Source: a virus. Taken from it: DNA of 45,391 bases. The notes beneath the pieces are model-generated. The model did not search any database. It saw only the letters and a list, made by a program, of their open reading frames with translations, and was not told the DNA's origin. A program made the position numbers and the translations under genes. How positions within the stretch are numbered: the first letter of the stretch is position 1; each line of letters begins with the position of its first letter. The stretch covers positions 1 through 45,391 of the IMG/VR virus record IMGVR_UViG_3300010397_000021. The stretch is one strand, 5' to 3'. Positions 1 through 45,391 of the stretch are shown one piece after another.

Positions 1-123
1 AGTGGGGTGACACCTATAAAGGCGGCGCCATCGTTGCCATTAAGCGCGTCTATAACTGGGCCGACGAGCTGGGCTATCTTGATGTTAATCCGATCAAGAA
101 ACTTAAAAAACCTCAGGCGCGTC
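1..123. repeat. Terminal duplication copy 1 (identical to 45269-45391); circular-assembly overlap
   Basis: nt 1-123 (agtggggtgacacc...cctcaggcgcgtc) recur verbatim as the last 123 nt. They lie inside one uninterrupted integrase frame, implying a circular unit of ~45,268 bp. Confidence 0.9.
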
Positions 124-659
124 GCCGCGATAATCACATGCGGCCGGAGGATTTCGACAACATCATGGCGCGACTATCGCCTGATGATCCGTTCCGCACC
201 TTTCTCACATTTATGTGGCTTGTAGGTTGTCGCCCGCAGGAGGCCCGTCATATCGAGCCGCGCCACGTACATCTGGATCGCGGCTGCATCATCATCCCCA
301 AGGAGGAAGCCAAAGGAAAGCGCAAGGCCAGGATCATCCATTTGCAAGGGGAATCGCTCGAAATAGTCCAAAGGCGCATGGCCATCGTTACTGAAGGCAA
401 GCTCTTCCGCAATACAAGAGGCGATGCATGGACCAAGTTTGCTGTGTGCAACCGTATGCACAGGCTATCGCTGCTCACCGGCAAGAAGATGGCCGCCTAC
501 GATACGCGTCACGGCTTCGCGACCCGCAAGCTTTTGCAGGGGCATGACCACCTTATTGTCGCGGCTATTATGGGCCATACGAACGGTTCGATGCTGGCTA
601 CCGTCTACTCGCATGTGGACAAAGACGAAGCCCACCTAAAGCGCGCCCTCATAGATTAA
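1..659 (+). CDS. int: Tyrosine recombinase/integrase (XerC/D-like), C-terminal part of a 287-aa ORF that starts at 45064 and crosses the window junction
   Basis: Frame is open from nt 3. Catalytic motifs: 'LVGCRPQEA' (Arg), 'YDTRHGFATR' (His-x-x-Arg), 'MGHTN' (His), 'TVYSH' (Tyr). ORF-track entry 138-659 is only the portion after an internal Met. Confidence 0.85.
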   Translation, partial: WGDTYKGGAIVAIKRVYNWADELGYLDVNPIKKLKKPQARRRDNHMRPEDFDNIMARLSPDDPFRTFLTFMWLVGCRPQEARHIEPRHVHLDRGCIIIPKEEAKGKRKARIIHLQGESLEIVQRRMAIVTEGKLFRNTRGDAWTKFAVCNRMHRLSLLTGKKMAAYDTRHGFATRKLLQGHDHLIVAAIMGHTNGSMLATVYSHVDKDEAHLKRALID

Positions 660-968
660 CGAATAGGTTTCTGGCGAGGCACCCTCAATGTGTCGCCCAC
701 GGTTAATGCATCCCGAAGTTAAATGCATATATGACCTGCGGGCGTCTTTGCCGAAAGGATTTCCGCGCCTCCCAATGGCTCTACAGCTTAGGGAGCAGAC
801 ACGGCTCATTATACGGTGTTTTATAGTACCAAGCAGTAGGGATAAAAGCTGCACCGGCGTGGTAGGCTCCACGATAAACAAAGTACCGCTGTCTATACGC
901 AGGTGGGAGAGTAGAGACCTAAGCCGCATGGTAGTGATACCGGTCATTGCGGAAAGCGGTCTATTGTC

Positions 969-1208
969 TGTACCATAGCCACTATATCACTCTAGAGTTT
1001 GCGCGGCTTTAACTCGGTTGAATAAATAATTCTATGGTACATTGAATGTACAATAGTAAATTGATGTAATACAATTTATACTCCCTAAGCAATCTGACTT
1101 TTAATCAGGTTGTCGCGGGTTCAAGCCCCGCCCGGATCACCACCCACAGCCAGTTTCAGGGCTATATCCTAAAGGGTTTTGTACCATAGAGTGATGTTTG
1201 TACCATAG
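969..1208. repeat. Four copies of 10-bp motif TGTACCATAG around the att core (putative arm-type integrase binding sites)
   Basis: TGTACCATAG at 969-978, 1180-1189 and 1199-1208 (direct). CTATGGTACA at 1032-1041 (inverted). Degenerate AGTACC copies at ~825 and ~882. Confidence 0.6.
1088..1142 (+). other. attP core candidate: 3' ~55 nt of a tRNA-Lys(UUU) gene
   Basis: Anticodon arm tctga-CTTTTAA-tcagg, variable loop ttgtc, T arm gcggg-ttcaagc-cccgc, acceptor 3' strand ccggatc + a + CCA. No complementary 5' acceptor strand (gatccgg) or D arm upstream, so this is a fragment, as expected for a phage integrating into a tRNA 3' end. Confidence 0.7.
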
Positions 1209-1214
1209 AATCAT

Positions 1215-2282
1215 CTAAATCACCTCCGGTTTGCGCCTATAAACGCGGCGGGTAATAGCAGTGGTGGCGTGTGACATCATCTTGCGAGCGCATTCGTCGT
1301 CTGGCGCATCACTAGAGGCTTTGGCGCGTATATCGTGCTCGGTAAAACGCCGTGTAATCTTTGTTTCCGCAAGCAGCCTCCCCATAAAGCGCTGCCATAT
1401 GGAATCAAACCCGCTGCATGTACCTTTTTCTTCATTAATATAAGATTGGCCGCGCTTACTACAGAAAAGCCATGGCGATATATCAACGGGGCGCACAGAT
1501 AAAGCATAATCCGCTGCGGCTCTCCGCTCTGCCGTCCATGCATATACAGTCTTTTTATTGGTTTTCTTTTTGGTCTTATGGCGCGTAATATGGATACCAT
1601 CGTCTCGGAAATCTTCTTTAGGGCGAATCCGAAGCAAATCACCTTTTGCCATGCCGGTGACTTCTTTCAGCCATGCATAGGCTTGCAGCATTAGAGTAGC
1701 ATCATTGCCATCGCGCTTAGGTTTGAGTAAATGCAATTCATCCATTTCCCAATCTTCTACATACCTGTCGCGCGGTGTTTCAATCTCTGATTCCTCATCG
1801 AAACGCACCTCACCTTTAAAGGGGTGCTCTTTGATGTACCCCCATCGAACAGCCTTGGTGAAGGCATGCTTAAGAATGGCTATTTCTCGTTTTGCGGAAA
1901 CTTTCGCATTTCGCTTATCAACGTATTTATAAATATCTTGAGGTGTGATTTCATCGAGATACATGTGACCAAAGACGATCCGGAGCTTTTTAATCTGGCG
2001 GATTTGTTCGCCTTGCGTTTTTGGAGCTTTAGTAGGGATGATCTCGTGTTTATAGCGATCTAATAGCTTTCCGATAGTCTGGGCATTCTCAACACCCTCT
2101 AAGCGCTCTGCCCAGGCCTTATACGCCTCTGAGGCTGTCTTTCCCAAGCGGAATAGTTGTTTGCCGTCCCATTTATATTCCATTCCCCGAGGAACGCTGT
2201 AATAGATAGCTCCATGCCGCTTAGACCACCTTTCGGGGAAACCTTTATTCTCAGGTTTACGCGGTTTTGGCATAGCCCTCAT
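1215..2282 (-). CDS. int: Phage integrase (tyrosine recombinase, lambda/P4-like), 355 aa
   Basis: C-terminal motifs 'FTEHDIRAKASSD' and 'MMSHATTAITRRVYRR'. ATGA overlap with the upstream DUF4224 gene. Adjacent to the att region. Confidence 0.9.
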   Translation of the reverse strand: MRAMPKPRKPENKGFPERWSKRHGAIYYSVPRGMEYKWDGKQLFRLGKTASEAYKAWAERLEGVENAQTIGKLLDRYKHEIIPTKAPKTQGEQIRQIKKLRIVFGHMYLDEITPQDIYKYVDKRNAKVSAKREIAILKHAFTKAVRWGYIKEHPFKGEVRFDEESEIETPRDRYVEDWEMDELHLLKPKRDGNDATLMLQAYAWLKEVTGMAKGDLLRIRPKEDFRDDGIHITRHKTKKKTNKKTVYAWTAERRAAADYALSVRPVDISPWLFCSKRGQSYINEEKGTCSGFDSIWQRFMGRLLAETKITRRFTEHDIRAKASSDAPDDECARKMMSHATTAITRRVYRRKPEVI

Positions 2283-2488
2283 GTGGCGTTCCAGTTCGGC
2301 TCGTTTCTAACCCTTACATTTTTTTCCATGACACCGCCAAGCATTTTCTCGACATGTGATCTTAAAATTACTAGGCTACCATCAGCACGAGGACGGAAAT
2401 CAATGCCAAGATACCGTAGCGCGCGTGCTTGCGCATCGTGACGCTCCTTGTCGGTTAGGGCTATGACTTCTTTCTCGGTGAGAAACAT
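2279..2488 (-). CDS. DUF4224-like small protein (excisionase/recombination directionality candidate)
   Basis: 'MFLTEKEVIALTDKERHDAQARALRYLGIDF' resembles the DUF4224 family usually found just upstream of phage integrases. Coupled to int by ATGA. Confidence 0.65.
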   Translation of the reverse strand: MFLTEKEVIALTDKERHDAQARALRYLGIDFRPRADGSLVILRSHVEKMLGGVMEKNVRVRNEPNWNAT

Positions 2489-2634
2489 TATTTTATCTCT
2501 TTTGAATACTCGTTTGCGTTATCAACTCCTGGTCGCTTGCACTTGGCTATAATCCAACGAGCGAGATCACCGGCATACCAGCCGAAGAATCCGCCAGCCA
2601 CCGCCAGAAACGTATATTGCGCTGCATCACTCAT
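2488..2634 (-). CDS. Small membrane protein, 48 aa (below ORF-track cutoff)
   Basis: Hand translation: MSDAAQYTFLAVAGGFFGWYAGDLARWIIAKCKRPGVDNANEYSKEIK. One TM segment. Its TAA overlaps the downstream ATG (TAATG). Confidence 0.5.
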   Translation of the reverse strand: MSDAAQYTFLAVAGGFFGWYAGDLARWIIAKCKRPGVDNANEYSKEIK

Positions 2635-2662
2635 TTAATTACCTCATCGGTTAGTTTTGTTT

Positions 2663-2863
2663 TCACGCGAGTACCTCAAGTAACTTTTTCCGTAGCTCCC
2701 ACTTCGCAGAGTTTTCGGCCTGCCAATCCTGCGGGGAATGGACAATGTGATCGACCTTGACCACACCGCGAACCATCCTAATGGCGTTTTTGATCGCCTC
2801 TACATCGTCATCGCGATATTCCTGGTCTAACAGCACAGTTAAAACCTTGGTTCTGTCGGTCAT
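2663..2863 (-). CDS. Hypothetical early protein, 66 aa
   Basis: ORF in the same-strand coupled chain. ATGA overlap with the upstream ORF at 2860-2863. Confidence 0.6.
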   Translation of the reverse strand: MTDRTKVLTVLLDQEYRDDDVEAIKNAIRMVRGVVKVDHIVHSPQDWQAENSAKWELRKKLLEVLA

Positions 2864-3126
2864 TTTCCCTCCTGATCGCTAGGTCGATTGTTCGCGTGGA
2901 GCTGCATGATCACCTCGGCCCGCTTGCGAAGGACAACCAACGCCGCCCCTACGTCGCCAGCCTCCAAGCGATGCTTCACATCGGTGACGTTGCCATGCTT
3001 GTCAGTGACCCACTGATTAGCCTCGCAACGCAACTTCCCATTTTGCCCATCGTTCAACGCGGGGTTGAAAACAATCCCGTGGAGACGGAGGGTCTTGATC
3101 TCTGCATTATCCATTGCTTGCCTCAT
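2860..3126 (-). CDS. Hypothetical early protein, 88 aa
   Basis: Same-strand ORF in the coupled chain. Confidence 0.6.
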   Translation of the reverse strand: MRQAMDNAEIKTLRLHGIVFNPALNDGQNGKLRCEANQWVTDKHGNVTDVKHRLEAGDVGAALVVLRKRAEVIMQLHANNRPSDQEGK

Positions 3127-3295
3127 CGTTTGATAGGGTTTCCTTGGTTATCTCTTTCAGAAAGTCCCGCATACGCACGACAATATCCCCCACGTCATCG
3201 CCTGACACGCTAAGGTCGAGACGTACCACATGCTTGGCAAAACCCTTCTCGTTTGCATTATTCCGCGTCTCATTAATCGTGTGGCTGAATTTCAT
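3107..3295 (-). CDS. Hypothetical early protein, 62 aa
   Basis: Same-strand ORF. ATGA overlap with the upstream ORF at 3292-3295. Confidence 0.55.
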   Translation of the reverse strand: MKFSHTINETRNNANEKGFAKHVVRLDLSVSGDDVGDIVVRMRDFLKEITKETLSNDEASNG

Positions 3296-3513
3296 TTTAC
3301 TTCTCCATCTGTTGCTCGGTTGGCCGCTATAAGCCTCACGTCTCCGGCTGCGGACACATCAACTTCATGATAATCTGCATCGATCACGACGCCCTGTTTC
3401 CCATTTTCTTTTGCGGCCATATGGGAAGCATTGGCGCGATCAATTGCCTTTCGCTGCGCCTCGCATTGCCGGATATAAGCGTCTGGAGAGGCATAATTGC
3501 TACTCAATGTCAT
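3292..3513 (-). CDS. Hypothetical early protein, 73 aa
   Basis: Same-strand ORF. ATGA overlap at 3510-3513. Confidence 0.6.
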   Translation of the reverse strand: MTLSSNYASPDAYIRQCEAQRKAIDRANASHMAAKENGKQGVVIDADYHEVDVSAAGDVRLIAANRATDGEVK

Positions 3514-3773
3514 GGTTCCTCGCCTGTTGATCGTTTGGCCTTGCGCTTCACCTGTTTACGGCGAGCCGCAGTCAGCTCGTCGCTCCTCCGGGCCCTAGCC
3601 ATCACCAGCAACCCCATCTTACGCGCTGGGAGCACCTTCACCCCACCCCGCACCTTCTTGACGATGCGGGTATCCACTACGTGAACCAAGCCGCAATCAC
3701 AGCAAGCTCGGCGGTGCTTATTCATCGTAGGAAAAATCCATTCGTCGTCAGTTACCTGGTAGTAATCAGTCAT
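3510..3773 (-). CDS. Hypothetical basic protein with Cys cluster, 87 aa
   Basis: Start moved to Met9 of the track ORF (MTDYYQV), which follows the RBS AGAGGGAG. 'RRACCDCGLVH' plus a Lys/Arg-rich tail suggests nucleic-acid binding. Confidence 0.55.
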   Translation of the reverse strand: MTDYYQVTDDEWIFPTMNKHRRACCDCGLVHVVDTRIVKKVRGGVKVLPARKMGLLVMARARRSDELTAARRKQVKRKAKRSTGEEP

Positions 3774-3957
3774 CAGCAACTCCCTCTGTTGAATCATTTT
3801 TTGTCTGATAGGCTATCGCGAACTTAACAGCCGCAGAGATCGGGAAAGCACCTGATGCCTCCCGCACCAGCTTCATCGTTTGCCATTGTCCATAGAACGC
3901 CATTCCCATGATAACCAGAATTCCTACCAGGCTGATAATTGCGACGAGGCCATTCAT
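3766..3957 (-). CDS. Small membrane protein, 63 aa
   Basis: N-terminal TM 'LVAIISLVGILVIMGMAFY'. ATGA overlap with the upstream ORF. Confidence 0.6.
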   Translation of the reverse strand: MNGLVAIISLVGILVIMGMAFYGQWQTMKLVREASGAFPISAAVKFAIAYQTKNDSTEGVADD

Positions 3958-4142
3958 GGCTGCTGGTCCTTAGATACGGATACCGTGACGCGCCGGACAT
4001 CATCGTAATGCAGGAGAGCGTCGGCCTTCCGTCGATAAAGGCACGGCATCGGATATTCGTTAGCGTGGTATCCGTTGAACTCCTCTATGTCGATTTTGCC
4101 GCTAACAAATCCGGCCCAGAATGTGGTGCGTCCTTTAATCAT
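3954..4142 (-). CDS. Hypothetical protein, 62 aa (short model of track ORF 3954-4292)
   Basis: Internal Met (MIKGRTTFW) is preceded by GGAGGGGAA and overlaps the stop of ORF 4139-4318 by ATGA. The long model needs a TTG start and overlaps that ORF entirely. Confidence 0.45.
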   Translation of the reverse strand: MIKGRTTFWAGFVSGKIDIEEFNGYHANEYPMPCLYRRKADALLHYDDVRRVTVSVSKDQQP

Positions 4143-4318
4143 TTCCCCTCCGGTTTTTCTACTTCTATTTGAGTTGTGGTAGGCGCGCTGTATTCGGTCC
4201 ATCGCTCGTAAGAACGCATCGTCAGACAACGGCAGCATTGCTCCGTAGTGGTGACGCCGTGCTTGCCTTGGACGGTCGAAACCACGTTCCAATGGTGCCA
4301 GTGCTCAAGACACGTCAT
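4139..4318 (-). CDS. Hypothetical Cys/His-rich protein, 59 aa
   Basis: Its ATG is preceded by the same GGAGGC(C)GGGGTCGTG junction as the gene starting at 4505. 'CLEHWHHW...CCRC' may bind metal. Confidence 0.45.
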   Translation of the reverse strand: MTCLEHWHHWNVVSTVQGKHGVTTTEQCCRCLTMRSYERWTEYSAPTTTQIEVEKPEGK

Positions 4319-4505
4319 CACGACCCCGGCCTCCTTCGTCTTCGATAGCAGCTATAGAGAACCTTAACCGAATGTCAGCGAGGTCGTTCAAACGATCCAG
4401 AAGCATAACAGTTGCCGCTCTACAATCGCCATTAGTGCTCGCAAGCGTGCTGAACAGTTTAGCTTCAAGGTCGGACTGTAAGAACCGCCGTTCGCCCTCA
4501 GTCAT
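4305..4505 (-). CDS. Hypothetical protein, 66 aa
   Basis: Start moved to Met27 (MTEGERRF), giving RBS GGAGG plus an ATGA-type overlap with the stop of 4498-5385. Confidence 0.5.
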   Translation of the reverse strand: MTEGERRFLQSDLEAKLFSTLASTNGDCRAATVMLLDRLNDLADIRLRFSIAAIEDEGGRGRDDVS

Positions 4506-5385
4506 CACGACCCCGCCTCCTGATGTCGAAGCGTTCCGACAGGGCGGAGAACGCGACTCGAAGACTCCGACGATAGCCTTCATCGATAGCGTCTTGCGTA
4601 TTAGCGATTAAACAATCCGCATCCCATAATGGCAGGCTCTTCCAGGCCGCAAGCATAACCTCAACCGCTTCGGCCTCATCAACCGCTTCCCGCTTCGTTG
4701 GTACGATAGCTAAAATTGCTTTTGCTAGGCCCTTTCTATCATCTATGAAGCCATCCCTATCCATGAAGTTCTCTGCGGCATCGTAAATGGCATTCCCTAA
4801 TATTTCCAAATCAGTGCGCTCATCCGGCTGCTGCACTTCCCGCTCCGGTGCATAGACGATCCTTTTGATCTCGATCGCTAGCAATTCTCCCTTGAGGGCG
4901 GCGAGGCCTTCCCGAGATAAATAATACTCGTCATCGCATCGCCTGTATTTCAAATGTTTCAATAGTGCGTGTGTTGGGTCTAACGACAACTCGACCGGCT
5001 GCTCGGGCCAGTGAGGATCATGGACCCAATCCGGGTGTTCATTGGCGCAATCTTCACACCGATCAGCCGCCCATACGCCGTGTTTGCAACGGCTCGGCTG
5101 ATCGTTTGGCGCAGGAGGCTCGGCGATAAGGGCTTCACCCTGCCTATCCGGGGCGCAAGTTGGAGCGTCCGAAGGCGCTCCCATAAGCCTTTCTGGTTGA
5201 CCTCCTGCATTAACTGAAATATCGGTCCGCTGGTCGGTGCTCGATGCGATGCGATATCCATTTTCAAACCATTCCCAGGCGACGGCTTCCATCATGGCGT
5301 TGATGGATTCGTGCTCGGTAAGCTTGACCTTTTTAAACCCCTCCTCGAAGATTCTCCGGCACTCTATTTCCATTTCAGCCCCCAT
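4498..5385 (-). CDS. Hypothetical early protein, 295 aa
   Basis: Long same-strand ORF. Cys/His cluster 'CKHGVWAADRCEDCANEH'. No family recognised. Confidence 0.7.
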   Translation of the reverse strand: MGAEMEIECRRIFEEGFKKVKLTEHESINAMMEAVAWEWFENGYRIASSTDQRTDISVNAGGQPERLMGAPSDAPTCAPDRQGEALIAEPPAPNDQPSRCKHGVWAADRCEDCANEHPDWVHDPHWPEQPVELSLDPTHALLKHLKYRRCDDEYYLSREGLAALKGELLAIEIKRIVYAPEREVQQPDERTDLEILGNAIYDAAENFMDRDGFIDDRKGLAKAILAIVPTKREAVDEAEAVEVMLAAWKSLPLWDADCLIANTQDAIDEGYRRSLRVAFSALSERFDIRRRGRDD

Positions 5386-6392
5386 TGTTCAGCGCAAGCT
5401 TGCGCCATTATTTCATGTGCATCACCCTTTACTCCAAGAACGCGTGTCGCACGCATTGCCTGCGCCCCATCTTTTATCGACACCGGCTTCAGGCCACGCA
5501 TGAAAGCATCGACCGTCTTTACATCAGGGGCGCAATTGCTAGCGAGATAGCCCACTTCTTCATGTGTCGCTATGCCTCCGGCTTCTCCGGATGATCTTCT
5601 CGCGTAGAGCGCCACCTTAGTGTAATACTCCATCGCGTCGCGGATACGGCCCCACGCTTGCCGCAAATCGTGGTTGATTACCGGAATCTCACACTGGTCA
5701 AGATTGGTGGGGAGGTTTGCCGGAGCATCACAACTGGCGTCGTTAGCCTCATCCGAGTTTACGGATGACCTCCCCATAACTGAATATTCACGCGTTTGGT
5801 TGCGGCTATTCCATGTGTCCGCTATAGCCTGAGCGAAATCCCTGGTAAGGCCGTATCCTTTGAATCCACTATCTGTTTCCCAGCCAGTTTCCGAGGGGGT
5901 TAATGATAATGTCCAAACTCTATCTTCAGGGTCAGCATCCTTTTCCGAGGCAACGACATAGAGTTTCTTCTCTGAATACCCACTCGCATACACCGGTGCC
6001 GGAGACGACGGAGGTGGGGCCGCATCCGGATCGGGCCACGGCTGAATCGGAATGATGGCGGGGGATGTTTCGAGGCGACGGCTTTCGCCGCAGTCTTCCA
6101 CGTCCTTACGGATAGCGGCATCCCCCATATCAAAAGCTGATTGCCCGAGCTTGAAGAATAGCGATTTTGAACTGGTGGGGGGCGTTACTGCGGCAGTCGG
6201 TTCACCACTGGGTAAGCCCAATGGAACACCCCCCCTAAGTTGTTCGGCCTCGTGCTCGCGGACGAGGGTCAAGAACCGCTCCTTCGCTTTATTCCAAGCG
6301 GCGTGTGCTGTCCATGCAGTGCAATCCAATGGAAAGCTCTCGTTTTCTAATTGCCGGATCAGCGATGAAGGGATTGGCGGTACGTTTGACAT
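5364..6392 (-). CDS. Hypothetical early protein, 342 aa
   Basis: Long same-strand ORF with a Pro-rich linker. No family recognised. Confidence 0.7.
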   Translation of the reverse strand: MSNVPPIPSSLIRQLENESFPLDCTAWTAHAAWNKAKERFLTLVREHEAEQLRGGVPLGLPSGEPTAAVTPPTSSKSLFFKLGQSAFDMGDAAIRKDVEDCGESRRLETSPAIIPIQPWPDPDAAPPPSSPAPVYASGYSEKKLYVVASEKDADPEDRVWTLSLTPSETGWETDSGFKGYGLTRDFAQAIADTWNSRNQTREYSVMGRSSVNSDEANDASCDAPANLPTNLDQCEIPVINHDLRQAWGRIRDAMEYYTKVALYARRSSGEAGGIATHEEVGYLASNCAPDVKTVDAFMRGLKPVSIKDGAQAMRATRVLGVKGDAHEIMAQACAEQWGLKWK

Positions 6393-6559
6393 TATTTATC
6401 CTCAATAAATATAGAACAGTCCCGGCCTTCAGCTTCAAAGACTTTTGCAGCCTCCTTAGCATCTTTTAGACTCTCGAAAGAGAGCCCCAATTGCCCATCT
6501 ACATAGAGCTTGTATACGGCGATTTTGGTTGAATCATTCAGCGGTTCGGGCTTGTTCAT
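6392..6559 (-). CDS. Small hypothetical protein, 55 aa (below ORF-track cutoff)
   Basis: Hand translation: MNKPEPLNDSTKIAVYKLYVDGQLGLSFESLKDAKEAAKVFEAEGRDCSIFIEDK. ATGA overlap upstream and TAATG overlap downstream. Confidence 0.5.
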   Translation of the reverse strand: MNKPEPLNDSTKIAVYKLYVDGQLGLSFESLKDAKEAAKVFEAEGRDCSIFIEDK

Positions 6560-6795
6560 GGCGTCAACTCAAAGCGTTGGGGTTGTTTTTTCAAGAACAT
6601 AGCTTCGGCATCCTTTGTAGCCTCTTTCAGGGCGGCGAAGATGGCTCGAACCTGCTTGTCCGAGTATGAGTAGTTGGACCGATTGGAGAGGTTGCCGATC
6701 AACCGGATATGCTTAATGGCATTGTTGACGCGTTTCGTGGCGAGCCGCTTGAAGGCGGCGTTGTCGCCAGCGCGATCACTCAGCGATCCGGTCAT
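6556..6795 (-). CDS. Hypothetical protein, 79 aa
   Basis: Same-strand ORF in the coupled chain. Confidence 0.6.
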   Translation of the reverse strand: MTGSLSDRAGDNAAFKRLATKRVNNAIKHIRLIGNLSNRSNYSYSDKQVRAIFAALKEATKDAEAMFLKKQPQRFELTP

Positions 6796-6902
6796 TTTGC
6801 ACCCCCTCTACATAGCTCGTTAACGCAGCGCCACATCAAACCAAAGGATACCTTCTGCCATCCGCAGTGCGGGCATTTGTGGGCTATCAGCGAATCGGTC
6901 AT
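6792..6902 (-). CDS. Zn-ribbon-like peptide, 36 aa (short model of track ORF 6792-7046)
   Basis: MTDSLIAHKCPHCGWQKVSFGLMWRCVNELCRGGAK has CxxC...CxxxxC. Its ATG overlaps the stop of the 54-aa TM ORF by ATGA. Confidence 0.4.
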   Translation of the reverse strand: MTDSLIAHKCPHCGWQKVSFGLMWRCVNELCRGGAK

Positions 6903-7063
6903 GGGACCCCCGCACAGGAGCGAATAATGATTATAACCAACAATGATAGCGCAAATCCCCGAGGCGACCATACAATTAACAAGAGTGCCCATACCAAGGG
7001 CCATGTGGCATCGTGTATAGCGATCCATGAGAATACGGCACTCCATGCGTCATGAATCGTCAT
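6899..7063 (-). CDS. Small membrane protein, 54 aa (alternative frame to track ORF 6792-7046)
   Basis: ATG at 7061-7063 lies 6 nt after GAGAGGAG. Hand translation MTIHDAWSAVFSWIAIHDATWPLVWALLLIVWSPRGFALSLLVIIIIRSCAGVP is strongly hydrophobic. The 84-aa track ORF has no RBS. Confidence 0.45.
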   Translation of the reverse strand: MTIHDAWSAVFSWIAIHDATWPLVWALLLIVWSPRGFALSLLVIIIIRSCAGVP

Positions 7064-7100
7064 GCTTTGCTCCTCTCCAAATGGGTACTGGTGTCCGTAA

Positions 7101-7484
7101 TCATTGAGAATCTCCCTTCACGATTCGATAGCCAGCGTCATAGAGAACTTTCAGAAGAAGGCCGGTTTCTTCGCCATCGAGCGTATCGCAGGCCTCAAGG
7201 ATTGTCCCTGCGACTTGCTGCCAAGGCACCTCTACCGGCGGCATGGCGGCGATTGCGGCTGTGGCCACCTTCTCACAGGTCGAGAAGTATGCCCCGGGTA
7301 GAAGAGGTTCGATAGCCTTGGCGACCGCCTGAACCCTATCCGCAGATGGTTGGGGGAGCGCCGCGAGATACACCTCGACAACGCCCTCAACCGTCCAGCC
7401 ATCCCTTCCGGCTTCAGCTACATAATCCTCAGCCGCTCGGATGGCCTTTGGTTTCTCATCAATCGATAAAGTTCGGTCGCTCAT
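7101..7484 (-). CDS. Hypothetical protein, 127 aa
   Basis: Same-strand ORF. ATGA overlap at 7481-7484. Confidence 0.65.
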   Translation of the reverse strand: MSDRTLSIDEKPKAIRAAEDYVAEAGRDGWTVEGVVEVYLAALPQPSADRVQAVAKAIEPLLPGAYFSTCEKVATAAIAAMPPVEVPWQQVAGTILEACDTLDGEETGLLLKVLYDAGYRIVKGDSQ

Positions 7485-7642
7485 AACGAATCTCTCAATC
7501 TTTTTAGTTCAAATACAGCTACTGCCTGGAAAACATCAGCGTCAAACTGCTTCCCCTTTTTCGCCTTTATACATCCTCGCTCAGCTGCCTCAATAACGGC
7601 CAATTCGTCTAAAGAGAAACGGTCAATCGATCTGGTGGTCAT
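7481..7642 (-). CDS. Hypothetical protein, 53 aa
   Basis: Start moved to Met15 (MTTRSIDRF), giving an ATGA overlap with the stop of 7639-7866. Confidence 0.5.
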   Translation of the reverse strand: MTTRSIDRFSLDELAVIEAAERGCIKAKKGKQFDADVFQAVAVFELKRLRDSL

Positions 7643-7866
7643 AGGGGAAGCTCCGGTAACGGCATCCAGTTGGTGGGTTTCCATTCGTCAAACATTTGGG
7701 CTAGAGGGCTTCCGTCATCAGGATTATGCCAGTGACCCATAGTTTCCGAAGGCGCATGCCAAGCGCACATGTAGACGTCGCAACCATCGGTGGCGATAAA
7801 CTTCGACCCATCTTTAGGTGCGGTTTCAATAGGCCGCCAACTGGCGTTCGTGTCCAGGCGTGTCAT
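7639..7866 (-). CDS. DUF551-like phage protein, 75 aa
   Basis: '[14 protein letters not shown]...' and C-terminal '[11 protein letters not shown]' match the DUF551 signature. Confidence 0.7.
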
Positions 7867-8189
7867 ATCTTAACCCTTCCTGCCAAAACGCCCTCGACAT
7901 CCTCAGTTTCCGCGCCGGTACGTAAATCTCGGACGATAGTGTAAGGATGTAGTACATAGATTTTAACTTGTTGCTCATTAACGTTTCCGTTCACACTCAC
8001 CCTTGCAAAGCTGGTATGTCTGCGCTTTTGTGGGTCAAATGGCGAAATGCGGGTGAGCCGGTGGATGCCCGTTTCCGATTCTGGAATATCGGTATAAACG
8101 GCATACATTTTGCGGAGCATGTCCGCCCAAGCCTGGCACTCCTCAGAAGGATTCCCCGCCTCTACTATCAGTCCGGTTTCCTGGCTCAT
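7863..8189 (-). CDS. Truncated class-I release factor (RF2)-like protein lacking the GGQ domain, 108 aa
   Basis: Three segments align by eye to E. coli RF2. (1) '[20 protein letters not shown]' vs '[20 protein letters not shown]'. (2) '[23 protein letters not shown]' vs '[23 protein letters not shown]', including the SPF codon-recognition tripeptide. (3) '[30 protein letters not shown]' vs '[29 protein letters not shown]'. No GGQ anywhere. Start set at MSQETG (ATGA overlap). Confidence 0.7.
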
Positions 8190-8473
8190 GCCGCTCGCCC
8201 CATTCTGTTGATGGCTTCGTAGATGAGCTTGTCTGCCGCCTTCTCGTCGCATTCGATCAGGCTACCCTCTTGGTCGATCTTTCCTTTCACGACCTTCGCA
8301 GCGACAAGTGCCGTGTAAATATCGTAATCCCAACCGCTATTACCGAACGGCCGTTTGCCAGAGAAGCCTTCTCCCTCTTGCCAAAGAGTTTTGAGCAACG
8401 CTCTGAAATAGTCACCGATAGTTTCGGCTTCGGCGTCATTAGCCTGCATGGGCGTATAAAGAATATCGGTCAT
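8186..8473 (-). CDS. Hypothetical protein, 95 aa
   Basis: Start moved to Met45 ([10 protein letters not shown]), giving an ATGA overlap with the upstream stop. Confidence 0.6.
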
Positions 8474-8718
8474 AGTTCCTCCTCGGTGTTTGTACCCTTT
8501 GATCGTTTCTCGTAAGCCAATGCCGCCTTGCATTGATTTAATGCGTACTCTTCGGATCGGTCGAGCCTTCCGTTTTGAGAGCCTTTGAATATTCCGTATC
8601 CGCAAGGTTCACCTACCGTCATGGGATCACCATTAGGATGGCAAGGATAGGGATTATCAAAAATCCAATATTCCGGGTTGCCGTTCACGAAGTTTTTCCA
8701 AATCCAGTGTTTCTTCAT
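8470..8718 (-). CDS. Hypothetical protein, 82 aa
   Basis: Start moved to Met20 (MKKHWIWKNF), giving an ATGA overlap. Confidence 0.6.
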   Translation of the reverse strand: MKKHWIWKNFVNGNPEYWIFDNPYPCHPNGDPMTVGEPCGYGIFKGSQNGRLDRSEEYALNQCKAALAYEKRSKGTNTEEEL

Positions 8719-8858
8719 TTTAAATCCATGAAACAGTAAAGCTTCGTATGCCCTACCTTGCGGCAGTCTTCCCATTTATACACCATAAGCCAAGCAGCTA
8801 ACGAAAGAACGCTGGTGATCCCAATTATAATGGCGAGAGTTGTCATAGCGGTTTTCAT
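8715..8858 (-). CDS. Small membrane protein, 47 aa
   Basis: Start moved to Met32 (MKTAMTTLAIIIGITSVLSLAAWLMVY), giving an ATGA overlap. One TM segment. Confidence 0.5.
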   Translation of the reverse strand: MKTAMTTLAIIIGITSVLSLAAWLMVYKWEDCRKVGHTKLYCFMDLK

Positions 8859-9118
8859 TTGGTTTCTAATTCCCTCGTAGGGTTGTCGTTCGCTGGCGTC
8901 TTCGCTTTGTGATCCGCATATTGCTTCCGCGTCAACACGGTCGTATTCCACTCATCATGGGGGCATCTCAGCGAGAAGTAGCATTCCCGTTCATCGCTAT
9001 GCTGCATAACGAGTCCCTCTGCTTCCTCCGGCCATCCTCCATAGTGCTTATCAACTTTGTCGCATAACGAGGCTACGTTGTCCTTGCACCAGTCGTGTTT
9101 TATTGGATACTTTGACAT
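8855..9118 (-). CDS. Hypothetical protein, 87 aa
   Basis: Same-strand ORF. Confidence 0.6.
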   Translation of the reverse strand: MSKYPIKHDWCKDNVASLCDKVDKHYGGWPEEAEGLVMQHSDERECYFSLRCPHDEWNTTVLTRKQYADHKAKTPANDNPTRELETK

Positions 9119-9138
9119 GCGGTCACCCTACATTTACA

Positions 9139-9336
9139 TTAGGCGACTTTAGCAACGCGCTCTGCCACGCTGCTTTCACCATCGAAAGTTTCCATCCATT
9201 TTGATAGGATGTCTGCGGCCTCCTTTTTATCGAGACCAAAATCCATCCGTAATGCCTGTCCAGCGCCGAACATGTTCATATTGCCGCTTTCACGAAGCTC
9301 GTCTAAATATTCGAAGTATTTTTCCATAATCTTCAC
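9139..9336 (-). CDS. Hypothetical protein, 65 aa (possibly DUF5049-like)
   Basis: 'LDELRESGNMNMFGA' resembles the sG.tNMf motif I associate with DUF5049. Family assignment is from memory only. Confidence 0.5.
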   Translation of the reverse strand: MKIMEKYFEYLDELRESGNMNMFGAGQALRMDFGLDKKEAADILSKWMETFDGESSVAERVAKVA

Positions 9337-9355
9337 TCCCGATCCGTTAATAGGG

Positions 9356-9541
9356 TTATCGCCGTTTGACCGGCAACAACGCCTCTTTCCTCATTTCGTC
9401 CATCCATGCGATCACCTCGGGATCGGCCAGCAGTCCATCGAGCGCGGCCTTATCGAATTGGTGACCGCCAGGTGAGAGCAGCTCCTCTGCGTGAACAGCA
9501 ATCGAGCCGAGCTTGCTCAGCAGACTGAAACTTGGATGCAT
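9356..9541 (-). CDS. Hypothetical protein, 61 aa
   Basis: The track ORF begins with TTG. First ATG is MHPSFSLL at 9539-9541. Confidence 0.45.
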   Translation of the reverse strand: MHPSFSLLSKLGSIAVHAEELLSPGGHQFDKAALDGLLADPEVIAWMDEMRKEALLPVKRR

Positions 9542-9552
9542 TAGCTTGTTGC

Positions 9553-9666
9553 TCACGCGGCCTCGCAATCTGCCGTTGCTTTGGCTTCGATCTGCTTCCG
9601 AATTTCCTTCAGAACCTTGTTTGTCAGCTTGTCGTAACTGATCTGTTTTTTCCGCTTCTTCGTCAT
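9553..9666 (-). CDS. Small basic peptide, 37 aa (below ORF-track cutoff)
   Basis: ATG at 9664-9666 follows CAGGAGGGTAAT. Hand translation: MTKKRKKQISYDKLTNKVLKEIRKQIEAKATADCEAA. Confidence 0.45.
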   Translation of the reverse strand: MTKKRKKQISYDKLTNKVLKEIRKQIEAKATADCEAA

Positions 9667-10126
9667 ATTACCCTCCTGATACCGTTATCCAAGTTACTTC
9701 GAGCGGATGCGGCGCTAGCCAACCGCACCCGCTTGCACACCGTGGTCGGGCATGTGCCTCCCTCTTGGTGCTATGCAGGATTTCGCCACCAAGTTGTCTG
9801 CGCTTTAACGACTCTCGTCACCCCTGCTGCCACCTTTCACCCTTGCGGGTATCCCGTTGACCGTCTCTCCGGCCTGTCTCGTTTTCCCCGTCTGGGTTAA
9901 GGCTTGTCATCGCCACAAATTACCGCCTACGTCGGCGTAGCTCTACGCTAGAGGGCTTTCACCCGCGAAGGCTGACTTAATGCCTTCCAGATTTTAAGTC
10001 TCTCGACTAAGGCTTCTGCCTCGCTATCCCATTCTTTCGTTTGGGCGCTCCGCTATTATCTAACGACCCGGACGGATAGGGTCGATCCCAGATGCTCCCG
10101 CTACGCAGTCACACCAGGCGATTCCG
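9667..10126 (-). ncRNA. Candidate structured non-coding RNA or long structured leader (class unknown)
   Basis: A 460-nt gap with no minus-strand ORF of 60 aa or more, in an otherwise overlap-packed operon, and visibly GC-richer than its surroundings. Hairpins: 9703-9712/9723-9732 (10 bp), 9764-9770/9787-9793 (7 bp), 9974-9980/9994-10000 (7 bp), 10064-10069/10079-10084 (6 bp), 9927-9931/9936-9940 (tetraloop). The 10-bp stem has a G-U pair only when read on the minus strand (A-C mismatch on plus). Confidence 0.3.
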
Positions 10127-10300
10127 TTAACTGGCTATCTTTTTGACCAGAGCCTCTGCTTCTTGCATCCAGGTCGCGCTAATCAGCCCATTTCTGCAAA
10201 GCAGGCCTTTTTCGTGCATAAGAAACGCGGTTTGCAACATTGCGATGAGATCGTTACGTTGCGTTGCCAGTTCCATGATCTTTTTGTCTTTGATGTCCAT
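10127..10300 (-). CDS. Hypothetical protein, 57 aa
   Basis: Start moved to Met16 (MDIKDKKIMELA), which avoids a 23-nt overlap with the upstream gene. Confidence 0.5.
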   Translation of the reverse strand: MDIKDKKIMELATQRNDLIAMLQTAFLMHEKGLLCRNGLISATWMQEAEALVKKIAS

Positions 10301-10322
10301 GTACGTTATCCCTATTCTTTCT

Positions 10323-10586
10323 TCAAACACTGTGCTTGCCGTCAAACGCAGCTTTCATCTTGTAATAATCGTCCATATCCCATACCAAATCGGCCAATGT
10401 CCGAATAGCCTTAACGATAGCTTCATACGCCGTGATCATCTCGCCATCCTCAGCCTCAACCCGCATCCTGACTATGGTATCGAGCGGGATGCTGTTAAGT
10501 GCGGCGGATGATATAATAACGCCTATTAGGCTGGTTTCAGCATCTAATTTCATGGTTTCGCTGAATAATGGGATAATGTCAGCCAT
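10323..10586 (-). CDS. Hypothetical protein, 87 aa
   Basis: Same-strand ORF with an 8-nt overlap with the upstream gene. Confidence 0.6.
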   Translation of the reverse strand: MADIIPLFSETMKLDAETSLIGVIISSAALNSIPLDTIVRMRVEAEDGEMITAYEAIVKAIRTLADLVWDMDDYYKMKAAFDGKHSV

Positions 10587-10836
10587 GGTTTTCTCCCTCG
10601 ATTAACACATATCTTGCCCTGAGACATCCGCCCTCAAGGTATTCATTGAGCGTGGTAATCTGGTATCCCTGCTTGCGCAGATCGCTGATGCGTGACCGCA
10701 AAGCAAAGCCGCGCGCGAAATCATCCCAAGTAATTCCGTGCATGCCTTTTTCCTGCAGCTTGCGCAGCACCATAGCCATGGCACACGGCATGTCTTTGGG
10801 ACAGGGAGGGGGTATGTAAAGCTCTAGCTGAATCAT
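10579..10836 (-). CDS. Winged-helix DNA-binding protein (putative), 85 aa
   Basis: 'ITWDDFARGFALRSRISDLRKQGYQITT...RARYVL' fits the wHTH pattern common in phage early regions. Confidence 0.5.
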   Translation of the reverse strand: MIQLELYIPPPCPKDMPCAMAMVLRKLQEKGMHGITWDDFARGFALRSRISDLRKQGYQITTLNEYLEGGCLRARYVLIEGENHG

Positions 10837-11153
10837 GTGGCGCTCCTATTCGCTGCGCGTTCGTTGGCATTCAACGTCCGCAGCAGGTCCACCCATACTT
10901 TAGCGCTATCATACCTTACTCTTGCCTTGTTCGCCGCCTTGCGAGATTTAACCATAATATCGAGATGCTTCTTATAATCAGGATGGCGCAGAGCAAAGGC
11001 CTCCTTCGCCGCCGCCGATGATTCATTGCATTCCACCGAAAGCTGAGAGAGGAGGGGCTTTTTATTTTCCTCCAGCAACTCTGCTGCAGCCTGAGCTTCC
11101 GCCCATGCCTCGCCAAGCGTTACCAGTTTTTCATGTATGTCCTGCGGATTCAT
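10833..11153 (-). CDS. Hypothetical coiled-coil protein, 106 aa
   Basis: Same-strand ORF, ATGA-coupled, Ala/Glu/Lys-rich. Confidence 0.6.
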   Translation of the reverse strand: MNPQDIHEKLVTLGEAWAEAQAAAELLEENKKPLLSQLSVECNESSAAAKEAFALRHPDYKKHLDIMVKSRKAANKARVRYDSAKVWVDLLRTLNANERAANRSAT

Positions 11154-11389
11154 TAGAAAGGCACCTCGTCAAAAGAAGTTTCGCGCGCTTGCGGTTTCTT
11201 TGCTTCTGATTTAAGTTTTGCCTTAAGTCGGAAATATTTCTTATTTCCATCCCTGGACACATTTATCCAGCCATTGAGCCAGTATTCCTTGCCATCAATA
11301 GTGATATTTCCGGTATAATCGGCATCCGATTTCCCTGCGCGCATGGCATCATTTTTAAATAATGCTCCCTGATTATCCTCTTTAGACAT
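11153..11389 (-). CDS. Small ssDNA-binding-like protein with SSB-type acidic C-terminal tip, 78 aa
   Basis: Ends in 'ETSFDEVPF' (compare E. coli SSB '...DFDDDIPF'). The N-terminal 'GALFKND...DYTGNITIDGKEYWLNGW' looks like a mini OB fold. Sits directly downstream of the annealase. Confidence 0.5.
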   Translation of the reverse strand: MSKEDNQGALFKNDAMRAGKSDADYTGNITIDGKEYWLNGWINVSRDGNKKYFRLKAKLKSEAKKPQARETSFDEVPF

Positions 11390-12092
11390 GCGCAGCCCCC
11401 TTGTTTATATCGTTAAATCCCTGTGACATCCCGGCCTTTTGCAACAGATCGGCCTTCATATTGTTCTTAATGTCTTCCAATTGATTAAAAATCTCTGGAT
11501 CGCCGCGCTTAAATACGGTTAGCTCGGGCTTATATTTTCCCCAGACAGCCCCAAGCTCTTTTTCATCTTCAACAGAGCGCAATTCATCCGCTATGGCTTC
11601 CCATTTGGCATTCTGCTTCTTAGCGGTCTCAAATCCAGCGCGCTGATCCAGCTTAACTTTAGTCCAGGGATCAACCGACCATCCCTTAAACACCCATTTG
11701 CCATTGCGCTGTTCAGCTTTGCATGGCACCCATACAGCGTCTAAATCGTATAAATAGCGGCCTATTCCCCACAAAACACCTGCGCGCTTAATCGCGTCTG
11801 AAATGGCCCCCTTTTCACTCTCTACATCCGTATCTCCAGCCCCATCGCTTTTATAAATCCACTTATCTTCTATATTAATTCCTAAGCGGCAGATAATCCG
11901 ACCTTTTGCTGTTTCAGAAATCTCATTACTCCATCCATGCTGGCCGCATACATCGTCTAAGCGATTAAACACATCCCGAGCATCGATATATGCCAAAGCC
12001 AATGCAGATGTACCATCACTGGTGAAGTGTTGCGCACGCCAGCTGACGGCATCCTTGGGAAAAGGCTCAAGCAATTTTGCTAGATCGATCAT
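11382..12092 (-). CDS. Rad52/Sak-like single-strand annealing protein, 236 aa
   Basis: 'LAYIDARDVFNRLDDVCGQHGW' and 'EKGAISDAIKRAGVLWGIGRYLYDL' match the Rad52_Rad22/Sak SSAP signature. Confidence 0.8.
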   Translation of the reverse strand: MIDLAKLLEPFPKDAVSWRAQHFTSDGTSALALAYIDARDVFNRLDDVCGQHGWSNEISETAKGRIICRLGINIEDKWIYKSDGAGDTDVESEKGAISDAIKRAGVLWGIGRYLYDLDAVWVPCKAEQRNGKWVFKGWSVDPWTKVKLDQRAGFETAKKQNAKWEAIADELRSVEDEKELGAVWGKYKPELTVFKRGDPEIFNQLEDIKNNMKADLLQKAGMSQGFNDINKGAAHV

Positions 12093-12267
12093 TTAAGTAT
12101 TCTTTTGTAAAAACGTTAATAAACCCGATAACTTCATTGTAAGTTTCTTTTTTCGCGCGTTCGTAACTCCATGCGCCGGTAGGATTCGGTCCGACAGCAT
12201 CTGTTATTTTATCTATTTCGCGTTGAGCATAGCGCTCAAGAAATGCTATAAAGTTTTCCGGTGTCAT
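12067..12267 (-). CDS. Hypothetical protein, 66 aa
   Basis: Start moved to Met13 (MTPENFIAFLERY), giving an ATGA overlap with the 37-aa ORF upstream. Confidence 0.5.
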   Translation of the reverse strand: MTPENFIAFLERYAQREIDKITDAVGPNPTGAWSYERAKKETYNEVIGFINVFTKEYLNDRSSKIA

Positions 12268-12377
12268 GGCTGGCGCCCTTTCTTTTCTTTTGCTTCTTTC
12301 CATTGCAAAATCCCGCCCGCTGCAGCCACTGCGAAGAATCCCAGCATGGCGACGGATATAACCTTATCGATCTGCAT
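12264..12377 (-). CDS. Small membrane peptide, 37 aa (below ORF-track cutoff)
   Basis: Hand translation: MQIDKVISVAMLGFFAVAAAGGILQWKEAKEKKGRQP. One TM segment. Confidence 0.4.
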   Translation of the reverse strand: MQIDKVISVAMLGFFAVAAAGGILQWKEAKEKKGRQP

Positions 12378-12585
12378 TTTTGGCCTCCTGTAACCGGCAC
12401 AGCCAATCCATACACATGCTAGGCCCCGTCATATCGTCAGGCGTATGAATGATCGGTCCAGCGTAGGGCTTAAGCGCAGCCGCCCTTTGATCGAAATGGC
12501 TATCCAGAAAAGCCGCATAGAAGCAAAGCATCATCAGCGGGACTATGACGACCGGCGAGGAGATGTTGAATGTAAGGGATTTCAT
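12364..12585 (-). CDS. Membrane protein, 73 aa
   Basis: N-terminal TM 'SSPVVIVPLMMLCFYAAF'. ATGA overlap upstream. Confidence 0.55.
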   Translation of the reverse strand: MKSLTFNISSPVVIVPLMMLCFYAAFLDSHFDQRAAALKPYAGPIIHTPDDMTGPSMCMDWLCRLQEAKNADR

Positions 12586-12998
12586 AATTCTCCCCTAAAC
12601 TGAGGTACGGCAATAGCCGCGAACATCTTTGTAAGTTCATCCTGGTAATTTATGGGCTTTACTCGCAACGCATTGAACAAACGCTCGGAAGCAGCAGCGT
12701 ACATATTCTCATGGGTATAAGGGTAGGGGCTGAGATCGTACTGATTGTCTTCAAGCTCTTTGATCTCGGATGCGGAATCGGACCATAGCCGTTCGCCCAC
12801 TACCTCCATAACGCAATGAAGACCGTGTGCCGTCCATGCGCGGCGATGTTTGTGCAAAATGGTGGTTATGGCTGCGAGTATTTCCTTGAAAGCGGCCTGA
12901 TCTTCCATGACGCGCTTATAGGAGTCCGGACAATCCACTTCTGGCTGCCAGGTTGCGTCCATGTTCGTGCCGCGAAAATCGTCTGGATAGTTTGACAT
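12582..12998 (-). CDS. First gene of the leftward early operon, hypothetical, 138 aa
   Basis: Start moved to MSNYPDDF (RBS GGGAGG). The track start (TTG at 13035-13037) lies inside the predicted -10 box. Confidence 0.6.
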   Translation of the reverse strand: MSNYPDDFRGTNMDATWQPEVDCPDSYKRVMEDQAAFKEILAAITTILHKHRRAWTAHGLHCVMEVVGERLWSDSASEIKELEDNQYDLSPYPYTHENMYAAASERLFNALRVKPINYQDELTKMFAAIAVPQFRGEL

Positions 12999-13028
12999 AT
13001 AACCTCCCATAAAAGTGCTTATGAAAGT

Positions 13029-13069
13029 ATTATACAAAATGTATAGATAGCCGTCAATACAAAATGTAT
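13029..13069 (-). promoter_or_regulatory. Leftward early promoter (PL-like) with two operators
   Basis: Minus strand reads TTGACG (13052-13057), a 17-nt spacer, then TATAAT (13029-13034). The 13-bp palindrome ATACAAAATGTAT occurs at 13032-13044 (overlapping -10) and 13057-13069 (abutting -35). Confidence 0.6.
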
Positions 13070-13135
13070 GATTTTGGCATAAAATAATGCATTATTTTTA
13101 TTCTATTGGAAAATTAGAGTCTTATAGAATAGCGA

Positions 13136-13330
13136 TTAAAGGAATCCCGCCGGATCGATTATCATGTCCTGTTTTTTTTCACAGTCAAAGCAGCGACGCG
13201 CTAGATGGATGGTATAATAATTATTCAGATGTTTCTTATCATCATCGCTACACCACTCCTCCCATCGATGCCAGATACACCGCTTCTTAGTAAGGGTGAC
13301 GGATGAAATCTTGTTAAATAAATTCCGCAT
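13136..13330 (-). CDS. Small Cys/His-rich protein, 64 aa; AT-rich moron downstream of the repressor
   Basis: 'RCIWHRWEEWC...RRCFDCEKK'. Lies between the repressor gene and PL in an AT-rich segment, analogous to the lambda rex position. Confidence 0.45.
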   Translation of the reverse strand: MRNLFNKISSVTLTKKRCIWHRWEEWCSDDDKKHLNNYYTIHLARRCFDCEKKQDMIIDPAGFL

Positions 13331-13441
13331 AAATATTAATCTTGCAGACGAGTTGAAAATGTGTGAAATTTATCGCTCGATAAAAAAATATCAAGGGAGA
13401 TATTATGCAGGATCACCTCACCACGCCGATTATCGAAGAGG

Positions 13442-13984
13442 TCAAGCAGAACCCAGAGGAATTATGTCTAAAAGCTTGTGAAGCGCTTCTGTACTTGTCG
13501 GATTTGCTCCGCCAGATACAGCGGTGTGGAGTCCGCTCATTATCTTCACTGCCTCCGGCAAATGATGTGCCTGGTACAGATCAACCGCATTAGAAAATGC
13601 CTTTTCCAAATCTTTTTTATCGATCATTTTTTCTTTGACAAGGAAATGAATAATTGTTTTGAGCGTATATAAGATGGCGACATCCGTTTGATTAATTCCT
13701 TCTTCATGAAAACTGTCTTTCGCCGCGCCCTCTCCGTCCAAAATCCAAGTATAGGTTGTCCCCAATAATTTAGCATATTGTTTGGCGGCGCGGATAGAGA
13801 TGTTGCGGTTTCCATTCTCATGCGAGCGATAAGTAGGCTCAGGCACTCCTTTGGCATTGATAAAATCGGTTGCAGTTTCATAGCCCGCGTCTTCACGGCA
13901 TCGCTTTAACCTGGCGGCTGCTTCTAAATTTATTTTCGGCATGCTACCCACGGTAGCAATTTTGTTTTCTAAATCACGATACAT
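13442..13984 (-). CDS. XRE-family HTH repressor (CI-like), 180 aa
   Basis: HTH 'LKRCREDAGYETATDFINAKGVPEPTYRSHENGNRNISIRAAKQYAKLLGTTYTWIL'. Divergent from the Cro-like gene. No S24 peptidase motif seen. Start set at the first ATG (MYRDLENK), since the track start is GTG. Confidence 0.8.
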   Translation of the reverse strand: MYRDLENKIATVGSMPKINLEAAARLKRCREDAGYETATDFINAKGVPEPTYRSHENGNRNISIRAAKQYAKLLGTTYTWILDGEGAAKDSFHEEGINQTDVAILYTLKTIIHFLVKEKMIDKKDLEKAFSNAVDLYQAHHLPEAVKIMSGLHTAVSGGANPTSTEALHKLLDIIPLGSA

Positions 13985-13990
13985 TATGCG

Positions 13991-14019
13991 TTGACACACC
14001 GTTATACATTTTGTATTGT
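13991..14019 (+). promoter_or_regulatory. Rightward early promoter (PR-like) with operator
   Basis: TTGACA (13991-13996), a 17-nt spacer, then TATTGT (14014-14019). Operator ATACATTTTGTAT at 14004-14016 overlaps the spacer and -10. The ATG of the downstream gene is only 7 nt past -10. Confidence 0.6.
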
Positions 14020-14025
14020 TAGAGG

Positions 14026-14265
14026 ATGAGCGAAATTAAAACATTCAAGGATATTATTCAGCTATGGGAAAAAGATGCTGATTTCGGGCGCGATATAGGC
14101 GTCGATAACGTACACGCTTGTACAATGAAGCGCCGAAATAGCATCCCCTGTAAATACTGGCCGCGGGTCATCATGTCGTTACACAAACGTGGATTTATAA
14201 ATATTACTTACGAAACATTAGCGAAAATAGCTAGTAAAAAAAGAAGAAAAATTAAAGAAAGGTAA
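14026..14265 (+). CDS. Cro-like / early DNA-binding regulator, 79 aa
   Basis: Divergent from the repressor. 'FGRDIGVDNVHACTMKRRNSIPCKYWPRVI' resembles small prophage HTH regulators. Basic tail. Confidence 0.6.
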   Translation: MSEIKTFKDIIQLWEKDADFGRDIGVDNVHACTMKRRNSIPCKYWPRVIMSLHKRGFINITYETLAKIASKKRRKIKER

Positions 14266-14310
14266 AATTATTTATAATTATTTTAATTAATTACCGAAAA
14301 TGGGGGATTT

Positions 14311-14454
14311 ATGACACGGGTAGAACGTGAAGTGTCGCGCCAAAATATACAGGCTTCCCAGGCAGAAATGCCTTTCTCGCTCGATGCAGGAGTTCCTATT
14401 CCCGACTATTTTGATCGGTTTTTGAAATCATTAACTTCTGAGACAACGGAATAA
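14311..14454 (+). CDS. Small hypothetical protein, 47 aa (below ORF-track cutoff)
   Basis: ATG follows the tGGGGGAttt RBS. Hand translation: MTRVEREVSRQNIQASQAEMPFSLDAGVPIPDYFDRFLKSLTSETTE. Confidence 0.4.
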   Translation: MTRVEREVSRQNIQASQAEMPFSLDAGVPIPDYFDRFLKSLTSETTE

Positions 14455-14562
14455 CGCTCCCTCTCCCCAGGGTCTTACAAGGAGTATCCCCGTCCTTGGC
14501 GTTGAAAAACGGGGAAAACACCAGCTCAGACTGGGATGAATGTTAATAAACAGGGGGAAGAT

Positions 14563-14730
14563 ATGTTGACTGCACACCGTCTTGAAATGGAAGAGCGCCG
14601 CAGGTTGCGCCTGGGCGATAAAACCTATCCATTGTCGCGCCGTGAGAAAATCCTTTGTGAGTATATTGATACCATCAAAGACCGCCTAGACAAGCTAGAA
14701 GCCCAATTTAGCGCTAAGGAATGCGGATAA
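14563..14730 (+). CDS. Hypothetical protein, 55 aa
   Basis: Start moved to Met10 (MLTAHRLEME), which follows GGGGGAAG. Confidence 0.5.
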   Translation: MLTAHRLEMEERRRLRLGDKTYPLSRREKILCEYIDTIKDRLDKLEAQFSAKECG

Positions 14731-15119
14731 TGATTTCTCGCTTAAAAAACTGCAAGCCATTAGAACCTATTCTTGCTGGGCTTAAAAAAAACCCTAAACC
14801 CAAGAGTCGTGGCGAAGAATCCCTGGCGCTCCAACTTATGGATGAGGGTATTCATTTTGAAAGAGAATATAGATTTTCCCCTCCACGCCGCTGGCGTTTA
14901 GATTTTGTATTGGGGTGGCCTAATCATTTTTTTGCCATAGAAGTTGAGGGAGGATCATGGATAAACGGCGCCCATAATCGTGGAAAGCGTTTTGAGCAAG
15001 ATGCTGAGAAATACGCAGAGGCATTAATCAAAGGCTATAAAGTTCTGCGCGTTACCTCTGATATGGTTTTTGATGGGCGCGCCATGCAATATATCATAAG
15101 GGCCATACAACAATGCTAA
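14730..15119 (+). CDS. PD-(D/E)xK endonuclease, DUF559/Vsr-like, 129 aa
   Basis: 'EREYRFSPPRRWRLDFVL...FAIEVEGGSW...HNRGKRFEQDAEKYAEALIKGYKVLRVT' matches the Vsr/DUF559 core (D...E-x-K-like). TAATG-coupled start. Confidence 0.65.
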   Translation: MISRLKNCKPLEPILAGLKKNPKPKSRGEESLALQLMDEGIHFEREYRFSPPRRWRLDFVLGWPNHFFAIEVEGGSWINGAHNRGKRFEQDAEKYAEALIKGYKVLRVTSDMVFDGRAMQYIIRAIQQC

Positions 15120-15805
15120 CGCCCATCATAGAAGCATTGGTTCAAGCAGGCGCCACACCTGAGATGATACTTGCTGCTGTAAAAGCTTATGAATATGAAA
15201 GAGAAATAAAGGAAAAATCCAAGAGAGAGAAGGATGCGTCTCGTCAGCGCCGTCATAGATTGTCACGCGATGTCACAGTGACAAACGGTGACAGCTGTGA
15301 CACTCCCCCCAATGGTTTCGATAGTTTCAATGGTTTCCCCTGCACCCCTTCCTTAACTTCCTTAACTTCCTTATCCCCCCACAAAGAAAACCCCCCTAAA
15401 GGGGGTCAAAAGAAAGTCCCCCAGCAAGAAACAGAAATTCCAGACTGGATGCCGCTTGCTGAATGGGAGGGATTCAAGGAAATGCGCCTCAAGATAAAAA
15501 AACCCATGACGTTGCGAGCCGAAAGGATCGCTATCGGCAAGCTAGAGCGCTTTAGGGCAAACGGGCACGATCCTACGCTAATCCTCAACCAAAGCATTCT
15601 CAACGACTGGCAAGACCTTTTTGAACCGAGAGATAAAACGCAGACCATGCAAACAACTACCACAGCCCCATCAACCAGCGAAACCGACGAACAGAAAGCC
15701 AAACGCCTGCGCTGGTGCAGGGATAAAGGTATTTCCTCCATGCATGCCACTACAGCGGATTTCGATTGGCTAGAGAAACGCGAGAATCAACAGGTGAGCA
15801 TATGA
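15113..15805 (+). CDS. Putative replication organiser/initiator, 230 aa
   Basis: Occupies the position of lambda O/P. The C-terminal 'IPDWMPLAEWEGFKEMRLKIKKPMTLRAERIAIGKLERFRANGHDPTLILNQSILNDWQDLF' recurs in prophage replication-region proteins (from memory). The low-complexity linker carries DNA repeats. Confidence 0.4.
   Translation: MLTPIIEALVQAGATPEMILAAVKAYEYEREIKEKSKREKDASRQRRHRLSRDVTVTNGDSCDTPPNGFDSFNGFPCTPSLTSLTSLSPHKENPPKGGQKKVPQQETEIPDWMPLAEWEGFKEMRLKIKKPMTLRAERIAIGKLERFRANGHDPTLILNQSILNDWQDLFEPRDKTQTMQTTTTAPSTSETDEQKAKRLRWCRDKGISSMHATTADFDWLEKRENQQVSI
15261..15405. repeat. Iteron-like repeat cluster inside the 15113-15805 gene (candidate origin)
   Basis: TGTCAC at 15261 and 15271. 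GTGACA at 15278, 15288 and 15297 (9-10-bp phasing). AATGGTTTC at 15311 and 15329. TCCTTAACT x2.7 at 15350-15373. CCCCCCTAAAGGGGG at 15391-15405. Confidence 0.4.
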
Positions 15806-16134
15806 CCATGTTAATTAAAAAACCCTATTCAGTTTCAGAGCTTAGTCTTATTAAGCGTTTACGCTATACACATAAACCCGCTGAGATTGCAATCATTGTT
15901 GGTCGCACTGAAAGCGCTATTAATCGAATCATTTCTATTGAGAAAAAGAAAGGTTATTGCGTGCCAAAACTCAGGCATGGTAACCTCAAGTGGGATAAGG
16001 AAAAAGTATCACACTGGCGAGGGCTTTTGCAAAAAGGTTTTAATTACAGTACAATATCAATTACAGAGCACGTCCATCCCGTTGTAATCAGCAGGAAGCT
16101 AGCGCAGGAAATACATGGGGAGCTAATTCATTAA
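15802..16134 (+). CDS. HTH-containing protein, 110 aa (late regulator or terminase accessory, uncertain)
   Basis: Start moved to MTMLIKK (ATGA overlap). 'HKPAEIAIIVGRTESAINRIISIEKKKG' is HTH-like. Confidence 0.5.
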   Translation: MTMLIKKPYSVSELSLIKRLRYTHKPAEIAIIVGRTESAINRIISIEKKKGYCVPKLRHGNLKWDKEKVSHWRGLLQKGFNYSTISITEHVHPVVISRKLAQEIHGELIH

Positions 16135-16166
16135 TATCAAGCAATTACAAATAGATAACTAAGTTT

Positions 16167-16403
16167 ATGCCAGGTGGAAGACCAAAAGGATCAACAAACG
16201 CAAAGAACATGGCGCTCAAAACCATGATCCTCAATTCACTTGAGAGGGTGGGCGGCGAAGAATACTTGATGCGACAGGCTGAAGAAAACCCATCGGCGTT
16301 TCTAACTATCCTTGGCAAGATTATCCCCTCTGAATTGAATGCCAAACTCTCTGGCGCTGTAAAGGTCAATGGAACTATCAACTTCGTACGACCGAGAGAT
16401 TAA
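16167..16403 (+). CDS. Terminase small subunit-like protein, 78 aa
   Basis: 'MPGGRPKGSTNAKN...' is a basic N-terminus. Lies directly upstream of, and overlapping, TerL. Confidence 0.45.
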   Translation: MPGGRPKGSTNAKNMALKTMILNSLERVGGEEYLMRQAEENPSAFLTILGKIIPSELNAKLSGAVKVNGTINFVRPRD

Positions 16404-17730
16404 CTTTCAGGTCGATATTCCTGAAGTGTTTCAGGACTTATTTGAGCCTAAGCGTTACAAAGTCTATTACGGTGGCCGCGGTGGCGCTAAATCCTGGGGA
16501 TTTGCTGATGCGCTGCTTATCATGGGTACTCAGCGCCCTTTGCGAATCTTATGCGCACGTGAGCTACAGAAATCAATAGCCGACTCTGTACATAAACTAT
16601 TATCCGACCAGATCATGAGTCTGGGCTTGGAAGAATTCTATGAAATCCAGAAGACCACCATCATTGGATTGAATGGCACGGAGTTCCTCTTCAACGGGCT
16701 TAAGCATAATGCCACGGAAATCAAGTCTACAGAGGGGATAGACATATGCTGGGTAGAGGAAGCCGAAAAAGTATCTGAAGCGTCCTGGGAGCTTTTAATA
16801 CCGACTATTCGCAAAGAGCATTCCGAGATATGGATTAGCTTTAATACCAAGCAGCCCAATGACGCGACCTATAAGCGCTTTGTTTTCGACGCGCCTGGCA
16901 ATTCAATTGTTAAGAAGGTATCCTATAAAGACAATCCATTCTTTCCCGATGTGCTTGAATATGAGCGATTGGAACTGCAGCGCAAAGACCCTAAAGCATA
17001 CGCGCATGTATGGGAGGGTGAATTCGATACGCGCTATTCTGGTGCGGTTTATGCGAAATGGATAGCCGATCTTAAGGATAAGGGACATATCAGGCCAGAT
17101 GTATTGCATGATCCAGCTTATCCAGTTTATACGCTGTGGGATTTAGGCTATTCAGATACCTGCGTGATCTGGTTTTACCAATCATCGGTCAGCGAAGTTC
17201 TATTTATTGATTACTATGAAAATAATGGCGAAGGCATTGGTCATTATTGTGATGTTCTGAAGGAGCGCAGCCAATACAATTACTATGCGCATTATGTTCC
17301 ACAGGACGCTGGCAAAAAGCTGATGGAGGCTAACGGGCGCTCAATTGTAGAGCAGGCATGGAAAGATCATGGAATACGCATGAGCGTGATTCCTGAGACA
17401 ACGCATGCTAACCGTATCGATGCACTACGTAAAACCTTGCCTGTCTGTTGGTTTAATTCTAATAGTTGCGCCCCAGGAATTGAAGCTGCGATGGCATATC
17501 ATTTTGAATATAATGAAGATTTACAGTCATTTAAAAAAGACCCCCATCATGATTGGTCATCACATGCATCCACTGCTTTAGAGTTGCTACCAAGTGTCTG
17601 GCGCGGTAGAATAAAGACGGTAGAAGAAATGCGGCGGGAAGCTATCGATAATAACTTTCACAGGCTGCGAAGAGAGAATAACCTGGTACAGGAAGACCCG
17701 TACCGTATTAAGCCGATGAGAAAGAAATGA
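16369..17730 (+). CDS. terL: Terminase large subunit (PBSX/Terminase_3-like), 453 aa
   Basis: Walker A 'YYGGRGGAKSWG', Walker B 'DICWVEEAE', C-terminal nuclease-like half. Confidence 0.9.
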   Translation: MELSTSYDREINFQVDIPEVFQDLFEPKRYKVYYGGRGGAKSWGFADALLIMGTQRPLRILCARELQKSIADSVHKLLSDQIMSLGLEEFYEIQKTTIIGLNGTEFLFNGLKHNATEIKSTEGIDICWVEEAEKVSEASWELLIPTIRKEHSEIWISFNTKQPNDATYKRFVFDAPGNSIVKKVSYKDNPFFPDVLEYERLELQRKDPKAYAHVWEGEFDTRYSGAVYAKWIADLKDKGHIRPDVLHDPAYPVYTLWDLGYSDTCVIWFYQSSVSEVLFIDYYENNGEGIGHYCDVLKERSQYNYYAHYVPQDAGKKLMEANGRSIVEQAWKDHGIRMSVIPETTHANRIDALRKTLPVCWFNSNSCAPGIEAAMAYHFEYNEDLQSFKKDPHHDWSSHASTALELLPSVWRGRIKTVEEMRREAIDNNFHRLRRENNLVQEDPYRIKPMRKK

Positions 17731-17864
17731 ACGCAATTTTTACATGTATCGGATCATTGTTTGCAGTAAGCATGGCGGTGATAGCCATTGCCGCGTGGCC
17801 AATAACATTAATGGGATTGTTGGCGTTGTGGGCAATAGTAGCATTACAGAGGGCCGTCAGATGA
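17727..17864 (+). CDS. Two-TM membrane peptide, 45 aa (below ORF-track cutoff)
   Basis: Hand translation: MNAIFTCIGSLFAVSMAVIAIAAWPITLMGLLALWAIVALQRAVR. ATGA overlaps with TerL and with the lipoprotein gene. Confidence 0.5.
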   Translation: MNAIFTCIGSLFAVSMAVIAIAAWPITLMGLLALWAIVALQRAVR

Positions 17865-18076
17865 AATCCTATATCGTTACGACTTTATTATTAGTATTAA
17901 CCGCTTGTGCTACACCCGAAACGATTCTTACTAAGGATGGCCAATACATATCATGCGGTGGTAGCTCAGTTGGCTCAGTGACTGGTGGTTATATCGGCTA
18001 TAGCCTTCAAAAAGATAATGATGATAAATGCGTCAAGGATCACGTTGCTATAGGATATAAACAAGTATCCCAATGA
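17861..18076 (+). CDS. Lipoprotein with glycine-zipper motif, 71 aa
   Basis: Start moved to MKSYIVTTLLLVLTAC (lipobox LTAC). 'GGSSVGSVTGGYIGY' is a glycine zipper. Confidence 0.6.
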   Translation: MKSYIVTTLLLVLTACATPETILTKDGQYISCGGSSVGSVTGGYIGYSLQKDNDDKCVKDHVAIGYKQVSQ

Positions 18077-18831
18077 AAGTAGCGGTATGGCGTACTGGGC
18101 ATGAGATAGCCGATACGGTAGCAAGCGCCATTCAAGAGGGATTGCCAGATATAGCAGCGCCAAATGTCGGCATTGGTTATGGCATTCTTCGTGGCATGAC
18201 TGCGGGATTTAAGCAATATCCGCACTGGTTCAATGTGGACCGAGGCTATTGGAAGCCCAGTCATTACAATGGTTATTATCGTATTAGCCTGCGTAGCACG
18301 CAACAGACCTTTGGCCTGGATAAGCTGAAACCAGACTATGACCGTTTGCGCGCGCTTGGCATCGAGCTTTATCCGTGGCGTGGGTTTGATGATAGTAAAT
18401 CGGTATTGGTATGCCCGCCTACGCACCATGTAAGTGAGTTCTTTGGTCTTGGCCAATTATGGAAATACCCTTCCACCAAATGTATATTGCGCAATAAGGG
18501 TGATGCATCTCCCATCAATTTTGATGATTATAACTATGTCTACACCTTTAACTCCTCCGTTGGATGGCAAGCACTCGCTGCTGGTATCCCCTGCATATCC
18601 GATCCTAAACATTCCATTATCGGCGCATGGTTTGGTAATTCGCTAACAGATAGTTTATCAAAAAAACAACATACTGAGCGCGAGCAGTTATTCGCAGTCA
18701 TGAGTGGATTGCAATTAACGCTAAAAGAAATGCGTGAAGGTAAGTTATGGCCGCTGATGAGCCAATTAATGTCTTTATCGGATGGGATTCAAGAGAATCC
18801 GTTGGATCATATGTCGCCGCTCACAGCATAA
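18073..18831 (+). CDS. Putative glycosyltransferase (GT-B / capsule-synthesis-like), 252 aa
   Basis: 'SVLVCPPTHH...' and 'YTFNSSVGWQALAAGIPCIS' resemble the C-terminal half of KpsS/KpsC-type or GT-B enzymes. Weak call. Confidence 0.35.
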   Translation: MKVAVWRTGHEIADTVASAIQEGLPDIAAPNVGIGYGILRGMTAGFKQYPHWFNVDRGYWKPSHYNGYYRISLRSTQQTFGLDKLKPDYDRLRALGIELYPWRGFDDSKSVLVCPPTHHVSEFFGLGQLWKYPSTKCILRNKGDASPINFDDYNYVYTFNSSVGWQALAAGIPCISDPKHSIIGAWFGNSLTDSLSKKQHTEREQLFAVMSGLQLTLKEMREGKLWPLMSQLMSLSDGIQENPLDHMSPLTA

Positions 18832-19556
18832 AGAAACGCACTCATCATCCTATTAATATTCGCTATCTTAAGCATCGCGAACTTCGTAAAGCCGGTCATT
18901 TCGCACGTCCATGGATTGTCAATGGCAGCGAAGGAGAGTGGACGGATTTAGTTGATGGCAAAACTTTCAGCACGGAATTCAGCCATACACGTTTTCTAGT
19001 GCCGCATCTTATGGGGTATAAGGGCTGGGCGCTATTTATGGATGCCGATATGATATTTTTATCGGATATACGCAAATTGTTTTCATTCTGTGATCCAAAA
19101 TACGCAGCAATGTGTGTAAAGCACGTTTACCCGCCCACCTCTGATAAAACGAAAATGGATGGCAGAACGCAGCGCTTTTATCATCGCAAGAACTGGTCAA
19201 GCTTTGTCCTGTGGAACTGTGCGCATCCAGCTAATATTGAAATAACACCAGAGAAGGTTAACTTTCTTTCAGGCCGTGATCTCCATAGTTTCTGCTGGCT
19301 CGATGATATGCAGATCGGCAATATTCCTTATACCTATAATTATATCTCCGGTATCAGTCCCAAAATGCCAGTCAATAGTTCTGGCCTTAACGCTGGAAAG
19401 CCCGATGTCATTCATTACAGTGATGGCGGTCCATGGTTTGAAGAATGCCAGGAAGTTCCATTCGCAGAGTTATGGAATCTTGAATACGAGGATTGGCAGC
19501 GAAGAGGTGAGGGGAATAAATACAGCGACGTGCCAACGACGAGGTTTGAGCTATGA
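18747..19556 (+). CDS. Glycosyltransferase family 8-like (GT-A, DxD), 269 aa
   Basis: 'FSHTRFLVPHLMGYKGWALFMDADMIFLSDIRKLF' (DxD) and 'DVIHYSDGGPWFEE' parallel LgtC-type GT8 motifs. Overlaps the previous ORF by 85 nt. Confidence 0.7.
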   Translation: MAADEPINVFIGWDSRESVGSYVAAHSIKKRTHHPINIRYLKHRELRKAGHFARPWIVNGSEGEWTDLVDGKTFSTEFSHTRFLVPHLMGYKGWALFMDADMIFLSDIRKLFSFCDPKYAAMCVKHVYPPTSDKTKMDGRTQRFYHRKNWSSFVLWNCAHPANIEITPEKVNFLSGRDLHSFCWLDDMQIGNIPYTYNYISGISPKMPVNSSGLNAGKPDVIHYSDGGPWFEECQEVPFAELWNLEYEDWQRRGEGNKYSDVPTTRFEL

Positions 19557-20215
19557 CCATTGCTCTTCTATGCCCAACACGCGCGCGGCCCAAGCAATGC
19601 AAACGCATGATTGAAAGCGCATACAATACCAGTAAGGATACAGTTAATATTTATCTCGGTTTTACAGATGAATCATATTGTGGTGGCGGATATCAACTGC
19701 CCGATTATCCCACCGCGCATAAATGGAATATGCTAGCAATTGAAGCGATGAAAGACCCGAGCAATAAGCTGTTTATGCTTGCTGCTGATGACATGATATT
19801 CACAACGCCATGCTGGGATCAAGCCCTGCTCGATCATTACAATGCATTGGATAATAAAGTTCACGTATATGCGCTGCAAGATAGCCGTGATCCCAATGGC
19901 ACACCACATCCGATAGTAACCCGGGAATATATCGAAGCACTGGGATGGTTTTTGCCACCGATTTTTATGCATTGGTATGTCGATAGCTGGACCGTGGAGA
20001 TTGCCAAAGCCAATAATTGCTTCACGCATATGAAGGATTATTTGCTGGTACACGATAAGCCCAGCGATAAAGGACAAGCTGATGAAACACATAATCGCAT
20101 ACGCGGTATGGGATGGCATGAACGGGATAAATATGTAGCAGAGAAATGCACAAATTACCTTGAGCAGCAGATATTACGATTATCGCTTGCGATGAAAATG
20201 CAGAGGGCTGCATGA
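19553..20215 (+). CDS. Glycosyltransferase, GT-A/GT2-like, 220 aa
   Basis: 'IALLCPTRARPKQCKRMIESA' (N-terminal beta-alpha), 'LFMLAADDMIFTTPCWD' (DxD-like), 'YVDSWTVEIA'. Confidence 0.5.
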   Translation: MTIALLCPTRARPKQCKRMIESAYNTSKDTVNIYLGFTDESYCGGGYQLPDYPTAHKWNMLAIEAMKDPSNKLFMLAADDMIFTTPCWDQALLDHYNALDNKVHVYALQDSRDPNGTPHPIVTREYIEALGWFLPPIFMHWYVDSWTVEIAKANNCFTHMKDYLLVHDKPSDKGQADETHNRIRGMGWHERDKYVAEKCTNYLEQQILRLSLAMKMQRAA

Positions 20216-20388
20216 ATAGCTTCCTGGAATGGTATGATAAGCCAAAAGATAACGCAAGGTTTTGCGGCGAGTATTATCATTGGGCATATACTGAAAAAGA
20301 TAAGTTTCGTTCTAAAGACTGGTTTTGTGATGCATGTATGAAGCGCATGGGTGCATGGAATCTATTGTTAGAAGGTAAGATTCAATGA
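20212..20388 (+). CDS. Small Cys-containing protein, 58 aa (below ORF-track cutoff)
   Basis: Hand translation: MNSFLEWYDKPKDNARFCGEYYHWAYTEKDKFRSKDWFCDACMKRMGAWNLLLEGKIQ. ATGA overlaps on both sides. Confidence 0.5.
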   Translation: MNSFLEWYDKPKDNARFCGEYYHWAYTEKDKFRSKDWFCDACMKRMGAWNLLLEGKIQ

Positions 20389-21395
20389 AAATCTGGATCA
20401 CTGGCATTGCAGGATTTCTTGGCTCACATTTAGCAGAGGCGCTGATTGCCGAAGGACACGAGGTAAGAGGAAATGATAACTTACTATGTGGTGATTATAA
20501 TAATATTACTAAAACAATTAGAGATATTACCCATTTCGCATGCCTGGAATATGATTGCTGCAATCAAACGGATATGTTTAATGCGCTGAAACTATACAAC
20601 TCAGATGTCTTAATACATTGCGCTGCCACTGCTCACGAAGGTCTAAGCTCCTTCAGCCCATCCTTTATCACGCGTAACATTTATGAAGCTAGCGTTGCTA
20701 CATTCAGCGCAGCGATTGCTGCTGGCGTGAAGCGCATCATCTATATGAGCAGTATGTCGCGTTATGGCGAACAATCTTTACCATTCACTGAGGGTATGCG
20801 GCCTAAGCCCGTTGATCCGTATGGCATAGCTAAAGTCGCTGCCGAAGATACGCTTAAAGTTCTCTGCAAAACCCATGGTGTAAAATATGCCATCGCCGTT
20901 CCACATAATATTATCGGTATACGCCAGCGCAGTTGCGATCCTTATCGTAATGTTGCAGCTATTATGATTAATCGCTGTAAGCAGGGTAAGCCGCCAATCA
21001 TCTATGGCGACGGATCACAGAAGCGCTGCTTTAGTCCTATTGCAGATGTGATTCCATCATTATTGCGCATGGTGCATGGCGATGCGGATGGCGAGGTAGT
21101 GAATATCGGTCCAGATTTAGGCGAGATTACAATAAAAGAATTGGCTGACAAGATATGTAAGCTAACTAACTACACCAATGATCCGCTTTATATGCCTGGG
21201 CGCCCTAATGAAGTACATGATGCCTATTGCTCCAGTGATAAGGCTCGGAGAATACTGGGTTATGAACCGAAGCAATCCATCGACGAATGCTTAAAGCAGA
21301 TGGTGGATTACATTCAGCCAATGCCATTCGTATATGATTTTCCGATAGAGATCGAGCGCGGATGTCCTGAAACCTGGGCAAAGAGGATTATGTGA
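20385..21395 (+). CDS. NAD-dependent NDP-sugar epimerase/dehydratase (extended SDR), 336 aa
   Basis: Rossmann 'ITGIAGFLGSHL', catalytic 'SSMSRYG' and 'PYGIAKVAAE' (YxxxK). Confidence 0.85.
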   Translation: MKIWITGIAGFLGSHLAEALIAEGHEVRGNDNLLCGDYNNITKTIRDITHFACLEYDCCNQTDMFNALKLYNSDVLIHCAATAHEGLSSFSPSFITRNIYEASVATFSAAIAAGVKRIIYMSSMSRYGEQSLPFTEGMRPKPVDPYGIAKVAAEDTLKVLCKTHGVKYAIAVPHNIIGIRQRSCDPYRNVAAIMINRCKQGKPPIIYGDGSQKRCFSPIADVIPSLLRMVHGDADGEVVNIGPDLGEITIKELADKICKLTNYTNDPLYMPGRPNEVHDAYCSSDKARRILGYEPKQSIDECLKQMVDYIQPMPFVYDFPIEIERGCPETWAKRIM

Positions 21396-21808
21396 GCATT
21401 GTAGCAATCTCTGGCGGATTTGATCCGCTTCATCACGGTCATATTAGTCTTATTGAAGAGGCAGCAGAGCATGGCAAAGTCGTAGTCATTCTAAACAGCG
21501 ATGTGTGGCTTAAACGCAAAAAAGGCTTTGTCTTTATGCCATATGATAACCGTGCCCGTATTCTGCTTGCATTGCGCGATGTCTATAACGTAATTCCTGC
21601 CGATGATTATGATGATACGGTTTGTAATACACTTAAACAATTAAAGCCGGATTGCTTTGCCAATGGCGGGGATCGTACCGCACAGAACACGCCGGAGCTT
21701 AAGCTATGCAATGATTTGCGTATTAAGCCGCTTTTCAATGTCGGCGGGTCTAAAGTAGAAAGCAGTAGTGATTTAGTGAATGCAGCGGTGCAGTATCATG
21801 ATTGGTAA
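21392..21808 (+). CDS. HIGH-motif nucleotidyltransferase (cytidylyl/adenylyltransferase family; RfaE domain II / TagD-like), 138 aa
   Basis: 'ISGGFDPLHHGHISLIEEA', 'VVILNSD', 'ANGGD' match the nucleotidyltransferase superfamily. Confidence 0.75.
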   Translation: MSIVAISGGFDPLHHGHISLIEEAAEHGKVVVILNSDVWLKRKKGFVFMPYDNRARILLALRDVYNVIPADDYDDTVCNTLKQLKPDCFANGGDRTAQNTPELKLCNDLRIKPLFNVGGSKVESSSDLVNAAVQYHDW

Positions 21809-22085
21809 GCGCTTCGTACGCAGACAATGGGGCTGGTATCTGACGCTGCTAGATCGCGCGCATTTTAAGGTAAAGCTATTATGCTTTAAGCGCGATGGAC
21901 GATTATCAAACCAATATCATCGTCTTCGTAGCGAGCTATGGCTTTTCCTCTCAGGAGAACAATCTGGCGCATGGCGCAGAATAAATGAGGATGAGCTGCA
22001 TACATACCATGCCATCAGACCAACGTTAGTACTCGAAATACAATATGGCGATAAATGCGATGAGAAGGATATAGTGCGTGTCTAA
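21798..22085 (+). CDS. Cupin, mannose-6-phosphate isomerase type II-like, 95 aa
   Basis: 'RRQWGWYLTLLDRAHFKVKLLCFKRDGRLSNQYHRLRSELWLFLSG' parallels the RPWG.Y...KVK...LS.Q.H..R.E.W motif. Start set at MIGKRF. Confidence 0.65.
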   Translation: MIGKRFVRRQWGWYLTLLDRAHFKVKLLCFKRDGRLSNQYHRLRSELWLFLSGEQSGAWRRINEDELHTYHAIRPTLVLEIQYGDKCDEKDIVRV

Positions 22086-22626
22086 ATCTTTCGATGAGCT
22101 CTGGCGCTTTATCAATACGCGCAGTTCTGTCATTACCGTTCAAGAGCGTAGCGAACTTAACTATGTTTATGACTTGATGCGCGGTGCTGCATCCTACCTA
22201 GAAGTGGGAACGGCAGAGGGTAATTCTCTCTATGTGTTATCACACGCCATCAAGCCCGGTGGCGTTATTAGCTATATCGATTATGGCGAGAAGCATACGG
22301 CATTGCCGCGCAACGAAATCATAGCGCTTTTGCACAATGAGGGAATTGAGGTGGCTGGTTATTTGGGCAACAGCCATGATCCAAAGACTTATAGCGCGAC
22401 AATGCCCTACGATGTGGTGCTAATTGACGCTGGTCATTCTTATGAGGATGTCATTGCTGATGCAATTGCCTATGGGCGGTTTGCCACCAAATATCTCATT
22501 TTCCATGATATATGCCTACCAGAAGTAGAACGAGCGTTTGAATGGTATTGCAAGCAGCGCTCCCTCAATAAGGCCTATAAATTTATTAACAGCGATACAT
22601 TTGGATATGGGATTTTGAAGCTATGA
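22078..22626 (+). CDS. Class I SAM-dependent methyltransferase (Methyltransf_24 / sugar O-MTase-like), 182 aa
   Basis: 'YLEVGTAEGNSLYVL' (motif I), 'YDVVLIDAGHSYEDV', 'LIFHDI'. GTG start. Confidence 0.7.
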   Translation: MSKSFDELWRFINTRSSVITVQERSELNYVYDLMRGAASYLEVGTAEGNSLYVLSHAIKPGGVISYIDYGEKHTALPRNEIIALLHNEGIEVAGYLGNSHDPKTYSATMPYDVVLIDAGHSYEDVIADAIAYGRFATKYLIFHDICLPEVERAFEWYCKQRSLNKAYKFINSDTFGYGILKL

Positions 22627-24350
22627 ATAATTCAATTGCAGTTATTACCACTTTTCCAAATGCGTCGTGGGAAATCTATAGCAAGAAAATGCTACAATCA
22701 TTCACACGGTTCTGGCCCGCTGAAATACCATTATTGCTTGAGCTTGATGATGATCTTTTAGTATCGGATGTACAAAAAATACTGCGCCAGCAGGATGCTG
22801 TAGCTGTGGGATGGGATAAGGAGCATCAGGAATTTGTTGAACGCAATAAAGGCAAGGATGATCCTAATGATTATCGTAAGCAGCCTGTACGATTCTGTCA
22901 TAAAATATTTGCCATAAAGCGAGCTTTAAAGGCGATCGAATCCGCTAAAGCCAATAATGAAAATCCAGCACGCTATCTTATCTGGATGGACGCAGATGTA
23001 GTAACCAATCGCTCTGTAACTATCGATGAGATCAAAGAATGCTTGCCCAAAGAGGGTGAGGCAGTTGCTTATATGGGGCGTAAGGATTGGGATCATAGTG
23101 AATGCGGGTGGATGGCATTTGATCTGGAAAATGGCGGCGCGGGTATCATTGAAATGATGATATCCGGCTATATCACTGATGAAATACTTGGTTATGAGCA
23201 GTTACACGATTCCTGGGTATTCGACATGGTATGCGGCATTACTAAAGTTAAATGCACTAATCTTACCTATGGAAAGCCCGGTATGGATATTTGGCCTCAT
23301 AGTCCCATGGGAAAATGGTCTACGCATTATAAAGGCCCTGTAGCAAAATCAGCATTGGAGGAGCCGACGCGAGTTAATCAGGGAAATTATGGACAACAGG
23401 TTATTATCCAAACTCGTAATGCTATTCCAAACGAAAAAATATGTCAGCATATTGAGCGTAACCAGCAATTGATTTCTGAATGGATACGTCCTTGCAAAGA
23501 AAATACGGAAAAACTTATCGTTGTTTCTGCTGGCCCTACATTAATTGCCGAGGATTTACTTAAGGAATATGAAGAAGGCTACAAAATCATCGCCGTAAAA
23601 CATGCGCTCATTCCTCTTAAAGAGGCTGGCATTAAGCCATGGGCATGTATTTTACTCGATCCACGTCCGCATGTGGCTGATTTTGTCAAAAATGCCGATC
23701 CAGATATATTATGGTTTGTTGCAACTCAAGTTGATCCGGCTGTTACATTAGAGCTGCTAGCGCGGGGCTGTCGCATTATTGGCTATCATGCTTCGGTAAA
23801 TGCCAATGAAGAAACGCTCACTTCAAAACAGGCCTATTCCATCATCAGCGGCGGGAGCGCCACGGCTACGCGCGGTCTTTATATGTTAAATCATTTAGGT
23901 TTTAAGCGGTTTAAGCTCTATGGCTACGATCTTTGCCTTCCCGACAAGCCTGATTTGAATGCGCGCGATGACCAAGGACAGCCAAAATATCTGGAATTCT
24001 CAGTAGGAATGAATGATCCGCTATATAACGTCAAGCGCTGTTTCTGGGCAGAACCTCAACTTATAGCGCAGTTTGAAGAAATTAGCGACATTATTAAACG
24101 CAACGTATTTGAAATCGAGGCCATAGGCTACGGCGCCGTTCCTTTTATTATTAATGCTCAGAGGGTGGCCAATTTGCGCAGGAGCAAAATACGCAGTAAA
24201 ATGATCGGTGATATTTTGCCGTCTTATCATGAGGTAATTAAATGCAGCCGCCAATGGAACAGTCACAGAAAGACCAGCTTCTTAACCAAATGGCTGGGCA
24301 GATTGCCGCTGATCCACCACAAACCGACGCTGGCCATGAAATCCTTGTAG
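22623..24350 (+). CDS. Two-domain putative glycosyltransferase: N-terminal GT-A-like (DxD) fused to a DUF115/MptE-like (motility accessory factor, Maf-type) domain, 575 aa
   Basis: N-terminal 'IAVITTFPN...' and 'YLIWMDADVV'. C-terminal 'LIVVSAGPTLIAEDL...KIIAVKHALIPLKEAGIKPWACILLDPRP...SGGSATATRGLYMLNHLGFKRFKLYGYDLC' resembles DUF115 of flagellin nonulosonic-acid transferases. Confidence 0.55.
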   Translation: MNNSIAVITTFPNASWEIYSKKMLQSFTRFWPAEIPLLLELDDDLLVSDVQKILRQQDAVAVGWDKEHQEFVERNKGKDDPNDYRKQPVRFCHKIFAIKRALKAIESAKANNENPARYLIWMDADVVTNRSVTIDEIKECLPKEGEAVAYMGRKDWDHSECGWMAFDLENGGAGIIEMMISGYITDEILGYEQLHDSWVFDMVCGITKVKCTNLTYGKPGMDIWPHSPMGKWSTHYKGPVAKSALEEPTRVNQGNYGQQVIIQTRNAIPNEKICQHIERNQQLISEWIRPCKENTEKLIVVSAGPTLIAEDLLKEYEEGYKIIAVKHALIPLKEAGIKPWACILLDPRPHVADFVKNADPDILWFVATQVDPAVTLELLARGCRIIGYHASVNANEETLTSKQAYSIISGGSATATRGLYMLNHLGFKRFKLYGYDLCLPDKPDLNARDDQGQPKYLEFSVGMNDPLYNVKRCFWAEPQLIAQFEEISDIIKRNVFEIEAIGYGAVPFIINAQRVANLRRSKIRSKMIGDILPSYHEVIKCSRQWNSHRKTSFLTKWLGRLPLIHHKPTLAMKSL

Positions 24351-26458
24351 GTCTTGGCCAAGCAGAGCTTGCTGGGCGCATTAAGAATTCCTCAGAGACG
24401 TATAATCTAGCGCAAGACATGGATGATGCCATGCTGCGTGAAATAGGGCAAGAATGTTATAACGGCTTTAAGGATGATGCCGATAGCCGCGCCGATTGGC
24501 TAGATATGCATACGTTCTGGCTCTCTCTATACATGCAGACTGATTATACGGAAAACTCTGATCCTGATCGATCATGGGGGGCTACGGAGAGTGTGCCACT
24601 GATGACAGAATCATGCGATCAATTCCAGGCCCGTACTTATAAAGCCTTTTTCCCGCAAGATACGTTTGTTTCTGCCATCCCTATGCGTAAGAATGTTCAA
24701 GACCGCCAGGAGCTTGAGCAGCGAGCGGAGCGTATCGGTGATCATATGAGTTATCAGTTGGGTTATCAGGATCGTAACTATAAGCGCGATAAAGATGCTC
24801 TATTTCTTGGGGTGGCCCTACATGGGAGTTTCTTCACGAAAACATATTTCAGCGAGAAACTTAAACGTTTTAAGGTTGATAACGTCCGCCCAACGGATTT
24901 AGTTATTAATTATAATGTAGGACCAATCCATATTGAGGACGTGCGCCGCAAGTCACATATCATTAATACGACGATAGGGGCTACTGAGCAATCGGTTACT
25001 AACGGATTCCTTATATCTCCTGCAATCTCCTGTATGCAGGAGGGTGAGAATATCTACAACGTTAAAGTCGATCAATCCCAGGGTATAACAGAACCAAATC
25101 ATGCATTAAAAATAGATCGTCCGGCTGTTTTAATTGAACAGCATGTTTATTTGGATTTGGATGATTCAGGTAATTATCGCCCCTATATCGTAACGTTCGA
25201 TCTGGCTAATAAATCTGTTAAGCGTGTAACGCTTGGATATGAAGCCGATCCACAAGGCAATCCTTATAAAGATTATGAACAGATTCAATATTTTACACAT
25301 TATAAATTCAAGGAAAATCCAGATGGTTTCTATGGGTTTGGGCTTGGGCATTCCATCGGTGATTTAAATAGCGCCATTAACATCATGCTGCGTCAGAGTA
25401 TGGATGCAGCAACGCTTGCTAATGATGGCAATATGAGCGGATTTATCAGTGAGCGCATGAGTATCGTCGGCGATGAAGTGCGTATGACATTGGGTAAGCT
25501 TACCAAGATTTCCGATACTATAGGCGATCTGAACGACAACATCATGATGATGAAGTTTCCGGGCCCGAATGCCGCATTGATTCAGATCATGGAAGCCATG
25601 GATGAGCGCGCGCAACGCATGGCGTCTACCACCGAAGCGACGACCGGCTCAATGGATAAAGTTATACAGCCTACCACTTACTTGACGCAGGTGGAGCAGG
25701 CATTGGAATCGTTTTCTGCCGTTCAGATGCGCTTGGCAAACGCTTTGAGCGATGAATTACAGAAAATCTATCGTATCAATCAGCGGTTTTTGCCTTTGAT
25801 CGATTATTATGTTGTTAATGGTGCGCCGGAAATGATTACGCGCATGGATTATTCCGATGATATGTTGGTTCAGCCTATTTTCGATCCCAAATTTGCCACG
25901 CAATCGCAGAAAGTGGCTCGTGTACAAGCAGAAGCGCAGATTGTTATGGCCAATCCCATGACACAAAGCCGCCCGCAGGTAATGGATGCTATATGCAGAA
26001 GGCAATTAGAGGCATTGGATATCGATAATATTGATGAATTAGTGCCACCAGTACCTCAGCCACTCAATATTGATGACCAGATGCAAGAAAACATGATGTT
26101 CATGATGCCGCCTGGACAATCGCCGCCTTTCGACGTTTTTCCTGATCAACATCATGCCATTCATTTAGCGCAGTTAGAGCAGTTTGTTAAAGAAAAAGGT
26201 GGTACGCTCATGCCAGAGCAAGCGCAAACTGTCATTATGCATAAACAGAAACATGAGGCATTCCTTTATGGCCAGCAACACGGACTTATCCCGCCTCCCC
26301 AAGCCAAGCCCGGCGGAGCTTCACCATTGGGCGCAGGACAGGGTGACCAGATGGATCATGGCCCAACTGCACTCCAAGTTCCCGAGCCGCCGCTTGGCGG
26401 TCCCTCCCAAATCACTGGAGCAGGCGTATATGGAGGCGGGGCAGCAGCAGGTGCTTGA
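24242..26458 (+). CDS. Portal protein, 738 aa
   Basis: Size and position (first morphogenesis gene before scaffold and capsid). Acidic, Gly-rich C-terminus. Overlaps the previous ORF by 109 nt. Confidence 0.7.
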   Translation: MQPPMEQSQKDQLLNQMAGQIAADPPQTDAGHEILVGLGQAELAGRIKNSSETYNLAQDMDDAMLREIGQECYNGFKDDADSRADWLDMHTFWLSLYMQTDYTENSDPDRSWGATESVPLMTESCDQFQARTYKAFFPQDTFVSAIPMRKNVQDRQELEQRAERIGDHMSYQLGYQDRNYKRDKDALFLGVALHGSFFTKTYFSEKLKRFKVDNVRPTDLVINYNVGPIHIEDVRRKSHIINTTIGATEQSVTNGFLISPAISCMQEGENIYNVKVDQSQGITEPNHALKIDRPAVLIEQHVYLDLDDSGNYRPYIVTFDLANKSVKRVTLGYEADPQGNPYKDYEQIQYFTHYKFKENPDGFYGFGLGHSIGDLNSAINIMLRQSMDAATLANDGNMSGFISERMSIVGDEVRMTLGKLTKISDTIGDLNDNIMMMKFPGPNAALIQIMEAMDERAQRMASTTEATTGSMDKVIQPTTYLTQVEQALESFSAVQMRLANALSDELQKIYRINQRFLPLIDYYVVNGAPEMITRMDYSDDMLVQPIFDPKFATQSQKVARVQAEAQIVMANPMTQSRPQVMDAICRRQLEALDIDNIDELVPPVPQPLNIDDQMQENMMFMMPPGQSPPFDVFPDQHHAIHLAQLEQFVKEKGGTLMPEQAQTVIMHKQKHEAFLYGQQHGLIPPPQAKPGGASPLGAGQGDQMDHGPTALQVPEPPLGGPSQITGAGVYGGGAAAGA

Positions 26459-26475
26459 GGCTATAGAGTATATCG

Positions 26476-26901
26476 ATGGCAAGTCAGATTGAATTTCGCC
26501 AATTCTTGCCAGAATGCATGGATTTTTTGCCATTAGAAGCAGAATTAATGATTAGGCGTGCGGTACGACGTACTCCTTGTAATATATTAGGTGAAGATGA
26601 AGTTTTGGAGAGAGTCAAGCTAGGGCTTGGTAGCCTTTACCTTGTAAAAGATAATCACAAGTTGATTGGTATTGTACATCTATTCTGGTTTATTGGCGTA
26701 AAGGAAAAAATACTAAATATTGAATTGGTTGGCGGCAATGGAATCCATAATTGGAAAGATGAATTAAGGAAATTCATTCGTCAATTGATGACACATAATA
26801 ATGTCAAACTTCTTATTATAAATGGTCGTAAGGGCTGGGGTAAAATTTTCCCAGAATTAAAAACAGAATCCACGACATTTTCAGCAACGCTTACCCATTG
26901 A
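26476..26901 (+). CDS. Hypothetical protein, 141 aa (AT-rich; faint GNAT-like pattern)
   Basis: 'ILNIELVGGNGIHNW...LLIINGRKGWGKIF'. Composition is clearly AT-richer than the neighbouring genes. Confidence 0.5.
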   Translation: MASQIEFRQFLPECMDFLPLEAELMIRRAVRRTPCNILGEDEVLERVKLGLGSLYLVKDNHKLIGIVHLFWFIGVKEKILNIELVGGNGIHNWKDELRKFIRQLMTHNNVKLLIINGRKGWGKIFPELKTESTTFSATLTH

Positions 26902-26947
26902 TGGGAGGTCTCTTGTTTAGGATTTTCATAATGGCACAATTGCTATT

Positions 26948-27646
26948 ATGGGAAAAACAATTGACACAATTTCCAATTTTGCTGCACCAGTGGCCGGGTT
27001 TATGGCCGGAGGCCCAATAGGGGCTGCAGCAGCCGGAGGATTAAATAATTATCGGCAGAATCGTAGTCTTGGTGGCGCACTTTTATCGGCCGGAGGCTCC
27101 TATTTAGGCAGCAATATTGGCGGTGCAATGTTTCCAAGCGCGGGCAATGTAGGTGGTGCGCTCAATACTGCCATGGGCGGAGGTGCAGTTAGTAATTTAA
27201 TTGGCAATACCCTTCCTGCCGAACTTGCTAATGTTGGCTTAGGTTCTGCCTTAGGTGGATATTTTGGTGGCAATGCAGCTAGCAGTTTAGCTCCCCAGAA
27301 AAATGCCAATGCTACGGGTGAAGGTATGACTTCTGCCCCCTTTAATCCATCTCAAGCAAATGCTGCGCCATTGCCTTTAAGTCTTCAGACCCTGGGAGGC
27401 CTTACCTCTAACCAGCAAGCCACTAATATTGCTAATAAGGGCGTATATGGAGGCGGCTTAGGGCCAGAAGAGCAGAGTTATTTCCTAAATTTAGAGAATC
27501 GCAAGCTAGTCGATCCGCAAGGGCAGGTCGGCTCTATGAGTTCGTTACAGCCGATTGAGCAATCATACCTACAGCAGCTTGGTTTGGGGGGTAATAGCGA
27601 TCCCACAAGCTTGTTACAGGCCATGAGTAAGTGGAAACCATCTTAA
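26948..27646 (+). CDS. Gly/Ala/Asn-rich virion-associated protein (putative), 232 aa
   Basis: Low-complexity G/A/S/N sequence located in the head module. Confidence 0.5.
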   Translation: MGKTIDTISNFAAPVAGFMAGGPIGAAAAGGLNNYRQNRSLGGALLSAGGSYLGSNIGGAMFPSAGNVGGALNTAMGGGAVSNLIGNTLPAELANVGLGSALGGYFGGNAASSLAPQKNANATGEGMTSAPFNPSQANAAPLPLSLQTLGGLTSNQQATNIANKGVYGGGLGPEEQSYFLNLENRKLVDPQGQVGSMSSLQPIEQSYLQQLGLGGNSDPTSLLQAMSKWKPS

Positions 27647-27655
27647 AGGAGCATT

Positions 27656-27994
27656 ATGCAATACGAGCCGAAGTTTGGACGAGTATTAATCAAGCGCGAA
27701 GTACAAGAGAAAACAACCGGCGGCATTATTCTGCCAGATACGATAGCGAAAAGACACGCTTCCTGCGTTGGAAAGATTATCGCCCTTGGCGAAACCGCTG
27801 GGTTTACAGAAACCTATGATGACCAGGGTGAGCGCATCGTTATCCGCACTATGAAAGTAGATGATAATGTCATTTTCGGCCGTCATTCCGGCGCATGGCT
27901 CGATGCCACCTATTCTCCTAAAGGCGAAGCGCAAGACGATGGAACGTTATTCATCTGTCAGGATCAAGATATTTTAGCAGTAATTAAGGAGTAA
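27656..27994 (+). CDS. groES: Co-chaperonin GroES homologue, 112 aa
   Basis: 'KFGRVLIKREVQEKTTGGIILPDTIAK...GKIIALGE...VDDNVIFGRHSG...ICQDQDILAVIKE' aligns along the whole length of E. coli GroES (mobile loop 'TTGGIILP'). Confidence 0.85.
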   Translation: MQYEPKFGRVLIKREVQEKTTGGIILPDTIAKRHASCVGKIIALGETAGFTETYDDQGERIVIRTMKVDDNVIFGRHSGAWLDATYSPKGEAQDDGTLFICQDQDILAVIKE

Positions 27995-27997
27995 TTT

Positions 27998-28999
27998 ATG
28001 AGCGAAGAAGCTGGAAATTCAACGAGTGCCGATACCAATACATTAACGGTAGAAATAGCATCCCCCTCACAAGATAATAACTCATCAGCAAATGGCCTTG
28101 ATACAGATGATAAACCTCAGGCATCGCAACCGAGTTATCGGGAACATCCGGGATATAATCCTGTTGATTTGAATGGCCTGCCTGCTGATTTACAAAAGCC
28201 AATCAAAGATAGATTCGATTATTTCTATCGGCAGGTAAACGATCAGAAGAAATCTCTCAATCAGTATCGCACGATTGCCGAAGAGCAATCCAAGCAGATC
28301 AATGAATTGATGAGCGGCATGGGCACTGTCGTAGATCACCTACAGAATAAAAGCTTTGCCGATACGGAAGCCACTATCCGCCAGCAGATGCGCGTCGCCC
28401 AGCAAACTGGAGATATGGATGCGTTGCTAAATCTTCAGGATAAACTGATTGATATTCGTACTGAGAAGAAATTGACCGAGCGCCAACAAAAAGCTGCTCC
28501 TCAGAAATCAGCGAATACCCCTGAAGTTAATCGCAATATACAGCCAATCAATACTGACGATGCCGTTCAGATGGCTGTGCAAAATGGCGAGATTACTGAC
28601 AATGATGCCACCATGTTTCGTGCTTGGCAGAATGAACGTGATCATGTCGGCGGCCCGATGCGCGCATGGGCCGACCCTTCGCATCCTTTATTCCAGCAGG
28701 CGTTTTTAGAAACGCAATCCGTTTTCACTAATCAACGTTACGCTTCTTTGCCATTTGATAAGAAGCTTGAGGAGGTAGATAGGCGTATGGGCATTCAAAA
28801 AACGGGCGGTTCTCAATCCGTCATGGGAGGTGGCTTGACGGGGGGCGGCAGATCAAAGAAGATAACCCTAACGCAAGAACAGCGCGACATCGCTGTGAAG
28901 ATGCGGTTAGGCGGTCCCAAAGCCAAATCAGATGCCGAGCATATACAGAGATATGCGCAGCAGCTCGAAGCAGTCAAAGCTAAGAAAGGGACACGCTAA
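27998..28999 (+). CDS. Scaffolding protein (putative), 333 aa
   Basis: Gln/Glu/Lys-rich helical protein between the portal-side genes and the capsid gene. Confidence 0.5.
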   Translation: MSEEAGNSTSADTNTLTVEIASPSQDNNSSANGLDTDDKPQASQPSYREHPGYNPVDLNGLPADLQKPIKDRFDYFYRQVNDQKKSLNQYRTIAEEQSKQINELMSGMGTVVDHLQNKSFADTEATIRQQMRVAQQTGDMDALLNLQDKLIDIRTEKKLTERQQKAAPQKSANTPEVNRNIQPINTDDAVQMAVQNGEITDNDATMFRAWQNERDHVGGPMRAWADPSHPLFQQAFLETQSVFTNQRYASLPFDKKLEEVDRRMGIQKTGGSQSVMGGGLTGGGRSKKITLTQEQRDIAVKMRLGGPKAKSDAEHIQRYAQQLEAVKAKKGTR

Positions 29000-29481
29000 T
29001 GAACGATACACTGAGCACTGTCGGTCGTCCCGGCAGACCCCCCAAGAAAATAAGCGATATGGATACTGGCCTTAAAAAAGGCCGGTCATCATGGAAGCCC
29101 GCAAGCCTTAATGAATTCATGAATAAGGAAGAGGGCTACCGCTATCGTATGGTGAGGAAAGATGCAGAAAACCTTGCCAAGAAAAAAGCCGAAGGGTGGG
29201 AAACAGTAAGCGGGTTAGATAGCAGCAATACAGCGCAGATCGATCCAGGGCGCATTGAGCATGGCAAAAGCCTGACAAGCACCCAAGAAGGAAAAGACTG
29301 GATATTGCAGCGCATACCCGAAGAGATGGCATTAGAGAGGGATGAATATTTTAATAAAGAAAACCAGAGGCGTGTCGGCGGGTTAACCGCTCATGTCAAA
29401 AAGGAAATTAACAAGGAAGGCGCTGCGGCGCACGGTGAAATAACAATCAGTTCCAGACGCGGAACACAGGTAATTGAATAG
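28999..29481 (+). CDS. Head-module protein, 160 aa (function unknown)
   Basis: TAATG-coupled to the scaffold gene. Charged protein. Confidence 0.55.
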   Translation: MNDTLSTVGRPGRPPKKISDMDTGLKKGRSSWKPASLNEFMNKEEGYRYRMVRKDAENLAKKKAEGWETVSGLDSSNTAQIDPGRIEHGKSLTSTQEGKDWILQRIPEEMALERDEYFNKENQRRVGGLTAHVKKEINKEGAAAHGEITISSRRGTQVIE

Positions 29482-29490
29482 GAGATTATT

Positions 29491-30051
29491 ATGGCAGCCA
29501 GCCGTCAAGGTTTTATTCCTAGCCGCGATCTTACGCCAGGCTATGTGCGCAACCTTCCTGCGCAGGCATCTACCAACCAGTCTTTGGCTAAGGGCGATGC
29601 GGTTGCCTATGTTAACGGCATTATTGTGCCTTGCACGGCCGGTCAGGACCCCAACCTTTATGGCTATGGCGTCGTGCTTGCGGTTTATACCACGGCTAAT
29701 CGCCCTACAACCTTCCAGACGAATAAAATTATCGTCTCCGGTGGCGTTGGTCGCGTCGATGTATGCTTCGATCCTAATCAGACCTATTACGTGCAGTGCG
29801 TCACTTCGGCAGGTCCTTCCAATATGGGCAAGAACGTCACCATTGATGTTTCGGCTTCAAATGCTCTTACCGGTATTTCCGGCATGTCTGTCACTATTCC
29901 GGCATCAGCTTCGATCAATGATCTATTTAAGATTATCAATATCGGGCCGTTCGATGAATTAGCAGGCAAGGAAACGGGTGGTGGTACTAACAATGGCGTA
30001 GAGGTCATGTGGAATCGCCACATGCTGCGCGCCGGAATTGCTGGTCAATAA
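29491..30051 (+). CDS. Head decoration-like protein (putative), 186 aa
   Basis: Immediately upstream of the major capsid gene. Beta-rich, Gly/Val-rich. Function inferred from position only. Confidence 0.4.
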   Translation: MAASRQGFIPSRDLTPGYVRNLPAQASTNQSLAKGDAVAYVNGIIVPCTAGQDPNLYGYGVVLAVYTTANRPTTFQTNKIIVSGGVGRVDVCFDPNQTYYVQCVTSAGPSNMGKNVTIDVSASNALTGISGMSVTIPASASINDLFKIINIGPFDELAGKETGGGTNNGVEVMWNRHMLRAGIAGQ

Positions 30052-30062
30052 GGAGATAAAAC

Positions 30063-30980
30063 ATGGTAATGAATACTGGTGCATTTTCAGAAGACCTTTG
30101 GCCCGGCATTTTGTCTTGGTTCGGTGATTCTTATCAGGATTACGAGCCCATTTGGGAGCGCTTGGTAGATAAGCATCAATCGGACAAACAGTTCGAGAAA
30201 TTTCAGGGCATCACCAATTATGGCCTTGCTGGTATTAAAGATCAGGGCGCGGGTATCCCGTATCGTGATAAGTTCCAGGGTTTCCCTCGTGAAATTATCA
30301 ACGTTACCTATGGTATCGGCTCAACCATTACCTATGAGATGATGCGCTATGACCAGTATGATAAGTTTCGCGCAATTCCGCAGCAGCTTGCTCAGGCTGT
30401 ACGGCGCACTGAAGAAACTGTTGTTGCTAGCCTTCTCAACAATGGCTTCTCTACTGCGACGAATCCGACGCTGACGGCGGACGGCAAAAGCCTGTTCAAT
30501 TCTGCACATCTTCTGGTGGCATCTAATAACGTTACCCAGAAGAACACGCCGTCCACGGCTTCCGATCTCATGCAGACTTCGCTGGAGCAGGCCTATATCG
30601 ACATCAGCGCCTTCGTCGATGACCAGAACCTGCCGATTGTGGTAACGCCGAAATTGCTGGTGGTTTCCAAAGAGCAGCAGCATTTGGCGCGCAAGATTCT
30701 GGAAACGGAATATGAGGTCGATAGCGGCAATAACACGATCAACCCGGTTTCTAGCTCCAATAAGCCGATTGATTGGCTGTGGAGTCCGTGGCTGACCGAC
30801 GCCGATGCATGGTTCATCAAAACTGACGAAGCCGATGGCTTGGTCTTTACCGATGTCGATGAGGTGATGCTGGATCGGGATAATGATTTCGATACCAAAA
30901 ACCTGAAGTTTAGCGCCATGCGCCTCTTTGGTACGGGTGCGGTCAATTATCTTGGTTATTACGGTTCACCGGGGGCATAA
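30063..30980 (+). CDS. Major capsid protein (HK97-fold, putative), 305 aa
   Basis: Size, position after the scaffold, and an N-terminal pattern typical of ~300-aa phage major heads. Confidence 0.7.
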   Translation: MVMNTGAFSEDLWPGILSWFGDSYQDYEPIWERLVDKHQSDKQFEKFQGITNYGLAGIKDQGAGIPYRDKFQGFPREIINVTYGIGSTITYEMMRYDQYDKFRAIPQQLAQAVRRTEETVVASLLNNGFSTATNPTLTADGKSLFNSAHLLVASNNVTQKNTPSTASDLMQTSLEQAYIDISAFVDDQNLPIVVTPKLLVVSKEQQHLARKILETEYEVDSGNNTINPVSSSNKPIDWLWSPWLTDADAWFIKTDEADGLVFTDVDEVMLDRDNDFDTKNLKFSAMRLFGTGAVNYLGYYGSPGA

Positions 30981-30983
30981 GCC

Positions 30984-31472
30984 ATGACGCGTTATTCCGA
31001 TAATATCTATAGCGGCTTTCAGGCTACGACTTCGGCAACTTCCAGTAAAAGCCCAGTCGTGCTTCGTAAGACGTATAATTTTGCCGGTGCTGGCAATACC
31101 ACCTCTGTTACGCAGAGCGGCGTATTTCCGCCTGGTACGCAGAATCTTACCGCGCGTATCTTTATCACGAACGCAGCATCGGCTACGGTTAGTGATAAAA
31201 TTACCGTCTCTGCCGGTGGGACGACTCTTCTGACCATCGATCAGTTTGGATCAGCTGCCGGTATCGCCGGGGATACGAAAGCATCGGTCGCTCGATTTAC
31301 CTATGTTGCATCTGCCTGTGCGCAGCCGCCGATCCCGTCTGGCGCTAATAACGGTGGTGAAATTCCTTTCTCTGTGACCTTCACCCCTGTCTCGGCAGAT
31401 AAAGTCGGCACTTATCAAGTAGAGATGTCTTTCAATCGCGCCGATACCAACACACTAGGGGTAACCGCTTAA
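30984..31472 (+). CDS. Ser/Thr/Ala-rich virion protein, 162 aa
   Basis: 'ATTSATSSKSP', 'AGAGNTTSVTQSG'. Immediately after the capsid gene. Confidence 0.55.
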   Translation: MTRYSDNIYSGFQATTSATSSKSPVVLRKTYNFAGAGNTTSVTQSGVFPPGTQNLTARIFITNAASATVSDKITVSAGGTTLLTIDQFGSAAGIAGDTKASVARFTYVASACAQPPIPSGANNGGEIPFSVTFTPVSADKVGTYQVEMSFNRADTNTLGVTA

Positions 31473-31488
31473 TCCAAGGGATACCGCC

Positions 31489-31854
31489 ATGCGCGCTAAA
31501 TCTTTCACCGTAATTGCATCGGCTGGCGGCACAACTTATAGTCCGGCTTTCCCTATCGATACCTATAACAATCCGACCGATATCGGAATTGGGGTGCAGC
31601 TTATCTATGGCGCAGGATCAGCCATTTATGATGTCCAGCATACCTTTAGTAATCCTTGGCAGATTAATCTGAATGCCAATCCTACGGCCAATACATCGGC
31701 TACAGGCATTTGGGAAAATAATTCTGTTCTTACCTCCGCTACTACGACGGGTGACACTAACTATGCATTCCCTCCACGCGCCATACGCTTTGCTTTAAGA
31801 GCAGCAGCTTCAGCAAGAATTACTGGCATTATCCAGCAGGCTGGGCCGGAGTAA
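31489..31854 (+). CDS. Virion protein, 121 aa
   Basis: Same-strand ORF in the structural block. Confidence 0.55.
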   Translation: MRAKSFTVIASAGGTTYSPAFPIDTYNNPTDIGIGVQLIYGAGSAIYDVQHTFSNPWQINLNANPTANTSATGIWENNSVLTSATTTGDTNYAFPPRAIRFALRAAASARITGIIQQAGPE

Positions 31855-31860
31855 TGTCAC

Positions 31861-34491
31861 ATGCCAGGATTAACTAGAGCAGGTGGCCTAACTCCTATAA
31901 CGGGTCTTTCGGCATCTGGCGGCCTTACACCATTTAGCGGCCTTACTTCTACAGACTCTTTTTCCCCATCAGATATTTCTGGATTACAGCTCTGGCTCGA
32001 CGCCAATGCACAGAACAGTGTACTGAGTGACGGTGCGGCGCATTTTACCTCGGCCAATACTCAGAATCTAAGCATTGCGAGCAATTCGACCCTGAACCCC
32101 GGTGCTAGCGATGTATGGTGGGCGGGGTGGGTGTATCTTGATACCAAGCCCGCCGCGCAAATGACGCTGCTTGGAAAGCACGATACGACGGGCAATCAGC
32201 GCGGGTATACGATTGTTTGGGATAATTCAACTGATCGATTCCGGTTGGCATTATCTAATGATGGCACCGCTGTCGATCTGCTCAAGGCAGATAACTTCGG
32301 ATCTCCGTCAACAGCTACGTGGTATTTCATCTTTGCATGGTATGACGCTACCGCGCAGACAGCGAACATCAGCGTCAATAACGGCACGCCTAATTCAATG
32401 GCGCATACCGGCGGCATATTCGCTAACACGGCGGCTTTCTGTATCGGTGGTTTGAACGGTTTTCCGACCACCTACATGAACGGCCGCGTTGATTCTGTAG
32501 GGATGGGCGTGGCTCCCCCAGGTGGCTTTGCGACGACGACCGCTTCCAGCATTGCAACGGCCCTTTATAACTCAGGCAACGGACGAGTGTTTGCCGACCT
32601 CACCTCCGCACAGAAAACCGCATGGGGGCTGATGAGTTGGTGGGACTTGGATGCCGAGACCGGCACGCGCTACGACAAGATGGGCTCGAATCATCTTACG
32701 GCCTCGACCACCGTTCTTATCAGCAACAGTCCTGCCACCCTGAACGGTGGCTTCGAGACGGCGGGCAGCCCTTTTGCGAACTGGACCTCGAGTGCGGGCG
32801 GGACATCCACTGTCAACGATGAGGGTTCGGTCGTTCACAGCGGTTCACATGCCTGTCGATTCGATATTGATTCTAGCAATAGTTTTGCTCAGATCGTCCA
32901 AACGATTCTGACGGCTGGGAATCGTTATAGCTATACCGTTTGGGCACGAGGCAGCTCCGGCACACCCGGCATTCAGATTGCCAATAGCGGCGCCGCGTAT
33001 ACCACGCATACCCTCACCACGTCTTATGCTCAGTACGCAGGTTCATTCACCGCGATAGATACGACGTTCAAGATCGCTCGGAATTTGGCGACATCACTAT
33101 CAGTCTACGTCGATGATGTCGTTCTCACCGACCTCGGCCCAGTGGGAATTGCAGGCATTGCGGCAGGCGTAGCGACGGACGGTAATTTCTGCGGTTCTTT
33201 TGTAGCATCAAGTAGTCAGAGCCTGTCTATCCTCGCAGCCAACCAGACAGGACTCGATATTGCAGCCAGTGATTATACCTTCGCAGCATGGGTTAATCTT
33301 AATTCATTCCAAACTCAAAGTACGATCATCGGACGCGGCGGAACAAGTAATGCCGCCAAAGGGTATTGGATTTACGTTCATACGACAGGAGCGATTCGTT
33401 TAGTCCTTTCTGATGGCGTTTTAGCGACAACATATACGTCTACCGGAACGATTTCTTTAGGCTCATGGGCATTCGTTGTCATAACGCTCAATCGAGCCGG
33501 GAATATGACGTTTACGATCAATAACGTCGCCGCAGGATCGAATGATATTACAGCATACAACGCTGATTTAACTGTCTCCGCAGTATTCCGTCTAGCCGCT
33601 ACGTCATCGGGCACTGGGTATATTGATGGGCGCATAGATGATGTTGGTGTATGGAGTCGAGCACTCACAAGCGCTGAGGCTACTTCTCTCTTCAACACCG
33701 GCATGGGACTCAAATACGCCGGACTGACAGGAACCCTCCTTACAAACCTTGTTTCTTATTGGGACCTTGATAATAAAGTAGGAATCACGGCTGACTCTGC
33801 AGGAACAAATACGCTCACGAACAACGGCTCAACTGGTTTTGGCCAAGGGGTCGCATACTATACTGGGGTCGCCGCGAAATGGCTAGATCAATCAGGGCTG
33901 GCGAATCATGCCCTTCAAATGACGCAGAGCAAACGTCCGAGCTTCGTGTCGAATCTCATCAATGGCAAGCCCGCTTTGCTTTTCGATGGAATCGATGATC
34001 TGATGTTCATCAACGCCATAGCGACGGCGCTATCGGGGACGAATAAGCCATTTAGCTTCTACGTAGTCATAAATCTGATTAGCACTACGACCGGGCAACC
34101 TATAGGAGCGGCACGAGTCGGAGGGACAACCCTCGAGGCGCTTACCTATCTCACCTCGACCTGGCGAACCGACCGCCGCGATGACAGTGGGACAATACTC
34201 TCCATTGTTTCCGGTGCGACCGACACTACCGCTCATATCATGTCCGTGACTTTTGATGGAACGAACGGCAAGATGTTCCAAGATTCGACTCAGTTGGGTT
34301 CAACGACGAATCTCTCGGTCGGAGCAATGACGCTCGACACCTTCACCATCGGCGGACGTTCGGCCAACGGCACCGAGGATCGTCAGGCGAATTTATATAT
34401 GATGGAAGGAATTGTCTATAATGCGGCACTCACTTCTGTCCAGGACACGCAGGTTAAGACTTATCTCAAGGCAAAGTGGAGTACACCATAA
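31861..34491 (+). CDS. Tail fibre/receptor-binding protein with repeated LamG (concanavalin-like) domains and a CBM4_9-like domain, 876 aa
   Basis: Three LamG-type repeats ('DVWWAGWVYLD', 'DYTFAAWVNLNSF', 'PFSFYVVINLIS', each followed by 'DDVGVW'-like strands). 'LNGGFETAGSPFANWTSS...HSGSHACRF' is CBM-like. Confidence 0.65.
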   Translation: MPGLTRAGGLTPITGLSASGGLTPFSGLTSTDSFSPSDISGLQLWLDANAQNSVLSDGAAHFTSANTQNLSIASNSTLNPGASDVWWAGWVYLDTKPAAQMTLLGKHDTTGNQRGYTIVWDNSTDRFRLALSNDGTAVDLLKADNFGSPSTATWYFIFAWYDATAQTANISVNNGTPNSMAHTGGIFANTAAFCIGGLNGFPTTYMNGRVDSVGMGVAPPGGFATTTASSIATALYNSGNGRVFADLTSAQKTAWGLMSWWDLDAETGTRYDKMGSNHLTASTTVLISNSPATLNGGFETAGSPFANWTSSAGGTSTVNDEGSVVHSGSHACRFDIDSSNSFAQIVQTILTAGNRYSYTVWARGSSGTPGIQIANSGAAYTTHTLTTSYAQYAGSFTAIDTTFKIARNLATSLSVYVDDVVLTDLGPVGIAGIAAGVATDGNFCGSFVASSSQSLSILAANQTGLDIAASDYTFAAWVNLNSFQTQSTIIGRGGTSNAAKGYWIYVHTTGAIRLVLSDGVLATTYTSTGTISLGSWAFVVITLNRAGNMTFTINNVAAGSNDITAYNADLTVSAVFRLAATSSGTGYIDGRIDDVGVWSRALTSAEATSLFNTGMGLKYAGLTGTLLTNLVSYWDLDNKVGITADSAGTNTLTNNGSTGFGQGVAYYTGVAAKWLDQSGLANHALQMTQSKRPSFVSNLINGKPALLFDGIDDLMFINAIATALSGTNKPFSFYVVINLISTTTGQPIGAARVGGTTLEALTYLTSTWRTDRRDDSGTILSIVSGATDTTAHIMSVTFDGTNGKMFQDSTQLGSTTNLSVGAMTLDTFTIGGRSANGTEDRQANLYMMEGIVYNAALTSVQDTQVKTYLKAKWSTP

Positions 34492-34775
34492 TGCCATCAA
34501 CGACGCGCTGTCTCATAGTTATCGCCGCCGCCGATCAGGCCACTGAGAACCAATGGATCGTGGACAACATCGATCCGGCGGGGGGAATGGAAACTTTTAC
34601 GGCGCCCCTGACGGCTATCGACTCGATCATCTCGAACTACTGGTCTGGCGGGATATGGTACGACGATCAATTCGCCAAGCTTCAGGATCACTTTGGTAAC
34701 AGTCTCTACACCGACATCGCGCCAGATGATCTGCTTGCCGAATTAAATCTACATCGTTTTGTTTCACCCACTTAA
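34491..34775 (+). CDS. Hypothetical virion-module protein, 94 aa
   Basis: Start moved to MPSTTRC (TAATG overlap). Confidence 0.5.
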   Translation: MPSTTRCLIVIAAADQATENQWIVDNIDPAGGMETFTAPLTAIDSIISNYWSGGIWYDDQFAKLQDHFGNSLYTDIAPDDLLAELNLHRFVSPT

Positions 34776-34784
34776 GGAGATATT

Positions 34785-34943
34785 ATGAAAAAGAAAAAAC
34801 CCACATCTGGATATACCCCAAACAAGGAAAAGCGTAGGCCTGATGGTACGCCGCCTTCACAGCCATACGCTATCAAGTTCGGCAACATAAACGGCAAGCC
34901 CTGCGCGAGCAAAAAACAAATGTATCGGCATCAGGGGAAGTAA
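34785..34943 (+). CDS. Small basic protein, 52 aa (below ORF-track cutoff)
   Basis: RBS AAGGAGA. Hand translation: MKKKKPTSGYTPNKEKRRPDGTPPSQPYAIKFGNINGKPCASKKQMYRHQGK. Confidence 0.45.
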   Translation: MKKKKPTSGYTPNKEKRRPDGTPPSQPYAIKFGNINGKPCASKKQMYRHQGK

Positions 34944-34944
34944 T

Positions 34945-35292
34945 ATGGCGCGCAGAAATGGTCGTTTAGGCGCATGGCTTGCCACTGATGATTATACTGG
35001 CATCACTCGGTATGCATCCGAGCTGCGACGTGATTTCTGGGGAAGTGTCAGCAAATATCCTTTGCAGCGCAACCTTCAGGAAATTGCATCACCTTTAAGC
35101 GATCCGCAACCTGTTAGTCTTTACCGTGGACCCAATTATGAACAAACGCCGGTATGTGTATCAGAGACTGCACCGCTCTATGTAGGAAATACGACCGTAC
35201 GCACTAATCCTAATAACGCTGCTTTTCAGGCGCTCGATTTAGCTCCGGCTATTCCCGATATGGAAATTGGCTGCACATTCCAGGTATATTGA
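34945..35292 (+). CDS. Virion-module protein, 115 aa
   Basis: Same-strand ORF. Confidence 0.55.
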   Translation: MARRNGRLGAWLATDDYTGITRYASELRRDFWGSVSKYPLQRNLQEIASPLSDPQPVSLYRGPNYEQTPVCVSETAPLYVGNTTVRTNPNNAAFQALDLAPAIPDMEIGCTFQVY

Positions 35293-35293
35293 T

Positions 35294-35911
35294 ATGACAA
35301 CATATAATAAATCTTCCCTACAAACGTTTTTTGAAACGAATGATGTTCCTACAGGGACAGATTACGCTAATCTTATCGATTCCTGCGTTAATGTGGCAGA
35401 AACTTCCGCACAAGCCATGGCAGGTCCATTAAGCGTTACGGAAATTATTACGCCTAGGATTAGTGCAGCGAATATCAATGCCACCGTCAATTTAACGGCA
35501 GCGACAGCTACAATTACAGGTACTGTAAGTGCTGCCGCAATAAACGTCACTGGCGATGTCTCCGCTGCCACAGGCACGGTTTACGCCTCTGCCATGCGCT
35601 CGACTAATGGATTTATCGGAAGTAGCAATATTGTGAGCGCCGCCGGCACCGCGCAGGCAACCGCCGCGCCGCTATTATATATTGTAAATCGCGGGAAGGG
35701 TATAGTCGATGGCTCTACTACGGGCTTCACTCCTATGACGGGACGCCCAGGTCTAGTGCAATATCTTTTCAACGAAGGTGTAAGCGCAAACCTCTGGCCT
35801 CCCACAGGCGGCACGATCAATGGACTTGCAGTGAATGCAGCCTTTTCTGTAGCGGCAAGCGCCATGGTGACCATCGTTCATTTAACTGCCAGCGCATATG
35901 GGGTAAAATAA
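35294..35911 (+). CDS. Tail fibre-like protein with conserved N-terminal anchor motif, 205 aa
   Basis: 'SSLQTFFETNDVPTGTDYANLIDSCV' shares the F-x-T-G/N-D-x-PT...LIDS motif with ORF 42317. Ala/Thr/Gly-rich body. Confidence 0.55.
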   Translation: MTTYNKSSLQTFFETNDVPTGTDYANLIDSCVNVAETSAQAMAGPLSVTEIITPRISAANINATVNLTAATATITGTVSAAAINVTGDVSAATGTVYASAMRSTNGFIGSSNIVSAAGTAQATAAPLLYIVNRGKGIVDGSTTGFTPMTGRPGLVQYLFNEGVSANLWPPTGGTINGLAVNAAFSVAASAMVTIVHLTASAYGVK

Positions 35912-35912
35912 C

Positions 35913-36614
35913 ATGGGCATTGGCGATATACGATACACAGTATTGCAGACGGTAAATGAAGTTTTCCGTAAACTTGGACTATCGACCGTTTCAAATTTAT
36001 CTGCCAATAAACTATCCATTCAGATGGTGGATTTTATTAATGATGTCTGCAATGACATTTCTGATTATGGAAATTGGCAAGAAACGTTAGTAAGCGCCAT
36101 TATTACGGCCGTATCTGGACAGGTTGATTATAGCGTCAATACAAGTGCCAATATAAAAAATATTGCGGATTTATATTTCTCCCAGCGACGTGGTCCATTA
36201 ATCGGAATTACCGTAGACGACATGCGCGTTCTGACGCGAGTTACGGCCGTAGGCACTCCTACGCAATTCACGGTCTTTGGCACCGATTCTAATGGCAATC
36301 CCAATATCCGTGTGCGGCCAACCCCAGCTCAAAGTGAAGATGGCGGATTATTTTCGATTTTGTTCTATACACGGCCACCACTTTATACCACGGCGGATGC
36401 CAATAGCATTATACCATTTGCAGCGCGTGTCGTTGTGCTTGGTGTCCTAGCTAAAGCCGTGTTGAACGAATCCGGTGGCGCAATGTCCGATAGATATACG
36501 CAGACTTACACAGATTTTTTAAATGCGCGAAAACAAGCTCTCAACAGATTTAATTCCGATACGGGATGGGATGTGTCTTTTACTCCTTCTTTGTCAGTAT
36601 GGGGTAGAAGGTGA
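35913..36614 (+). CDS. Tail adaptor/tubular-A-like protein (putative), 233 aa
   Basis: Position and size relative to the following 681-aa protein resemble the gp11/gp12 pair of T7-like tails. No motif proof. Confidence 0.35.
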   Translation: MGIGDIRYTVLQTVNEVFRKLGLSTVSNLSANKLSIQMVDFINDVCNDISDYGNWQETLVSAIITAVSGQVDYSVNTSANIKNIADLYFSQRRGPLIGITVDDMRVLTRVTAVGTPTQFTVFGTDSNGNPNIRVRPTPAQSEDGGLFSILFYTRPPLYTTADANSIIPFAARVVVLGVLAKAVLNESGGAMSDRYTQTYTDFLNARKQALNRFNSDTGWDVSFTPSLSVWGRR

Positions 36615-38656
36615 TCAGCGTTGATTATCGCCTACCGGAGAATGGATTAGGAACGGATTTTTCACAATATGAAAGACCGATAAATTTTGCTCAAACCTAT
36701 ACAAATCGCTTCAGAAATATTACTGGTGGAGCTGAACGTCGCCCAGGAATGCAGCGCTATTTTTCCAAAGTAAATGGTGGCCCAAATCTTACCCGTCTAC
36801 ATGAATGGGTTAGCACGAATGGCACGGAAGTCCTGCTGGCATCGGATGATTTTGGTAATATATGGTATCTCAATACATCAGCATCTTCATGGGCATCGGC
36901 GCGCACTGGGGGATCATTTGTGCGCTATATCAGCGGGCAGGCACAGGATAAACTTATTTTCGTCAATGGTGTTGACCGCAATATTTATACAAAAGATGGC
37001 GGCCTTACATTCAGTGAATTAAAAGCTATTATTACACAAGGCGTAGCGGCTGGTGGCACTAATACTACAACATTGATCGACGGCGATATTACTGATTGGA
37101 TCAATGATACTTTGGTATCTAATAATGACATTGTACATAATATTACACGTGACGGTTATGGTATAGTCTCCACGGTAGCAAGCGCTAGTCTGACTATAAC
37201 GCCTATAGGCGTTTCTGGAAATGGCGCTGGCAAGACTTCCGCAGATCAAGCGGCTGGTGATAATTATGAGCTTATCGATTATGTTGATCTCAATATTATT
37301 CCTCAAGGCACTGGCATTAACGATAACATAGCTACGGCCGCAGCAGGAACTTTAATCAATGCTATTTATGTAACGGGCGTAGATTTTTCTACTACCGAGA
37401 TGCGCAAGGGTGATTTTGTCTATAACACCACGCGAGGCGCTATTTCTATCATACGTACAGTAAGCGCGGGATGTAGTTTGGATTTTGCGATTACCGGACA
37501 GACAGCGGGAGACGCGCTTGCCTTCTTTAAATCGGCAATGCCAATTGCATCATGGGTACATATTCATTATGGACGCGCCTATTATCTTGATTCTCGCAAT
37601 CAGCAACGTGTTGTTATCAGCGCTCCTGATGATCCGCAAGATGTTACCACTTTCCAGAAAACACTAGATTCTACGAGCTTCAGTTTTGGTACGCAGCAAC
37701 CCACTGGCGATATCATTCTGAGCATGAGCAGTTTCCAAAAATATTTTGTCGCTAGCGGGAAGAAGAATTTATATATTTATCAAGGGATCGATCCTGTTCA
37801 AGATAATTCGCAATCAACCATCGATTTCTCTCCTATCGCTTTTTATCCTAATGGTGTGGCAAGTCGTTTCGGGCTAGGAACGAATGGAAGTGATTTACTT
37901 CATGTTACTACAGAAGGATTACAGGCCATTAATATTGGCAATATCAGCAATACGACCGTTCAGAATAATGCAAGCGTTCCGGTTCGTACGGCAATGCTCA
38001 ATGCTATCACCCAAGCAACGCCTGATAATATCCAGCTCACTTTTTATCCTCGACGCTCTTGGTTGATAAGCAAAGTAGGCGATGTATGTTATGTGCTTAA
38101 TACTAATCCATCTTTTAATGATGCCGGACAATTGCAGACTATTGCATCCTGGCATCTATTCAGCGGAACATGGGCACAGCAAAATCATTATTTTGTACGT
38201 CGGAATGGTGATTTATTGGCGTGTGGCACAGGTGGTTTGGTTTATCAAATGGATGCAAGTGCCGCGACAGATGATGGTGAGCCAATATTTACCGATTTAC
38301 AGACAGCTTGGCTTCGTCTGGAAGAGCCACAGAAAACCGTCAGAATAAAGCAAGGTCAATATATTAGACCTGTATTTGAAAGTAATGCTCAAATCACGTA
38401 TACTATAAACGCCGTTGCTGGTTGGGATAATTTATCAAGCGATTCCATAGATGTATCCGCTGGCGGCGATGGAGCAATTGGGACTGCAATCATCGGCACT
38501 ACGCCCATTGGCGGCGGTTCTTTCGCACAAGCGACAAAATACCCTCTCCGCTGGAGAGGTGAGCAGGTCCGTATCGAGTTTACGACCGAATCAAGCGCAT
38601 CCCCTGACATCATTACTGGATTCACCCTTTACGGTGAAATCGGAGGCATACGATAA
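36611..38656 (+). CDS. Large tail (nozzle/tubular-B-like) protein, 681 aa
   Basis: Long ORF, GTGA-coupled. Function inferred from position. Confidence 0.4.
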   Translation: MISVDYRLPENGLGTDFSQYERPINFAQTYTNRFRNITGGAERRPGMQRYFSKVNGGPNLTRLHEWVSTNGTEVLLASDDFGNIWYLNTSASSWASARTGGSFVRYISGQAQDKLIFVNGVDRNIYTKDGGLTFSELKAIITQGVAAGGTNTTTLIDGDITDWINDTLVSNNDIVHNITRDGYGIVSTVASASLTITPIGVSGNGAGKTSADQAAGDNYELIDYVDLNIIPQGTGINDNIATAAAGTLINAIYVTGVDFSTTEMRKGDFVYNTTRGAISIIRTVSAGCSLDFAITGQTAGDALAFFKSAMPIASWVHIHYGRAYYLDSRNQQRVVISAPDDPQDVTTFQKTLDSTSFSFGTQQPTGDIILSMSSFQKYFVASGKKNLYIYQGIDPVQDNSQSTIDFSPIAFYPNGVASRFGLGTNGSDLLHVTTEGLQAINIGNISNTTVQNNASVPVRTAMLNAITQATPDNIQLTFYPRRSWLISKVGDVCYVLNTNPSFNDAGQLQTIASWHLFSGTWAQQNHYFVRRNGDLLACGTGGLVYQMDASAATDDGEPIFTDLQTAWLRLEEPQKTVRIKQGQYIRPVFESNAQITYTINAVAGWDNLSSDSIDVSAGGDGAIGTAIIGTTPIGGGSFAQATKYPLRWRGEQVRIEFTTESSASPDIITGFTLYGEIGGIR

Positions 38657-39225
38657 TGGCTACCTTACCTTGGCTTCAAGACCCGAATTACGCGTCTAAT
38701 TATCCGCAATATGGCGGAGGCGCTAGTGCGGGCGGAGGCGGCATTTCTTCATTGCTGCAAGCCATTCCCTCCATCATGTATGATTTTAAGGGCTTCAATA
38801 CTGGCCCACAGGCTAATATCGCTGGTCAACTAGGCCAAGTTGCCAATGCCCAGATGGATACAAATAATCCGCTCTATCAGCAAATTTACGGACAGCAGAA
38901 ACAGCAAGCACAGCAAAATTTATCGCAGGGAATTCAGCAGCTATCTGCACAAAATCGCAAACTTTCCAGTATGGGGCGAGTCCCGCTTTTTGATCCTGAG
39001 CGCGGAGGGGAGCAGCTATTTCGCGGCCTGACGCAAGGATATCAGACTGCCGGAAATATGGCGGCAAATAACACTCAGAATGTCTTGAGTGGTGCCGGAA
39101 GAACATTGGGGGATGCTTTTGGTAATTATAGCAGTTTGGCACAACAAAAGAATATGGGCCAATACCAGCAGGCTAAAGGTGAAACTGGCATTGCTGGGAT
39201 ATTAAAAAGTCTATTCGGATTATAA
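38656..39225 (+). CDS. Gln/Gly-rich internal virion protein (putative), 189 aa
   Basis: Low-complexity Q/G/N-rich protein. First of three consecutive candidate ejection proteins. Confidence 0.4.
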   Translation: MATLPWLQDPNYASNYPQYGGGASAGGGGISSLLQAIPSIMYDFKGFNTGPQANIAGQLGQVANAQMDTNNPLYQQIYGQQKQQAQQNLSQGIQQLSAQNRKLSSMGRVPLFDPERGGEQLFRGLTQGYQTAGNMAANNTQNVLSGAGRTLGDAFGNYSSLAQQKNMGQYQQAKGETGIAGILKSLFGL

Positions 39226-39226
39226 T

Positions 39227-40891
39227 ATGGTGCAGAATTTTTTAGATATGCTCAATTCCCAGCCAGCCCCACAACAAGTCGCCTCTCCTATGGCTATGGG
39301 GGGGCTTTTTGGCGCTATGCAGCCGCCGCAGCCGCAGCAAGCAATGCCCTCGGGGGATACTGGCAGCTTATCGACCCAGATCCAGCAATGGCTTGGCGCG
39401 GTTCCTCCTGCTGATAATGGGATTGCACAGAATATTCTTTCGGCGCGCTTCAACCCTCAGCAATTCCAACCTACGCTGCAGGATGAAAGTAGCGCTATTA
39501 TCAACTCTGCTCCGGCCGGTGCAAAATTAATGACCGGTACAGATGTTGCAGGTGGCCGCATGAGCAGCATGATGGATGTCATCTCAAAAATTAACCAGAT
39601 GCAGCAAGTTCAGCTTGAGTTGGCTAAAATCAATGAAGATATGCGCCATAATCGCGCCACCGAAGGCATGAATCCCAACGCATTGCCGATTGGCACTGCT
39701 CCTATAGCCGCAGGGAATGCTCCTACAGCTTCAGTAGGTACAGGAGTTACCCCAATTAACAATCCTGGCAATCTACGCCCTGTAGGCGCTTCTACAGGCT
39801 TCCAGCAGTTTCCTACGCCGCAGGCGGGAGCTGACGCAATGCGCAATGATCTCATGATTAAACTTTCTGGCAATAGCCAGGTCATGCAAGGTCCTCCTAC
39901 CTTACGTAATATCATTAGCACCTGGGCACCCCCGAATGAAAATAATACAGAACAATTGGTACAAAATGCGGCACAACGCTCAGGATTGAGCCCAGATCAG
40001 CCTTTAGGGCCTCAGCATGTTAATGCGCTGATGTCTATTATTGCACAGCAGGAAGGCAATCCTGGCGCTATATCTAATACAGCACAGCCGACGCCGCTAT
40101 TCCGTGGCAATGAGCCGATGACGCAGGGCCTAGAGCAGAATAAGCAATGGGCACAGCTTCCCAATGGTGAGTTTGTCGCTCGTCAAGTGCCAGGAACAGC
40201 CAAGACGGGGCCTAATGGCGAATTACTTAATACCGATCCAATGACGGGAAAGACTACTGCTGAAATTCCCAAGAATCCGCAAGCGCAAGCAAAGCTTGAG
40301 CAGGGACTTATTGCGATTGCTAATAAATTTGATGAGTTACGTAAGGCTGGCGGCACTGTAGAAACAGGCGGCGCGCCGATTAGCAATATTATAAACACCG
40401 CTGCCGGGTCATCATTTACCGGGCCAGAATGGCTAGGGAGCCCTGAAGTCGGCGGACAAGACATAGCCCGCATGGGTGGAACTAAAGCGCAGCAAACTCG
40501 TGATGAAATCAATCTAATCGTTAAACAGCAAATATTGCCTTATATGCAGGCAATTGGTGCAACTCCAGGCATGGAGAGGGCTGTCGGCGCACAGATGCAA
40601 CTTTTGCAATCGCTAGGAGCAAAAACCACTTTATCGCGTGATAGTGTATTATCGGCTTTAGGGCAAATTAGTCGTCAAACAGGTACTGGAGAATTGGCCA
40701 ATAACCTAGGCTTGCCGCCTACGGAAACATATCGCGGGCTTTCCGTAAATGATCCCCAAGCATCCTCTTCTGCGCCTGCTAAAGTGATTACTATGGACCA
40801 GGTCAATGCAACAGCGCAGCAATATGGTAAATCACCGCAGCAAGTAATCCAGGACGCTAAAGCGAAGGGGTATACGATTAATGCCCAATAA
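39227..40891 (+). CDS. Internal virion/ejection protein (putative), 554 aa
   Basis: Q/P/G-rich N-terminus. 'NNPGNLRPVGASTGFQQF' motif. Confidence 0.4.
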   Translation: MVQNFLDMLNSQPAPQQVASPMAMGGLFGAMQPPQPQQAMPSGDTGSLSTQIQQWLGAVPPADNGIAQNILSARFNPQQFQPTLQDESSAIINSAPAGAKLMTGTDVAGGRMSSMMDVISKINQMQQVQLELAKINEDMRHNRATEGMNPNALPIGTAPIAAGNAPTASVGTGVTPINNPGNLRPVGASTGFQQFPTPQAGADAMRNDLMIKLSGNSQVMQGPPTLRNIISTWAPPNENNTEQLVQNAAQRSGLSPDQPLGPQHVNALMSIIAQQEGNPGAISNTAQPTPLFRGNEPMTQGLEQNKQWAQLPNGEFVARQVPGTAKTGPNGELLNTDPMTGKTTAEIPKNPQAQAKLEQGLIAIANKFDELRKAGGTVETGGAPISNIINTAAGSSFTGPEWLGSPEVGGQDIARMGGTKAQQTRDEINLIVKQQILPYMQAIGATPGMERAVGAQMQLLQSLGAKTTLSRDSVLSALGQISRQTGTGELANNLGLPPTETYRGLSVNDPQASSSAPAKVITMDQVNATAQQYGKSPQQVIQDAKAKGYTINAQ

Positions 40892-42320
40892 TGCCTTCGA
40901 TCTCGGTGCTGATTTGTATGGAATGCCTGCGCAGCAACCCACTATGATGCCTGTGCCGTCTACGAATTTAGGTCATGATTTATATGGCGCTCCATCCCCA
41001 TCTGTTTCTACAGCGCAAGATGTCGTTTCAGCAGGAGCATGGAGCGTACCTAAGGGTATTGGTCATGCAGTAATGTGGCTTCCAGAGCTTGCCAATCAGG
41101 TCGTTGCAGGGCCACAAGAATTGTATCGGGGAATTCGAGATACTGTTCAAGGAAATCCTACAGATAATAGTCCTATGTTCCAGCCCTTTTTTAATTCGGG
41201 CGATGTCATGAATATGGCGGGTGTAAAACCTTATGAACCACAAACTATTGCAGGAAAGTTAACTGATTTCTCTGGGCAAACCCTCGCTGGGTTAGGAACC
41301 GCAGGTGCTATCGCAAGCCAAGGCACCCGCTGGGATAATGCTCTAAATGGCGTCAAATCTCTCCTTCAGGATCAATCAAGTGGAACTCCGCCACCTGCGC
41401 CACTCACTGCGCGAGATATAGTAGAGCGCGGGATTAATTCTAATACCATGTTTGCCAGTCGCCCTAACGCGTTGCAAACGGGACAGCAAGGCAATGAAGC
41501 CATCAGCAAGCAATATGGCATAGATAGAGATTTGCAGCGCCAACTTTATGCCGATCTCGATCAGCATGGCAGTAAGTTCTCCATTAAGGCTGATGAACTT
41601 TATAATAAGCTCGATGATTTGACGAATTATTTATCCAATAAAGTCGCTATTGATACCCCTGAACATCGCGCCTTTACCGAATTAAGCGAGATGAAGGATA
41701 ATCTCGCCAATAAATACGGTATTGCATCTGTTGCGCCAAAAACAAGCGCTGTTCTGGACGCTTCAGGCAATCCTATTATTACGCCAGGACAACAAGGTGT
41801 CGCAGCATATGGCATTCAGCCATCTGACTTAGTTGATCTAAAAACTGCTATTAACTCTGGTTTAAAGCCTAATAAATTTACCAATGCCGGACAGGCCAAG
41901 ATTTTGGATTTCAAATCCTATGTGCAAAATGCCTTGGATCAAGCTTCGCAGCTATCTCCGGAGTTTGGTGGTGCGTTATCTGCTGCCGAGAAACAAGCGG
42001 CTAAAGTCGGAATTTATAAAGACCCTATGTTGCGGGGATTATGGCAGCCGGAGGATTATGTCGCATATAAGGCAGGCAACCAGCCATCTGCTTCTACATT
42101 TAATCGGCAGGCAGGTTTTTTAAATAGCCTTGATACCACTAATGCGGGACGTTCTTATTCTTTGGCATCAATTCTGCCGCCTGATCAAGCGCAATCCCTA
42201 ATAAGGGCTGCCGCTCTTAATCAGAAAACGGGTGGAATCAAATCTTTCATTCTTCCTGCACCCGATCCACGCCTTCAAGCGGTTGCTGATCAAATAGCCA
42301 ATATGCGAGGCAATCAATGA
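40881..42320 (+). CDS. Internal virion/ejection protein (putative), 479 aa
   Basis: Long same-strand ORF. Function inferred from position. Confidence 0.4.
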   Translation: MPNNAFDLGADLYGMPAQQPTMMPVPSTNLGHDLYGAPSPSVSTAQDVVSAGAWSVPKGIGHAVMWLPELANQVVAGPQELYRGIRDTVQGNPTDNSPMFQPFFNSGDVMNMAGVKPYEPQTIAGKLTDFSGQTLAGLGTAGAIASQGTRWDNALNGVKSLLQDQSSGTPPPAPLTARDIVERGINSNTMFASRPNALQTGQQGNEAISKQYGIDRDLQRQLYADLDQHGSKFSIKADELYNKLDDLTNYLSNKVAIDTPEHRAFTELSEMKDNLANKYGIASVAPKTSAVLDASGNPIITPGQQGVAAYGIQPSDLVDLKTAINSGLKPNKFTNAGQAKILDFKSYVQNALDQASQLSPEFGGALSAAEKQAAKVGIYKDPMLRGLWQPEDYVAYKAGNQPSASTFNRQAGFLNSLDTTNAGRSYSLASILPPDQAQSLIRAAALNQKTGGIKSFILPAPDPRLQAVADQIANMRGNQ

Positions 42321-43594
42321 CCGCTCAAACTAAAACAGTCATCAAGTCCTATTTTGAAACTGGTGACAAGCCAACTCAGGCACAATTTGCTGATATGATC
42401 GATAGTTATGTGGATAACAATCTTATCGATGTTTTTCTAATTGGCGGCCAGAGCAATGCGCAAGGATTTAGTATTACCGCTACTACCTCTCCGTCTGTGC
42501 CTTCTTCATCGGTATTGCAATATTATAATTCTACAATTTCTACCGCCAATGATCCCGTGGGAAATGCCAATGGCGGCAGCGCATGGCCTTCATTTGGTGT
42601 GGTTTATAATGCGGCCACTGGGCGTAAGATTTGTTTTGTGCCTGCAGCGGTAGGTGGCAGCTCTCAATGCGCAGCAGCAGATATAGGCAATGGAAATTGG
42701 GATACGACGGGTGCTTTATACACGACTTCTATAACGCTTTTGAACGCAGCCATCGCTGCGCTTACTGCGGCTGCTTATACTCCTGTATTTCGGGGAGTGC
42801 TGTGGTGTCAAGGCGAGACCGATGCTTTGGCTATCAAGGCGTCAACTATCACACAGGCTACATATAAAGCCGCTCTTATAGCAATGATTGCCAGATATCG
42901 GGCAACAACTATCAACGGGACTTCTTATCCGCAAATGCCATTCTATATTTCGTTGACGGGTCAAGATGCGAGCACTTCTTCTGATAACACCTATTATTCG
43001 CAAATACGCGTCGCGCAGGGACAAGTGGCGTCGGCTGATTTGCATACTAAAATAGCCTTTTCAAATGCTGTTGATTTCCCTGATTTAGGACTCTCGCAGA
43101 GCACGGTTCATTATACACAAGATGGCTATAATATGATGGGAGAGAGGATGGCTAGTGCCGTTATATCTGATCCTATGCTTAATTTTTATATCCCCACCAC
43201 ATCATGGACCCCTACCTTTACAACGGATGGCACGGTAGGCACGCCTGCTTATAGTTTCCAATCAGGAGATTATATTAAAATCGGCAATATGGTTACGGCT
43301 AGATTTGGATTGATTCTATCGAGTTGGGCTGGATCACCAACAGGAAATGTCTTAATAGGGGGCCTTCCATTTTCTCCTGCAACAACTTTAGGCGCCGGAA
43401 TATTTTCTAAAGTAGATAAGATCAATTATGGAAGCGCATCTTATACACAACTAGGGCTAATTCCAGTAGCGGGAGCGCGGATACTAAATATTTTTGCTTT
43501 CGGTTCTGGTTCCGGTGTTACCTCAAGTTTTGTGCCGGTATCAGGTGTGGCGACGACAGCAGGAGTTTTCGGACAGATAACATATTTTACTTGA
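42317..43594 (+). CDS. Tailspike with SGNH/DUF303 (sialate O-acetylesterase-like) domain, 425 aa
   Basis: N-terminal 'KSYFETGDKPTQAQFADMIDSYV' fibre anchor. 'FLIGGQSNAQG' (GQSN block) and 'VLWCQGETDA' (QGE-x-D block) match carbohydrate esterase DUF303. Confidence 0.7.
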   Translation: MTAQTKTVIKSYFETGDKPTQAQFADMIDSYVDNNLIDVFLIGGQSNAQGFSITATTSPSVPSSSVLQYYNSTISTANDPVGNANGGSAWPSFGVVYNAATGRKICFVPAAVGGSSQCAAADIGNGNWDTTGALYTTSITLLNAAIAALTAAAYTPVFRGVLWCQGETDALAIKASTITQATYKAALIAMIARYRATTINGTSYPQMPFYISLTGQDASTSSDNTYYSQIRVAQGQVASADLHTKIAFSNAVDFPDLGLSQSTVHYTQDGYNMMGERMASAVISDPMLNFYIPTTSWTPTFTTDGTVGTPAYSFQSGDYIKIGNMVTARFGLILSSWAGSPTGNVLIGGLPFSPATTLGAGIFSKVDKINYGSASYTQLGLIPVAGARILNIFAFGSGSGVTSSFVPVSGVATTAGVFGQITYFT

Positions 43595-43622
43595 AATAAC
43601 TCTCTTTTAGTCAGGAGAATCG

Positions 43623-43892
43623 ATGAACAAACCGCGCATAAAAATTGTAAAGCCTCTATCGTCTAATCAGGCATGGAAGAGGATTGCGATGCCTCTGCAT
43701 ATCGTTATAGCCATATTCGGGCTTATCAGCGCCAGCGCTGCTTGCCTGGCCTATGTAGGCATGTCGTCGCCTAATGATAGATTTATCAGGATCGAGGAAC
43801 GCCAGGATAAGACGGAAAGTGAGGTGCTGCCGCGTTTATATCGTATCGAGCAGAAGGTGGATATCATGTATGATTTGATGAAGAAGAAATAA
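43623..43892 (+). CDS. Membrane-anchored coiled-coil protein, 89 aa (lysis accessory?)
   Basis: TM 'MPLHIVIAIFGLISASAACLAYVG' followed by a charged helix. Confidence 0.5.
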   Translation: MNKPRIKIVKPLSSNQAWKRIAMPLHIVIAIFGLISASAACLAYVGMSSPNDRFIRIEERQDKTESEVLPRLYRIEQKVDIMYDLMKKK

Positions 43893-44042
43893 TCTTGTGA
43901 CCGGGTGTTAGTCAGCCGTTATGGCCATGACGCGTTTAGGTTTCCCCTGGACATTACGCCATCACCCGATCTCAAGACCTGCGGGTGACTAAGCCCATGG
44001 CGAATTAAATGGATAAATATTCCACTGTCAAGGAATGTGTTT

Positions 44043-44483
44043 ATGGAAAACTTATATGATCGCATAATCCGCCACGAAGGCAGCATGCGAATGGTCTATG
44101 ACGACGCTACGGGCCTTCCTATCGTCAAGGGATGTCAGGTAATGGGCAATCCCACTATAGGCGTAGGAAGACTGGTTTCGGCGCCAGGGGGCATATCTGA
44201 GGATGAAATAGCCTATCTGCTAAAAAACGACATCGACCATTGCCGGGCTATCGTTATCATTCGCTTGCCATGGATAAAAGAACTCAGCCAGAATCGCCAA
44301 GACGTGATTTATGAGATGGCATTCCAGCTAGGCATTAATGGGCTGATGCAGTTTAAAAATATGCTCAATGCCCTGCAATCGGGCAACTGGGATAAAGCGG
44401 CGCATGAAATGCTGGATAGCGCATGGCATAAGCAGACACCTGATCGCTGCGAAGAGCTAGCAAATCTTTTGTTGAGGGGGTAA
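44043..44483 (+). CDS. GH24 (T4-type) lysozyme/endolysin, 146 aa
   Basis: 'RIIRHEGSMRMVYDDATGLPIV...GNPTIGVGRL' carries the Glu/Asp/Thr triad spacing of T4 lysozyme. Start set at the ATG (track start is GTG). Confidence 0.85.
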   Translation: MENLYDRIIRHEGSMRMVYDDATGLPIVKGCQVMGNPTIGVGRLVSAPGGISEDEIAYLLKNDIDHCRAIVIIRLPWIKELSQNRQDVIYEMAFQLGINGLMQFKNMLNALQSGNWDKAAHEMLDSAWHKQTPDRCEELANLLLRG

Positions 44484-44486
44484 TTT

Positions 44487-44873
44487 ATGCCTGTTTGGTT
44501 GCAATTAGTTCCAGCTATTTCTTCCCTACTTGATCGGCTGATACCTGATCCGGCCGAACGCCAGAAAGAAATGGATAATCTCGCAGCGCTGGCCCAGCAA
44601 GCTGATGCTGCGCAATTGCAGGTAGACCAAGCTGAAGCACAGAATCCCAATCTATTCGTGGCCGGATGGCGTCCTTTTATTGGATGGATATGCGGCGTAG
44701 CATTTGCTTATCATTACGTCGCGGCACCGTTTACTATGTTTCTAATAAGCTGCTACCGAGGGATATGCGCAGAGCCTGTATTCGATATGGGCACTCTGGA
44801 AACAGTATTAATGGGCATGCTAGGGTTAGGCGGCCTTCGTACTATTGAAAAAATACAAGGCGCATCAAAATGA
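44487..44873 (+). CDS. Holin of 3 TMs (GTA-release holin family, DUF3154-like), 128 aa
   Basis: 'LDRLIPDPAERQKEM...QAEAQNPNLFVAGWRPFIGWICGVAFAYHYV' matches the family seen in RcGTA and alphaproteobacterial phages. Confidence 0.75.
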   Translation: MPVWLQLVPAISSLLDRLIPDPAERQKEMDNLAALAQQADAAQLQVDQAEAQNPNLFVAGWRPFIGWICGVAFAYHYVAAPFTMFLISCYRGICAEPVFDMGTLETVLMGMLGLGGLRTIEKIQGASK

Positions 44874-44989
44874 ACCTGATCCCCTATATTCTGCTCGCTG
44901 CCATGCTAATAGCGCTGACATCCTGCGCTGGATGCTGGAAATCTAACGCGAATTACTCATGCCCGTCGGTGTTTGAGGCGGTTGGCTGA
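44870..44989 (+). CDS. Small lipoprotein, 39 aa (spanin candidate; below ORF-track cutoff)
   Basis: ATGA overlap with the holin. Hand translation MNLIPYILLAAMLIALTSCAGCWKSNANYSCPSVFEAVG has lipobox LTSC. Confidence 0.5.
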   Translation: MNLIPYILLAAMLIALTSCAGCWKSNANYSCPSVFEAVG

Positions 44990-45063
44990 ACACTTTCTTC
45001 GTTAACCAACACTACTTATCAACTTTGTGCGGCTTCTAGCGAGTCTTTCCTATTGCATCTACA

Positions 45064-45391
45064 ATGGATGCTATGGAAAGCACAATATCAGTTAACCTAC
45101 TGTTCGACAAATATCTTGCCTGGTGTAAGACGCATCGCGCGCAACGCAGTCTCGAATGGTACGAAGGCCATATCAACGGTTTCCGCAGATTTCTTGGCGA
45201 TAATGCTAGCGTCCCTGCGCTTGAACTAAAGCCGTACCACATTGTTGAATGGATAGATGCTCATCCAAAGTGGGGTGACACCTATAAAGGCGGCGCCATC
45301 GTTGCCATTAAGCGCGTCTATAACTGGGCCGACGAGCTGGGCTATCTTGATGTTAATCCGATCAAGAAACTTAAAAAACCTCAGGCGCGTC
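45064..45391 (+). CDS. int: N-terminal part of the XerC/D-like tyrosine integrase (continues at nt 124 after removing the 123-nt duplication)
   Basis: ATG at 45064. 'MDAMESTISVNLLFDKYLAWCKTHRAQRSLEWYEGHINGFRRFLG...' is a SAM-like core-binding domain. No stop before the window end, and in frame with 3-659. Confidence 0.8.
   Translation, partial: MDAMESTISVNLLFDKYLAWCKTHRAQRSLEWYEGHINGFRRFLGDNASVPALELKPYHIVEWIDAHPKWGDTYKGGAIVAIKRVYNWADELGYLDVNPIKKLKKPQAR
45269..45391. repeat. Terminal duplication copy 2 (identical to 1-123)
   Basis: Same 123-nt string as the window start. Confidence 0.9.

Follow-up and report, generated by a model that had tools for sequence, protein, structure and literature searches.

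Results

An RF2-related gene in the leftward operon of a temperate phage

The sequence analyzed here (the window, 45,391 bp; IMG/VR record IMGVR_UViG_3300010397_000021) is a complete circular temperate phage. An open reading frame at coordinates 7863–8189 on the minus strand codes for a 108-residue product (P0001), with an ATG start at 8189 and a TGA stop at 7865–7863. An earlier note on this DNA had described this frame as a mini release factor lacking the GGQ domain; the frame is borne out, and its strand, which the note had not given, is minus. A 129-residue alternative reading begins at an ATG at 8252, but the 108-residue start is favored by two independent gene calls and by the N-termini of homologues. 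The gene is joined to both of its neighbors by ATGA overlaps on the minus strand, one at 8186–8189, where the stop codon of a 95-residue upstream gene (8186–8473; phrog_15618, annotated function unknown) meets the mini-RF2 start, and one at 7863–7866, where the mini-RF2 stop meets the start of a 75-residue downstream gene (7639–7866; phrog_924).

Gene calls and domain matches place the gene in a co-directional leftward operon (1215–13999, minus strand) that holds many small unknown genes. The same operon includes genes for a Rad52-family recombinase (11382–12092), a DUF4224 protein (2279–2488) and a tyrosine integrase (1215–2282), all on the minus strand, and mini-RF2 lies between the recombinase and the DUF4224/integrase pair, in keeping with the early-type location proposed for it. 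This arrangement resembles the lambda pL region, and the label of a host-takeover operon is to be taken as an analogy.

P0001 retains the codon-reading core of RF2

Sequence comparisons confirm that P0001 is an RF2 homologue corresponding to the domain 2/4 codon-reading core. It matches the Pfam PCRF profile (PF03462; E = 4.4e-12, 46.7 bits against a gathering cut-off of 24) in the C-terminal part of the profile only, the NCBIfam prfB model (TIGR00020; E = 2.7e-25) with 89.1 bits, which is under the family cut-off of 370, and RF2 chains in the PDB (phmmer; E = 3.5e-13) as three collinear pieces. There is no match in P0001 to the RF-1/GGQ domain (PF00472) even at E ≤ 10, so that of the two release factor profiles put forward as a check, only the first is represented. 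Alignment with Escherichia coli RF2 gives 46 identities in 107 aligned residues (43%), and the numbering of the E. coli sequence used is consistent with the PDB alignments.

P0001 residues 2–32, 33–71 and 72–108 correspond to E. coli RF2 residues 125–155, 189–227 and 320–355 respectively, and the three RF2-like peptides recognized by eye in the earlier note all fall within this alignment, at P0001 residues 11–29, 40–62 and 77–104. The parts of RF2 that are absent are residues 1–124 (domain 1), 156–188 (the beta2-beta3 hairpin), 228–319 (domain 3 including GGQ at 250–252, together with the switch-loop residue Trp319), and 356–365 (the C-terminal helix). The alignment thus upholds the proposed loss of domain 1, the GGQ domain and the middle of domain 2, the last of these being the beta2-beta3 hairpin.

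The retained segments follow the structural modules of RF2, as judged from alignments and from the secondary structure of an AlphaFold2 (AF2) model, and all lie on the minus strand. Strand beta1 and helix alpha5 (residues 7–30; 8100–8171) correspond approximately to E. coli RF2 130–153, and the helix alpha5 tip reads NPSEE where RF2 has SGGTE, with the glutamate (E17) retained. At the first junction (residues 32/33; 8091–8096) the beta2-beta3 hairpin (E. coli 156–188) is lost in frame, and this same deletion is common to P0032, P0033, P0034, P0038, P0046, P0047, P0068, P0090, P0140 and P0160. The codon-reading head (residues 39–66; 7992–8075) follows and includes beta4 (ETGIHRLTR), the SPF loop and an 11-residue beta5; the SPF tripeptide itself (residues 49–51) is read directly from the sequence TCG CCA TTT at 8037–8045. 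At the second junction (residues 71/72; 7974–7979) an in-frame deletion has removed the GGQ-bearing domain 3 together with most of the switch loop (E. coli 228–319), and the remainder (residues 72–108; 7866–7976) comprises domain 4-derived strands and a short helix (E. coli 320–355).

The AF2 model of P0001 is confident (pLDDT 94.7, pTM 0.85), and the top Foldseek matches in the PDB are all RF2 or RF1 structures, many of them ribosome-bound, with query-normalized TM scores of 0.75–0.81. The structural superposition on RF2 suggested in the earlier note therefore holds, and we are confident that the predicted fold is RF2-like. We also considered whether the missing domains are encoded elsewhere as parts of a split release factor, and rejected this since HMMs for domains 1 and 3 had no match when the whole window was translated in all six frames, and there is no GGQ-domain or domain 1 remnant in the window or in ten related loci. 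The domain content of P0001 predicts that it has no peptide-release activity.

A family of GGQ-less RF2 proteins in uncultured phages

Homologue searches show that P0001 has many conserved relatives with the same GGQ-less architecture, and it belongs with them to an uncatalogued family of 'mini-RF2' proteins in uncultured phages. In a library of 1.84 billion proteins, about 85 of the best 150 representatives (clustered at 50% identity) are of this short form, with lengths of 108–270 residues and 21–56 residues between the SPF loop and the RSY strand, compared to about 115 otherwise. We defined the family by length (108 to about 270 residues, most below 190), absence of the catalytic GGQ domain, fewer than about 60 residues between the SPF loop and the RSY strand, phage genomic context, and near-invariant GxHR, SPxD, RRHTxF and RxY..PY motifs. 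P0001 has the length, spacing, context and lack of GGQ of the family, and its motifs are present except for the substitutions R76K and S77I.

Members come from IMG/VR contigs and from metagenome contigs of phage-like character, and for the 11 members whose flanking DNA is long enough to judge, the neighborhood is phage-like in every case (L007, L008–L010, which share one sequence, L025, L030–L033 and L035–L037); three further member contigs of about 1.5 kb were too short and were left out of this count. The family spans low- and high-GC phages, the high-GC minis having a 'DF' signature of actinobacterial type; its distribution is sporadic, its sequences evolve fast, and most of its lineages are singletons. 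The P0001 lineage is itself a singleton with no relative above 55% identity, which is the identity of its nearest relative, and the only close copies in the family are the mutually identical L008–L010. A neighbor-joining tree of 100 core columns is without resolution, and a full-length RF2 is the nearest neighbor of 28 of 88 minis. Some members (P0036, P0077, P0104 and P0114) carry extra N- or C-terminal domains, and one candidate (P0031; 1204 residues, 12 'matches') was rejected as a low-complexity false positive.

Searches beyond this library yielded little more. A profile built from the mini alignment retrieved mostly true RF2 from a set of 5.8 billion, with P0180 as the only new entry. Neither Pfam, NCBIfam, PHROGs nor PADLOC contains a dedicated short-form model, and the sole PHROGs match is partial (positions 176–215 of the 355-position profile of phrog_19918, which is as long as a full-length release factor and has an annotated function of unknown). 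We found no member by tblastn with P0001 and a long-form relative in 50,697 GenBank phage records; the matches are, from reading the ORFs, all full-length RF2 genes of Lak phages and of bacterial contaminants, and apparent short matches are gapped alignments, not mini forms. There is no near-identical DNA in GenBank phages or E. coli genomes, and in GTDB genomes the short-form pattern DFAR[MI]LR.. matches full-length RF2 of Patescibacteria only, with no prophage copy in named species. No description of a GGQ-less phage release factor was found in full-text searches of the openly accessible literature.

Codon-reading residues are conserved and domain 3-coupling residues are relaxed

We counted residue conservation across 88 family members. 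G41, H43, R57, Y78 and G104 are invariant, and within the SPF motif S49 is present in 87, P50 in 84, and the phenylalanine in 66 members; D52 (87/88), R56 (86/88), F61 (82/88) and T59 (81/88) are similarly conserved. The residues involved in codon reading (SPF, RRHTSF and GxHR) are thus near-invariant, and those that couple to domain 3 are relaxed. Among columns conserved in RF2, the minis keep the beta4-SPF-beta5 head and the domain 4 strand but have relaxed the switch loop (W319, G320, Q322 and I323), the hinge (P224) and the hairpin glycines, as would be predicted for proteins that still read codons but are no longer coupled to domain 3. The minis are more distant from RF2 (0.54) than RF2 sequences are from each other (0.38), which argues that the motifs are held by selection and do not reflect recent capture. 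There is no significant gain of positive charge in the mini core to make up for the lost ribosome contacts.

Alternatively, the RF2 core might have been re-used as a stable scaffold with a role that has nothing to do with the ribosome. The extra terminal domains of the four members noted above would suit this explanation, as would the helix alpha5 tip, where the Gly-Gly pair is only partly kept across the family and is one of the positions at which P0001 departs from it, but the invariant residues are not simply those of the hydrophobic core; they make up the surface loop and strands with which RF2 reads stop codons, and we regard re-use as a scaffold as very improbable.

A different explanation is that the domain 2 sheet acts as a sponge for ArfA- or BrfA-type proteins, or for another RF2-binding protein, and so would disable RF2-dependent rescue of non-stop ribosomes. 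Rescue factors of the ArfA/BrfA type dock on RF2 strand 213–217 and on Trp319, and in the minis the ArfA-pairing strand (RRHTSF) and the equivalents of V198 and F217 are conserved; complexes of RF2 with ArfA and with BrfA are moreover among the Foldseek matches. Trp319, however, is required by ArfA and is retained in only 19 of the 88 minis, being lost in 69 including P0001, and although SPF is dispensable in the ArfA route (PMC5378476) it is the most conserved motif of the family, which points instead to reading of stop codons. ArfA and BrfA are also each limited to part of the bacteria and the family spans phages of low and high GC content, and we consider this explanation improbable.

The same observations bear on whether P0001 is a decaying, functionless fragment of a captured prfB gene, a prospect that the earlier note had raised against its own proposal. 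The singleton lineage, with a nearest relative at 55% identity, and the unusual substitutions at R76 and S77, which depart from a near-invariant Arg-Ser pair, could be taken as signs of decay. Nonetheless, the reading frame is unbroken and translationally coupled to both neighbors, each deletion keeps the frame and falls at the edge of a structural module, what is left folds confidently in AF2, remnants of domains 1 and 3 occur nowhere in the genome, and dozens of diverged homologues share the architecture and its invariant functional motifs. The gene is under selection and is not a pseudogene on this evidence, and decay is largely refuted, with scarcely any probability left to it.

Genomic context of mini-RF2

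Roughly 72% of the genes in the mini-RF2 operon end in TGA, whereas the late genes end mostly in TAA, and approximately 90% of the phage's own genes terminate with one or the other. Phages bearing minis have no consistent shift to TAG stops, with L008/L009 as the exception, and neither the window nor seven related loci contain a suppressor tRNA. We found no conserved target site for mini-RF2 and no convincing instance of programmed readthrough after TGA, the long in-frame extensions being spurious ORFs or neighboring genes.

These data bear on the possibility that mini-RF2 is a gene-specific regulator of recoding or translational coupling, binding stop codons to tune a few sites and not acting as a global inhibitor. 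Candidate sites would be particular UGA contexts (for +1 frameshifting, readthrough or hopping), the ATGA overlaps of its operon (for termination-reinitiation) and the prfB frameshift of the host. The position of the gene within a chain of ATGA overlaps and the TGA bias of its operon are consistent with such a role, and release factor defects are known to raise frameshifting and readthrough and to affect overlapping genes (PMC5373646). Against this, ATGA overlaps are ordinary in phage operons, the phage has neither a candidate recoding site after TGA nor a suppressor tRNA, and an A-site occupant excludes tRNA along with RF2; we judge a site-specific regulator unlikely, although not remote.

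All-against-all BLAST of member neighborhoods gave no conserved partner gene, returning only the minis themselves, RtcB is absent among the called neighbors of P0001, and P0001 and four relatives match no family in PADLOC-DB 2.0. One mini (L033) is near genes with Ocr-like (weak) and SocA/Panacea antitoxin domains.

The earlier note had also suggested a decoy for host defense, and an anti-defense shield or decoy at the A site would be compatible with the position of minis in early or accessory gene arrays, with the company of the L033 mini, and with sporadic, fast-evolving and mostly singleton lineages, which are typical of conflict genes. Against this, the link to RelE-type toxins is only their preference for stop codons, there is neither a PADLOC match nor a conserved neighbor, and shielding would itself stall ribosomes. 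We think a defense-related role has a low probability.

Discussion

Our preferred interpretation, held tentatively and at slightly less than even confidence, is that the phage mini-RF2 enters the A site at UGA and UAA without hydrolyzing peptidyl-tRNA, competing with release factors and delaying termination. Compact RF2 binds stop-codon complexes through its beta4-beta5 motif before domain 3 opens (PMC6561943), and a protein derived from RF2 by in-frame excision of domain 1 and the GGQ domain (and here also of the beta2-beta3 hairpin) may enter the ribosomal A site in a manner resembling this compact, pre-accommodated form. The peptide would not be released, and mini-RF2 would compete with RF2, and with RF1 on UAA, prolonging the pre-termination state so that termination is transiently slowed or re-tuned in early infection. 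When release factor activity is lowered, ribosomes accumulate at stop codons and the expression of overlapping genes changes (PMC5373646), and mini-RF2 would be expected to make ribosomes pile up at stop codons, to change how overlapping genes are coupled, and to lead to a loss of protein output by the host.

Several points weigh against this interpretation. The extended, stable state of RF2 needs the switch loop and the stacking of A1492 on Trp319 (PMC5378476, PMC6561943), and as P0001 is without Trp319 its A-site binding may be weak and transient. A strong inhibitor would also harm the phage, given the predominance of TGA and TAA among its own stop codons. Hosts with a prfB frameshift would respond to inhibition by making more RF2. 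The missing charge gain in the core, the lack of a consistent turn to TAG in mini-bearing phages, the departures of P0001 from the family (R76K, S77I and the helix alpha5 Gly-Gly) and the negative searches for a conserved partner gene or target site count on the same side.

Among the functions put forward in the earlier note, we infer that inhibition of termination agrees best with the conservation pattern. Promotion of readthrough is mechanistically weak and less plausible, since an occupant of the A site blocks near-cognate tRNA as well as RF2 and would cause delay, not a shift between release factor and tRNA. Any disturbance of prfB autoregulation would be incidental and would oppose the inhibitor, as more frameshifting means more RF2.

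A broader proposal, to which we attach rather less than even confidence, is that phages have repeatedly carved the RF2 head into a dead decoding mimic that parks on UGA and UAA and gives them a handle on termination. If this is correct, the handle could serve in host shut-off, in the timing of early overlapping genes, or in protecting stop codons from ribosome-dependent defense nucleases. We know of no natural virus-made protein inhibitor of bacterial translation termination, and mini-RF2 would then be the first case in nature of a protein inhibiting bacterial termination through release factor codon mimicry. The family makes a prediction that is cheap to test, namely stop-codon-specific ribosome binding without release. 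Should binding hold, mini-RF2 would represent a new strategy of host manipulation, a natural minimal module in which UGA/UAA recognition by the RF2 head is separated from domain opening, and a possible tool for codon-specific ribosome stalling or profiling; should it fail, the invariance of the codon-reading residues would still need explaining.

Comparison with known release factors and their relatives

P0001 shares with RF2/PrfB a homologous domain 2/4 core, the SPF motif, the RRHTSF strand and the alpha5 glutamate, but it has neither domain 1, which in RF2 lies at the L11 stalk, nor the GGQ-bearing domain 3 or the Trp319 switch loop, and it is phage-encoded and predicted to be non-catalytic, in contrast to the housekeeping factor. 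PrfH (RF-H; TIGR03072) is similarly a shortened paralogue of a release factor, missing domain 1 and acting on ribosomes in special states; unlike mini-RF2 it is a catalytic, GGQ-bearing protein whose codon-recognition region has diverged and whose partner is RtcB. The PrfH model does not match P0001, and long-form relatives match it weakly (E values of 1e-4 to 1e-5).

ArfB/YaeJ, ICT1 and C12orf65, which consist of the GGQ domain only, are also products of the modular dismantling of a class I release factor, although these keep the hydrolase and have lost the reader, and mini-RF2 is their mirror image. If our interpretation is correct, release factors have been dismantled in both directions, to the hydrolase only (ArfB/ICT1) and to the reader only (mini-RF2).

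Dom34/Pelota and the glutamine-less bacterial aeRF-1-like families are natural, catalytically dead release factor relatives that enter the A site and leave the peptide unreleased (PMC6514570), and mini-RF2 might be for the bacterial lineage what Dom34 and other dead paralogues are for eRF1. Inactive bacterial aeRF-1-like families have been proposed to halt translation (Burroughs and Aravind 2019, PMC6514570), and phage or viral forms are unmentioned in that survey. They are, however, cellular genes of the non-homologous archaeo-eukaryotic RF1 superfamily with an RNase-H-like hydrolase domain, and they retain an inactive middle domain; Dom34 has furthermore lost the codon reader that mini-RF2 keeps.

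Engineered RF1 and RF2 with GGQ mutations (e.g. GAQ), used to trap termination complexes, also read stop codons without hydrolysis, and such mutants are dominant-negative in vivo. These are full-length laboratory mutants in which domains 1 and 3 and the switch loop provide stable, extended binding, whereas the mini form is without these stabilizing parts. Phage-encoded class I release factor genes have a precedent in the Lak, Agate, Jade and other huge or recoded phages, but those are complete, GGQ-bearing factors of very large phages, often accompanied by suppressor tRNAs, and are thought to support termination or code switching.

An intact gene for an RF2 derivative lacking domains 1 and 3

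The mini-RF2 gene is an intact open reading frame of 108 codons (7863-8189, minus strand), with its ATG at 8189 and a TGA at 7865-7863, and two gene calls made independently on this contig agree on the 108-aa reading. At each end the gene shares an ATGA with its neighbour, the start codon lying across the stop of the upstream gene and the stop codon across the first codon of the downstream gene. All three RF2-like peptides quoted in the earlier note are present in the product, and the similarity to RF2 is borne out with E-values of 4.4e-12 to 2.7e-25 across Pfam, phmmer and NCBIfam searches. The Pfam PCRF profile matches with 46.7 bits (cut-off 24, E=4.4e-12), PDB RF2 chains match by phmmer in three collinear pieces (E=3.5e-13), and NCBIfam prfB matches with E=2.7e-25; the RF-1/GGQ domain is undetectable in the protein by Pfam search, and HMMs for domain 3 and domain 1 gave no match anywhere in the window translated in all six frames.

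Residues 2-32, 33-71 and 72-108 align with residues 125-155, 189-227 and 320-355 respectively of E. coli RF2 (46/107 identities; the numbering is consistent with the PDB alignments). Absent are domain 1 (RF2 1-124), the beta2-beta3 hairpin (156-188), residues 228-319, covering GGQ-bearing domain 3 and, with Trp319, the greater part of the switch loop, and the last ten residues of RF2. This alignment confirms the proposed loss of domain 1, the middle of domain 2 and the GGQ domain. An AlphaFold2 model built with 53 family sequences (mean pLDDT 94.7, pTM 0.85) has one long helix packed against a five-stranded sheet, and the significant Foldseek matches in the PDB are without exception RF2 or RF1 structures, many on the ribosome, at query-normalised TM scores of 0.75-0.81; superposition on RF2, suggested earlier as a check, thus succeeds. 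By this evidence, the two deletions took out whole structural modules, and what is left is a compact domain 2/4 core.

Mini-RF2s form a phage family

A homologue search of 1.84 billion representative proteins returned 1733 matches, 253 of them at E<=1e-10. About 85 of the best 150 are short proteins with the architecture of the window protein. Domain 1 is absent from all of these ~85 proteins, and 21-56 residues separate the SPF loop from the domain-4 'RSY' strand, in place of the ~115 of domain 3. Most are 108-190 aa long, and a few with extra domains reach ~270 aa. A long form retains the beta2-beta3 hairpin and a short form, to which the window protein belongs, lacks it (P0032, P0033, P0034, P0038, P0046, P0047, P0068, P0090, P0140 and P0160). 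A 227-aa homologue (P0100, at 1409-2092 of metagenome locus L035) lacks domain 1 and has a shortened, degenerate domain 3 in which GGQ is GGD; it may represent a step in the evolution of the mini form from full RF2. Members with extra domains include P0036, P0077, P0104 and P0114, of which P0036 has a Cys-rich C-terminal extension and P0104 and P0114 have N-terminal extensions, and the high-GC short forms P0033, P0038 and P0068 have a common C-terminal tail ending LAExxGW.

Phage-like surroundings are seen for every member whose flanking DNA is long enough for a judgement, both in IMG/VR (L007, L025, and L008-L010, which share a single sequence) and in metagenomes (L030-L033 and L035-L037, with integrases, terminase, portal, recombination genes, HNH/GIY-YIG endonucleases and methylases); three more are on ~1.5-kb contigs too short for context to be judged. 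The genes sit amid small genes of early or accessory type, and no conserved neighbour gene was found between mini loci. In L007, an 891-aa ORF ~2.5 kb from the mini-RF2 gene (4694-7369, minus strand) looks, from its sequence, like a large terminase with an intein or homing-endonuclease-like insert. L033 is a 52.7-kb phage whose portal is of SU10 type; its mini-RF2 gene (10001-10453) is part of a small early-gene array (7679-13833) that also holds a SocA/Panacea antitoxin-domain gene and an Ocr-like gene (weak match); the 1.3 kb after it has no called gene and no tRNA. This context is circumstantial evidence for an A-site shield or decoy against a translation-targeting defence, an idea we regard as improbable; PADLOC gave no match for the window protein or four relatives.

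Most mini-RF2 clusters are singletons with only automatic names ('protein subunit release factor B'); among viral structures the best match is to a 164-aa 'PrfB' from an uncultured phage of the Caudovirales. GenBank phage genomes yielded full-length RF2 and no short form, one narrow pattern scan of GTDB genomes found none, and PHROGs, NCBIfam, Pfam and PADLOC hold no dedicated model.

The high-GC minis (P0033, P0038 and relatives; L025 and L032) carry 'D-F-A' after the tip of helix alpha5, as does the high-GC full-length RF2 of L016, presumed to be actinobacterial. At this place the window protein reads 'A-W-A', with the Trp of E. coli RF2. These residues hint at repeated capture from, or co-adaptation to, host RF2, a signal that the tree did not resolve.

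Stop-codon recognition residues are kept and switch-loop residues relaxed

Among 88 aligned family members (window-protein numbering), G41, H43, R57, Y78 and G104 are invariant. The SPF loop is nearly so (S49 in 87, P50 in 84, D52 in 87, and F51 in 66 with Tyr in 8 and His in 8), as is the beta5 region (R56 in 86, H58 in 71, T59 in 81, F61 in 82); E39 and R76 are each found in 85, P82 in 86, and E17 in 64, with Asp in a further 20. The window copy is the most reduced member and deviates by R76K, S77I and a change of the helix-alpha5 Gly-Gly to Pro-Ser, a variant common to several relatives.

Columns conserved in 37 full-length RF2 sequences were compared with the same columns in the minis. Those kept are in the beta4-SPF-beta5 head (E195, G197, H199, R200, R203, S205, P206, R213, H214, T215, F217), the core of helix alpha5 and the domain-4 strand (R324, Y326, P330, Y331, D335, G351); those relaxed are in the switch loop (W319, G320, Q322, I323), at hinge P224 and at the hairpin glycines, and only 19 of the 88 minis have a Trp equivalent to W319. 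Mean distances are 0.54 between minis and RF2s, 0.59 among minis and 0.38 among RF2s. The minis are thus more diverged than RF2s are among themselves, so it is selection on the minis that maintains the invariant motifs. Together with the many homologues of the same architecture, the confident fold and the lack of domain-1 or domain-3 remnants in the window, these motifs essentially exclude a pseudogene, the decaying fragment that the earlier note had set against a functional gene.

This pattern would be expected if stop-codon reading in the decoding centre had been retained and communication with the catalytic domain dropped. The identity of the kept residues argues against re-use of the RF2 scaffold in a non-ribosomal role, which we disfavour. 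Also disfavoured is a sponge for rescue factors of the ArfA/BrfA type: that route works without SPF (PMC5378476), a motif nearly invariant in the minis, and Trp319, which ArfA needs, is mostly absent from them.

Genome context and stop-codon use

The window ends (1-123 and 45269-45391) are an exact direct repeat of 123 nt, indicating a circular, complete genome of ~45.27 kb (GC 47.5%); the same contig is also present in ENA. The phage is temperate and tailed, with integrases, DUF4224, a Rad52-family recombinase, large terminase, lysozyme and holin, and has no close relatives among 50,697 GenBank phage records or in E. coli genomes. The mini-RF2 gene is in a co-directional minus-strand array running from ~13999 leftward through the recombinase (11382-12092), many small genes of unknown function and DUF4224 (2279-2488) to a tyrosine integrase (1215-2282); the genes on either side of it belong to PHROG families of unknown function. 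By its gene order the array is arranged like a lambdoid leftward early operon; 'early' is thus an inference from synteny, and the early, host-takeover operon of the earlier note an analogy.

A second tyrosine-integrase gene (284 aa, PF00589) crosses the linearisation point, its 3' part being the ORF at 138-659 (plus strand). Between terminase and head genes are sugar-metabolism genes (18747-21395, plus strand), including a glycosyltransferase-8-like ORF (weak match) and an NAD-dependent epimerase/GDP-mannose-dehydratase-like protein (E=6.5e-40), which may modify surface polysaccharide. The sole GenBank-phage match of a 575-aa ORF (22623-24350, plus strand) is a 27%-identical stretch of Pelagibacter phage Mosig, where the features carry the labels 'hypothetical protein | putative methyltransferase'; no cultured phage is closely related to the genome as a whole.

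About 72% of the leftward early-type genes (1215-13999, minus strand) end in TGA, mostly within ATGA overlaps, and the late structural genes (26476-44873, plus strand) mostly in TAA, which RF1 reads as well; TAG accounts for 8-12% of stops overall. This split between modules may be relevant to mini-RF2, or may be ordinary codon-usage biology.

A proposed mechanism

In RF2, domain 2 contacts the A-site stop codon on the 30S subunit via 205-SPF-207 and domain 3 brings GGQ to the peptidyl-transferase centre, the extended form being stabilised by the switch loop (315-323) and by A1492, which stacks on Trp319 (PMC5378476). Free RF2 is compact; its initial contact with the stop-codon complex is a loose one made by the beta4-beta5 motif, and it opens within tens of milliseconds (PMC6561943). 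In strains with weakened release factors ribosomes pile up on stop codons and readthrough and frameshifting increase, and expression of overlapping genes may be altered (PMC5373646). These facts suggest that mini-RF2 may be a permanently 'pre-accommodated' RF2-like protein. It would sample A sites, recognise UGA and UAA and, unable to hydrolyse, compete with RF2, and with RF1 on UAA, and so lengthen the pre-termination state. As a gene-specific regulator of recoding or coupling it seems unlikely to act, with no target site found in the window and no suppressor tRNA found in the window or in seven related loci.

Several points argue against a strong block by such competition: the stabilising switch-loop contacts are missing, ~90% of the phage's own genes terminate in TGA or TAA, no shift to TAG is seen among mini-bearing phages, and the prfB frameshift would increase RF2 in response. 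These points are easier to reconcile with a transient, dose-dependent delay in early expression than with a hard shut-off. The proposal makes a sharp prediction that can be tested.

Comparison with known systems

At the domain level the window protein is a member of Pfam PCRF; three defining features of RF2/PrfB were tested and not found, and we therefore do not place it in that family. Neither is it a PrfH, and in architecture it mirrors ArfB/ICT1. The closest functional analogues are catalytically dead relatives of release factors, Dom34/Pelota and the glutamine-less bacterial aeRF-1-like families, the latter proposed to halt translation (PMC6514570), but these are cellular and of a different superfamily; engineered GGQ mutants are another analogue. 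Descriptions of phage-encoded release factors have so far concerned full-length proteins, neither phage nor viral forms appear in a broad survey of how release factors evolved (PMC6514570), and searches of freely accessible full-text literature yielded no description of a GGQ-less phage RF2. Mini-RF2 thus has a known fold, but its standalone architecture and its lineage are new, and its function is presumably opposite to that of RF2.

Follow-up and report, generated by a model that had tools for sequence, protein, structure and literature searches.

What does a phage gain by carrying a glycan gene island between terminase and portal, two genes that normally lie side by side? The question is raised by a complete, metagenome-derived phage genome of 45 kb, and the window analysed here is that whole stretch of DNA (45,391 nucleotides). 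The answer suggested by the sequences is that a large family of uncultured phages keeps a sugar-attaching pathway under selection, with the coating of virion proteins as its probable purpose.

A gene island between terminase and portal

The island first noticed in a sequence-only reading is real, with its genes all on the + strand. Twelve genes had been announced, but the list given there holds 11 ORFs, which fill the interval between the two boundary genes:

16369..17730, +, TerL, large terminase subunit, upstream boundary (Pfam Terminase_3 in an identical metagenome contig)
17727..17864, +, 45-aa hydrophobic peptide, about 2-TM by hydropathy, variable accessory
17861..18076, +, 71-aa Gly-rich lipoprotein (signal peptide and LTAC lipobox), variable accessory
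18073..18831, +, 252-aa compact GT-B-like glycosyltransferase with a retaining beta-Kdo-transferase-like fold, core gene
18747..19556, +, 269-aa GT8-like retaining glycosyltransferase (Pfam GT8, PHROG 28018), core gene
19553..20215, +, 220-aa GT2-like GT-A glycosyltransferase (PHROG 14945 'glycosyltransferase', 3.6e-19), accessory
20212..20388, +, 58-aa ORF with three Cys in its sequence, variable
20385..21395, +, 336-aa extended SDR of NDP-hexose 4-epimerase type (Pfam Epimerase, 6.5e-40), accessory
21392..21808, +, 138-aa HxGH cytidylyl/adenylyl-transferase (Pfam CTP_transf_like, 3e-15), accessory
21780..22085, +, 101-aa PMI-type cupin, sugar-phosphate isomerase-like (Pfam MannoseP_isomer C-terminal), accessory
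22078..22626, +, 182-aa class I cation-dependent-type O-methyltransferase (Pfam Methyltransf_24, 2.6e-7), core domain
22623..24350, +, 575-aa two-domain transferase, retaining GT-A plus Maf/MptE-like, core
24242..26458, +, portal, downstream boundary (its orthologue in relative L108 matches Pfam SU10_portal)

The ORFs at 17727-24350 overlap at every junction, and 8 of the 11 upstream junctions are of the 4-nt ATGA/GTGA type when the lipoprotein start is set at 17861; the TerL stop overlaps the first island ORF by 4 nt. The portal may instead start at 24290, the gene caller's choice. TerL shares 41-46% identity with the annotated TerL of P22-like and Hollowayvirus phages, and the portal shares 24-29% with podophage portals (Pelagibacter, Roseobacter, Caulobacter). 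Normal adjacency of the two genes, as the first reading assumed, is borne out by gaps of 3-10 nt in the closest annotated TerL relatives and of 156-368 nt in 11 sister-clade contigs without the island.

Within the island, neither promoter-like sites (23 seen vs 29.7 expected) nor terminator-like sites (10 seen vs 9.8 expected) are enriched. From this and the overlapping gene layout, the island is probably transcribed late together with the head genes, in keeping with the earlier suggestion of late expression without a promoter gap. Among the large ORFs, Pfam and PHROG scans picked up integrases, a repressor, an O-like initiator and Rad52, and the integrases and repressor mark the phage as temperate. 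Genes for a polyprenol-phosphate transferase, flippase, polymerase or ligase are missing from the genome and none of the nine island enzymes has a predicted TM segment, which together point to glycan assembly directly on a cytoplasmic acceptor.

Conservation, composition and age

Comparison of the TerL-portal junction, the check proposed at the outset, placed the island directly upstream of the portal in 61/61 loci from the relatives examined (portal identity about 34% or more), and it is absent from sister phages. The Maf-like gene adjoins the portal in every one of these loci, whose portal identities range from 72% to 34%. A conserved core, comprising the Kdo-transferase-like protein, the GT8, the GT-A, the O-methyltransferase and the Maf domain, is under purifying selection, with dN/dS of 0.10-0.19 for the core island genes; the portal has 0.12 and the capsid gene 0.09. 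TerL identity falls to 36-56% in some relatives (e.g. L118, L129, L173, L174 and L178), and in these the island, portal and capsid gene are still together despite the TerL drop; the island travels with the head genes. The module also turns up in phage contig L228, which encodes a DNA polymerase A and a ribonucleotide reductase of its own, a combination usual in lytic phages, and in part in a T4-like pelagiphage, which argues against a lysogeny-specific role.

Tailoring genes differ by lineage. The hydrophobic peptide is absent from L003 and has a 46-aa ORF in its place in L109; L002 carries a different 142-aa lipoprotein-like ORF at the lipoprotein position; the 138-aa nucleotidyltransferase is absent in L002 and L118 and replaced in L109; and relatives have unrelated small Cys-rich ORFs elsewhere in position. 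Such swapping would give each lineage its own glycan, comparable to the lineage-by-lineage tailoring variation of O-antigen loci. One relative has an HNH endonuclease within its island.

The island had been called visibly AT-richer than its flanks and, from this, horizontally acquired. The difference is marginal: GC is 0.442 in the island, 0.446 in TerL, 0.464 in the portal and 0.455 in the two together, with 0.478 in the remaining structural genes and 0.475 in the whole genome. Recent acquisition is not supported by this composition, since GC resembles that of TerL and portal and the island is syntenic across a deep clade. Over that clade the island proteins have diverged to the same degree as the core genes, which with the synteny indicates an old, vertically inherited module. 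None of the GenBank phage records holds the cassette and full-text literature searches found no description of it, in agreement with the first reading, which knew of no characterised counterpart.

Enzymes of a predicted pathway

Profile and structure searches upheld nearly all of the original gene assignments and refined the GT-B-like protein to a Kdo-transferase-like fold. Its AlphaFold2 model (pLDDT 89.4) was compared with the PDB by Foldseek, and the best 24 matches are all WbbB (GT99), KpsC (GT107) or KrkA (GT140), at E 7e-5 to 2e-3. The protein also has a profile match to the CMP-binding stretch 'TxNSSVGxEA' of WbbB (E 0.098) and no match in Pfam, NCBIfam or PHROG; the QxxxD and (K/R)xHP motifs are not recognisable, which leaves its donor uncertain. 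It is found in 39 island-bearing loci and in 0/28 sister loci. The acceptors of characterised Kdo transferases, and of many GT8 enzymes, are glycolipids or polysaccharides rather than proteins. Although kdsB is absent from most island-bearing contigs, three relatives have kdsB genes or a relic in or near the island: a full gene directly after the portal in L134 (299 bits vs an NCBIfam equivalog cutoff of 281), a kdsB-like gene upstream of TerL in L209, and a 40-aa relic within the island in L003/L112. Together with the Kdo-transferase folds, these suggest Kdo as the most likely sugar, drawn from the CMP-Kdo pool of the host.

The GT8-like protein scores slightly below the Pfam GT8 cutoff (7.8e-5, 22.8 bits vs 24.3) and matches PHROG 28018 at 3e-54, with D99-x-D101 and H223...G227-P229-W invariant. 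Its single PDB match is weak (O-antigen enzyme WbbM, E 0.024), and homologues of 31-42% identity occur in Synechococcus, Pelagibacter and Caulobacter phages. The GT2-like GT-A, confined to a closer subclade, has an invariant D79-D80 and an N-terminal CPTRxRP and no match by sequence in the PDB; in Streptomyces phages its homologues adjoin small adenylyltransferases. In the 575-aa protein, a GT-A domain (residues about 1-245, DxD at D123/D125) with Foldseek matches to GT6 and GT8 structures precedes a Maf/MptE-like domain (about 270-530; Pfam MptE-like 5.6e-20, residues 283-441). The best Foldseek match of its AlphaFold2 model (pLDDT 85) is Maf 5MU5, E 3.7e-9. Unlike flagellin Maf proteins, the island Maf-like domain lacks their flanking domains, and it scores 32.5 bits against NCBIfam PseD, whose cutoff is 670. 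Three fusion architectures exist among relatives (GT-A.Maf, MT.Maf and GT-A.MT.Maf), the O-methyltransferase domain being fused with the Maf-like domain in deeper relatives, and such fusions suggest that the three activities are functionally linked.

Four enzymes are predicted to serve donor synthesis and tailoring. The SDR had been read as an epimerase/dehydratase; the epimerase part stands, with Thermotoga UDP-glucose 4-epimerase 4ZRM as the best PDB match (5e-49), ahead of other 4-epimerases and UXS, and the dehydratase part falls, as the TDE motif was not found in a sequence that has GxxGxxG, S122 and Y146xxxK150. The predicted substrate of the 138-aa nucleotidyltransferase is a phospho-alcohol or sugar phosphate; it matches NCBIfam RfaE domain II (1e-15) and TagD (2e-12), both far under the equivalog cutoffs, and in the PDB the cytidylyltransferases for ethanolamine phosphate and glycerol-3-phosphate as well as 5X3D, an entry titled phosphoenolpyruvate phosphomutase that we take to be the Fom1 cytidylyltransferase domain. 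The cupin exceeds the MannoseP_isomer C-terminal cutoff (1.5e-9, 38.5 bits vs 23.6) and keeps Q45, H47, E52 and H74 invariant among orthologues, with no match by sequence in the PDB. PDB matches of the O-methyltransferase are family-3 O-methyltransferases (1e-9). Among the small ORFs, the hydrophobic peptide reaches a Kyte-Doolittle maximum of 2.35 (19-residue window), the lipoprotein has a weak NCBIfam YgdI/YgdR match below cutoff (3.4e-6), and the Cys ORF has no family match in Pfam, NCBIfam or PHROG.

The explanation that we favour, tentatively, is that virion proteins are O-glycosylated late, in the cytoplasm and independently of lipid carriers, with a glycan that contains Kdo. It builds on what was directly observed: the genes present, their folds, synteny and conservation, purifying selection, the domain fusions and the kdsB genes or relic of three relatives. 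The four glycosyltransferase domains (Kdo-transferase-like compact GT-B, GT8-like retaining, GT6/GT8-like retaining GT-A and Maf-type) and the O-methyltransferase would form the conserved core of a soluble pathway free of lipid carriers. As virion proteins build up in the cytoplasm, the Maf-type domain would place an ulosonic acid on their Ser/Thr residues, analogous to the attachment by bacterial Maf to flagellin before export, and the Kdo-transferase-like enzyme may perform the same attachment in addition or instead. The GT8, GT-A and GT2-like enzymes would then add hexoses, donated by UDP-sugars, to lengthen the glycan, and the methyltransferase would cap its hydroxyl groups, while the 4-epimerase-type SDR, the cytidylyltransferase-like enzyme and the PMI-type cupin may make more donors available or introduce a phospho-substituent. 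The sole characterised function of Maf-type domains is cytoplasmic Ser/Thr O-glycosylation of a protein before its export, all characterised Maf enzymes are flagellin-specific, and a Clostridium botulinum Maf accepts CMP-Kdo (PMC4065374, 10.1101/2020.06.03.131540, PMC11339370).

Acceptors and competing explanations

A protein acceptor, its identity and the biological benefit are what we infer. Two small Ser/Thr-rich proteins, both encoded shortly after the capsid gene, are the likely candidates, and the first of them had already been named in the first reading:

30984..31472, +, candidate glycan acceptor, 162 aa, Ser/Thr-rich (26%), directly 3' of the major capsid gene
31489..31854, +, second candidate acceptor, 121 aa, 20% Ser/Thr, proposed from co-occurrence with the island

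The family profile of the former matches 34 island-bearing loci and the latter is present in 29, each with 0/28 sister loci, counts to be read knowing that small, fast-evolving proteins can evade detection. Both groups share the portal, GroES-like, scaffold-like and capsid genes, and no extension specific to island-bearing phages was seen in the capsid protein. No family annotation was found for the first candidate, nor any annotation for the second. Their co-occurrence with the island is a lead: it reflects one gain in evolution, and phylogeny confounds it.

Of the two roles offered in the first reading, indirect evidence favours virion glycosylation. Its main competitor, though rather unlikely, is the other one, remodelling of host envelope glycans, in which the enzymes would act at the inner membrane face on lipid-linked intermediates of LPS, O-antigen or capsule, for instance through beta-Kdo chain capping as by WbbB or GT8-type addition of core sugars. 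The phage could thereby mask receptors, block superinfection or keep released virions from sticking to debris. The GT8 family includes LPS core transferases, and the sole PDB match of the GT8-like protein is WbbM; seroconversion is common among temperate phages, of which this is one. The membrane peptide and lipoprotein that start the island in this phage count for envelope action and against the virion reading, but they are not kept in relatives. WbbB, KpsC and KrkA, the best folds for the 252-aa protein, all act on lipid-linked glycans (PMC9587256, PMC12887879). Known seroconversion cassettes, however, have membrane-embedded transferases or a flippase, and the island has neither; it lies far from the integrase, shows no separate promoter or terminator signature, and its translation is coupled to that of TerL. 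The strict portal linkage (61/61 loci) and the presence of the module in the lytic-type L228 contig also disfavour envelope action, and we know of no non-protein acceptor for a Maf-type domain. Protein modification outside the particle, of host flagellin or pilin (shutting down motility or a receptor) or of a non-particle phage protein, would suit a soluble, cytoplasmic pathway and the flagellin specificity of characterised Maf enzymes. It is nevertheless improbable: the flagellin-binding Maf architecture is missing and the score lies far under the PseD cutoff, no flagellar or nonulosonic-acid genes were found in the 45-kb genome, new flagellin modified minutes before lysis offers no obvious gain, and the linkage to the head module is tight and ancient.

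Glycosylation of phage DNA, giving sugar-bearing hypermodified bases that evade restriction, seems very improbable, even though phage glycosyltransferases often modify DNA, as a review states (PMC12619734), the island adjoins the packaging enzyme and L109 has a weak 2OG-Fe(II) oxygenase match (E 0.005). Genes for a thymidylate-synthase-like hydroxymethylase, a DNA polymerase or nucleotide metabolism are missing from the complete genome, the methyltransferase is of the O-methyltransferase and not the DNA C5-methyltransferase type, and the folds match Kdo transferases, Maf, GT6 and GT8 rather than the T4 alpha- and beta-glucosyltransferases. To our knowledge, neither ulosonic-acid chemistry nor a five-transferase pathway has a precedent on DNA. 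Least credible of all is a recently acquired 'moron' or selfish cargo that plays no part in the life cycle of the phage, the acquisition idea of the first reading carried to its extreme, which could draw on a GC a little under the genome mean (0.442 vs 0.475), the variable accessory genes and the HNH endonuclease in one relative. It is already contradicted by the comparative data, as its GC is level with TerL and portal, the island holds one position in all loci while portal identity falls from 72% to 34%, and its proteins have diverged like core genes under the constraint measured by dN/dS.

Genome, island layout and age

The window ends in an exact 123-bp direct repeat (1-123 and 45269-45391) and thus represents a circularly assembled complete phage genome of ~45,268 bp (~45.3 kb); a 45,261-bp ENA metagenome contig encodes the identical 575-aa protein with the same neighboring genes. 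On the left arm lie two integrase-family ORFs and genes for a repressor, an O-like replication initiator and a Rad52-type recombinase. The right arm is the head-and-tail module, with portal, GroES-like gene, major capsid protein of the Mu gpT/Phage_capsid_4 type (30063-30980) and an 876-aa protein carrying a laminin-G domain (31861-34491). Portal orthologs in relatives match Pfam SU10_portal, and an SU10-type adaptor is found further downstream. ARAGORN finds no tRNA in the genome that could point to an attachment site or to the host. At 138-659, the integrase-family ORF covers the C-terminal part; its gene begins near the 3' end of the window. A second integrase-like ORF on the minus strand (1215-2282, 355 aa) matches Phage_int_SAM_3 and, weakly, Phage_integrase, so that two tyrosine-recombinase genes lie close together.

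The sequence-only reading had counted 12 genes in the island; there are 11 ORFs, which do lie where it placed them, all on the plus strand between TerL and portal. The boundaries and the island enzymes discussed below are as follows.

16369-17730, plus strand: TerL, upstream boundary of the island
18073-18831, plus strand: 252-aa protein, Kdo-transferase-like in predicted fold
18747-19556, plus strand: GT8-like protein, 269 aa
19553-20215, plus strand: GT2-like GT-A protein, 220 aa
20385-21395, plus strand: SDR protein, epimerase type
21392-21808, plus strand: small nucleotidyltransferase
21780-22085, plus strand: cupin
22078-22626, plus strand: methyltransferase
22623-24350, plus strand: 575-aa protein, GT-A plus Maf/MptE-like domain
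24242 or 24290-26458, plus strand: portal, downstream boundary of the island

All island junctions overlap, eight of them as 4-nt ATGA/GTGA overlaps, and the lipoprotein starts at 17861. Promoter-like and terminator-like sites are not commoner in the island than in shuffled sequence, which agrees with the earlier claim that it has no separate promoter gap; the idea of an autonomous moron that brings promoter and terminator along was dropped for the same reason. The layout and site counts fit translation-coupled expression inside the late operon. At its 3' end the 252-aa ORF runs 85 nt into the GT8-like ORF (18747-18831); comparable overlaps of ~100 nt (~120-130 nt if the longest ORFs are taken) are seen in two related loci, L002 and L003, and the C-terminal tail of the 252-aa protein within the overlap is predicted to be disordered.

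How old is the island? AT-richness had been taken to indicate horizontal, and presumably recent, acquisition. However, its GC content (0.442) is close to that of TerL (0.446) and portal (0.464), so composition shows no sign of recent import, and its synteny is old across relatives; recent horizontal acquisition was dropped on both grounds. IMG/VR relatives with TerL 71-78% identical have the same island genes in the same order, and their island proteins are 45-70% identical to those of the window, similar to the portal (63-72%). Further relatives were gathered along a gradient by a portal-profile scan and by a metagenome scan with a Maf-domain profile, which added 69 loci. The Maf-like gene lies directly upstream of the portal in 61/61 loci that have both this portal family and a Maf-like gene. 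The TerL-portal interval measures 3.8-8.5 kb in 38 island-bearing loci as against 156-368 nt in 11 loci of the island-free sister clade (portals ~30-35% identical), and TerL abuts portal in the closest annotated TerL relatives, the P22-like and Hollowayvirus phages. The simplest history would be one insertion at the base of the clade followed by vertical inheritance.

TerL has been exchanged in some lineages, where its identity falls to 36-56%, but the island remains together with portal and capsid gene, which links it to the head module. In one pair of relatives, purifying selection on the island is as strong as on the portal and capsid genes, with dN/dS of 0.10 (Kdo-transferase-like gene), 0.19 (GT8) and 0.17 (GT-A.Maf) as against 0.12 (portal) and 0.09 (capsid). 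Two loci, L188 and L190 (WNGB01008112.1 and WNFZ01001585.1), read portal, ~3 kb of other genes, island and TerL on one strand; the island still lies between portal and TerL, but the gene order is permuted. A TerL-profile scan of 185,579 GTDB species genomes gave relatives of at most 54% identity, all of them without the island.

Enzymes of the island

The 575-aa protein (predicted model, pLDDT 85) bears out the fusion of a GT-A with a DUF115/Maf-like domain proposed from sequence. Over residues ~270-530, its top Foldseek match in PDB is the Maf glycosyltransferase 5MU5 (E 3.7e-9), and Pfam MptE-like (DUF115, PF01973) matches residues 283-441 (5.6e-20, 72.2 bits vs a cutoff of 34.6), whereas residues ~1-245 match retaining GT-A enzymes of GT6/GT8, including alpha-1,3-galactosyltransferase, ABO transferases, LARGE1 and GlyE. 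The motifs of the Maf-like domain are kept across 13 diverse homologs. The full-length Maf/PseD architecture is not found: NCBIfam FlagModPseD reaches 32.5 bits against a cutoff of 670, over the central domain only. An exhaustive phmmer search with the 575-aa protein returned 1,599 homolog clusters at 50% identity (E <= 1e-3), 141 of them with E <= 1e-30. Their lengths fall into classes that agree with four architectures, namely GT-A.Maf, MT.Maf, GT-A.MT.Maf and a stand-alone GT-A. That the same three domains are fused in three alternative ways is a classic sign that they work together. Judged by contig names, the contig sets behind these homologs include groundwater (Hainich) and marine (TARA) assemblies, and UniProt and BFVD hold MptE-like proteins of 'uncultured Caudovirales phage' without assigned function.

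The 252-aa ORF has no family match at all in Pfam, NCBIfam or PHROG. The best 24 Foldseek PDB matches of its predicted model (pLDDT 89) are all retaining beta-Kdo transferases of a modified GT-B fold common with the model, namely WbbB (GT99), KpsC (GT107) and KrkA (GT140), at probabilities of 0.91-1.00 and TM-scores of only ~0.3-0.42. In a sequence-profile comparison the invariant F159-N160-S161(-S162)-x-G164 aligns to WbbB residues 285-325 (E 0.098), and the 'NSSVG' stretch is a Ser-Ser phosphate-binding stretch common to the WbbB CMP-binding region. The beta-Kdo transferase families are defined by a QxxxD nucleophile motif and a (K/R)xHP motif (PMC12887879). The (K/R)xHP CMP-binding motif is not present in the 252-aa protein, which has R140-N-K142-G at the expected spacing upstream of NSS, R140 and K142 being invariant and without His-Pro; KrkA itself deviates at the K/R position. 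Judged by sequence motifs, a conserved QxxxD with its nucleophilic Asp is not seen in the C-terminal half; the acidic residue that is invariant, D56, lies in the N-terminal half. The protein is also ~100-150 residues shorter than WbbB, KpsC and KrkA, known enzymes whose acceptors are lipid-linked glycans. Because it is smaller and the defining motifs are not recognizable, we describe it as Kdo-transferase-like in its modelled fold and not as a member of GT99, GT107 or GT140.

The GT8-like protein scores 22.8 bits to Pfam PF01501, just under the gathering score of 24.3, and its relatives are likewise 'weak', but D99-A-D101 and H223-Y-S-D-G227-G-P229-W are invariant in 9 orthologs, including that of Pelagibacter phage Mosig. 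The C-terminal motif resembles the HxxGxxKPW of LgtC-type enzymes. The 220-aa protein is assigned to GT2-like GT-A by PHROG alone. The SDR protein had been read as an epimerase/dehydratase, and only the epimerase part stands: it matches Pfam Epimerase (6.5e-40), and its best PDB matches are 4-epimerases, led by the Thermotoga UDP-glucose 4-epimerase (5e-49). Its invariant residues include TGIAGFLG (the GxxGxxG NAD site), S122 and Y146-G-I-A-K150, and it reads 'SSMSRYG', without the Asp-Glu pair, where dehydratases have 'TDEVYG'. The S122/Y146/K150 residues and the missing pair make it epimerase type, and a 4,6-dehydratase was rejected for want of the TDE motif; the protein misses all NCBIfam equivalog cutoffs.

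The small nucleotidyltransferase matches PF01467 (3e-15, 57 bits vs a cutoff of 21), with an invariant HxGH motif (H14-x-G16-H17), and scores alike against heptose-1-phosphate, glycerol-3-phosphate and ethanolamine-phosphate enzymes. The cupin matches the PMI C-terminal domain (38.5 bits vs a cutoff of 23.6) with conserved Q45/H47/E52/H74, and the methyltransferase belongs to Methyltransf_24, its nearest structures being family-3 O-methyltransferases. The PDB sequence-profile search gave no match for the 575-aa protein, the GT2-like protein or the cupin. No hydrophobic or TM segment occurs in the nine island enzymes; the only membrane-directed products are a 45-aa peptide and the lipoprotein, neither of which is conserved among relatives. 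PADLOC finds no defense-system match among ten island proteins (all except the SDR).

Probable sugar, lineage-specific genes and candidate acceptors

The window's own island has no ulosonic-acid genes, and most island-bearing contigs are without kdsB. Among the relatives, however, L134 has a full-length kdsB (6180-7046, minus strand) directly after the portal, on the opposite strand and within the structural module, which scores 299 bits against the curated NCBIfam equivalog cutoff of 281, with PseF at only 25 bits. L209 has a kdsB-like gene (150-716) upstream of TerL, and L003 keeps a relic of the KdsB N-terminus of 40 aa (12790-12909; 7693-7812 in L112), fused in frame ahead of the O-methyltransferase and directly after the nucleotidyltransferase and cupin. 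The latter two enzymes might replace KdsB and KdsD. A Maf enzyme is able to move Kdo from CMP-Kdo onto Ser/Thr (10.1101/2020.06.03.131540, PMC11339370). Because of the relatives' kdsB, the fold of the 252-aa protein and this published Maf activity, the signature sugar is most likely Kdo, taken from the host CMP-Kdo pool. The alternative ulosonic acids Pse and Leg were dropped, since the CMP-sugar synthetases of relatives are KdsB-type. A Kdo-based system suggests a Gram-negative host, and the lipoprotein fits such a host.

Around a small core the island varies. In the deep relatives L130, L134 and L135, a minimal island consists of the Kdo-transferase-like gene, GT8, a separate GT-A (236-290 aa) and a Methyltransf_24 plus MptE-like fusion protein (451-465 aa). 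In another lineage, the marine contig L228 (VTLG01010936.1) encodes a 798-aa GT-A/MT/MptE-like triple fusion, GT8 and another methyltransferase (span 7720-11558) between replication genes and the small terminase, TerS; this contig also carries DNA polymerase A, ribonucleotide reductase and Hsp20, and ~30 marine contigs are similar to it. The tailoring genes of the window's subclade are the SDR, nucleotidyltransferase, cupin and GT2-like genes, whereas L108 has an extra GT17-family transferase and an HNH endonuclease, L109 a Methyltransf_23-like protein and a weak 2OG-oxygenase-like protein, and L130 an FkbM-type methyltransferase and a radical-SAM/SPASM enzyme. Such lineage-specific genes suggest that the glycan structure would differ between lineages, a variability that resembles that of O-antigen and capsule loci. 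Within the L108 island, the HNH endonuclease gene (2051-2572) separates the Kdo-transferase-like gene from GT8.

What, then, would be glycosylated? The acceptor is the weakest link in a virion-glycosylation reading, and several lines favor a virion protein in the cytoplasm. Lipid-carrier machinery and membrane enzymes are missing; the linkage of the island to the portal is strict and ancient; the module also occurs in phages with a lytic-type gene set; and the only activity known for Maf-type domains is O-glycosylation of proteins ahead of export (PMC4065374). Profile searches find portal, GroES-like, scaffold-like, two small head proteins and capsid in both island-bearing and island-free clades, and four small proteins (26476-26901, 26948-27646, 30984-31472 and 31489-31854) only in island-bearing phages; the 30984-family profile, for example, matches 34 island-bearing loci and 0/28 sister loci. 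The proteins at 30984-31472, which the sequence-only reading had already named among Ser/Thr/Gly/Ala-rich structural proteins, and at 31489-31854 contain 26% and 20% Ser/Thr, respectively, and both follow the capsid gene. They appear to be the best candidate acceptors; neither has a PHROG annotation. Their co-occurrence with the island goes back to one evolutionary event, and proteins that evolve fast may escape detection. An island-specific capsid extension, as in mycobacteriophages, was ruled out, for the capsid proteins of the two clades agree in length and in their C-terminal YGSPGA.

Proposed virion glycosylation, its rivals and known systems

We consider it possible, though short of probable, that an uncultured podophage clade decorates virion proteins of its own with an O-linked glycan that contains Kdo, is methylated and varies by lineage, using phage-adapted Maf-type and Kdo-transferase-like enzymes and host CMP-Kdo. 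The clade would be large and globally distributed, and its hosts are probably Gram-negative. Remodeling of the host envelope, which the sequence-only reading had offered beside virion glycosylation, is plausible but rather unlikely. In its favor, lipid-linked glycans are the acceptors of Kdo transferases and of many GT8 enzymes, and the phage, like those carrying seroconversion cassettes (GtrABC, O-antigen acetylases) that alter glycans, is temperate. These cassettes, however, consist of membrane-embedded enzymes that use bactoprenol-linked sugars in the periplasm; they are located close to the attachment site, and lysogens express them. The island differs in encoding soluble enzymes, ~15 kb from the integrases, within the late operon and without promoter enrichment, and it is not lysogeny-specific.

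Glycosylation of a non-virion protein appears improbable, and DNA glycosylation very unlikely indeed: the large ORFs of the complete genome include no base-hydroxylating enzyme (dCMP/dUMP hydroxymethylase or TET/JBP domain), DNA polymerase or nucleotide metabolism. DNA hypermodification was accordingly dropped. A passive, recently acquired moron is contradicted by the synteny and selection.

Phage glycosyltransferases have been known for DNA glucosylation, host seroconversion and, since 2023, mycobacteriophage virion glycosylation. In the mycobacteriophages Che8, Corndog and Myrna (Freeman et al. 2023, Cell Host Microbe 31:1216; cited through PMC10877033 and PMC12619734), phage-encoded glycosyltransferases are described as assembling O-linked glycans in the cytoplasm on proteins of capsid and tail. 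The enzyme sets differ between phages, particle shielding is the proposed role, and neither Maf-type nor Kdo-transferase-like enzymes are reported in those accounts. That system has actinobacterial hosts and was shown by mass spectrometry, whereas the role of the island is deduced from its genes. The mycobacteriophage genes are not known to lie between terminase and portal.

Bacterial Maf proteins (Aeromonas caviae Maf1, Magnetospirillum Maf 5MU5 and Clostridium botulinum Maf) have the MptE-like/DUF115 catalytic domain of the 575-aa protein and are soluble cytoplasmic enzymes using CMP-activated ulosonic acids, including Kdo for CbMaf. The phage Maf-like protein differs from them in being phage-encoded next to the portal, in being without the flagellin-binding flanking domains and in its fusion to a retaining GT-A or, in relatives, to an O-methyltransferase. 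Unlike bacterial Maf loci, the complete 45-kb genome has no flagellar or nonulosonic-acid (Pse/Leg) genes. Chloroviruses and giant viruses also encode their own soluble multi-domain glycosyltransferases (e.g., PBCV-1 A064R), among them transferase-methyltransferase fusions, and sugar-nucleotide enzymes, and the glycan is assembled on the capsid protein in the cytoplasm; BFVD fold matches include giant-virus glycosyltransferases. These viruses infect eukaryotes, their linkages and enzyme families differ, and Maf-type or Kdo-type enzymes are not known in them.

Cultured phages come closer in single genes. Uncharacterized glycosyltransferase clusters occur in Pelagibacter phage Mosig, Synechococcus phage S-SCSM2R, CcrColossus-like jumbo phages of Caulobacter and BK-cluster phages of Streptomyces, none of them between TerL and portal. 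GT8-like homologs in cultured aquatic phages are 31-42% identical; in Mosig this gene stands beside an N-terminal GT-A homolog, together with two methyltransferases, and in the Streptomyces phages the GT2-like gene is paired with a small adenylyltransferase. A tblastn search with the 575-aa protein in GenBank phages retrieved an N-terminal GT-A homolog only, in one record (Mosig), so a Maf-like domain is not detectable in any GenBank phage. The 10-kb region itself had no megablast match among GenBank phages, and full-text literature searches gave nothing relevant on a phage with DUF115, MptE, Maf or a Kdo transferase, so that the earlier claim of no characterized cassette of this kind survives. 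Phage-encoded glycosylation itself is already known; the novelty lies in the set of enzymes, in their constant place between TerL and portal, and in the link to Kdo.

If virion glycosylation is the correct reading, this would be, to our knowledge, the first such system in phages of Gram-negative bacteria and the first Maf-type enzyme with a non-flagellin target, and it would found a new glycosyltransferase family. It would bring virion glycosylation to very different and very abundant environmental phages, with new enzymology in a Maf-type domain no longer tied to flagellin, a Kdo-transferase-like enzyme of 250 residues and three alternative fusions. A lineage-varying glycan coat would bear on escape from particle recognition, on whether particles stick to cell debris or avoid it, and on the annotation of virome proteins. 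In practice, these compact soluble enzymes could serve protein glyco-engineering in E. coli, which makes CMP-Kdo.

Outside the island, a 129-aa ORF on the minus strand (7863-8252) has the end of a PCRF domain (Pfam PF03462, 6e-12) and an SPF motif, which we take to be the RF2 stop-codon-recognition tripeptide. The GGQ domain is absent from this ORF, which looks like a release-factor-2 fragment in the phage early region. In the head module, the GroES/Cpn10-like gene (27656-27994, plus strand; Pfam 1.9e-11) is kept in island-bearing relatives and in 21/28 island-free ones, and MW202674, an unrelated P22-like phage with the same TerL type, also encodes GroES. By analogy with T4 gp31, its product may be a capsid-folding co-chaperonin.

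Follow-up and report, generated by a model that had tools for sequence, protein, structure and literature searches.

The gene immediately upstream of the portal gene in this phage is predicted to encode two independently folding catalytic domains in one polypeptide, a GT-A glycosyltransferase domain followed by a Maf-type core of the PF01973 family (Table 1). With a probability of about 0.45, the product is read here as a soluble bifunctional glycosyltransferase within a cytoplasmic glycan assembly line of the phage, using a CMP-activated ulosonic acid as donor and most probably acting on a virion component. Its two additions, most likely made late in infection, would be a sugar of the hexose type and an ulosonic acid activated by CMP, for which host CMP-Kdo is a possible source. 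To our knowledge, Maf-type enzymes have so far been known only as flagellin-specific transferases of sialic-acid-like sugars. Coordinates throughout refer to the window, that is, the whole 45,391-nucleotide stretch of viral DNA that was analysed.

Table 1. Coordinates of the fusion gene, its predicted domains and residues, and the surrounding island genes.
Feature	Position	Strand	Description
Target ORF (GT-A/Maf-core fusion)	22623..24350	+	575 aa, ATG start; GT-A domain, linker, Maf-core domain, basic tail
N-terminal GT-A glycosyltransferase domain, residues 1-246 (predicted)	22623..23360	+	Foldseek GT6/GT8; no Pfam family
DxD motif D123-A-D125 (in WMDADV)	22989..22997	+	Invariant in A1 (n=42) and A2 (n=57)
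H235 (H-Y-K-G-P), candidate third metal ligand	23325..23327	+	Invariant in A1 and A2
Inter-domain linker, residues 247-269	23361..23429	+	Disordered, length variable; pLDDT <50 at 248-258
PF01973 (DUF115/Maf_flag10/MptE-like) domain and β/α extension, residues 270-530	23430..24212	+	Pfam, Foldseek, profile hmmsearch
S302-A-G-P-T306 nucleotide-binding loop (GxGPS of Maf)	23526..23540	+	Aligns with G279-S-G-P-S283 of 5MU5
D346 (LLDPR), Maf E324 equivalent	23658..23660	+	Aligned to residue 324 (E) of 5mu5_A
D436 (YGYDL), Maf D415 equivalent	23928..23930	+	Aligned to D415 of 5mu5_A
Basic C-terminal tail and stop codon	24213..24350	+	Poorly conserved, low-confidence; overprinted on portal 5′ end
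Large terminase, island left boundary	16369..17730	+	TIGR01547 E 6.4e-47
u252, co-conserved partner, putative retaining-Kdo-transferase-like fold	18073..18831	+	AF2 pLDDT 88.8
u269, co-conserved GT8-like GT-A glycosyltransferase (FMDADM, HYSDGGPW)	18747..19556	+	Glyco_transf_8 E 7.8e-5; phrog_28018 E 3e-54
220-aa glycosyltransferase	19553..20215	+	phrog_14945 'glycosyltransferase' E 3.6e-19; variable member, some relatives only
SDR epimerase/dehydratase	20385-21395	+	Pfam/NCBIfam; variable island member
HldE-domain-II/TagD-like nucleotidyltransferase	21392-21808	+	Pfam/NCBIfam; variable island member
Cupin	21780-22085	+	Pfam/NCBIfam; variable island member
Methyltransf_24 SAM-methyltransferase	22078..22626	+	Pfam E 2.6e-7; 4-nt overlap with target
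Portal protein, island right boundary	24242..26458	+	phrog_1216 E 1.8e-16; directly 3′ of target

Domain architecture of the fusion protein

An earlier note on this DNA had placed a GT-A domain with a DxD motif in the N-terminal half of the protein and a DUF115/Maf domain in the C-terminal half, and both assignments were borne out by the searches described below. The strings that it quoted (YLIWMDADVV, LIVVSAGPTL, IIAVKHALIPLKEAGIKPWACILLDPRP and GGSATATRGLYMLNHLGFKRFKLYGYDLC) all lie within the 575-residue translation. At E ≤ 1e-3, 478 full-length homologues were recovered, with lengths of 537–592 residues among the matches listed. The AlphaFold2 (AF2) model has a mean pLDDT of 87.6, rising above 90 in both domains, and its Foldseek matches to GT6 and GT8 enzymes and to Maf 5MU5 all carry a probability of 1.0. 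In an alignment of 42 close homologues (A1), the linker columns are gappy and unconserved, as is the C-terminal tail, where pLDDT falls below 50 for residues 541–575. Close relatives possess the basic tail and distant family members do not. The overlap of 36 codons with the portal gene reported earlier stands for the longest portal reading frame, which begins at 24242 and shares 109 nt with the target, whereas the public gene call starts the portal at 24290 and leaves about 20 codons. An overlap of 88–97 nt is kept in close relatives, and distant relatives have 8–26 nt or none.

The N-terminal domain is predicted to adopt a single Rossmann-like α/β/α fold with the strand order of GT-A enzymes (pLDDT above 90; target-normalised TM-scores moderate, at 0.45–0.48). 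Hundreds of GT-A structures in the PDB and BFVD match at probability 1.0, the best being retaining enzymes of GT6 and GT8, namely bovine α-1,3-GalT and the ABO transferases (GT6; TM-scores as above, E of about 1e-8) and the LARGE1 xylosyltransferase domain and pneumococcal GlyE (GT8). Common to these enzymes and the target are a DxD motif that ends the central strand, here lying directly after the predicted β-strand of residues 118–122, and a conserved downstream His. D123, D125, R153 and H235 are invariant across 57 distant stand-alone homologues of the domain (A2), and K237 and G238 are nearly invariant in both alignments. By analogy with GT-A enzymes that employ DxD plus His, H235 is a candidate for the third metal ligand. 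Unlike GT6 and GT8 proteins, the domain has no detectable sequence-profile membership in any Pfam GT family: a Pfam scan returned no family match, a profile search against the PDB was empty, and no place was found for it in curated Pfam or CAZy families (GT6, GT8, GT2 and others). Some homologues weakly match Glycos_transf_2, Anp1, Mannosyl_trans3 or GT8, and hhalign against the neighbouring GT8-like gene u269 gave a probability of 13.7% with both DxD motifs aligned. The domain constitutes its own large family of about 240 residues, mainly from phages and metagenomes, and is also found alone in proteins of about 230–280 residues, with 887 representatives matching. Taken together, the modelled fold and the conserved residues identify it as a predicted metal-dependent GT-A domain, retaining and GT6/GT8-like, with DxD plus His.

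The C-terminal domain matches PF01973 over residues 283–441 (E 5.6e-20; 72 bits against a gathering cut-off of 34.6), and NCBIfam FlagModPseD covers the same stretch at a domain-level E of 3.5e-8, with 32.5 bits against a cut-off of 670 for the PseD model. In the model-based Foldseek search, which the earlier note had recommended, Maf 5MU5 ranked third (E 5.5e-9), and hmmsearch with a profile of diverse C-domain homologues recovered 5mu5_A at E 3.9e-6, with 29.5 bits over the whole core. Acidic residues have been found essential by mutagenesis in Mafs, namely E324 and D415 in Magnetospirillum magneticum (equivalents of D272/D357 in CbMaf), with D272 of CbMaf and D285 of GkMaf likewise essential (bioRxiv 10.1101/2020.06.03.131540). 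Among 20 diverse C-domains, D346 is invariant and G304 of the nucleotide-binding loop nearly so. D436 is also nearly invariant in diverse C-domains and is replaced by Asn in a few homologues, as at N379 of GkMaf. Mafs additionally conserve a Ser in the catalytic site (CbMaf S334, GkMaf S356); in the target, S412 occupies a GG[S/T] motif, with Ser or Thr after an invariant Gly, and is separated from D436 by 24 residues, vs 23 in CbMaf, its alignment with 5MU5 being ambiguous by one or two positions. Downstream of the core, the AF2 model contains just a β/α extension of about 90 residues and the disordered tail. Judged from its sequence, the domain is a Maf/Cst-II-type catalytic core in which the GxGPS loop and both Maf-essential acids are retained.

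The island between terminase and portal

The target belongs to an island that is inserted between the terminase and portal genes and is common to hundreds of uncultured phages of about 45 kb. In each of the 32 loci that were recovered with the target as query and extend as far as the following gene, that gene is the portal, down to about 30% identity. Portal synteny holds in 33 of 35 related loci (L030 ends just after the target, and L034 and L035 have no more than a stand-alone homologue of the N-domain). Of 12 assessable phages with portals of at least 36% identity, 10 have the target, against none of 64 with portals of at most 32% identity, and TerL abuts the portal in several phages that have no island. 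Clade member L047 lacks the island, and in L057 the region upstream of the portal shows no gene for the enzyme; therefore, the island is not essential for particle assembly. Overlaps of at least 4 nt join the island reading frames, which are also tightly spaced or overlapping with the late genes, and no promoter or terminator signal above chance was detected in the island.

Triple fusions of GT-A, Methyltransf_24 and MptE-like modules exist among the homologues, with the same three modules in differing orders, and at L031 an apparently separate GT-A gene precedes a longer reading frame with the Maf core (from ORF layout and tblastn only). Because the modules occur both fused and as separate adjacent genes, the Methyltransf_24 gene can be regarded, on sequence grounds, as a functionally linked partner of the target. 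Two further genes, u252 and u269, accompany the target even in loci at 25–30% identity. u269 is present in most related loci, with D99, D101 and H223 invariant. For u252, the top 22 PDB matches in Foldseek are all WbbB, KpsC or KrkA, with probability up to 1.0, TMq of 0.22–0.43 and rmsd of 8–14 Å, u252 being about 100 residues shorter. Retaining β-Kdo transferases (GT99/GT107/GT140) carry a QXXXD nucleophile motif and a (K/R)XHP CMP-binding motif (PMC12887879). The u252 sequence contains no QxxxD and no HP dipeptide, and neither appears among its invariant residues. The SDR, nucleotidyltransferase and cupin genes are gained and lost among relatives. The complete 45.3 kb genome and the island genes examined in relatives yielded no NeuB/PseI, no pseudaminic, legionaminic or sialic acid synthase and no CMP-sugar synthetase. 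Likewise, Pfam and NCBIfam profile scans of the phage genes found no membrane GT, lipid-carrier priming enzyme, flippase, ligase or export gene.

The phage is a temperate podophage, with integrases in its genome, and a SASA-type carbohydrate esterase in its tail module suggests that its receptor is an acetylated surface polysaccharide. In Pelagibacter phage Mosig, a stand-alone GT-A homologue resides in a glyco-cluster amid nucleotide-metabolism genes, not structural genes; this phage was counted among the evidence for functional linkage of the GT-A, Methyltransf_24 and MptE-like modules. The major capsid protein has no island-specific Ser/Thr-rich extension. Small Ser/Thr-rich proteins encoded after the capsid gene are missing in the one island-less lineage within the clade and present in island-less outgroups, and this mixed distribution therefore pinpoints no acceptor.

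Proposed pathway and alternative readings

In the proposed pathway, the GT-A domain would transfer a hexose- or heptose-type sugar from an NDP-sugar, which may be partly made or tailored by the island nucleotidyltransferase, SDR and cupin. The Maf-type domain would transfer an acidic ulosonic acid from a CMP-sugar. CMP-Kdo of the Gram-negative host would be the most economical donor, since the phage has no nonulosonic-acid pathway and characterised Mafs accept CMP-Kdo as well as CMP-Neu5Ac; the use of CMP-Kdo by the only structural relatives of u252 was also counted for this donor. The Methyltransf_24 enzyme may cap or decorate the glycan product. The island would be expressed late, and the acceptor would be a virion component built late, giving a glycan-coated particle.

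This scheme is weakest with regard to the acceptor. Virion proteins are the leading candidate, and the circumstantial case for them consists of the late-operon position and the lack of a lipid-carrier or export gene. Since the acceptor-binding modules of Mafs are absent from the target, homology says nothing on the acceptor. The earlier reading of the architecture as a sign of glycosylation on protein instead of on lipid-linked glycans was not sustained, given that the flagellin-recognition modules are missing, there is no nonulosonic-acid pathway, and a neighbour most resembles retaining Kdo transferases. The wider proposal, that a large uncultured clade of temperate podophages of Gram-negative bacteria with genomes of about 45 kb coats its virions with an acidic methylated glycan, made in the cytoplasm through a portal-linked GT-A/Maf-core island and host CMP-Kdo or a different CMP-ulosonic acid, is doubtful.

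It is possible, if somewhat doubtful, that the same chemistry serves a host lipid-linked glycan (LPS core, O-antigen, capsule or poly-Kdo linker) at the cytoplasmic face of the inner membrane. An extra hexose/ulosonic-acid/methyl cap would be added and then exported by host machinery, the benefit being superinfection exclusion or progeny that do not stick to debris. Known retaining Kdo transferases act on lipid-linked glycans, and O-antigens that depend on ABC transporters are known to be terminated by methyl and Kdo caps (PMC9587256). The only structural relatives of u252 cap or build lipid-linked glycans with Kdo, and this, together with the temperate nature of the phage, was counted against a virion acceptor; classical serotype-converting phages are temperate. 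The esterase in the tail module and the position of the Mosig homologue outside structural genes also agree with a host acceptor, as does the basic C-terminal tail of close relatives, which could give peripheral membrane binding but is not a feature of the distant family members. Conversion genes, however, usually adjoin an integrase or att site, whereas the island lies in the middle of the late morphogenesis operon, shows no above-chance promoter or terminator signal of its own, and keeps its adjacency to the portal over very deep divergence. In addition, u252 is without the catalytic motifs of its structural relatives.

It is improbable that the fusion acts as a polymerase, comparable to LARGE1 or the hexosyl/sialyl-transferase capsule polymerases, that adds two sugars in alternation and makes an acidic heteropolymer of repeating units in place of a short glycan. 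Two different GT domains in one chain parallel the W/Y capsule polymerases of Neisseria, which are bifunctional hexosyl/sialyl-transferases, and the top Foldseek match for the whole chain is LARGE1, itself a polymerase with two GT domains. However, this match has a TM-score of 0.26 and an rmsd of about 21 Å and, in the model, involves the GT-A parts alone. The two domains are also found apart or with an intervening methyltransferase, an arrangement more easily reconciled with a pathway than with a polymerase bound to alternate, and three to four more GT-like island genes suggest stepwise assembly.

A role other than glycosyl transfer for the C-terminal domain, in which an MptE-type ATP-dependent pyrophosphokinase or some other nucleotide-dependent enzyme would activate a sugar or small molecule on behalf of the GT-A domain, is very unlikely; the earlier note had itself named a pterin kinase as the competing identity. 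PF01973 includes the archaeal 6-hydroxymethyl-7,8-dihydropterin pyrophosphokinase MptE, and the C-domain profile matches its structure 8SD5 at E 0.0064, but with 19 bits and over profile positions 5–82, the nucleotide-binding half, alone, vs the 29.5 bits over the whole core for 5MU5. MptE has no match to the second half of the target domain, in which the Maf catalytic Asp lies, and both Maf catalytic acids are conserved in the target. The window contains no folate genes, and the fusion partner and neighbours are all glycan enzymes. Membership of the domain in the MptE pterin pyrophosphokinases was rejected on this half-length match and the lack of pterin or folate gene context.

Glycosylation of phage DNA (base hypermodification) before packaging would explain the location between terminase and portal and is hardly credible: we know of no Maf or GT6/GT8-type enzyme that acts on DNA, and the window yielded no DNA methyltransferase, TET/JBP domain or 5-hydroxymethyl-pyrimidine pathway. 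There are phage GTs known to hypermodify DNA (bioRxiv 10.1101/2023.12.21.572611), and some relatives have a methyltransferase/2OG-oxygenase fusion directly upstream of the target, but the oxygenase match is weak (E 0.004) and of prolyl-hydroxylase type.

A Maf core without flagellin-binding modules, fused to a GT and placed beside the portal in hundreds of environmental phages, points to a catalytic module recruited for another job. If the acceptor is a virion component, the system would open phage-particle glycosylation to tractable study in Gram-negative systems, bear on how particles evade immunity and grazers, on their stability and on host range, and offer a compact soluble two-step tool for glyco-engineering, because Mafs already accept both CMP-Neu5Ac and CMP-Kdo. 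With a glycosylated virion coat, Maf-type 'sialylation-like' O-glycosylation of proteins would also be known for the first time beyond flagella, and no earlier virion glycosylation system would have been described in phages of Gram-negative hosts. If host LPS or capsule is the acceptor, the island would be a new kind of late-expressed surface-remodelling module. Either acceptor would assign a function class to widespread 'hypothetical' or 'MptE-like' phage proteins and to the uncurated GT-A family.

Comparison with known glycosylation systems

The target shares the central PF01973/Maf_flag10 core with the Maf O-glycosyltransferases of M. magneticum (5MU5), Clostridium botulinum, Geobacillus and Campylobacter (PseD/PseE/Maf4). 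Like them, it is predicted from the model to be soluble and cytoplasmic, with a CMP-activated ulosonic acid as its probable donor. True Mafs recognise their acceptor, flagellin, through accessory domains at the N and C termini, through a TPR domain or through a GlfM partner. The target lacks the N-terminal Rossmann-like domain and the C-terminal helical/TPR flagellin-binding domain of Maf and has the GT-A domain instead; no TPR domain was found in the target homologues scanned with Pfam, and the Pfam and PHROG matches of its neighbour genes are all sugar-modifying enzymes, with no GlfM among them. Unlike Maf genes, the target is phage-encoded, adjoins a portal gene and is not located beside flagellin or Pse/Leg/Neu genes.

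Glycan-coated virions have a precedent in mycobacteriophage virion glycosylation, and chlorovirus PBCV-1 encodes A064R, a capsid-glycan enzyme with two rhamnosyltransferase domains plus a methyltransferase domain. Systems of the A064R type resemble the island in combining virus-encoded GT and GT (and methyltransferase) modules that are cytoplasmic and use no lipid carriers. The PBCV-1 and mycobacteriophage systems differ in their unrelated domains and hosts, the target having one Maf/sialyltransferase-type domain and the capsid protein of its phage no special extension. The W/Y polymerases of Neisseria meningitidis and the WbbB-type O-antigen terminators likewise bring a neutral-sugar transferase together with a CMP-ulosonic-acid transferase in one polypeptide or locus. 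The methyl or Kdo capping logic of the WbbB-type terminators may apply to the island, in which the predicted fold of u252 may be WbbB/KpsC-like. However, these bacterial enzymes use other GT folds (GT4/GT97 and GT99/GT107, respectively) and act on lipid-linked polymers.

A two-domain enzyme overlapping the portal gene

The fusion, in which an N-terminal GT-A domain and a C-terminal Maf-core domain are joined by a linker, lies exactly where the earlier note had placed it, as a plus-strand ORF of 575 aa, and all of the peptide strings quoted there occur in its translation. An AlphaFold2 model built with 42 homologues has a mean pLDDT of 87.6, with values above 90 throughout both domains; only the linker (residues 248-258) and the final ~35 residues are modelled with low confidence. 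Overlap with the portal gene amounts to the 36 codons claimed earlier if the longest portal ORF is taken, and to 20 codons with a public gene call. The overlap measures 88-97 nt in close relatives and 8-26 nt in distant ones, and the overlapped C-terminal tail of the fusion is basic, unconserved, and disordered.

In the C-terminal half, residues 283-441 match PF01973 (MptE-like, formerly DUF115/Maf_flag10) with an E-value of 5.6e-20 and a score of 72 bits, the gathering threshold being 34.6. The NCBIfam flagellin-modification PseD model gives a domain-level match over the same stretch (E 3.5e-8); orthology to PseD was rejected, as the score is far under the PseD whole-protein cut-off. In a Foldseek search of the PDB, the Maf glycosyltransferase of Magnetospirillum magneticum (5MU5) ranks third (E 5.5e-9). 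Because PDB sequence searches with the single sequence or a close-homologue profile gave no match, a diverse profile was built from 20 divergent C-terminal domains (19-46% identical) drawn from an exhaustive search. This profile matches 5mu5_A over positions 29-186 (E 3.9e-6), and matches the archaeal pterin pyrophosphokinase MptE (8SD5) only over positions 5-82 (E 0.0064), confined to the nucleotide-binding half of the domain. In the 5mu5_A alignment, Maf G279-S-G-P-S283 corresponds to S302-A-G-P-T306 of the fusion, E324 to D346 of an LLDPR motif, and D415 to D436 of YGYDL. Both E324 and D415 are critical in M. magneticum Maf, and the equivalent residues D272/D357 in Clostridium botulinum and D285/N379 in Geobacillus are also required (bioRxiv 10.1101/2020.06.03.131540). 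Among the 20 divergent domains D346 is invariant and D436 nearly so, with Asn at the latter position in a few homologues, paralleling GkMaf N379. The DUF115/Maf similarity proposed in the earlier note was thus recovered by profile as well as by AlphaFold2 with Foldseek, and neither outcome that it had named as counter-evidence, a lack of such similarity or a pterin-kinase-type enzyme, was found. From these profile and fold matches and the aligned D346 and D436, the C-terminal domain is judged Maf-like and not pterin-kinase-like.

The N-terminal half matches no Pfam, PHROG, or NCBIfam family. Its Foldseek matches in the PDB are mostly retaining GT6 enzymes, namely bovine alpha-1,3-galactosyltransferase and the ABO transferases (target-normalised TM 0.45-0.48, E ~1e-8), and the GT8 enzymes LARGE1 and GlyE; neighbours in a viral structure library carry GT8, GT6, GT34, and GT2 annotations. 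Residues 1-270 by themselves retrieved 887 cluster representatives in an exhaustive HMMER search, and many of these are stand-alone proteins of 230-280 aa, so that the N-domain forms an autonomous domain family. A few members give weak Pfam matches to Glycos_transf_2, Anp1 (GT62), Mannosyl_trans3, or GT8. The DxD motif noted earlier is borne out, since D123-A-D125 directly follows the predicted central strand (118-122), the usual position in GT-A folds. Across 57 distant stand-alone proteins (25-40% identity), D123, D125, R153, and H235 are the sole invariant residues. When the family was aligned by hhalign with that of the GT8-like neighbour u269, the DxD motifs coincided at a non-significant probability of 13.7%. 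The N-domain is therefore modelled as a GT-A domain of an uncurated family, probably of a retaining clade. Strong purifying selection acts on both active sites of the fusion, a soluble two-domain enzyme: the DxD/His site of its GT-A domain and the Maf-type site of its C-terminal domain.

The glycan-assembly island

Between the large terminase and the portal, nine genes lie in tight or overlapping frames.

Features of the island and of other regions of the phage genome
Coordinates	Strand	Feature	Evidence
138-659	+	Tyrosine-integrase-like ORF, 173 aa
1215-2282	-	Tyrosine-integrase-like ORF
7863-8252	-	129-aa ORF with PCRF-domain fragment	E 6.4e-12
16369-17730		Large terminase
17744-18076		Small lipoprotein-like gene	YgdI/YgdR family, E 6.8e-6
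18073-18831		u252, unknown family
18747-19556		u269, GT8-like, FMDADM and HYSDGGPW motifs	Pfam GT8, E 7.8e-5
19553-20215		220-aa glycosyltransferase
20385-21395		SDR epimerase/dehydratase	Pfam/NCBIfam
21392-21808		HldE-domain-II/TagD-like nucleotidyltransferase	Pfam/NCBIfam
21780-22085		Cupin	Pfam/NCBIfam
22078-22626		Methyltransf_24 methyltransferase	Pfam/NCBIfam
22623-24350	+	Fusion (GT-A and Maf core)
24242-26458		Portal
27656-27994		GroES/Cpn10-like co-chaperonin	Pfam, E 1.9e-11
30984-31472		Ser/Thr-rich protein
31489-31854		Ser/Thr-rich protein
31861-34491		Ser/Thr-rich structural protein, 876 aa	Two Laminin_G_3/ConA-like lectin domains
42317-43594		Tail-module protein, 425 aa	SASA domain, E 3.4e-19

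The fusion is tied to its neighbours by gene fusions and splits, by the co-occurrence of u269 and u252, and by the fold of u252. Elsewhere, single proteins of 725-807 aa join GT-A, Methyltransf_24, and Maf-core domains as triple fusions. In the related locus L031 the GT-A domain has a gene to itself; the longer ORF after it encodes the Maf core and, from its length and position, probably the methyltransferase too. Pelagibacter phage Mosig has a stand-alone GT-A homologue adjoining two methyltransferases. In the set of 35 viral loci retrieved by searching with the fusion, u269 and u252 are found beside it even where identity falls to 25-30%, and the SDR, nucleotidyltransferase, cupin, Methyltransf_24, and 220-aa glycosyltransferase genes vary in presence. 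Their replacements in other relatives include GDP-mannose 4,6-dehydratase, FkbM and other methyltransferases, radical-SAM/SPASM and GT17 enzymes, and an FAD oxidoreductase; the island is a hot spot that swaps sugar-tailoring genes around a fixed core. The genetic unit joins the fusion to a methyltransferase, to the GT8-like u269 as at least one more glycosyltransferase, and to a Kdo-transferase-like protein, to which the 220-aa enzyme adds a third glycosyltransferase in this genome.

That Kdo-transferase-like protein is u252. Its structure model (pLDDT 88.8) has retaining beta-Kdo transferases, the CMP-Kdo users WbbB, KpsC, and KrkA, as all of its 22 best PDB fold matches, at low TM (0.22-0.43 on the query) and with u252 about 100 aa shorter. 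The QXXXD and HP motifs are signatures of this enzyme class (PMC12887879). Neither motif was found in the u252 sequence, for which reason it was not accepted as a genuine Kdo transferase and the fold was kept as a lead. From the model, u252 could be an ulosonic-acid transferase in reduced or divergent form, or an accessory protein that binds a CMP-sugar.

Several individual loci show further variation. An HNH endonuclease is inserted just before the fusion in L008 (3894-4415). L014 encodes the radical-SAM/SPASM enzyme (2153-3109) and GT17 transferase (5720-6472), L052 the GDP-mannose 4,6-dehydratase (1355-2332), and L030 a methyltransferase/2OG-oxygenase-like fusion (6284-7666). In Mosig, a cultured pelagiphage (MT647606, 7665-13499), the GT-A homologue is annotated as hypothetical, and its cluster of two methyltransferases, two glycosyltransferases, and a sulfotransferase lies beside ribonucleotide reductase genes, not structural genes. 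The lipoprotein-like gene wedged between the terminase and the island has an internal Met followed by the lipobox LTAC and a counterpart in 0 of the 35 related loci. The gene has the look of a recent moron acquisition and suggests a Gram-negative host.

A search of 90%-identity clusters gave 478 relatives of the fusion at E<=1e-3; the lengths of the best 120 all fall within 537-592 aa, and many are on contigs of 41-48 kb. The fusion is immediately upstream of the portal in all 32 loci (of the 35) that reach the next gene. In a portal-based survey independent of the fusion, which took in 80 of ~570 portal relatives, the fusion was present in 10 of 12 loci with portals at least 36% identical and enough upstream sequence (the exceptions being L047 and L057), versus 0 of 64 with portals at most 32% identical, several of which have the terminase directly adjoining the portal. 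By this split the island is a clade-specific insertion at the terminase-portal junction, old, stably kept, and dispensable. In the island-less L047 the large terminase abuts the portal; this 827-aa protein (1477-3960, on the same contig as L123) has an ATPase-region insertion that looks, by eye, to be of the intein/homing-endonuclease type.

The island is placed within the late operon, with promoter and terminator signal of its own not above chance. A scan of 13.5-27 kb gave 27 promoter-like sites, the expected number being 32; on the plus strand no island gene ends in a terminator-like site, those found lying within coding sequence. The scan thus gives no sign of an autonomous 'moron' cassette, nor does it prove co-transcription.

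Phage genome and host

Bases 1-123 are identical to 45269-45391, an exact terminal direct repeat of 123 nt. The window thus holds an entire genome of about 45,268 bp, either closed into a circle or terminally redundant, and gene absences therefore hold for the whole phage. The left arm encodes integrases, a Rad52 recombinase, and an HTH regulator, and the late arm the large terminase, portal, GroES-like protein, major capsid protein, SU10-type adaptor, SASA-family carbohydrate esterase, lysozyme, and a three-TM holin; by this gene set the phage is a temperate podovirus. The capsid gene spans 30063-30980, and fibre/tail proteins are encoded within 36611-43594. The portal is 24-30% identical to those of cultured phages of Pelagibacter, Roseobacter, Caulobacter, Alcaligenes, and cyanobacteria. 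A tRNA search of the window found no tRNA gene. No match to the fusion was found in 185,579 species genomes scanned for host-naming prophages, nor to the island in a near-identity DNA search of 50,697 phage records; the only match among phage records was the stand-alone N-domain of Mosig, at 27% identity.

The two integrase-like ORFs lie near each other, and the first is a catalytic-domain piece only, which may be truncated or run across the circular junction. Residues 59-85 of the 129-aa ORF match the end of the PCRF (peptide-chain-release-factor) domain, odd for a phage early region. The GroES/Cpn10-like gene sits in the head module between portal and scaffold/capsid and is kept in most relatives, island-less ones included. 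The SASA (sialate O-acetylesterase-type carbohydrate esterase) domain of the tail protein suggests an O-acetylated surface polysaccharide as a possible receptor.

Proposed function and comparison with known systems

The fusion is probably (about 0.8) a glycosyltransferase with two activities that serves a phage glycan-assembly line. The GT-A domain would add a neutral sugar from an NDP-sugar, which the nucleotidyltransferase, SDR, and cupin could supply or tailor, for example as a heptose or deoxy-hexose, and the Maf-type domain would transfer an ulosonic acid from a CMP-sugar donor. Besides their native donors, Mafs that have been characterised also use CMP-Kdo and CMP-Neu5Ac. Since Mafs take CMP-Kdo and the phage makes no such sugar, CMP-Kdo of the Gram-negative host would be the most economical donor, to which the structural kinship of u252 to CMP-Kdo enzymes also points.

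The full statement, in which this enzyme would act on a virion protein, is more tentative, at slightly under even odds. The complete genome was found to encode no membrane-embedded glycosyltransferase, lipid-carrier priming enzyme, flippase, ligase, or nonulosonic-acid pathway. A virion acceptor is favoured by this soluble, carrier-free enzyme set, the late-operon position, and the fixed portal adjacency, and precedents are mycobacteriophage virion glycosylation and chlorovirus A064R. Two failed searches for an acceptor signature count against it. The major capsid proteins are collinear, with no island-specific extension or insertion. The three Ser/Thr-rich proteins encoded after the capsid gene are absent from L123/L124, the sole island-less lineage in the clade, where a homologue of 34945-35292 directly follows the capsid gene; as acceptors tracking the island they are not discriminating, since similar small Ser/Thr-rich proteins occur in the island-less outgroups L038 and L043. 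The N-terminus of the largest, the lectin-domain protein, is a run of GGLTP-like Ser/Thr-rich repeats.

In the main alternative, the island would remodel a lipid-linked glycan of the host on the inner side of the membrane. The activities of u252's structural relatives, the temperate lifestyle, and the tail-borne carbohydrate esterase all speak for a host-glycan acceptor, which is judged less likely than a virion acceptor. Little weight is given to DNA hypermodification by the island, or to a pterin-kinase C-terminal domain, whose MptE match covers the nucleotide-binding half whereas the Maf alignment takes in D346 and D436.

The fusion is verified in its architecture and widespread, and its proposed function is interesting. 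Public databases already contain this architecture, in uncharacterised proteins that are labelled 'MptE-like' or 'methyltransferase domain' and come from uncultured Caudovirales, and a full-text literature search for DUF115/MptE-like/Maf in phages returned no paper describing such a phage enzyme. Relative to Maf, acceptor-recognition modules were tested for and are absent from the fusion, as is the flagellin/nonulosonic-acid gene context around it; the fusion is therefore not a Maf family member in the functional sense. Its likenesses lie in the active sites, the C-terminal one resembling that of Maf and the N-terminal one those of GT6/GT8-type enzymes.
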